This document shows, piece by piece, positions 1 through 20,815 of a stretch of 20,815 nucleotides of DNA (position 1 is its first letter; each line of letters starts with the position of its first letter). Origin of the DNA: Thermoproteus sp. (lineage in GTDB: Archaea > Thermoproteota > Thermoprotei > Thermoproteales > Thermoproteaceae). The translations under genes and the position numbers were made by a program. The notes beneath the pieces are model-generated. The model was given only the letters and a program-made list of their open reading frames with translations. It had not been told where the DNA came from and ran no database searches. The DNA lies in the NCBI GenBank assembly GCA_049976425.1, contig JBMFIG010000024.1, positions 1-20,815 of the forward strand, in the 5' to 3' direction.

Positions 1-87
1 CCTGTACGCCCTCTCCAGCTCAAGGAAGTCCAGAAGCTGGTTGCCGTCCAGCAGAAGCGGCACCGCGACAGAGCGCCTAACCACCAT
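1..87 (-). CDS. tnpB: N-terminus (partial, runs off window) of probable TnpB / IS200-IS605 family accessory nuclease
   Basis: ATG at 87 opens MVVRRSVAVPLLLDGNQLLDFLELERAYR. This resembles a TnpB N-terminus (beta strand then helix) and lies directly downstream of an IS605-type hairpin. Only 29 codons are visible. Confidence 0.5.
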   Translation of the reverse strand, partial: MVVRRSVAVPLLLDGNQLLDFLELERAYR

Positions 88-148
88 AACTAAATTAAGG
101 CCAGCTAAAAGCCCTACCCCACCCTAAAGGGCGGGGTCTGCGGCCGCA
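1..148 (-). mobile_element. Left end of IS200/IS605-family (IS1341-like) element, partial
   Basis: Subterminal palindrome at 116-137 reads ACCCCGCCC-TTTA-GGGTGGGGT on the minus strand (9-bp stem, one G-T pair), typical of IS200/IS605 ends. It is followed by the tnpB-like ORF with no tnpA in between. The boundary is approximate. Confidence 0.6.
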
Positions 149-156
149 TTTATAAA
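149..156 (+). promoter_or_regulatory. TATA box of lysK (probable leaderless transcript)
   Basis: TTTATAAA lies 20-27 nt upstream of ATG 176. Confidence 0.6.
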
Positions 157-175
157 CCGGTATCCGGCGGCCTCT

Positions 176-1207
176 ATGGATCTAAAGAGCTTGTTGTTAC
201 GCGCGCTGTCTATATATAGCCCGTCGCACGGCGAAGCCGAGCTGGCCAGATTCCTCCTCGGCGTCGTTAGGGAGATAGCCGACGAGGCTTGGATAGACGG
301 AGCGGGCAACGTTGTGGCGGTAAGAGGCAAGGGGGCGCCCGTCACGTGGCTCCACGCCCACATGGACACGGTCGTCGGGCCCCTCGAGGTGAGGGACGAG
401 GGCGATGTCGTGAGGGGGAGGGGCGCCGTCGACGATAAGGGCCCCCTGGTTGCGTACGTCGGGGCGTTCGCGTCGGCGAGGCCCTCCGGCACCTTGGTCC
501 TCGCGTTGGTGACCGCCGAGGAGGACGACAGCGCGGGAACGGAGGAGCTCCTCAGAGGGGGGCCTCCCAGGCCGGACTACGTCTACGTCGGGGAGCCCAC
601 TGACCTGCACGTGGCGTACGCCTACAGAGGCGGCGGGAAGGTGGAGCTGAGGCTGAGCACCAAGGGCGGCCACGCCTCCAGCCCTATCTACGGCAACCCC
701 TTCGAGGAGCTGTACGCCGTATATGTAAGGGCTAAGGAGGCGCTCAAGCACGGGGAGAGGTACGAGGACTTCACCGTGACGCCGACAGTCGTGAGGTGCG
801 GCGACGCCCCGAATAAGGTGCCTGTGGAGTGCGTCGCCGTGTTGGACGTCAGGATCCCGCCGGGCCATAACTGCGCCGAGCTCGAGGAACGCCTTAAGGG
901 GCTCCCCGCTCGCGTAAGATCCTGCGTGGACCCGGCAGAGGCGAGCCCCACGAACCCCGCCGCGAGGGCCTTGGTGAGGGGCTTGCTGAAGGTCGGCGTC
1001 GAGCCCAAGCTCAGCAGGAAGTACGGCACCGCCGACTTCAACCTGTTGATCTCGCTGACCAAGAACATAGCGGCGTTCGGCCCCGGCGATCCCAAACTAG
1101 CCCACACGGAAGAGGAGGCGATAAACGTCAGAGACGTGGAGACGGCGGCGAGGGCTTTGAGGCACGCGGTGGAGGAGCTAGGGCGTTGGGGATCCAAGGG
1201 CCAGTAG
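176..1207 (+). CDS. lysK: M20 family metallopeptidase, probable [LysW]-lysine/ornithine hydrolase (LysK/ArgE-like)
   Basis: 343 aa with M20 metal-binding motifs HAHMD, GRGAVDDKG, TAEED, VGEPT, GGHAS and GPGD..LAHTEEE. Confidence 0.8.
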   Translation: MDLKSLLLRALSIYSPSHGEAELARFLLGVVREIADEAWIDGAGNVVAVRGKGAPVTWLHAHMDTVVGPLEVRDEGDVVRGRGAVDDKGPLVAYVGAFASARPSGTLVLALVTAEEDDSAGTEELLRGGPPRPDYVYVGEPTDLHVAYAYRGGGKVELRLSTKGGHASSPIYGNPFEELYAVYVRAKEALKHGERYEDFTVTPTVVRCGDAPNKVPVECVAVLDVRIPPGHNCAELEERLKGLPARVRSCVDPAEASPTNPAARALVRGLLKVGVEPKLSRKYGTADFNLLISLTKNIAAFGPGDPKLAHTEEEAINVRDVETAARALRHAVEELGRWGSKGQ

Positions 1208-2362
1208 CCCCGCGATCGCCATGACGACGCCCACGGCCATTACGGACACCATGCCCACCGGCATTGAGCCGAAGATGCCGACTAGCAGAGGCGCCCAGCC
1301 GCCTATCAGTAGCCCCCAATTGTAGGCCACGCCGAGGCCGGTCGCCCTCTTCTCGACGCCGAACCTCCGCACGAGCACTAAGGGCACGAGCCCCATGGCG
1401 AAGTTCTCGAGGAAGGCCAAGGCCACGAGCGAGCCCGCCGAGGGGTTGAACATTAGGGCGTACGGCGCAAAGGCGAGGGCGGCCACAAGGCTCCCGACAA
1501 AAACGGCCCTATACCCCGCCACCAAGGCGAGCACGCCCCCGAGGAATACGGAGATCACGGCCGCGGCGGTCGACGCCGTCATCACCAACGGCGTGAGCTC
1601 GGCGAGGCCCACGTATTTGAGATATTGAGAATATATCAGATAGGTGGAGTAGTATATCAAGAAGAGCCCGGTCGTCATGGCTATAGCCTTGGCCAAGTCG
1701 GCCGAGCTCTCCAGGAAGAGGGCCGCGAGGGGGTTGCGCCTGGGCCTCCTCCACAGTGGGGACTCCACGGATCTTCGCCTGAGCATGAAGGCGAGGATAG
1801 CCGCCAGCGCGCCGGTCGCTATATATATCCTCCAGCCGAAGGCCGCGAACGCGGAGCCCATGGAGGCCGACATAGCCGAATAGACCAAGCTGGCGGCCAA
1901 CGCGCCTAGGGGATAGCCCGTCTGGGCGAAGGCAGACGATATCTCGCCTCTCCAGCCGCTCCACTCCATGATCATGGAGGTGCCGGGGCCCCACTCGCCG
2001 CCGAGGAACACGCCTTGAAGGGCGCGGAGGGCCAAGACAGCTATCGGCGCCGCCGCCCCCGCCGATTCGTACGGCGGCATGAGCGCTATGGCCAGGCCCG
2101 AGAGGGAGTAGCCGAGGGTAGTCGCCATAAGTCCGATCCTCCTGCCGGCCCAATCCCCGACGTAGCCCATCACGACAGAGCCTAGAGGGCGCATGACCAG
2201 AGTGGCCACCAACGTCGAGAGGCCGCCTAGGTAGCTGTACGGCCCGGGGAAGAAGACAGACCCGAGGAGGGGCAATATCGGGGCGACGAGAAGCGCGTCG
2301 TAGCCGTCCATGACCCAGCCGAGGTAGGCGGAGGCTATGGCGATAGACCTCTCTCTGGCCAT
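1178..2362 (-). CDS. MFS transporter (metabolite:H+ symporter-like)
   Basis: Highly hydrophobic, with GWVMDGYD, motif A GYVGDWAGRR, LRALQGVFLGGEW, GWR and ESP. Start placed at ATG 2362 because a TATAAAAA box lies about 25 nt upstream. Confidence 0.88.
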   Translation of the reverse strand: MARERSIAIASAYLGWVMDGYDALLVAPILPLLGSVFFPGPYSYLGGLSTLVATLVMRPLGSVVMGYVGDWAGRRIGLMATTLGYSLSGLAIALMPPYESAGAAAPIAVLALRALQGVFLGGEWGPGTSMIMEWSGWRGEISSAFAQTGYPLGALAASLVYSAMSASMGSAFAAFGWRIYIATGALAAILAFMLRRRSVESPLWRRPRRNPLAALFLESSADLAKAIAMTTGLFLIYYSTYLIYSQYLKYVGLAELTPLVMTASTAAAVISVFLGGVLALVAGYRAVFVGSLVAALAFAPYALMFNPSAGSLVALAFLENFAMGLVPLVLVRRFGVEKRATGLGVAYNWGLLIGGWAPLLVGIFGSMPVGMVSVMAVGVVMAIAGLLALGSPTP

Positions 2363-2409
2363 GGCGTAGGCTCTGCACATGTTTTTATATACTCCACACG
2401 CCTTCCGTG

Positions 2410-3555
2410 TCAGCTTTTATGGATATACGCGATGTGCGGGATCGGGCAGAGCGGGTCGTCGCCCCACATATCGCCTGTGAGGTAGTACGCCCTCGCCCTA
2501 TCGCCGCCTTTACAGTACTGCTTGAACCTACAGGCGCCGCATCTGGGGCCTCTGAGGTACCTCTCTGTGTTCACGAAGGGCTCCACGGTCTCGGGCCGGA
2601 GGATCTCGCGGAGCCTCCTCTCCCTCACGTTGCCCAGCTTGTAGAAGTCGAGGAACTGGCAGGGGTACACGTCCCCGTTGGGGTATATGGACACCATCTT
2701 CCTGCCGCACCCTCCAGCCGCCTCGACGAACCTCAGATACTCCTCCGAGCCCCCTCCCAAGAACTCGGCTATATATATCCCGTCGAAGGGCGCCAGCGTC
2801 GTCTCGATCTCTATCCTGCCGGCGTACTTCCTGGCGTATTCTATCAGCGAGTTGATGAAGGCTACGTACTGCTCCGGCGTGTAGTACCACCCCCTATCCA
2901 TCTTCTGGGCCCTTCCCGCCGCAGAGAGGTGGTAGAAGGTTATCCTCTTAACGCCGAGGGACACGGCGAAGTCTATGTACCTCGGCGCCTCCTCTATGTT
3001 CTTCGCCGTGACCGTGAAGCGGAGGCCCACGTCCAGCCCCGCCTCCACCACGTTCTTGATGCCGGCGAGAGTCGCGGCGAAGGCGCCCTTGACGCCTCTG
3101 AACGCATCGTGGTACCCCTCGTCGACCGAGTCCAAGCTTATCCCCACGTAGTAGAACCCCAAGTCCTTCAACCTCCTCGCGACTTCCCTAGTTATCAACG
3201 TGCCGTTAGTTGACAACACGAGCTTTATCCCCTTGCTCCCGGCATAGGCCGCCACGTCGAATAGATCCTCCCTAAGGAGGGGCTCGCCGCCCGAGAATAT
3301 GACCATGGGCACCCCCACCTCAGCCATCTGGTCCACCACGTCCATGGCCTCCTGCGTCGTCAGCTCGCCCGGATCTCTAGGCCCCGCGTCGACGTAGCAA
3401 TGCAGGCATTTGAGGTTGCAACGCCTGGTTATGTTCCAGGTAACCGCCGGCCTTAACGGCGCCGTGAAGTCGCTGGGCCTCCCCACGCCGTATCTCCCCT
3501 TGATCTTGAAGGAGGTGGTGCCGACGCCGGCCACCATCACGCTTATGGGTATCAC
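2410..3555 (-). CDS. Radical SAM/SPASM protein, NirJ/AhbC-like (alternative heme biosynthesis)
   Basis: CxxxCxxC in WNITRRCNLKCLHCY, SGGEPLLR, LSTNGT, YVGISLDS, and a C-terminal SPASM domain (VYPCQF, CGACRFKQYCKGGDRARA, DPLC). The N-terminus recalls AhbC. Confidence 0.8.
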   Translation of the reverse strand: MIPISVMVAGVGTTSFKIKGRYGVGRPSDFTAPLRPAVTWNITRRCNLKCLHCYVDAGPRDPGELTTQEAMDVVDQMAEVGVPMVIFSGGEPLLREDLFDVAAYAGSKGIKLVLSTNGTLITREVARRLKDLGFYYVGISLDSVDEGYHDAFRGVKGAFAATLAGIKNVVEAGLDVGLRFTVTAKNIEEAPRYIDFAVSLGVKRITFYHLSAAGRAQKMDRGWYYTPEQYVAFINSLIEYARKYAGRIEIETTLAPFDGIYIAEFLGGGSEEYLRFVEAAGGCGRKMVSIYPNGDVYPCQFLDFYKLGNVRERRLREILRPETVEPFVNTERYLRGPRCGACRFKQYCKGGDRARAYYLTGDMWGDDPLCPIPHIAYIHKS

Positions 3556-3587
3556 GAATCGTTTTTATTTCCGGTTTAAATTAATGC

Positions 3588-3917
3588 GTGTTGGAAATCG
3601 TCGCCTTCGTCCCCGCCAGGGTGGGCATCTGCAGAACTTGCGACGAGGTCGCCAAGGCCTTCAAGATAGAGCTGACGGAGGACCTCTTGGAGGAGCCCCA
3701 AGACGATCTAGCCGCACTGATGGCGGCCCTCGGCATGCTCGGCGACGTCCCCATCAGGTTCACAATCCCGACGTCTCTGAGAGGCCTCTATCTGATGATA
3801 AAGCACAGGTCGGGCAGGTTGCCGCTTGTAATAGTTAACGGCAGGCTGATCCACAGCGGGCCTGTGAGGAATCCGAGAACGTTGGCTGAAAGGATTAAAT
3901 TGTCCCTCGGAAAGTAG
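3588..3917 (+). CDS. Hypothetical protein, thioredoxin/glutaredoxin-like fold
   Basis: N-terminal CRTC (CxxC) and C-terminal LPLVIVNGRLIHSG, similar to the cis-Pro strand of thioredoxin folds. Start is GTG 3588 or TTG 3591. Confidence 0.65.
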   Translation: MLEIVAFVPARVGICRTCDEVAKAFKIELTEDLLEEPQDDLAALMAALGMLGDVPIRFTIPTSLRGLYLMIKHRSGRLPLVIVNGRLIHSGPVRNPRTLAERIKLSLGK

Positions 3918-3920
3918 ACG

Positions 3921-4777
3921 GTGGCCGATCTATTCTCGGAGGACGAGAGGCTACTCGCACTGCAACGGAAGCTGTCCCTATTAGGCTCTACGAAAGACGT
4001 GGTGGATGTAAGCGTCGGATACGCGTTGAGGTGGTGGACAGACTATATGAGGGAGAAGGGGGCAGATGCGCCGATGTGCTTTTCAAGATCCTATTGGCAG
4101 GCGGGCGCGTGGACGCCAAGGGGAATCCGCGGGGAGGCGTGAGGATACCCGCGTTGAGTTCCCCCCTCGGGATCCAGTACGTCGAGTTCCACGAGGCCGT
4201 GACGAGGTCGCTGGGGAGGCTCGACGAGGTCGCAGATCTCTTGAGGATCTCCGCGGTTACGTCCCAGTGGTACCGCCTCTTCATCGACGCCTACGTAGAC
4301 GTGTTGGGCAAAGTAGTGACCGGCAAGTTGCTTGCGCCGTACATAGGCGAGGTGTTTCCAGCCGTCGAGGAGCTGGCCAGCTTGGGCGTCTACATATATG
4401 GCTACGACAAGAGCAGAGAGGCGGCGGAGGACGCCGCCGAGGCCGGCCTCCCCTACGTCGAGATAGCGCCGGACGCTTGCGGCGCGGTTAAGGCAGTCTA
4501 CGACGCCATAGCGTTGGCGGACGGCCTTCACTGGTCCTCCAACCCCTACAAGGAGTTGAGGTGTCTCGCCGATAGGCTCAAGCCCGGCGGCAAGCTGGTC
4601 GTGGGCAACATCGACGCGTCGTCGTTGCCCTCCGTAGCCGCGGTGTTTCTGTGGGGCGGCGCCGCCAATTTCTTCACGTCGGGCTCGATCGAGGATCTGC
4701 TGTCGTCGGTCGGCTTTACGCGGGCGAGGCTCTATCTAAAGACGCCGTACTACCTCGCCGTGTGGGAGAAGGCCTAG
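3921..4777 (+). pseudogene. Class I SAM-methyltransferase-like gene split by a single-base frameshift near 4058-4062
   Basis: ORF 3921.. (MADLFSEDERLL...WWTDYMREKG) and ORF ..4777 (ADVLFKILL...YDAIALADGLHWSSNPYKELRCLADRLKPGGKLVV) fuse into 285 aa if one G is added to the G5 run. The C-terminal part has methyltransferase-like motifs. Confidence 0.65.
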
Positions 4778-5223
4778 TGGCACCGGCTGTACTTTAAATA
4801 CCGCAAGATCTCGAGCGGCGCCCCGTCGCCCCTAAGCTTCACGGAGATGGTCCTATCGGTCTCTGGGCAGTAGATCTCCACGATCAGCACGTCGCTCTTC
4901 TTCAGCAAGCCCTCCCGGCCCACTCTGTACAGCCCCTTGTGGCCGCCGAACTCGACCGGAGACCCCTCGCGGCTCAATCTGTCGCCGGGCCGCACCCTGA
5001 TCTCCAGTTCGTAGAACTTGGAACCGGCCTTGACGAAGTGCTTCACCTCGCCGTCTCTCACCCACTTAGCCCCGTCTCTCGTCACGTGGGAGAAGACGTC
5101 GGACGCCATGGGCATCACTACCACTTTCCAGTCGGGCGGGGCCGCCAACACGACAAAGTTGTAGACGCCGAGGATGCTGTTGCCCACCGCGATGGTGTGC
5201 CAGGAGTAGTCCTCAGTGGACAT
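4774..5223 (-). CDS. Hypothetical protein, last gene of the CstA/ArsA-like cluster
   Basis: 149 aa, protein-like composition; start overlaps the end of the upstream small gene by 11 nt. Confidence 0.75.
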   Translation of the reverse strand: MSTEDYSWHTIAVGNSILGVYNFVVLAAPPDWKVVVMPMASDVFSHVTRDGAKWVRDGEVKHFVKAGSKFYELEIRVRPGDRLSREGSPVEFGGHKGLYRVGREGLLKKSDVLIVEIYCPETDRTISVKLRGDGAPLEILRYLKYSRCH

Positions 5224-5476
5224 CGATCTCCGAGATCTCCTCCATGACGTCCCTATCCTTCATGACCTCCCTCTTGAAGTCGTAGAGGTCGCCGACGAAA
5301 TACGGCAGAAGCCTCAAGGCGTAGTACGTCGAGAGGAGGGGCACCCCTACGAACTCCCCGAAGACTAGGAACTCCGTTACCGTCAACAGCTGTTTGTGGG
5401 CCTTCGCGGTCTCCCTGTAAAGATCCAGGAGGAAGGCGCCGAAGAGGAAGTCGCGTATGGCTTGTGCCAGCCTCAT
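5213..5476 (-). CDS. Small CstA/ArsA-associated protein B (paralog of 7445-7693)
   Basis: 87 aa with motif GEFVGVPLLSTYYALRLLPY; ATGA overlap with the upstream ATPase stop. Confidence 0.8.
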   Translation of the reverse strand: MRLAQAIRDFLFGAFLLDLYRETAKAHKQLLTVTEFLVFGEFVGVPLLSTYYALRLLPYFVGDLYDFKREVMKDRDVMEEISEIDVH

Positions 5477-6450
5477 TTGACCAGCTCTTTGACGAACTGC
5501 CTCAGCCTATCAAGCCCTACTATGTCCTCGGGGAACAGCCTAACCCTGCTCAAGACGAGGTCGCCGAAGTATTGATCTATCAACGCGAGGTTTCTGGCCT
5601 GCTCCTCGCCCTTCGACTTCAGGAAGCCGGTCTTATCCATCTCCACCTCCTCCGGCGGTATCACCATATTCACCACGACACCGCCTATGGGTATCTCGTA
5701 GGCCTTGACCATGTCGATGAACCTCTTCACGACGGATATAGACAATACGGTCGGTATCGTGACGAAGACGAACCTGGTCTGTTGCGGATCCCTCAGAATC
5801 TCCCTGACCTTGGCGTACCGCTCCTGTAGAGAGATGAGGTCGTTCAACACGGGGTCCTTCTTTATCTCCTCGAGGACCTTCTCCTTGCGGAACGACAGCT
5901 GGTACTTCAGAGATAGGGCCTCCTGCCTCATCTTTATGGTCCTCTGGAGCCACAGCCCGTAGAGCTTGGAGAGGCCTATCAGCCTGACCGCGTTGGCCAC
6001 GGCGGCCATATCGAATATCACGCGGGAATAGTTACGCCCTTCGTTGAGCACTATGTCCATCATCTTGTCGAAGGCGGCGGCCTCGTGGAAGGATGGGTTT
6101 GTGGTTGCTATCTCCACCAACGGCCTGGTGTCCACCGGGAGCTCCGCCCACTTGAATATCTCCCTCAGCAACGAGGCCACCCTCTCCTTATACCTCTCGA
6201 CGACGTCGCCTATCTCGACCTCGACTGCGTAGAGGTTGTCCACGCCGGCCACGGGCTTTACAGCGCCTCCGCTCAGGTTCTGGCCGAACAGCGACGAGAG
6301 GGAGTGGACAGGGTTGAAGCTGGCCAGCAAGGTCTTCTCGCCCCTCTCGGCGTAGTACAGCGCCACCGCCGCCGAGACCACCGTCTTCCCGACGCCTCCC
6401 TTGCCGCCGAAGAAGAAGTACTTAGTCTTTGTGTCCAGGAGCGCCTTCAT
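5473..6450 (-). CDS. ArsA/Get3-family ATPase 2 with degenerate switch motifs
   Basis: Deviant P-loop GGKGGVGKTVVS, switch I FNPVHSLSS, switch II FDMAAVAN, and VVVN. Start placed at ATG 6450 (ATGA overlap with the ATPase 1 stop), giving 325 aa. Confidence 0.88.
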   Translation of the reverse strand: MKALLDTKTKYFFFGGKGGVGKTVVSAAVALYYAERGEKTLLASFNPVHSLSSLFGQNLSGGAVKPVAGVDNLYAVEVEIGDVVERYKERVASLLREIFKWAELPVDTRPLVEIATTNPSFHEAAAFDKMMDIVLNEGRNYSRVIFDMAAVANAVRLIGLSKLYGLWLQRTIKMRQEALSLKYQLSFRKEKVLEEIKKDPVLNDLISLQERYAKVREILRDPQQTRFVFVTIPTVLSISVVKRFIDMVKAYEIPIGGVVVNMVIPPEEVEMDKTGFLKSKGEEQARNLALIDQYFGDLVLSRVRLFPEDIVGLDRLRQFVKELVK

Positions 6451-7448
6451 ATGTACTCCTCGATGGATCTGCTCGGCGACCACAGCTCCCTGGCGACCAA
6501 CGACAGCGCCTCGAGCCCCTTGGGCTCTCTGTTCAACATAGGCACCACCGATATGACCAAGTCGCCGAACTTCTTCCTTATCTCGTCCATGTACTTCCTC
6601 TGCTCCTCCACTCTGTTCCTTATGTACTCGGGCATGTCTGGGTTCTTGGCGAGCTCGGGCGGGTAGACCTGGTTCACCACGATGCCCGTCACCTCGAGCC
6701 CCAGAGAGGAGAACATCTCGAGGGCCTTCTCGGTGTCCAGTATGCTCATCCTCTCGGGCGTGACGACCACCATGAAGGCGGCGGTCTCCCTATCCGTTAT
6801 TATATTGCGGAAGGCCACTATCCTGTCCCTTATGTACTGCAACTCCTTGAGTATCTCGTCCTCGTAGGTGAGCTTAGCCCGCTTCAGCGAGGCGGCGACC
6901 CTCCCGTACTCATATGCCTGCTTCCTCAGCTCCGTTATCTTCTCGACCCACTGGCTCAACACATCGGCCATGGCGACCATCCTTATGCCGTGTCCGAAAG
7001 GCGGCATATCGAATATGTAGTAGTCGTATTTGCCCTCGGCGACAACGTCCACCATGGCGTCGTAGACGGCGCTCTCGTACATGGCGGGCTCGGCCGCGGC
7101 GCTGTCTATGTACTCCTCCAGATCGGGCGGAAGCTTATCCAACCTATACATGTCTAGTATTTTCTTCTTTATGGAGGCCACGTACTCGTTTATCCTCTTG
7201 TCCGCGTCTATTTCGAGGACGTAGAGGTTCTCGGCTATCTTCACCTCGCCCTTGCCGAAGACGTCCCGCTCGAACACGTCGCTGAGCGAGGCCTGGGGAT
7301 CTGTGCTGAAGACGAGCACCTTCTTGTTCTGGGACAGCAACAGGGACGTGGCGGCGCTGAGCGTCGTCTTGCCGAGGCCTCCCTTGCCGGCGTAGATCAG
7401 GACCTTAAGCCTCGGCTTCCTCTCGAGAAGCCCCTTGAGGCCTATCAT
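6447..7448 (-). CDS. arsA: ArsA/Get3-family ATPase 1
   Basis: GKGGLGKTT, STDPQASLSD, IFDMPPFGH, VVTPE and IVVNQV; single domain of 333 aa with no cysteine. Confidence 0.9.
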   Translation of the reverse strand: MIGLKGLLERKPRLKVLIYAGKGGLGKTTLSAATSLLLSQNKKVLVFSTDPQASLSDVFERDVFGKGEVKIAENLYVLEIDADKRINEYVASIKKKILDMYRLDKLPPDLEEYIDSAAAEPAMYESAVYDAMVDVVAEGKYDYYIFDMPPFGHGIRMVAMADVLSQWVEKITELRKQAYEYGRVAASLKRAKLTYEDEILKELQYIRDRIVAFRNIITDRETAAFMVVVTPERMSILDTEKALEMFSSLGLEVTGIVVNQVYPPELAKNPDMPEYIRNRVEEQRKYMDEIRKKFGDLVISVVPMLNREPKGLEALSLVARELWSPSRSIEEYI

Positions 7449-7693
7449 GCTATCCTGTCGGTCACGTCCCTCTCCCTCAACATGTACATCTTCCAGGTCT
7501 GTATGTTGGGGTACATGTAGGGCAGAAGCCTAAGGGAGTAGTACGGCGGGAGTAGAGGTATGCCCAACATATCGCCGAGGGTGATTATCATGAAGAGGTT
7601 GTCTATCTGCGCCTTTATGCGGAGTATGGACGTGGCTTGTCCGTGGACGGCCATCCCCTCTATGACCTCTCTAATTCTGCTTAGAATTCCCAT
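7445..7693 (-). CDS. Small CstA/ArsA-associated protein A
   Basis: 82 aa with motif GDMLGIPLLPPYYSLRLLPY; ATGA overlap with the ATPase 1 start. Confidence 0.8.
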   Translation of the reverse strand: MGILSRIREVIEGMAVHGQATSILRIKAQIDNLFMIITLGDMLGIPLLPPYYSLRLLPYMYPNIQTWKMYMLRERDVTDRIA

Positions 7694-7712
7694 GAGGAAA
7701 AAGATGTAGGTG

Positions 7713-7720
7713 TTTATAAA
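7713..7720 (-). promoter_or_regulatory. Internal TATA box between cstA and the small-protein/ATPase genes
   Basis: TTTATAAA lies 20-27 nt upstream of ATG 7693. Confidence 0.55.
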
Positions 7721-7725
7721 GATGA

Positions 7726-9522
7726 TTATTTGCCGGCAGATGCCTCTTTCCTATATTTAATCCAACCTGAAATTAAGTAGTATGTCATTATAATTCCGAG
7801 GACTAAGAGCAACGCGCCTAAAGCCGCCGAGATGAAGTTGGAGACGCTCACCACCCACTTGCCGTAAAGTATGGCGGCCGCTACCTGGACCCCTATCGGC
7901 TTGTTCAGCCAGGCGTAGAGGCCGTAGACGTACGTCTCCCATGCGAGGGCCGCGAGGGTGGTTATCGCCATGAAGATGCCGGGCACGAAGACGTACGCAG
8001 AAGGCCTTTTCTGGCTCGTCAAGAATATGGCCACCAGCAAGAGCGCGAGCCCTGCCAACAGCTGGTTGGTGCCTCCAAAGAATATCCAAAGGTTTGTCCA
8101 AGAGCCTACGAAGGCCAAGAAACCGGCGACTACAAGTATTATCAACGACGAGATATACTTATTGCCGAGAGGAGAGCCCTCGAAGAGATCCGCCATAACC
8201 ATTCTGAACACCCTCACGAAGAGCATGGACGTAATTAGGCCCATGACCGTGACGAAGATGCCGTACAGTATGCTCATGAAAACCGGCGGCACGTGCAGTA
8301 GGCTTATGGTCAGCTTCGTGGCGCCCTGGACGTAAGCCGCCGCGCCGGCCGGCGGAGCCGCCAGAGCCATTATAGCAGCTATGGAGGAGAGGGCCACCGC
8401 GCCCTCCGTCATCATGGCGCCGCCGCCGACCGGGAGCGCGTCAGTCTCGTACTCAAGCTGCTTCGAAGTGAGGCCCGACGAGATCAAGCTGTGCCAGCCC
8501 GATATCGCGCCGCAGGCTATCGTGACGAAGAGTATCGGCCATATGGGGCCTCCCTGCGGATTAACTAGCGGATCTACGTAGAGGGCCTTCACGGCGGTTT
8601 GTTGTATCGTTATGCCGGTGAGCGGCGTGGCTATGGCGGCGATGAGGACCAGGACCAGCGCTATTATAGACGGGAGGTACCCGACGTAGACAGTGGGCAG
8701 GAGGAACTTGGGCATTACGGTGACGGCCGCCACGAAGTATATCACCGACAGGAGCACGAGCCAGAAGAGCACCGTCATGGTGCCAGGCCAAGTAAGGGTC
8801 TCGGGCTTCGCTCCGCCTAGAGGCGGGAACTTGGAAAGGTATGCCGGGCTGTCAAGGAAGTTTGTGGGCGGGTTGCGCACCGCTGGCACAAGGGTCACTG
8901 TGAAGTACCCGACGAGGACTATCAACAAGGCTATTAAGGTCGCCTTCAACACGTCCATCCTCATCTTGAAGACCATCTGTCCGAAGAGGACGCCGCCCAG
9001 CAAGACGAACAGCACCGCGGTGAAGGTGCCGGGGACTCTGTTCAGGACGTCGATGATCACCCACTCGAAAACAGCGGTGATTATTATCACATAGAATATG
9101 AGATACACCAGGAGTATGGTCCTCGCCCTGCCGCCTAACAGCTTGTACGTTATGGGGCCCATCGACCGCCCCTCGCTCCTGATAGACATCATCATGGCTG
9201 AGTAGTCCTGTACCCAGCCGATGAACATGTTGCCGAAGATAACCCAGAGCAACGCCGGGATCCAGCCGTAGAAGAGCGCCCCCGTGAGCGGGCCCACTAT
9301 TGGGCCGAGCGCAGCCACGGACTTGAACTGGTAGCCGAACAGCACGTATTTAGAGACGGGGAAGTACTCGACGCCGTCGAAGTACAGCTTGGCCGGGGTC
9401 GGCCTGTTGGGATCGGCGTTCCAGATCTTGCGATCTACGTATTTAGAGTAGGTCATATAGGTAATAAAATATAGTATTAACCCTGCCAATACATAGGGGG
9501 CCGGCGTATCGAAGAAGCCCAT
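7726..9522 (-). CDS. cstA: Carbon starvation protein A (CstA) family membrane transporter
   Basis: 598 aa polytopic membrane protein with PTPA..YFDGVEY, GPIVGP, YGWIPALLWVIFG, PIWPILFVTIACGAISGWHSLISSG.TSKQL and LWIFFGGTNQLLA. Confidence 0.92.
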   Translation of the reverse strand: MGFFDTPAPYVLAGLILYFITYMTYSKYVDRKIWNADPNRPTPAKLYFDGVEYFPVSKYVLFGYQFKSVAALGPIVGPLTGALFYGWIPALLWVIFGNMFIGWVQDYSAMMMSIRSEGRSMGPITYKLLGGRARTILLVYLIFYVIIITAVFEWVIIDVLNRVPGTFTAVLFVLLGGVLFGQMVFKMRMDVLKATLIALLIVLVGYFTVTLVPAVRNPPTNFLDSPAYLSKFPPLGGAKPETLTWPGTMTVLFWLVLLSVIYFVAAVTVMPKFLLPTVYVGYLPSIIALVLVLIAAIATPLTGITIQQTAVKALYVDPLVNPQGGPIWPILFVTIACGAISGWHSLISSGLTSKQLEYETDALPVGGGAMMTEGAVALSSIAAIMALAAPPAGAAAYVQGATKLTISLLHVPPVFMSILYGIFVTVMGLITSMLFVRVFRMVMADLFEGSPLGNKYISSLIILVVAGFLAFVGSWTNLWIFFGGTNQLLAGLALLLVAIFLTSQKRPSAYVFVPGIFMAITTLAALAWETYVYGLYAWLNKPIGVQVAAAILYGKWVVSVSNFISAALGALLLVLGIIMTYYLISGWIKYRKEASAGK

Positions 9523-9552
9523 ATAGCAACTTCTAATCCCTATTTTTAAGCA

Positions 9553-10110
9553 TTACTTCTTTATATATTTCCCTAAAATCTCAATGATAGTTTTCGATGT
9601 TTGTATAGCGGAGATGCAGTTGTCGGAGGCTATATATATTTGGAGCGGGGAGCCTCCGCCTACCACGATCCTCGCCACGCCGAGCCTCGCGCAGGCCTCG
9701 GCCAGCTCGGCCACAAGCGCCCTGGGATACGACCGCCCGACCACGTAGCACCTGCCGATTCTCTCAGCTGGGCCGAGAGCCCCCTTGCTCGACATGTCGA
9801 GTTGCCAAGGCAGGCGGACGCCGAGGTCTACCTTCACCACAGCGACGGGCCTCCGTCGGGCTAGAAGGCTCGCGGCCAGATTAAACGGATTATCCCAGGG
9901 AAGCCTCTGCACGAAGATCCCCACATACTTCGCCCATCCGCACTCCATCTCGACCAGATAGGAGGTGCCGGTGGCGAGGTAACGGGACGTCTTGCATGGA
10001 CCACAGCTCCTTGCGGCCTTCGCGTTGACCCGGCGTCCGACGACCGTGGCGAGGCTGTACCAGGCCCCGATGAACACGGCGAGAAGCACCACGATAGTCG
10101 GCAGATCCAT
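9553..10110 (-). CDS. Hypothetical protein with N-terminal membrane anchor, upstream of cstA
   Basis: Start placed at ATG 10110 (MDLPTIVVLLAVFIGAWYSLATVVGRRVN), 185 aa. The longer ORF-track start overlaps the divergent gene. Confidence 0.75.
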   Translation of the reverse strand: MDLPTIVVLLAVFIGAWYSLATVVGRRVNAKAARSCGPCKTSRYLATGTSYLVEMECGWAKYVGIFVQRLPWDNPFNLAASLLARRRPVAVVKVDLGVRLPWQLDMSSKGALGPAERIGRCYVVGRSYPRALVAELAEACARLGVARIVVGGGSPLQIYIASDNCISAIQTSKTIIEILGKYIKK

Positions 10111-10134
10111 AAAAAACGGGCCGTCTTTAATTGT

Positions 10135-10404
10135 ATGAGGCGTATCTCGGCTAGATACTCGCGGGAAGGTCTCTTCGTGGACGGCAAGAAGATCCCAGAA
10201 GGCTTCTCCCCGATAGAGCTGTTGGCCGCCGCGGTGGCCTACGGCGTCGGGTCTAAGCATATGGACGCCGGCCTCGGCGGGTACGAGATCGAGTGCCTAG
10301 TGGAGGGCGACGAGGTGCGCTGTAGGGGAAAGTGTACGGGCGTCGAGGAGCGCTGTCTCGTGTTCAGACTTCTGAGGAGGGCGGTCGCCTTTGAATGCGT
10401 CTAG
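10135..10404 (+). CDS. Small OsmC-like hypothetical protein
   Basis: GFSPIELLAAAVAYG and EERCLVFRLL resemble the two OsmC/Ohr signature segments; 89 aa. Confidence 0.6.
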   Translation: MRRISARYSREGLFVDGKKIPEGFSPIELLAAAVAYGVGSKHMDAGLGGYEIECLVEGDEVRCRGKCTGVEERCLVFRLLRRAVAFECV

Positions 10405-10811
10405 AAAGGCCTCAGAGGCGCCGGCCTGGGTATCTGCGGCGGGATCGCGGTGTGCCATATGAGGTAGGAGGCCAGGGCCGTTATCAACGTCGCCAGCAAC
10501 ACAGCGGCGAGGGCCCTCAATAGGCCTACGCCTGTCAACGCCGATATTGCTCCGAGGGCCAGCAAAACGCCTAGGAGAAACGCCGCGGGGATAGCGAAGA
10601 GCAAGAAGGGAGGAAATACCGCGGCTAGCACGACCGATACGAACAACCCGATCACTACACCTAGTATGAAGAGTATGGGCGCCAGCACTGCGGCGAGGAG
10701 GACCAGGAGGGGATTCACCGGCCTGCCCTTGAGCAGAGTGAGGGAGCCCCAGAGCGCGAGGAGCCACAAGACGGCCCAGACGACTAAACCGAGCATAGAG
10801 CTACCTAACAT
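10401..10811 (-). CDS. Hypothetical membrane protein
   Basis: 136 aa, almost entirely hydrophobic; alternative start at 10796. Confidence 0.75.
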   Translation of the reverse strand: MLGSSMLGLVVWAVLWLLALWGSLTLLKGRPVNPLLVLLAAVLAPILFILGVVIGLFVSVVLAAVFPPFLLFAIPAAFLLGVLLALGAISALTGVGLLRALAAVLLATLITALASYLIWHTAIPPQIPRPAPLRPF

Positions 10812-10832
10812 AGAGCTAACGCACCCGTGATA

Positions 10833-10882
10833 TCAGCATTTTCGGTCACGGTCACCGGGCCCCTAGCGGAAGGACTCATCAC
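10833..10882 (-). ncRNA. C/D-box guide sRNA
   Basis: Minus strand reads GTGATGA-GTCCTTCCGCTA-GGGG-CCCG-GTGACCG-TGACCGAAAATG-CTGA: perfect C and D boxes, two 12-nt guides, 50 nt long. The C box overlaps the stop codon of the upstream gene. Confidence 0.8.
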
Positions 10883-12051
10883 GGCACCACCCTAGCCCCT
10901 ATATACGTCAAATATTCTTTAGCCTCCTCGTAGACGTCGTCGAGGACGAAGGCGAGGTGGTTGCCGAGCCCCGCCTCGTATATGTCCTTGGCCGAGCCCG
11001 TCAAGAGCTTGAGGCCCACCTGGCTGTTGCAAGCCTCCACCCTCTCGGCCTCGACAGTGACGGCTCTGAGCAGTAGGGCCTTCTTGAGATCCGCCGAGAC
11101 TCTCAGCAAGGTTGCCGCGACTCCCGACGGGAACTTAGCCCTTATGGCCGCAGGGGCCTTGATGAGCATCCTCCCCACGATGGAGTACTCCTCCGCCATC
11201 ATGGGCGGGGCCCCGTCGTGGGTCAAGACCAATAGGTCGCCCTCGGCCACGTTCACGTTGCCCATCCAGGCGGGTCCGCCCGAGAGGCGTGACAACACGT
11301 ACATGGAGTACAACGCCCTCAGATCGCCCTCGCAGGCCGCGGGGACGCCCATCTGGTTCAGAAGGGCCAGCGAGATGCAGGGGGTCCAGCCCAGCCTGCG
11401 CACCGCCTCCCTGTCGAAACACCAACAGCCGAGGGTCAGACCGTCCCACCCCCTCTTTTTCGCCAGCTCCGCCAGCCTCTTGGCGTATGCGGCCATGGGC
11501 GCGAGCTGGACGTCGGAGAACTCGCTGGAGCTGGCGCCGGCCGCGAGCCTCCTGGCGTCCTCCAAGCCGGATCTCGTGTCGAGCCCCGAGAGGCTCTCCT
11601 CTAGGGATATCTGGTCGACCGTGACCAACGTCATGTTGCTGGAGACCAGCCAGGGGTTGGGCGCGCCCACCAGGCCGAAGCGGGGGGTGCCCGACTTGAT
11701 GAGGTCGATAAGCCTCAGCGCTCTGACGACCCTCTCGTCGAGCCGTTGATCCGGCCCCGAGAGGGCTATCACCTTGGCGTACCTCCCCGAGTCCCTCAAG
11801 GCGGCAGACGCCTCAAGCGCCGAGGGCAACGAGTTGTAGTGGGGCCACGCCAGTATCACGTTGTACTGTCTCGCCGACGCCAAGATCTCGTTCTCGGCCC
11901 CTCCGGTCAACACCACTACTACGGCCACGTCGGAGTCCGGCCTCAGCGATAGGCCTAGGCCGGCCAGTTGCTTCTTGAAATCCTCGTAGTAGGACCTCTT
12001 GACGTCCTCGGCCACATCGCGGGAGGCGGACACGGCTAGGAATACCTCCAC
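10879..12051 (-). CDS. L-fucose isomerase-related protein
   Basis: 390 aa with VLTGGAE, NSLPSALE, CW, TPCISLALLN..GVPAACEGD and GLGNHLA, typical of fucose-isomerase-like proteins. Confidence 0.75.
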   Translation of the reverse strand: MEVFLAVSASRDVAEDVKRSYYEDFKKQLAGLGLSLRPDSDVAVVVVLTGGAENEILASARQYNVILAWPHYNSLPSALEASAALRDSGRYAKVIALSGPDQRLDERVVRALRLIDLIKSGTPRFGLVGAPNPWLVSSNMTLVTVDQISLEESLSGLDTRSGLEDARRLAAGASSSEFSDVQLAPMAAYAKRLAELAKKRGWDGLTLGCWCFDREAVRRLGWTPCISLALLNQMGVPAACEGDLRALYSMYVLSRLSGGPAWMGNVNVAEGDLLVLTHDGAPPMMAEEYSIVGRMLIKAPAAIRAKFPSGVAATLLRVSADLKKALLLRAVTVEAERVEACNSQVGLKLLTGSAKDIYEAGLGNHLAFVLDDVYEEAKEYLTYIGARVVP

Positions 12052-12090
12052 GGAATTCGCCGCAGGCGAGAATAAAAAGGTTTAGATCCG

Positions 12091-12402
12091 CTACAAGAAC
12101 GAAATGTATATTAGATAGCCCGTCACGGCGATGCCGATAGCCCATACGTATATATCTGCCCTCTTCCCCACGCGCAGAGCCCATAGAGAGAACCCGGCGA
12201 TGGCGTGTAGAGAGCCGGCTATAATTAAGAACATGGGCAGTAGGTCTAGGTGTAGCCTTGCGCATACGGCGTACGGTATAGGGAAGGCGTAGGGCTTAGC
12301 CATGCAGTAGCCCGTCAACACCGCCGTGAACCCCAAGGCGGCCAGCAGAGCCGACGTGAGATCTGTCAACGCTAGGTAGATGAGATTTTTATTGAGTCCC
12401 AT
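12091..12402 (-). CDS. Small three-helix membrane protein, possible b-type heme binder
   Basis: 103 aa with three hydrophobic segments; two His (RLHLD, SLHAIAG) flank the second helix. Confidence 0.7.
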   Translation of the reverse strand: MGLNKNLIYLALTDLTSALLAALGFTAVLTGYCMAKPYAFPIPYAVCARLHLDLLPMFLIIAGSLHAIAGFSLWALRVGKRADIYVWAIGIAVTGYLIYISFL

Positions 12403-12431
12403 ATATATCTGTGAGCAGGAGAAATATCTTA

Positions 12432-13253
12432 ATGTTGATGCTGTTAAGCCCGTTATATAGGCTGATAGCCTCCCTCGTAGTAGCCGCCGGGGCTCTAGGC
12501 GCCCTATCGCTGACCGCGACGGGGTTCCGGAAGGGCGGAGGCGCCGGCAAGGCGGCGAGCGGCGAGATCTTTCTGCCGATCCCCAGCCTGAGCGGGACCA
12601 TGTCGGTCGAGGAGGCCTTGTCGAGGAGGAGGTCGGTGAGGGAGTATCTGAAAAGCCCCATAACTCTGTCGGAGCTGTCCCAGATCTTGTGGGCCGCCTA
12701 CGGCATATCTGAGACCAGATGGGGCTTGAGGACCGCGCCCAGCGCCGGCGCCATATATCCGCTGAACGTCTACGTCGTTGTCGGCGAGGGAGGGGTATCG
12801 GGGGACGGGGGCGCGCTCGAGGCGGGAGTGTATAAGTATCTGCCGCATAGGCATTCGATAGTTCTCCTCAAAGGCGGGGACGTGAGGAGGAGGCTGTACG
12901 AGGCGGCCCTACGCCAGATCTGGGTCCTCGAAGCTCCCGTCTCCCTTGTTGTGACGGCCCAGTACGAGAAGACGGCGAGGATATACGGCGAGAGGGGCAG
13001 GGTGAGGTACGTGCATATGGATCTCGGCCATCTGGGCCAGAACGTCTACCTCCAGGCCACTGCTCTGGGGCTGGGGACCGTGGCCGTGGGGGCTTTCGAC
13101 GACGACGGGGTGAGGGAGGTTCTGGGGCTCCCCGACGGGGAGACCCCGCTGTATATAATGCCTGTGGGGAGGGTTGCGAGGCTGTACCGGATCAGCCGGG
13201 AGGAGCTCGCCGAGTACTACTCAAGGAACAGATCTACCCCCCTCGCCCCATAG
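12432..13253 (+). CDS. SagB/ThcOx-family FMN-dependent oxidoreductase (nitroreductase fold) with N-terminal hydrophobic segment
   Basis: MSVEEALSRRRSVREY, LSQILWAAYG, LRTAPSAGAIYPL, MDLGHLGQNVYLQATALGLGTVAVGAFDD. Start uncertain (12411, 12432 or 12438). Confidence 0.88.
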   Translation: MLMLLSPLYRLIASLVVAAGALGALSLTATGFRKGGGAGKAASGEIFLPIPSLSGTMSVEEALSRRRSVREYLKSPITLSELSQILWAAYGISETRWGLRTAPSAGAIYPLNVYVVVGEGGVSGDGGALEAGVYKYLPHRHSIVLLKGGDVRRRLYEAALRQIWVLEAPVSLVVTAQYEKTARIYGERGRVRYVHMDLGHLGQNVYLQATALGLGTVAVGAFDDDGVREVLGLPDGETPLYIMPVGRVARLYRISREELAEYYSRNRSTPLAP

Positions 13254-14441
13254 GCCCAGATCCCTTAGGAAGCGCGGCGCGAGGTAGAGAGAGGACGCGA
13301 AGACGGCGAGGGCCGAGAGGAGGAAGGACAAATTAGGCGATATCGAGTACAGATACCCGCCCACGAGGCCGCCCACCACGGTGCCTAGATATTCCAAGGC
13401 CAGAGAGGCGCCCATGGCCCTCCCCCTGCTCGTCTGGGCGACTCTGTCCCCTATGACGGCGCGCCTCACGGCGATCACTATCTCGGAGCCGACCCCCGAG
13501 GTGAGGGCGGCTAGGGCCACCGCCACCTTGTGCCTCCACAAACCCGCCGTCATGAAGCCGGCCGCGGTGAGCATGAGCCCCGAGAACATGGCGGTGGCTC
13601 TAGGAGCTCTGTCTATGACCGGCGTCATCACTAGGCCGAAGGCCATGGCTATGCCCGTCGCGGCGCTCTGGATAGCCCCCCAGGCGGCGTTGTCGAGGCC
13701 GAGCACACTCGTCGCGTAGAGGACGCCGAACCTCTGCAGAGGCACCGCCGCCGCGTTGACTATAAGCCCGAGCACAAGCACGTATATCACGAGCCCGTCC
13801 AGAGCCCCCAAGCCTTTCCAGAAGGCGAGCGACTGGGCGACCATCTTGGGCACGTCCCTCAGGGGGATCTCTTGCACCGGCACGGTCTCCCTCAAGGCCC
13901 TCATCCTGAAGAGGGCCACCGCGGCCGACACGGCGCCGGAGATGAGGAACGATATCCTCATGCCGGCAAGCCCCATAACGTCGAGCAGATACCCCCCTAC
14001 TGGCGGCAGGAAGAGCCACGGCACTTGGGGCAATATCGCGGTCAGCATCATGCCGCCGCCCCTCCGCTCGGGCGGGAGCGAGTCCAGGAGTATGGCCGCC
14101 AGCGCCGGCTGGTAGAAGTGCATGGCCGAATCTACGACGTAAACCGCAACGAACATGCGCCAGTCCGTCACGGCGGCGTACAGGAACTGCGTAGCAGTTA
14201 TCCCCCAGGTGCCTATCACTATGGATCTGCGCCTGCCGATGATGTCGGTCAAGACGCCGCCGGGCAACACCGCGAGCATGTTGGCCAACGAGCCGAGGGC
14301 TGTCGCCACGCCTATGTCCACGTCGGAGGCACCCAGCAGATGCATATACATCGAGAGGTAGGGGAACGTCAGAGCCGACGATATGGCGAAGAGGAACCAA
14401 GAGACTATCATGACGCCGACGTTTCCCCTCAGCCAGCTCAT
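13221..14441 (-). CDS. MFS transporter
   Basis: Start ATG 14441 (MSWLRGNVGVM), ATGA-coupled to the surE stop. Motif A GGVLTDIIGRRRSI, DSLPPERRG and RGRAMG; 406 aa. Confidence 0.88.
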   Translation of the reverse strand: MSWLRGNVGVMIVSWFLFAISSALTFPYLSMYMHLLGASDVDIGVATALGSLANMLAVLPGGVLTDIIGRRRSIVIGTWGITATQFLYAAVTDWRMFVAVYVVDSAMHFYQPALAAILLDSLPPERRGGGMMLTAILPQVPWLFLPPVGGYLLDVMGLAGMRISFLISGAVSAAVALFRMRALRETVPVQEIPLRDVPKMVAQSLAFWKGLGALDGLVIYVLVLGLIVNAAAVPLQRFGVLYATSVLGLDNAAWGAIQSAATGIAMAFGLVMTPVIDRAPRATAMFSGLMLTAAGFMTAGLWRHKVAVALAALTSGVGSEIVIAVRRAVIGDRVAQTSRGRAMGASLALEYLGTVVGGLVGGYLYSISPNLSFLLSALAVFASSLYLAPRFLRDLGLWGEGGRSVP

Positions 14442-15190
14442 GGCCGCCGACGACTGCCGTTGATGATATCCGACGCGCGCATGGCCAGATCCTCGACCTG
14501 GCAGACGCCTTCGGCGCATATGCCCACGGCCGTGGCCGCCCTCTCGGCGTAGAAGGCGTAGGCGTCTGTGTCTCTGGGGAACTCCTCCCTCCTGGGGCCC
14601 CAACGCCAGTAGAACTCCTCCCCTCTGGGATCCACGAATTTGTAGAGCCTCTCGGCGTAGAGGCCCACGGCCAGCGACCGCGGGCTGGCCAGCCTCCCGC
14701 TCCAGCCCTCCGGCACGTTGACGGAGACAGCGAGCAAGCCGTCGCGGCGGTATCCGTCCAGCGCCTCCACAAACGCCGAGAGCAGAGACAAGGCCTTGCC
14801 TAGATCCGCGCCCGGCTCCATAGACACGGCGAGGCCCACGCGGCCGAGAACCCCCGCTTGGATCGCCGCGGCGACTGTCCCGCTCCCGTAGGTCGACTCG
14901 AAGCCTATGTTCTCGCCTATGTTGACGCCGCTCACGACCAGCTCGGCGTCGGGCGCTATGAGGTTCAACGCCAAGAACACCGCATCCGTGGGGAACCCGT
15001 TGACCAGATAATACCTGCCGATCTTCCTAGCCCTCAGCGGCTTGTGGTAGGTCCTCGCGAGGCCTGTGGCGCTCCTCTGCCTCTCGGGCACCATCACTAC
15101 TACAGCGTGGCCTCTCTCCTCGAGGGCCTTCACCACAGGCTCGAGGACAGGGGTGTGCGGACCGTCGTCGTTTGTGACTACTATCTTCAC
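14438..15190 (-). CDS. surE: 5'/3'-nucleotidase SurE
   Basis: KIVVTNDDG, QRSATG, NGFPTD, VVSGVNIGENIG and SGTVAAA. Confidence 0.93.
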   Translation of the reverse strand: MKIVVTNDDGPHTPVLEPVVKALEERGHAVVVMVPERQRSATGLARTYHKPLRARKIGRYYLVNGFPTDAVFLALNLIAPDAELVVSGVNIGENIGFESTYGSGTVAAAIQAGVLGRVGLAVSMEPGADLGKALSLLSAFVEALDGYRRDGLLAVSVNVPEGWSGRLASPRSLAVGLYAERLYKFVDPRGEEFYWRWGPRREEFPRDTDAYAFYAERAATAVGICAEGVCQVEDLAMRASDIINGSRRRP

Positions 15191-15260
15191 AAGGCGCCTC
15201 TCCCCACCCCTATTTCTCCATTACGCCGTTATAGTTATTAACCGAGCCGCACCGACGGCA

Positions 15261-16610
15261 GTGTTCAAGGCGAGGATAAGGGGGATCTTCGCCACCGCGT
15301 TGACGAAGCTGGCGCTGGACTGGGGATTCTCCATAGTACAGCCCACGGAGGCCGTAGCGGAGAGGCTCGGGCTGGCGCCGGACTTAAGCCCTCCCGACGT
15401 GACAGTCAAGGACCACGAGAGCAGGTCGGGCGTCGTCGTGCTGGGCCGTTGCGATGCGGCCGACGCCCTCGTCGGCCGGTTGAGGGAGGAGCTGGACCCC
15501 TTCGTGGCCAAGGCCAAGGACGGCGTAAAAGAGATATTCGTCGGGGTTCCCTACGAGGAGGGGGGCAGATACTACGTCAAGACGCCGGGCGGCGGGGTTG
15601 CCGAGATACCGGGCAGATATGTGGTGTACCCCTCGCCGAGGCTTTTCACGGTCTTGAGGCCGCCTATAGGGCCCAAGCGAGGCGTGGCCGTGCCGGAGCT
15701 CTTCGTGGCTGGCCGCTATCTGGAGCTGGACACAGTGGGCGGGGTCAAGTACAGCAGATTCATAGGCCCCGAGGACAGGCTGAGGCTCGGCATTTTGGCG
15801 GACGGAAAGCTGAGACAGCTCGCGCAAGGCCTCGGCGTGAGGTTCAAGTCGTCGGCGCGTTTCGCCGGCGAGGACGCCCTCCTGGAGGAGGCCAGAGCCC
15901 TCTACGAGGAGCTGGTGAGGCTGTCCTCGGGGAGCTGGAGGGAGGGGGAGGTCGTGAGGCAGGGCGACTGCCTCTACATCGTGTTGTTCGACTCGGAGGC
16001 CAAGAGGCGGCTCGACGAGGTCAGGTCGTCTGTCGTGCCGACAATCAGAGGCCACCACGCCTTGAGGGCGCAGGGGCTGGGGAAGTGCCTCGACCTTCTG
16101 GACTACGCCGGCGCCGACGTGTACGAGCGGGCCGCCGAATATTTAGCGAGGAGCGACGTCGCTATCCTCCACGTGAAGCCTTGGGGCGACGTGATAGCCA
16201 TGCGCGGCAGATCGCTCGGCTTCAAGAACGGCGTCTTGGTCGTGCGGAGGGAGTTGAGGCCTGGCGGCGTGTTGGACGGGCTAGGGGTCAGGATAGAGAG
16301 GGGGTTCTACGCCCTGACCTGCGTGGCGCCGGGCTCGACCTACGTGGTCCACAGCTACTACGACGCGTCGGGGAGGCTCGTCGGCTCCTACATAAATATA
16401 AACAGCCCAGCCGAGATAGGCCGTAGGGTTATCTACGTGGATCTGCTCGTGGACAAGGCCGTGTCCGCAGAAGGCGAACGGGTCCTAGACCTCGAGGAGG
16501 CCGCGGCGTACGCCGAGTACTTCCCCCGCCGATATAGGAACCCAGAGAGGCTGATCCCCGAAGGCAGACTCGTCTGCACGGAGGACGGGATAGAGCGGGG
16601 GCGTAGTTGA
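15261..16610 (+). CDS. fau-1: Probable ribonuclease FAU-1 (AU-rich RNA-binding, DUF402 C-terminus)
   Basis: Start GTG 15261 gives MFKARIRGIFATALTKL; also PTIRGHH, HVKPWG, LDGLG, GSYININSPAE and YVDLLVD. AT-rich box TTATTAA lies about 25 nt upstream. Confidence 0.88.
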   Translation: MFKARIRGIFATALTKLALDWGFSIVQPTEAVAERLGLAPDLSPPDVTVKDHESRSGVVVLGRCDAADALVGRLREELDPFVAKAKDGVKEIFVGVPYEEGGRYYVKTPGGGVAEIPGRYVVYPSPRLFTVLRPPIGPKRGVAVPELFVAGRYLELDTVGGVKYSRFIGPEDRLRLGILADGKLRQLAQGLGVRFKSSARFAGEDALLEEARALYEELVRLSSGSWREGEVVRQGDCLYIVLFDSEAKRRLDEVRSSVVPTIRGHHALRAQGLGKCLDLLDYAGADVYERAAEYLARSDVAILHVKPWGDVIAMRGRSLGFKNGVLVVRRELRPGGVLDGLGVRIERGFYALTCVAPGSTYVVHSYYDASGRLVGSYININSPAEIGRRVIYVDLLVDKAVSAEGERVLDLEEAAAYAEYFPRRYRNPERLIPEGRLVCTEDGIERGRS

Positions 16611-16654
16611 AATCCGCTACGTAAAATTTTTCAGACGAGCCGTAGGCGGACGCC

Positions 16655-16879
16655 GTGAGGCCTATCGTCGTCGGCCGGATATCTAGAGAACAAGCGGAGG
16701 CTTTGATGAGGCTCGGCTTCTCCGTACTGGACGGCTCGGCCGAGCTGGAGAGGTTGAGGGATTCCTTTGTGCTGGTGGTCGGCGACGAGGCCTTGGCCAA
16801 ACGCCTGGGCGCCGCCTATATGAGCGCGGAGGAGCTCGAGGCCTTTCTGAAATTCGCCGAGTCGGAGCCTCTGGCCTAG
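16655..16879 (+). CDS. Hypothetical protein
   Basis: 74 aa, protein-like, fills the gap between fau-1 and the SDR; AT-rich box upstream at about 16622-16631. Confidence 0.65.
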   Translation: MRPIVVGRISREQAEALMRLGFSVLDGSAELERLRDSFVLVVGDEALAKRLGAAYMSAEELEAFLKFAESEPLA

Positions 16880-17622
16880 AGGGCCGAGCCGTGCCTTAAG
16901 GTCTCGCCCGAGTCCACGACCAGCACCTGGCCTGTTACAGTCGGTATCTTGATCAAGGCGACCACGGCCTCGGCCACGTCCTCAGGCGAGACGAGCCGCC
17001 CCAACAAGGTGTACCTCTTGGCGTACTCCGCCTCGTCGAGGCCTAGGAGGGCCAGGAGGCTGTCCCCCATCTTGGTCTTGACCACGCCCGGAGCCACCGC
17101 GTTGACGCGGATCTTGGGCGCGAGCTCGGTGGCGAGCGCCTTGGTCAGATTTAATATCGCTGCCTTCATGGCGCTGTATATCGACAGCCCGTAGAAAGGC
17201 GCGATGCCGGCTATCGAGGCCACGTTCACTATGACGCCGCCGTCCCGCATGACCCTCGCCGCCTCTTGCGAGCAGTAGACCACCGACTTGAAGGTGACCT
17301 CTATCTGTTTCTCCACGAGCTTGTCGTCGGCGTCGAGGAAGCGCGAGTAGAGGCCGAGGCCGGCGTTGTTGACCAACACGTCGAGCCCGCCGAAGAGGCC
17401 CAACGCCTCGCCGACAAGCCGCCTACACCCCTCGCGTGTCGCCACGTCGGCCATGACCACGGCGCCGTCGCCCCCCGCCTGCCTCACCAGCCTCAAGGTC
17501 TCCTCGGCCTCCTCCCGCCCCCGCTTGGCGTTGACGACGACCTTAAATCCGTCGCGCGCCAGCCTAACCGCTACGGCCCTCCCTATGCCGCGGCCGGATC
17601 CCGTAACTATAGCAACTCCCAT
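16876..17622 (-). CDS. Short-chain dehydrogenase/reductase (FabG-like)
   Basis: TGSGRGIG, LVNNAG, VNVAS, catalytic YSAMK and RVNAVAPG. Confidence 0.92.
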   Translation of the reverse strand: MGVAIVTGSGRGIGRAVAVRLARDGFKVVVNAKRGREEAEETLRLVRQAGGDGAVVMADVATREGCRRLVGEALGLFGGLDVLVNNAGLGLYSRFLDADDKLVEKQIEVTFKSVVYCSQEAARVMRDGGVIVNVASIAGIAPFYGLSIYSAMKAAILNLTKALATELAPKIRVNAVAPGVVKTKMGDSLLALLGLDEAEYAKRYTLLGRLVSPEDVAEAVVALIKIPTVTGQVLVVDSGETLRHGSAL

Positions 17623-17637
17623 GGAGAAAAGAGGGGT

Positions 17638-17991
17638 TTACCGAGGGACGTCCGTGACGTCGAAGGAGAGCTCGCCCCACTCCCGCGTCTTCGCCTTTAT
17701 CTCTATCTTGTGGGGCCCGCTCCCGAGCGTAAGCCCCTTGAGGACCACCGTGACCTCGTCTCTGACCGAGAACTTATAGCCCTGCTGTTCCAGCTGGGCT
17801 GCCGGATATCTGCCCGAGGACGTGACAACCTCGACCTTGTCCTTGGGGACGGCGGCGTCGTCCACCGATATCCTCAAGTCGACTATGGTGGCGGGCGCCA
17901 GCATGTTCCTCAGCTTGAACTCTGCGCCGTCGGGGCCGTTCCTCAGACTCCCCTGGACGTATAGTTGCCTCAGAACGGAGGCCGGAAGCAT
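17638..17991 (-). CDS. Hypothetical beta-rich protein
   Basis: 117 aa (LYVQGSLRN..FKLRN..GPHKIEIK) with a beta-sandwich-like pattern; 15 nt upstream of the SDR start. Confidence 0.75.
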   Translation of the reverse strand: MLPASVLRQLYVQGSLRNGPDGAEFKLRNMLAPATIVDLRISVDDAAVPKDKVEVVTSSGRYPAAQLEQQGYKFSVRDEVTVVLKGLTLGSGPHKIEIKAKTREWGELSFDVTDVPR

Positions 17992-18035
17992 ATAGCCTTA
18001 GGAAAATCGATTTATATCAATATCCTCCGACTCTC

Positions 18036-18317
18036 GTGCGGGTTTCCTACGACAAGTTGAGGAGGTACGTCGAGTCCACGCCGGGCTACGCCGTGAGGGA
18101 AGTCGGCGACTCGGTAGAGCTCTACTTCGCCACGCCGTCCATGGACGAGGCCGCGGGGATAGGCGAGGGAGGCGAGGGCAGACAGATCGTGATAAGGGGG
18201 ACTAGAAGAGGCGACTACGTCGAGTTCACCAAGGCATACGTCAAGGCAGGCGACAAGGAAGAGCCGATAGACCTGAGAGATCTCGAGCTCTGGATCCAGT
18301 ACATAGAGAATTTTTAA
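18036..18317 (+). CDS. Hypothetical protein
   Basis: 93 aa acidic protein; TTTATAT box about 20-26 nt upstream in a divergent promoter gap. Confidence 0.75.
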   Translation: MRVSYDKLRRYVESTPGYAVREVGDSVELYFATPSMDEAAGIGEGGEGRQIVIRGTRRGDYVEFTKAYVKAGDKEEPIDLRDLELWIQYIENF

Positions 18318-18462
18318 CCTATAGTAGTAATTGACGACCCCCGAGGCGGGGCATATGGGCGGCCGCCACCTAGGCGGCTGCGGCCGCGACGTTTCGGTTC
18401 TGCTTCTGCCTCAACGCGGTCGAAATAGTAAAAAGTTTTATTTTAGCCAAACGTGGACCCAC

Positions 18463-19323
18463 ATGGCCTGGAGGAGGCCGGAGGTGGAGGTCGTTAGGGA
18501 CTACCTCGTCTTGATGAAGCCTAAGGTCATCTGGCTTTTAATCCTATCGTCGCTGATAGGCTACGTCGTGGCGGCATCGCCGAACATCTCTTGGGCGAAG
18601 ATCGCCGAGCTCGCCGTCGTGGGCCTCCTCTCCACCGGCGGCTCTGCGGCCTTCAACCAGTACTGGGAGAGGGATATTGACGCAAGGATGGGCAGGACGT
18701 CGAGGAGGCCTCTGCCCAGCGGCAGGCTGAGGCCGGGCGCCGCGCTGGCCTATTCCCTAGCCCTATCGTTCTCCGGCCTCGCCCTGTCTTGGATCTGGCT
18801 GGGGCCGTCGGCCACGGCCGCCGTGGCGTCGGGCTGGCTGTTCTACTCGGTGGTGTACACCGTGTTGCTCAAGAGGAGGCATTGGTCCAACATACTCTGG
18901 GGCGGCTTCGCGGGGAACGCCGCTTATCTTTCCGGCTGGCTCGCCGCGAGGCCCATGGCCTTAGAGGCCTTCCTCGAATCCATGGCGATATATGTATGGA
19001 TCCCGGCCCACATATGGTCCCTCGCCTACGTCTACCGCGACGAGTACAGAGAGGCGGGGGTGCCGATGCTGACCGCCATGTTGCCCGAGGACAGGGCGGT
19101 GTCGCTCATCGCGGCTCTAGACGCGGCCTCGGCCGCGTACATGTGGGCGTTGGCCTACGCCTTCAACGGGCTCCTAGGCGCGGCGGTCATGGCGCCCGTC
19201 GCCGTCGCGGCGTTGTCGCTAGGCGTGTTGGCGCTCCGCGAGAGGAGCGATAGGGCGTTCTGGCGCGTTTTTAAGATAAGCAGCCCTCTGTTGACATTCT
19301 TCTTCATATCTTTGTTGGTCTAG
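18463..19323 (+). CDS. ctaB: Protoheme IX farnesyltransferase (heme o synthase, UbiA family)
   Basis: LMKPKVIWLL, NQYWERDIDARMGRTSRRPLPSG, YTVLLKRR, WIPAHIWSLA and DEYREAGVPML. Start ATG 18463 follows a TTTTATTT box. Confidence 0.92.
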   Translation: MAWRRPEVEVVRDYLVLMKPKVIWLLILSSLIGYVVAASPNISWAKIAELAVVGLLSTGGSAAFNQYWERDIDARMGRTSRRPLPSGRLRPGAALAYSLALSFSGLALSWIWLGPSATAAVASGWLFYSVVYTVLLKRRHWSNILWGGFAGNAAYLSGWLAARPMALEAFLESMAIYVWIPAHIWSLAYVYRDEYREAGVPMLTAMLPEDRAVSLIAALDAASAAYMWALAYAFNGLLGAAVMAPVAVAALSLGVLALRERSDRAFWRVFKISSPLLTFFFISLLV

Positions 19324-19371
19324 CGGGCGGTCTGAGGCGACATGTTTATAAGGACAGGCGTGAGGAGGTCT

Positions 19372-19614
19372 ATGGTCGACGCGTTTGTGTTCATAAATAC
19401 CGATATAGGCGCCGAGGACGAGATCCTCGACGTGTTGTCCAAGATGCCGGAGGTGAAGGAGGCCATGATAGTCTACGGGCCCTACGACCTAGTGGTGCGG
19501 ATCTCCACGGACACCACGGAGAATCTGCGGAAGATAGTCTCCGACAAGATAAGGAAAATACCCAAGATCAGGAGCACGACGACCTTGATAATAGCCAAGT
19601 CCATTGTCAAATAG
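19372..19614 (+). CDS. Stand-alone Lrp/AsnC ligand-binding (RAM) domain protein, no HTH
   Basis: AFVFINT, EVKEAMIVYGPYDLVVRI, IRSTTTLI; 80 aa from ATG 19372 with TTTATAAG upstream. Confidence 0.88.
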   Translation: MVDAFVFINTDIGAEDEILDVLSKMPEVKEAMIVYGPYDLVVRISTDTTENLRKIVSDKIRKIPKIRSTTTLIIAKSIVK

Positions 19615-19629
19615 CTTTCCCCCTTTTTC
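19615..19629 (+). terminator. Probable pyrimidine-rich archaeal terminator
   Basis: CTTTCCCCCTTTTTC directly after the stop codon. Confidence 0.4.
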
Positions 19630-19685
19630 AAGACCGGCGCGTCGACGGCGGGGCAAACTATTTATAGTGTTGGTGGTGGCGCCTC

Positions 19686-20135
19686 GTGCCGACCTTCAAG
19701 GTAGTGGTGTCGGATCCCATGAGCGGGAAGGCGATCCAGCTGGAGGTGAAGGACCCGGCCGCCCAGAGGTTCATAGGGCTGAAGATAGGCGACTACGTCG
19801 ACGCCTCCATCCTGCCCGACCTGAAGGCGCCGCAAGGCGCCAGGCTGTTGATAACAGGCGGCAGCGGCATAGAGGGCGCGCCTATGTTGCCGGGCGTGCC
19901 CGGGCAGGTGAAGAAATACGCCATACTCTCCGGAGGGCCCGGCTACAAGCCCAGAAAGGAGGGCGAGCGCAGGAAGAAGCTCGTGAGGGGCAACACCATA
20001 TCGGACCAAATAGTGCAGATAAACACCGTGTTGATCTACCCCGAGGGCTATAGGGGGCCGCCGGCCATAGCCGTCGGCGCCAAGGAGGCGGCCAAGCTGA
20101 CCGGCCAACAACAGACCGAGGGGCAACAGTCCTAG
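19686..20135 (+). CDS. rps6e: 30S ribosomal protein S6e
   Basis: FKVVVSDP..GK, FIGLKIGD, LITGGS..GAPM, GPGYKPRKEGERRKKLVRGNTISDQIVQIN. Confidence 0.95.
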   Translation: MPTFKVVVSDPMSGKAIQLEVKDPAAQRFIGLKIGDYVDASILPDLKAPQGARLLITGGSGIEGAPMLPGVPGQVKKYAILSGGPGYKPRKEGERRKKLVRGNTISDQIVQINTVLIYPEGYRGPPAIAVGAKEAAKLTGQQQTEGQQS

Positions 20136-20674
20136 AGGAGCCTCGGCAGGAGCATTATAATGAAGGACACCACCGGGACCGTCACGTTGTCGTCTACGGG
20201 CGGCCACTCGAAGTGCTCCACCACGCTGGCCACGGCGCCGGCAAGGGCCCCGATGGGCCCTGCATATATGTAGCCTATGGGTATCGAGACGGCCGCCATG
20301 GCTAGGTTGCCCCACCACGACTTGGTCCTCCTCCCGAACAACGCGTTCCTGACTATGCCCGTGGCGGCGTCGCCGAAGGCCATGAAGGAGATAGCCGCTA
20401 TGCCTACGTTGAGATCCCCGAGCACTGCCCAGGTCAGGAAGACTATCAGAGCCCAGGACAGCGTGAAGTGGATCTCGTAGGCGTTGTCGGGCGTCTGGAA
20501 CCAGTACATCAACCTCCCGGTCCTCCTGGGTATGTACAGGAAGACGCTTAACAGAAGGGCCATGGCCACCGGGATCGCCCAGCTTGAGAACAACGGGAGG
20601 GAGATCGCCACGAGGCCGCCGGCCAGTATATGTATTATCTTCCGGTTGAAGTAGACCGCGCGCGTGGGCGCCAT
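20132..20674 (-). CDS. Dolichol/phytol kinase-like membrane protein (cytidylyltransferase family), probably N-terminally truncated
   Basis: NRKIIHILAGG, MAFGDAATGIV, KSWWG, VVEHFE and VDDNVTVP. Protein-like sequence continues upstream in frame (VYLTRKLYERWTARG) to about 20719 and then stops abruptly. Confidence 0.8.
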   Translation of the reverse strand: MAPTRAVYFNRKIIHILAGGLVAISLPLFSSWAIPVAMALLLSVFLYIPRRTGRLMYWFQTPDNAYEIHFTLSWALIVFLTWAVLGDLNVGIAAISFMAFGDAATGIVRNALFGRRTKSWWGNLAMAAVSIPIGYIYAGPIGALAGAVASVVEHFEWPPVDDNVTVPVVSFIIMLLPRLL

Positions 20675-20719
20675 GCCCCTGGCGGTCCAGCGCTCGTAGA
20701 GCTTCCTCGTGAGGTATAC

Positions 20720-20815
20720 CCCCTTTCTGCTCTCCGGGCGTCCCTGGGGGCCTGGGGGTCCCGGGTTGCTCCCGGGACGGGGCCGCCCGGAGGGTTGACG
20801 CCGCCCCTTCGGCAG
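20720..20815. other. GC-rich structured non-coding segment (end of an inserted element or of a structured RNA), partial
   Basis: Nested inverted repeats at 20732-20740/20784-20792 and 20758-20765/20771-20778. The in-frame translation is Pro/Gly/Arg-rich and unlike the adjacent membrane protein. Confidence 0.5.

What the first reader, a model, noticed from the sequence alone, without database searches (positions are those of the whole stretch)
4774..10110. CstA + twin ArsA/Get3 ATPase + twin small-protein cluster: candidate uncharacterised ATP-linked transport or targeting system
Seen: seven co-oriented genes in the order membrane-anchored hypothetical, cstA, small A, ATPase 1, ATPase 2, small B, hypothetical. 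The last five are joined by overlapping stop and start codons. No arsB, acr3, arsC, arsD or arsR is present, and neither ATPase contains a cysteine. Known: metalloid-activated ArsA needs Cys ligands, fungal/animal Get3 has a CxxC zinc site, and characterised CstA proteins (E. coli CstA/BtsT) are secondary peptide or pyruvate transporters with no ATPase partner. Related cstA-small protein-arsA neighbourhoods are, as I recall, seen in some bacteria but are not functionally explained. Inference: these ATPases are neither arsenic pumps nor ordinary Get3. They may energise, regulate or insert the CstA-like permease through the small adaptor proteins, by analogy with ArsA-ArsB.
Basis: partly seen in the sequence, partly recalled or inferred. 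Interest (0 to 1): 0.85.

Follow-up and report, generated by a model that had tools for sequence, protein, structure and literature searches.

The report
CstA permease with paired Get3-like ATPases
This is a Thermoproteus copy of a widespread gene cluster, described from genome comparisons in 2010, that links a CstA-family membrane permease to small helical proteins and a pair of Get3/ArsA-type ATPases, and I found no laboratory test of what it does.

Summary
Seven co-oriented minus-strand genes lie at 4774-10110: CstY-like anchor, CstA, CstX1, ATPase 1, ATPase 2, CstX2 and a 149-aa protein. The last five overlap, and both ATPases lack cysteine.

The cluster is not new. Castillo & Saier 2010 (PMC2963123) described cstA-cstX-(cstY)-arsA-homologue operons, including the twin ATPases and twin CstX of Pyrobaculum arsenaticum. 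This scan has also met the module repeatedly on other DNA. I found no experimental test.

What I add:
- At least 577 species encode CstX. In 70 of the 80 best loci the order CstX-ATPase1-ATPase2 is kept, and 69 of 80 hold CstA.
- The two ATPases are ancient paralogues forming their own clade, apart from ArsA and the solo Get3-like genes.
- ATPase 2 carries Asn at the catalytic Asp position in 70 of 71 sequences.
- The 149-aa protein travels with CstX2 and has an invariant His/Cys/Cys/His set.
- E. coli btsT-yjiX-yjiA is an analogous arrangement.

The mechanism remains inferred.

The parts
9553..10110 (-). CstY-like protein, 185 aa, with an N-terminal membrane anchor; archaeal accessory gene upstream of cstA
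   Evidence: ORF, with the start at the ATG at 10110 supported by homologue alignments. KD19 maximum 2.39 at residues 6-24. No Pfam or NCBIfam family. 92% identical to Thermoproteus uzoniensis TUZN_1269. Found upstream of cstA in 6 of the 80 loci, all labelled Thermoproteus, Pyrobaculum, Thermoproteales, Desulfurococcales or Sulfolobales. Fits the 'CstY' of Castillo & Saier.
7726..9522 (-). CstA-family permease, 598 aa
   Evidence: PF02554 E 5.3e-95. It is the only CstA in the genome. It scores far below the E. coli CstA equivalog cut-off, 156 against 1188 bits. No solved structure matched by sequence.
7445..7693 (-). CstX1, 82-aa helical protein immediately upstream of ATPase 1
   Evidence: 358 relatives carry the precomputed family PF25952. 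468 cluster representatives match the profile. Weak match to NCBIfam NF041419 'cory-CC-star', 38.7 bits against a cut-off of 80. AlphaFold2 model has mean pLDDT 77.8 with helices at 3-42, 52-60 and 64-81. No PDB fold match. 20 invariant columns in 31 sequences, including G40-D41, P49-P50-Y51-Y52 and W67-K68.
6447..7448 (-). ATPase 1, 333 aa, Get3/ArsA-fold with intact catalytic motifs
   Evidence: TIGR00345 235.4 bits against a cut-off of 135. Best PDB match 3ug6, E 5.1e-60. Across the family the P-loop is GKGGLGKT, the switch I Asp is present in 65 of 65 and the switch II His in 66 of 66. No Cys.
5473..6450 (-). ATPase 2, 325 aa, paralogue with an intact P-loop but Asn at the catalytic Asp position
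   Evidence: TIGR00345 207.9 bits. 29% identical to ATPase 1. Switch I has Asn in 70 of 71 family members. Switch II reads D-T-A-P-T-A-N, with Asn in 67 of 71 and His in 4 of 71. Forms its own clade with SH-aLRT 99.
5213..5476 (-). CstX2, 87-aa paralogue of CstX1
   Evidence: 28% identity to CstX1, E 9e-14. NF041419 match of 26 bits. In the 8 archaeal loci with a CstX copy downstream of ATPase 2, that copy is followed by hypC. It ends in His in the window and in 5 of those 8 copies.
4774..5223 (-). hypC, 149-aa all-beta protein that travels with CstX2
   Evidence: Adjacent to a CstX2-type gene in 10 of 10 loci where it was found, either after ATPase 2-CstX2 or as hypC-CstX2 ahead of cstA. Invariant H95, C119, C148 and H149 in 10 sequences. 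AlphaFold2 mean pLDDT 92.5. Weak fold similarity to Tsi3, PsbP, DcrB and Mog1-type sandwiches, TM 0.45-0.55. No Pfam or NCBIfam family.

Best explanation
The locus is a Thermoproteus member of the conserved cstA-cstX-(cstY)-arsA-homologue module.

Most likely working (inferred, not shown):
- ATPase 1 and ATPase 2 form an asymmetric Get3/ArsA-fold heterodimer. ATPase 1 hydrolyses ATP. ATPase 2 binds nucleotide but is hydrolysis-impaired because it has Asn in place of the catalytic Asp.
- The two CstX helical proteins, one per ATPase, tie this dimer to the single CstA-family permease.
- The ATP-driven closing and opening of the dimer then drives or gates transport, in the manner of ArsA with ArsB.
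- In Thermoproteota and a few other archaea, CstY (membrane-anchored) and hypC (possible His/Cys metal site, paired with CstX2) are lineage-specific accessories.

What is shown: the gene content, order and translational coupling; the conservation of the module; the two ancient ATPase paralogue clades and their motif asymmetry.

What is inferred: heterodimer formation, every protein contact, the substrate, and whether ATP powers or only regulates transport.
For: - Gene content, overlaps and absence of Cys come.
- Of the 80 best loci, 70 keep CstX-ATPase1-ATPase2 in that order. Of the other 10, 8 are cut by a contig end before the pair could appear, and 2 (L037, L071) show a lone CstX. 69 of 80 hold CstA within the fetched flank.
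- These loci span Thermoproteota, Bathyarchaeia, Thermoplasmata, Methanoperedens, Acidobacteriota, Chloroflexota, Actinomycetota, Desulfobacterota and Pseudomonadota.
- In the tree, ATPase 1 (32 rows) and ATPase 2 (38 rows) are each one side of a branch (SH-aLRT 99) and are sisters (94). Each splits into an archaeal and a bacterial half, so the pair was inherited together.
- Motifs: ATPase 1 has the switch I Asp in 65 of 65 and the switch II His in 66 of 66. ATPase 2 has Asn in 70 of 71 with an intact P-loop.
- In 151 Thermoproteota genomes, 38 have a Get3/ArsA-family gene over cut-off and 35 have CstA; 28 have both. Five CstA genomes without the ATPase also gave no CstX match, 0 of 5.
- Castillo & Saier reported parallel trees of CstA, CstX and the ArsA homologues (PMC2963123, section 3.2).
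- A separate, deep clade of single CstA-linked ATPases also has a diverged CstX-like small ORF between cstA and the ATPase.
- E. coli btsT-yjiX-yjiA repeats the pattern of permease, small protein and P-loop NTPase.
Against: - No physical contact is shown by any search.
- Characterised CstA-family proteins are annotated as proton symporters that need no ATPase; BtsT is annotated 'pyruvate:H(+) symporter'.
- Two of the five CstX genomes without an adjacent CstA gave no CstA match anywhere (their completeness is unknown).
- Four Thermoproteota genomes of one family carry both CstA and a Get3-like gene that are not linked.
- ATPase 1 is closest to archaeal Get3-type structures rather than to ArsA. 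Both ATPases keep a Get3-length helical insert of about 20-21 residues, against 4.5 in ArsA. This fits a helix-binding chaperone as well as it fits a pump motor.
- CstX hydrophobicity is borderline for a membrane span, KD19 1.58 and 1.76.
Confidence: 0.42

Rival explanations
1. Dedicated biogenesis machine. The Get3-like heterodimer is a chaperone or targeting factor that captures the hydrophobic helix of the small CstX proteins, which are too short for co-translational insertion. It may also capture segments of CstA. It delivers them to the membrane and so assembles the CstA-CstX complex. ATP is spent on assembly, not on transport.
For: - The best solved relatives of ATPase 1 are the archaeal Get3-type entries 3ug6 and 3zq6, E 5e-60 and 1e-54, against about 1e-26 for E. 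coli ArsA.
- Both ATPases pass TIGR00345.
- The helical subdomain insert keeps its Get3 length, 21.2 and 19.9 residues against 4.5 in ArsA.
- CstX sits immediately upstream of ATPase 1 in 70 of 80 loci. It has one moderately hydrophobic helix at about residues 30-48 of 82.
- The genome has no other Get3-family gene.
- A natural Asp-to-Asn subunit would favour a long-lived closed, client-holding state. The Get3 D57N trap behaviour is recalled, not read here.
Against: - The insert is more charged than in the two CxxC-bearing solo Get3-like genes, 47-49% charged against 34%. That reference has only 2 sequences.
- The helical subdomains are conserved in exact residues. This suggests one fixed partner rather than a general hydrophobic groove, although CstX could be that partner.
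- The CstX hydrophobic helix carries an invariant Gly-Asp and is followed by an invariant Pro-Pro.
- A two-ATPase machine for one small client seems costly.
Confidence: 0.3
2. Metal- or metalloid-linked function. The module handles a metal ion or metal-bound substrate. The small proteins and hypC act as ligand-carrying chaperones for the ATPase, as ArsD does for ArsA, or as a COG0523-type metallochaperone such as YjiA might do next to BtsT.
For: - hypC has invariant H95, C119, C148 and H149 in 10 of 10 sequences.
- CstX2 ends in His in the window and in 5 of the 8 archaeal downstream copies.
- Several bacterial distal copies end in His-rich tails, for example P0123 and P0195.
- CstX matches NCBIfam 'cory-CC-star'. 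An earlier scan note describes a Cys-Cys-stop mini-protein in such a trio (e1-3141820).
- E. coli has yjiA, a P-loop GTPase, after btsT-yjiX. Its metal binding is recalled, not checked here.
Against: - The core proteins CstX1, ATPase 1 and ATPase 2 have no Cys. 53 of 66 ATPase 1 and 41 of 71 ATPase 2 relatives are Cys-free.
- hypC was found in only 10 of the 80 loci, all archaeal, so it is not part of the universal core.
- No metal-related family was detected for any of the seven proteins.
Confidence: 0.1
3. General tail-anchored protein targeting factor. The pair is simply the organism's housekeeping Get3 and lies next to cstA by chance.
For: These are the only two TIGR00345 members in the genome. 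They are closest to archaeal Get3-type structures.
Against: - Fixed synteny with CstX and CstA across domains: 70 and 69 of 80 loci.
- 113 of 151 Thermoproteota genomes have no family member over the cut-off, so Get3 is not a general requirement there.
- The CxxC is lost.
- One subunit lacks the catalytic Asp.
Confidence: 0.05
4. Arsenite or antimonite pump ATPase (true ArsA) split into two genes.
For: Both ATPases match Pfam PF02374 'Anion-transporting ATPase'. About 25% identity to plasmid ArsA.
Against: - 97.5 and 108.3 bits against the ArsA equivalog cut-off of 650.
- No Cys at all.
- No ars genes among the 27 ORFs scanned.
- A clade separate from both ArsA halves.
Confidence: 0.02

Closest known systems
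cstA-cstX-(cstY)-arsA-homologue operons, clusters 14-18 (especially cluster 15) of Castillo & Saier 2010, Int J Microbiol 2010:187373 (PMC2963123)
   Same: The gene set is the same: CstA, a ~90-aa CstX, a ~200-aa single-span CstY in archaea, and single-domain ~330-aa ArsA homologues without the ArsA cysteines or ars genes. Cluster 15 lists two adjacent ArsA homologues of Pyrobaculum arsenaticum (334 and 327 aa, 31% identical) and two CstX paralogues. That organism is in the same family as this window's organism. The functional proposal is also the same: the ATPase energises CstA through CstX as a linker.
   Different: Nothing essential differs at the level of the finding. The paper found 26 instances and treated twin ATPases as two special cases. 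The word 'heterodimer' occurs 0 times in it. It notes only that the switch I Asp 'can be substituted only by N'. It does not describe the 149-aa hypC partner of CstX2.
Archaeal Get3-type ATPases with solved structures (PDB 3ug6/3ug7 and 3zq6; deposited names 'arsenical pump-driving ATPase'). That these are the M. jannaschii and M. thermautotrophicus Get3 homologues is recalled.
   Same: Single-domain Get3/ArsA fold. They are the best sequence matches of ATPase 1 (E 5.1e-60 and 1.3e-54). P-loop, switch I and switch II align. The helical subdomain has similar length.
   Different: The aligned CxxC (CDFC, CEFC) is replaced by a Cys-free stretch. Here there are two diverged paralogues rather than one homodimer-forming gene. 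One paralogue lacks the catalytic Asp. The genes are fixed next to CstX and CstA.
ArsA-ArsB arsenite pump (with the ArsD metallochaperone)
   Same: A Get3/ArsA-fold ATPase with two non-identical nucleotide-binding halves is genetically tied to a permease that, in other contexts, can work as a secondary carrier. A small accessory protein sits upstream of the ATPase; the arsD-arsA order is seen.
   Different: ArsA is one ~580-aa fused protein with Cys ligands. Here there are two separate Cys-free genes. They fall far below the ArsA cut-off and form a separate clade. The permease family is unrelated.
E. coli btsT-yjiX-yjiA (and cstA-ybdD)
   Same: A CstA-family permease is followed on the same strand by a small protein of about 67 aa and then a P-loop NTPase. 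That YjiA belongs to the same SIMIBI class as Get3/ArsA is recalled.
   Different: YjiX (PF04328) shows no detectable homology to CstX (hhalign probability 0.7%). YjiA is a GTPase of another family and a single gene. This is an analogy, not membership.
Mycobacterial BagA/BagB paired Get3-like ATPases (recalled; the paper was not available in the library)
   Same: Two adjacent, diverged Get3/ArsA-fold ATPases thought to work as a pair, and not arsenic-related.
   Different: NCBIfam BagA and BagB equivalogs are matched only at the P-loop end: 48 and 40 bits for BagA against a cut-off of 400, and 28 and 40 bits for BagB against a cut-off of 521. No CstA or CstX context is known to me.

Membership tests
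cstA-cstX-(cstY)-arsA-homologue gene cluster (Castillo & Saier 2010) | CstA-family permease in the cluster | tested here: met
   PF02554 E 5.3e-95
cstA-cstX-(cstY)-arsA-homologue gene cluster (Castillo & Saier 2010) | ~90-aa CstX gene next to cstA and the ATPase | tested here: met
   Two copies of 82 and 87 aa. Their relatives lie between cstA and the ATPases in the surveyed loci. I could not compare them letter by letter with the paper's CstX sequences.
cstA-cstX-(cstY)-arsA-homologue gene cluster (Castillo & Saier 2010) | Single-domain ~330-aa ArsA homologue lacking the three ArsA cysteines, with no ars genes in the operon | tested here: met
   333 and 325 aa, 0 Cys. No ars family among the 27 ORFs scanned.
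cstA-cstX-(cstY)-arsA-homologue gene cluster (Castillo & Saier 2010) | In archaea, a ~210-aa single-span CstY | tested here: met
   185 aa with one N-terminal hydrophobic span, KD19 2.39. Conserved upstream of cstA in 6 of the 80 loci, all labelled Thermoproteus, Pyrobaculum, Thermoproteales, Desulfurococcales or Sulfolobales. Identity with the paper's CstY is inferred from size, position and topology only.
ArsA arsenical pump ATPase (NCBIfam TIGR04291) | Score over the equivalog cut-off (650 bits); fused two-domain protein of about 580 aa | tested here: not met
   97.5 and 108.3 bits. These are two separate genes of about 330 aa.
ArsA arsenical pump ATPase (NCBIfam TIGR04291) | Metalloid-binding cysteines (C113, C172, C422 of E. 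coli ArsA, as cited in PMC2963123 section 3.12) | tested here: not met
   No cysteine in either ATPase
Get3/TRC40 tail-anchor targeting ATPase | Membership of the TIGR00345 GET3/ArsA/TRC40 subfamily | tested here: met
   235.4 and 207.9 bits against a cut-off of 135
Get3/TRC40 tail-anchor targeting ATPase | CxxC zinc site at the dimer interface | tested here: not met
   The aligned position holds a Cys-free stretch in place of CDFC and CEFC. The region has no Cys in the 66 and 71 family members.
Get3/TRC40 tail-anchor targeting ATPase | Catalytic Asp in switch I of every subunit | tested here: not met
   Present in ATPase 1 (65 of 65 in its family) but Asn in ATPase 2 (70 of 71)
Get3/TRC40 tail-anchor targeting ATPase | Binds tail-anchored clients and hands them to a membrane receptor | not testable with these tools
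   This needs biochemistry. No structure-based support was obtained here.
BagA/BagB (NCBIfam NF053622, NF053621) | Score over the equivalog cut-offs (400 and 521 bits) | tested here: not met
   BagA model: 48 and 40.3 bits. BagB model: 28.4 and 40.3 bits. Only the P-loop region is matched.
cory-CC-star small protein (NCBIfam NF041419) | Score over the cut-off (80 bits) | tested here: not met
   38.7 bits (CstX1) and 26 bits (CstX2). They are related but outside that equivalog. Neither window protein contains a Cys.
YbdD/YjiX small proteins (PF04328) | Detectable homology to the family | tested here: not met
   No Pfam hit. hhalign probability 0.7% against E. coli YjiX.

The most novel reading that the evidence does not exclude
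CstA-family permeases may be the membrane part of an undescribed kind of machine. In it a SIMIBI-class NTPase is coupled to the permease through tiny, extremely conserved helical proteins.

Three versions of the NTPase would exist:
- here, an obligate Get3-fold heterodimer with one catalytic and one permanently non-hydrolysing subunit;
- in another clade, a single Get3-like ATPase;
- in E. coli, the GTPase YjiA.

The ATPase would work either as a new ATP-gated or ATP-driven transport mode for a secondary-carrier fold, or as a prokaryotic Get3-based pathway dedicated to assembling one multi-pass permease with its microprotein subunits.
Probability: 0.25. Interest if true: 0.8.

Novelty: already known. 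Interest (0 to 1): 0.4.

Why it matters
The module is widespread. At least 577 species encode CstX, and the profile finds 468 CstX cluster representatives at 50% identity. CstX1-type proteins are 50-59% identical between this archaeon and bacteria of several phyla. Yet I found no experiment on the module.

Working out its function would settle two questions. One is what Get3-fold ATPases do in prokaryotes that have no known Get1/2 receptor. The other is why CstA-type 'carbon starvation' permeases so often carry a small protein and a P-loop NTPase.

The value of this particular window is modest, because it is one more copy of a published cluster type. The additions here give concrete handles for a biochemical test:
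- the near-universal pairing of the two ATPases;
- the invariant Asp-to-Asn subunit;
- the hypC-CstX2 pairing;
- the E. coli analogy.

Tried and rejected
Complex prediction. ATPase 1 + ATPase 2 + CstX2 + CstX1, each with its own alignment and CstX1 as the partner, returned 'no answer' (score 0.01, mark 0.32). The controls were not run. This is neither support nor evidence against binding.

RNA evidence. No RNA holder was listed for 4774-10110.

Fused forms.
- The 'longer' search found only two 148-aa proteins.
- The profile search gave one tandem CstX-CstX protein (P0123, 163 aa).
- It also gave one 5'-truncated fragment joining a CstA C-terminus to CstX (P0154; Pfam CstA positions 477-560).
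I treat P0154 as a single unverified hint.

CstX fold. The model (pLDDT 77.8) had 0 PDB matches.

hypC fold. Only weak matches were found (TM 0.45-0.55) to Tsi3, PsbP, DcrB and Mog1-like sandwiches. The atlas gave nothing with a family above 0.91. No function was assigned.

- The atlas listed a CCDC47 cluster at 0.77, below the level that counts.
- A profile of 11 CstY sequences found no CCDC47 chain in the PDB sequences at E <= 10.
- Pfam gave no PF07946 for any of the 11 members.
The lead is not supported here and not excluded.

Family PF25952. It is shown as a precomputed label but is not in the local Pfam library, so I do not know its name.

Promoter and terminator scan. Counts did not exceed the shuffles (3 against 2.5, and 5 against 4.2). 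The patterns are bacterial, so this is uninformative for an archaeon.

Tree. The careful search did not finish in 300 s. The quick IQ-TREE result is reported, with midpoint root and long branches flagged by the tool. Before the tree I reduced 137 ATPase sequences to 70 with a 4-mer redundancy filter and added 14 Thermoproteota genes and the two ArsA halves.

Motif counts. Only ORFs aligned over more than 250 residues were used, so fragments and frameshifted copies were dropped.

Literature. Searches found only PMC2963123 treating CstA together with ArsA or Get3.
- Of PMC2963123 I read the outline, abstract, passages found by term, sections 3.2 and 3.12 in full, and one table passage. Its supplements were closed.
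- Of the other listed papers I saw only the search listing and the start of the abstracts.
- The BagAB paper, the Get3 D57N work, the identity of 3ug6 and 3zq6 as Get3 homologues, and the metal binding and SIMIBI class of YjiA are all recalled.

Full report
**What is in the window**

Seven genes lie head to tail on the minus strand between 4774 and 10110.

| Gene | Coordinates | Length | Family evidence |
|---|---|---|---|
| CstY-like | 9553-10110 | 185 aa | none |
| CstA | 7726-9522 | 598 aa | PF02554, E 5e-95 |
| CstX1 | 7445-7693 | 82 aa | no Pfam hit; NF041419 'cory-CC-star' 38.7 bits (cut-off 80) |
| ATPase 1 | 6447-7448 | 333 aa | PF02374, E 2e-70; TIGR00345 235 bits (cut-off 135) |
| ATPase 2 | 5473-6450 | 325 aa | PF02374, E 1e-58; TIGR00345 208 bits |
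| CstX2 | 5213-5476 | 87 aa | no Pfam hit; NF041419 26 bits |
| hypC | 4774-5223 | 149 aa | none |

The two small proteins also belong to a family labelled PF25952 in the precomputed annotation of the big protein collection. That family is not in the local library.

The three junctions CstX1/ATPase 1, ATPase 1/ATPase 2 and ATPase 2/CstX2 are ATGA overlaps. CstX2 and hypC overlap by 11 nt. The two upstream junctions are gaps of 30 and 32 nt. Neither ATPase nor either small protein contains a cysteine.

The small proteins are paralogues (28% identity, E 9e-14), and so are the ATPases (29% identity, E 7e-38). No arsenic-resistance family was found among the 27 window ORFs I scanned.

The organism is a Thermoproteus. 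CstY is 92% identical to T. uzoniensis TUZN_1269, and CstX1 is 95% identical (P0002) to a protein named as from a Thermoproteus sp. MAG.

**It is already in print**

Castillo & Saier (Int J Microbiol 2010:187373, PMC2963123) examined ArsA homologues with SEED. They reported the following:
- Five archaea with an extra ~210-aa single-span 'CstY'.
- No ars genes and none of the ArsA cysteines in these operons.
- Parallel trees for CstA, CstX and the ATPases.
- A proposal that the ATPase energises CstA, with CstX as the linker.

Their cluster 15 consists of two adjacent ArsA homologues of Pyrobaculum arsenaticum (334 and 327 aa, 31% identical) and of Symbiobacterium thermophilum. They also note two CstX paralogues in P. 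arsenaticum. That is the same family of organisms and the same twin layout as here.

My searches for CstA with ArsA or Get3, for 'CstX', and for 'carbon starvation protein' with ArsA found no other paper on the subject and no experiment.

The scan's own notes show that this module has been met and followed up many times on other genomes, with the same conclusion.

**How conserved is it**

Of these, 577 encode a CstX relative.

I annotated the 80 best loci with phmmer, using the seven window proteins as queries.
- 70 of 80 have CstX, then an ATPase 1-type gene, then an ATPase 2-type gene, in that order.
- Of the other 10, 8 are cut by a contig end before the pair could appear, and 2 (L037, L071) show a lone CstX.
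- 69 of 80 have CstA in the fetched flank.
- Of the 11 without CstA, 6 have less than 1.3 kb of upstream sequence.
- For the other 5, a whole-genome search found CstA elsewhere in 3 and none in 2 genomes of unknown completeness.
- The commonest layouts are CstA-X-1-2 (24 loci) and CstA-X-X-1-2 (24 loci).
- The layout of this window (Y-A-X-1-2-X-hypC, including copies with cstA inverted) occurs in 6 loci, all labelled Thermoproteus, Pyrobaculum, Thermoproteales, Desulfurococcales or Sulfolobales.

The 80 loci come from many archaeal and bacterial phyla. They are, however, the 80 most similar to CstX1, not a random sample.

In a sample of 151 Thermoproteota genomes:
- 38 have a Get3/ArsA-family gene over the curated cut-off, 35 have CstA, and 28 have both.
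- In most of the 28 the genes are adjacent, by coordinates.
- In four genomes of one family they are unlinked.
- Five CstA genomes without the ATPase gave no CstX match either (0 of 5; that call had no positive control of its own).

**What the ATPases are**

ATPase 1's best solved relatives are 3ug6/3ug7 and 3zq6 (E 5e-60 and 1e-54). Fungal and animal Get3 and E. coli ArsA follow at about 1e-22 to 1e-27. In the printed alignments the CxxC of the two archaeal structures (CDFC, CEFC) faces a Cys-free stretch in ATPase 1.

The NCBIfam equivalogs for ArsA (cut-off 650), haloarchaeal ArsA (800), BagA (400), BagB (521) and NosAFP (325) are all missed by wide margins.

I built a quick maximum-likelihood tree of 86 sequences. 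Its rows were:
- 32 ATPase 1-type and 38 ATPase 2-type sequences, left after a redundancy filter;
- 14 other Thermoproteota Get3-like genes;
- the two halves of a plasmid ArsA.

The tree shows:
- ATPase 1 and ATPase 2 are each one side of a branch (SH-aLRT 99) and are joined as sisters (94).
- They sit apart from ArsA, from CxxC-bearing solo genes, and from a deep separate clade of single ATPases that are also next to CstA.
- Within each paralogue clade, the archaeal and bacterial sequences separate in the same way.

The duplication is therefore old and the two genes have travelled together. The tree is the quick version because the careful search did not finish. Several outgroup branches are long, so only the monophyly of the two paralogue groups should be relied on.

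**An asymmetric pair**

| Motif | ATPase 1 type (66 incl. the window) | ATPase 2 type (71 incl. the window) |
|---|---|---|
| P-loop | GKGGLGKT | GKGGVGKT |
| Switch I | S-[VT]-D-P-Q-A-S; Asp in 65 of 65 | S-T-N-P-V-H-S; Asn in 70 of 71 |
| Switch II | D-x-x-P-x-G-H; His in 66 of 66 | D-T-A-P-T-A-N; Asn in 67 of 71, His in 4 of 71 |

None of the 14 other Thermoproteota genes, nor either ArsA half, has Asn at that switch I position.

By analogy with Get3, where the corresponding Asp-to-Asn mutant binds but does not hydrolyse ATP (recalled, not read here), ATPase 2 is most simply read as a nucleotide-binding, hydrolysis-impaired subunit of a heterodimer. This point was also made by another first-stage note on this genome and by an earlier follow-up on another genome. 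I confirm it on my own sample. Castillo & Saier only remark that the Asp 'can be substituted only by N', and they never use the word heterodimer.

**The small proteins**

- CstX1-type proteins are strikingly conserved. The mean column identity is 70% over 31 sequences from both domains, with 20 invariant positions. These include G40-D41, G44, P46, P49-P50-Y51-Y52, W67-K68, R73, D76 and D79.
- The AlphaFold2 model has mean pLDDT 77.8. It shows a 40-residue helix, a Pro-rich turn and two short helices. It has no PDB look-alike.
- The most hydrophobic 19-residue window (30-48) scores 1.58 for CstX1 and 1.76 for CstX2. This is borderline for a membrane span.
- A second paralogue is common: 38 'distal' copies upstream of the first one, and 8 copies downstream of ATPase 2 in archaea.
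- The diverged single-ATPase clade also has a small ORF with the same core pattern between cstA and the ATPase.
- The profile search of 1.84 billion representatives found 468 clusters at E <= 0.001. These include one tandem CstX-CstX protein, one truncated CstA-CstX fusion fragment, and several with a ~100-residue N-terminal extension with no Pfam match.

**The archaeal extras**

hypC:
- It was found in 10 of the 80 loci and is always next to a CstX2-type gene. That holds even in the two loci where the pair has moved in front of cstA (L022, L027).
- It has invariant H95, C119, C148 and H149.
- It gives a confident all-beta model (pLDDT 92.5) with only weak resemblance to Tsi3, PsbP, DcrB and Mog1-type folds.
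- A metal site is a reasonable guess, not a finding.

CstY:
- It has a clear N-terminal anchor.
I could not test it by structure.

**An analogy worth noting**

In E. coli K-12 the CstA-family gene btsT is followed on the same strand by yjiX (a small PF04328 protein) and yjiA (a P-loop GTPase). CstX and YjiX are not detectably related. The order permease, micro-protein, P-loop NTPase therefore seems to have arisen more than once around CstA-family permeases.

**Mechanism**

I put the coupling model first (0.42). In it an asymmetric ATPase heterodimer is tied by CstX to CstA and drives or gates transport.

The dedicated Get3-like assembly model comes second (0.30). Points in its favour:
- the ATPases are Get3-like rather than ArsA-like in sequence and in the length of the helical insert;
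- CstX always directly precedes ATPase 1.

Against a generic hydrophobic groove, the insert is more charged than in the two CxxC-type solo genes (only two reference sequences), and the subdomain is conserved residue by residue.

A metal-linked role (0.10), a housekeeping Get3 (0.05) and an arsenic pump (0.02) follow.

No call shows a contact between any two of these proteins. The one complex job gave no answer and is recorded only under what was tried.

**Verdict**

As a finding it is already known, and this window adds one more member from a family already represented in the 2010 paper.

Noticed in passing
window 4774-5223 (hypC); L006-L009, L022, L027, L030, L032, L039, L047: The 149-aa protein has invariant His95, Cys119, Cys148 and His149 (the protein ends in Cys-His). 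It always lies beside a CstX2-type gene, even where that pair has moved in front of cstA. It is a possible metal site with an all-beta fold of the PsbP/Mog1/DcrB type.
   Followed up: partly
L086 (E. coli K-12 NC_000913.3 4587909-4591279): btsT, yjiX and yjiA lie on one strand in the order CstA-family permease, small protein, P-loop GTPase. This is an analogue of the CstA-CstX-ATPase order, with no detectable CstX/YjiX homology.
   Followed up: partly
L091, L096, L097, L098 (unnamed Thermoproteota genomes G117, G013, G053, G093): A separate, deep clade of single Get3-like ATPases also sits next to cstA. A diverged CstX-like small ORF lies between them. The ATPase of L091 ends in ...CCYG.
   Followed up: partly
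L006:10219-11242 (Thermoproteus sp. AZ2 MAG); G098:C10:39983-40889 (same-genus genome): In two close relatives the ATPase 1 gene appears in two or three pieces, one with an in-frame TAG, while ATPase 2 is whole. This could be sequencing error or decay of the catalytic subunit.
   Followed up: no
proteins P0187, P0146, P0138 (bacterial CstX relatives): Some bacterial CstX proteins carry a ~100-130-residue N-terminal extension. P0187 and P0146 have CxxC- or CxxxC-like motifs there. The extension looks thioredoxin-like to my eye, but there is no Pfam match.
   Followed up: no
proteins P0123 and P0154: P0123 is a 163-aa tandem CstX-CstX protein with a His-rich tail. P0154 is a 5'-truncated fragment joining a CstA C-terminus (Pfam positions 477-560) to CstX. 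Neither contig could be inspected.
   Followed up: partly
window 176-4777 and 10401-20674: Neighbours by Pfam: M20 peptidase (176-1207 +), MFS (1178-2380 -), radical SAM/SPASM (2410-3555 -), methyltransferase (4031-4777 +), nitroreductase (12411-13253 +), MFS (13221-14603 -), SurE (14438-15190 -), DUF402 (15066-16610 +), SDR (16876-17622 -), UbiA (18331-19323 +), AsnC-type ligand domain (19342-19614 +). ORFs 10401-10811 and 10879-12051 have no family.
   Followed up: no
window 7726-9522 (CstA): The Pfam CstA model matches in two pieces (positions 6-354 and 408-560), as in the other ATPase-linked CstA genes of Thermoproteota. CstA genes not linked to an ATPase match end to end at about 500 bits. 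This suggests a distinct ATPase-linked CstA subfamily.
   Followed up: no
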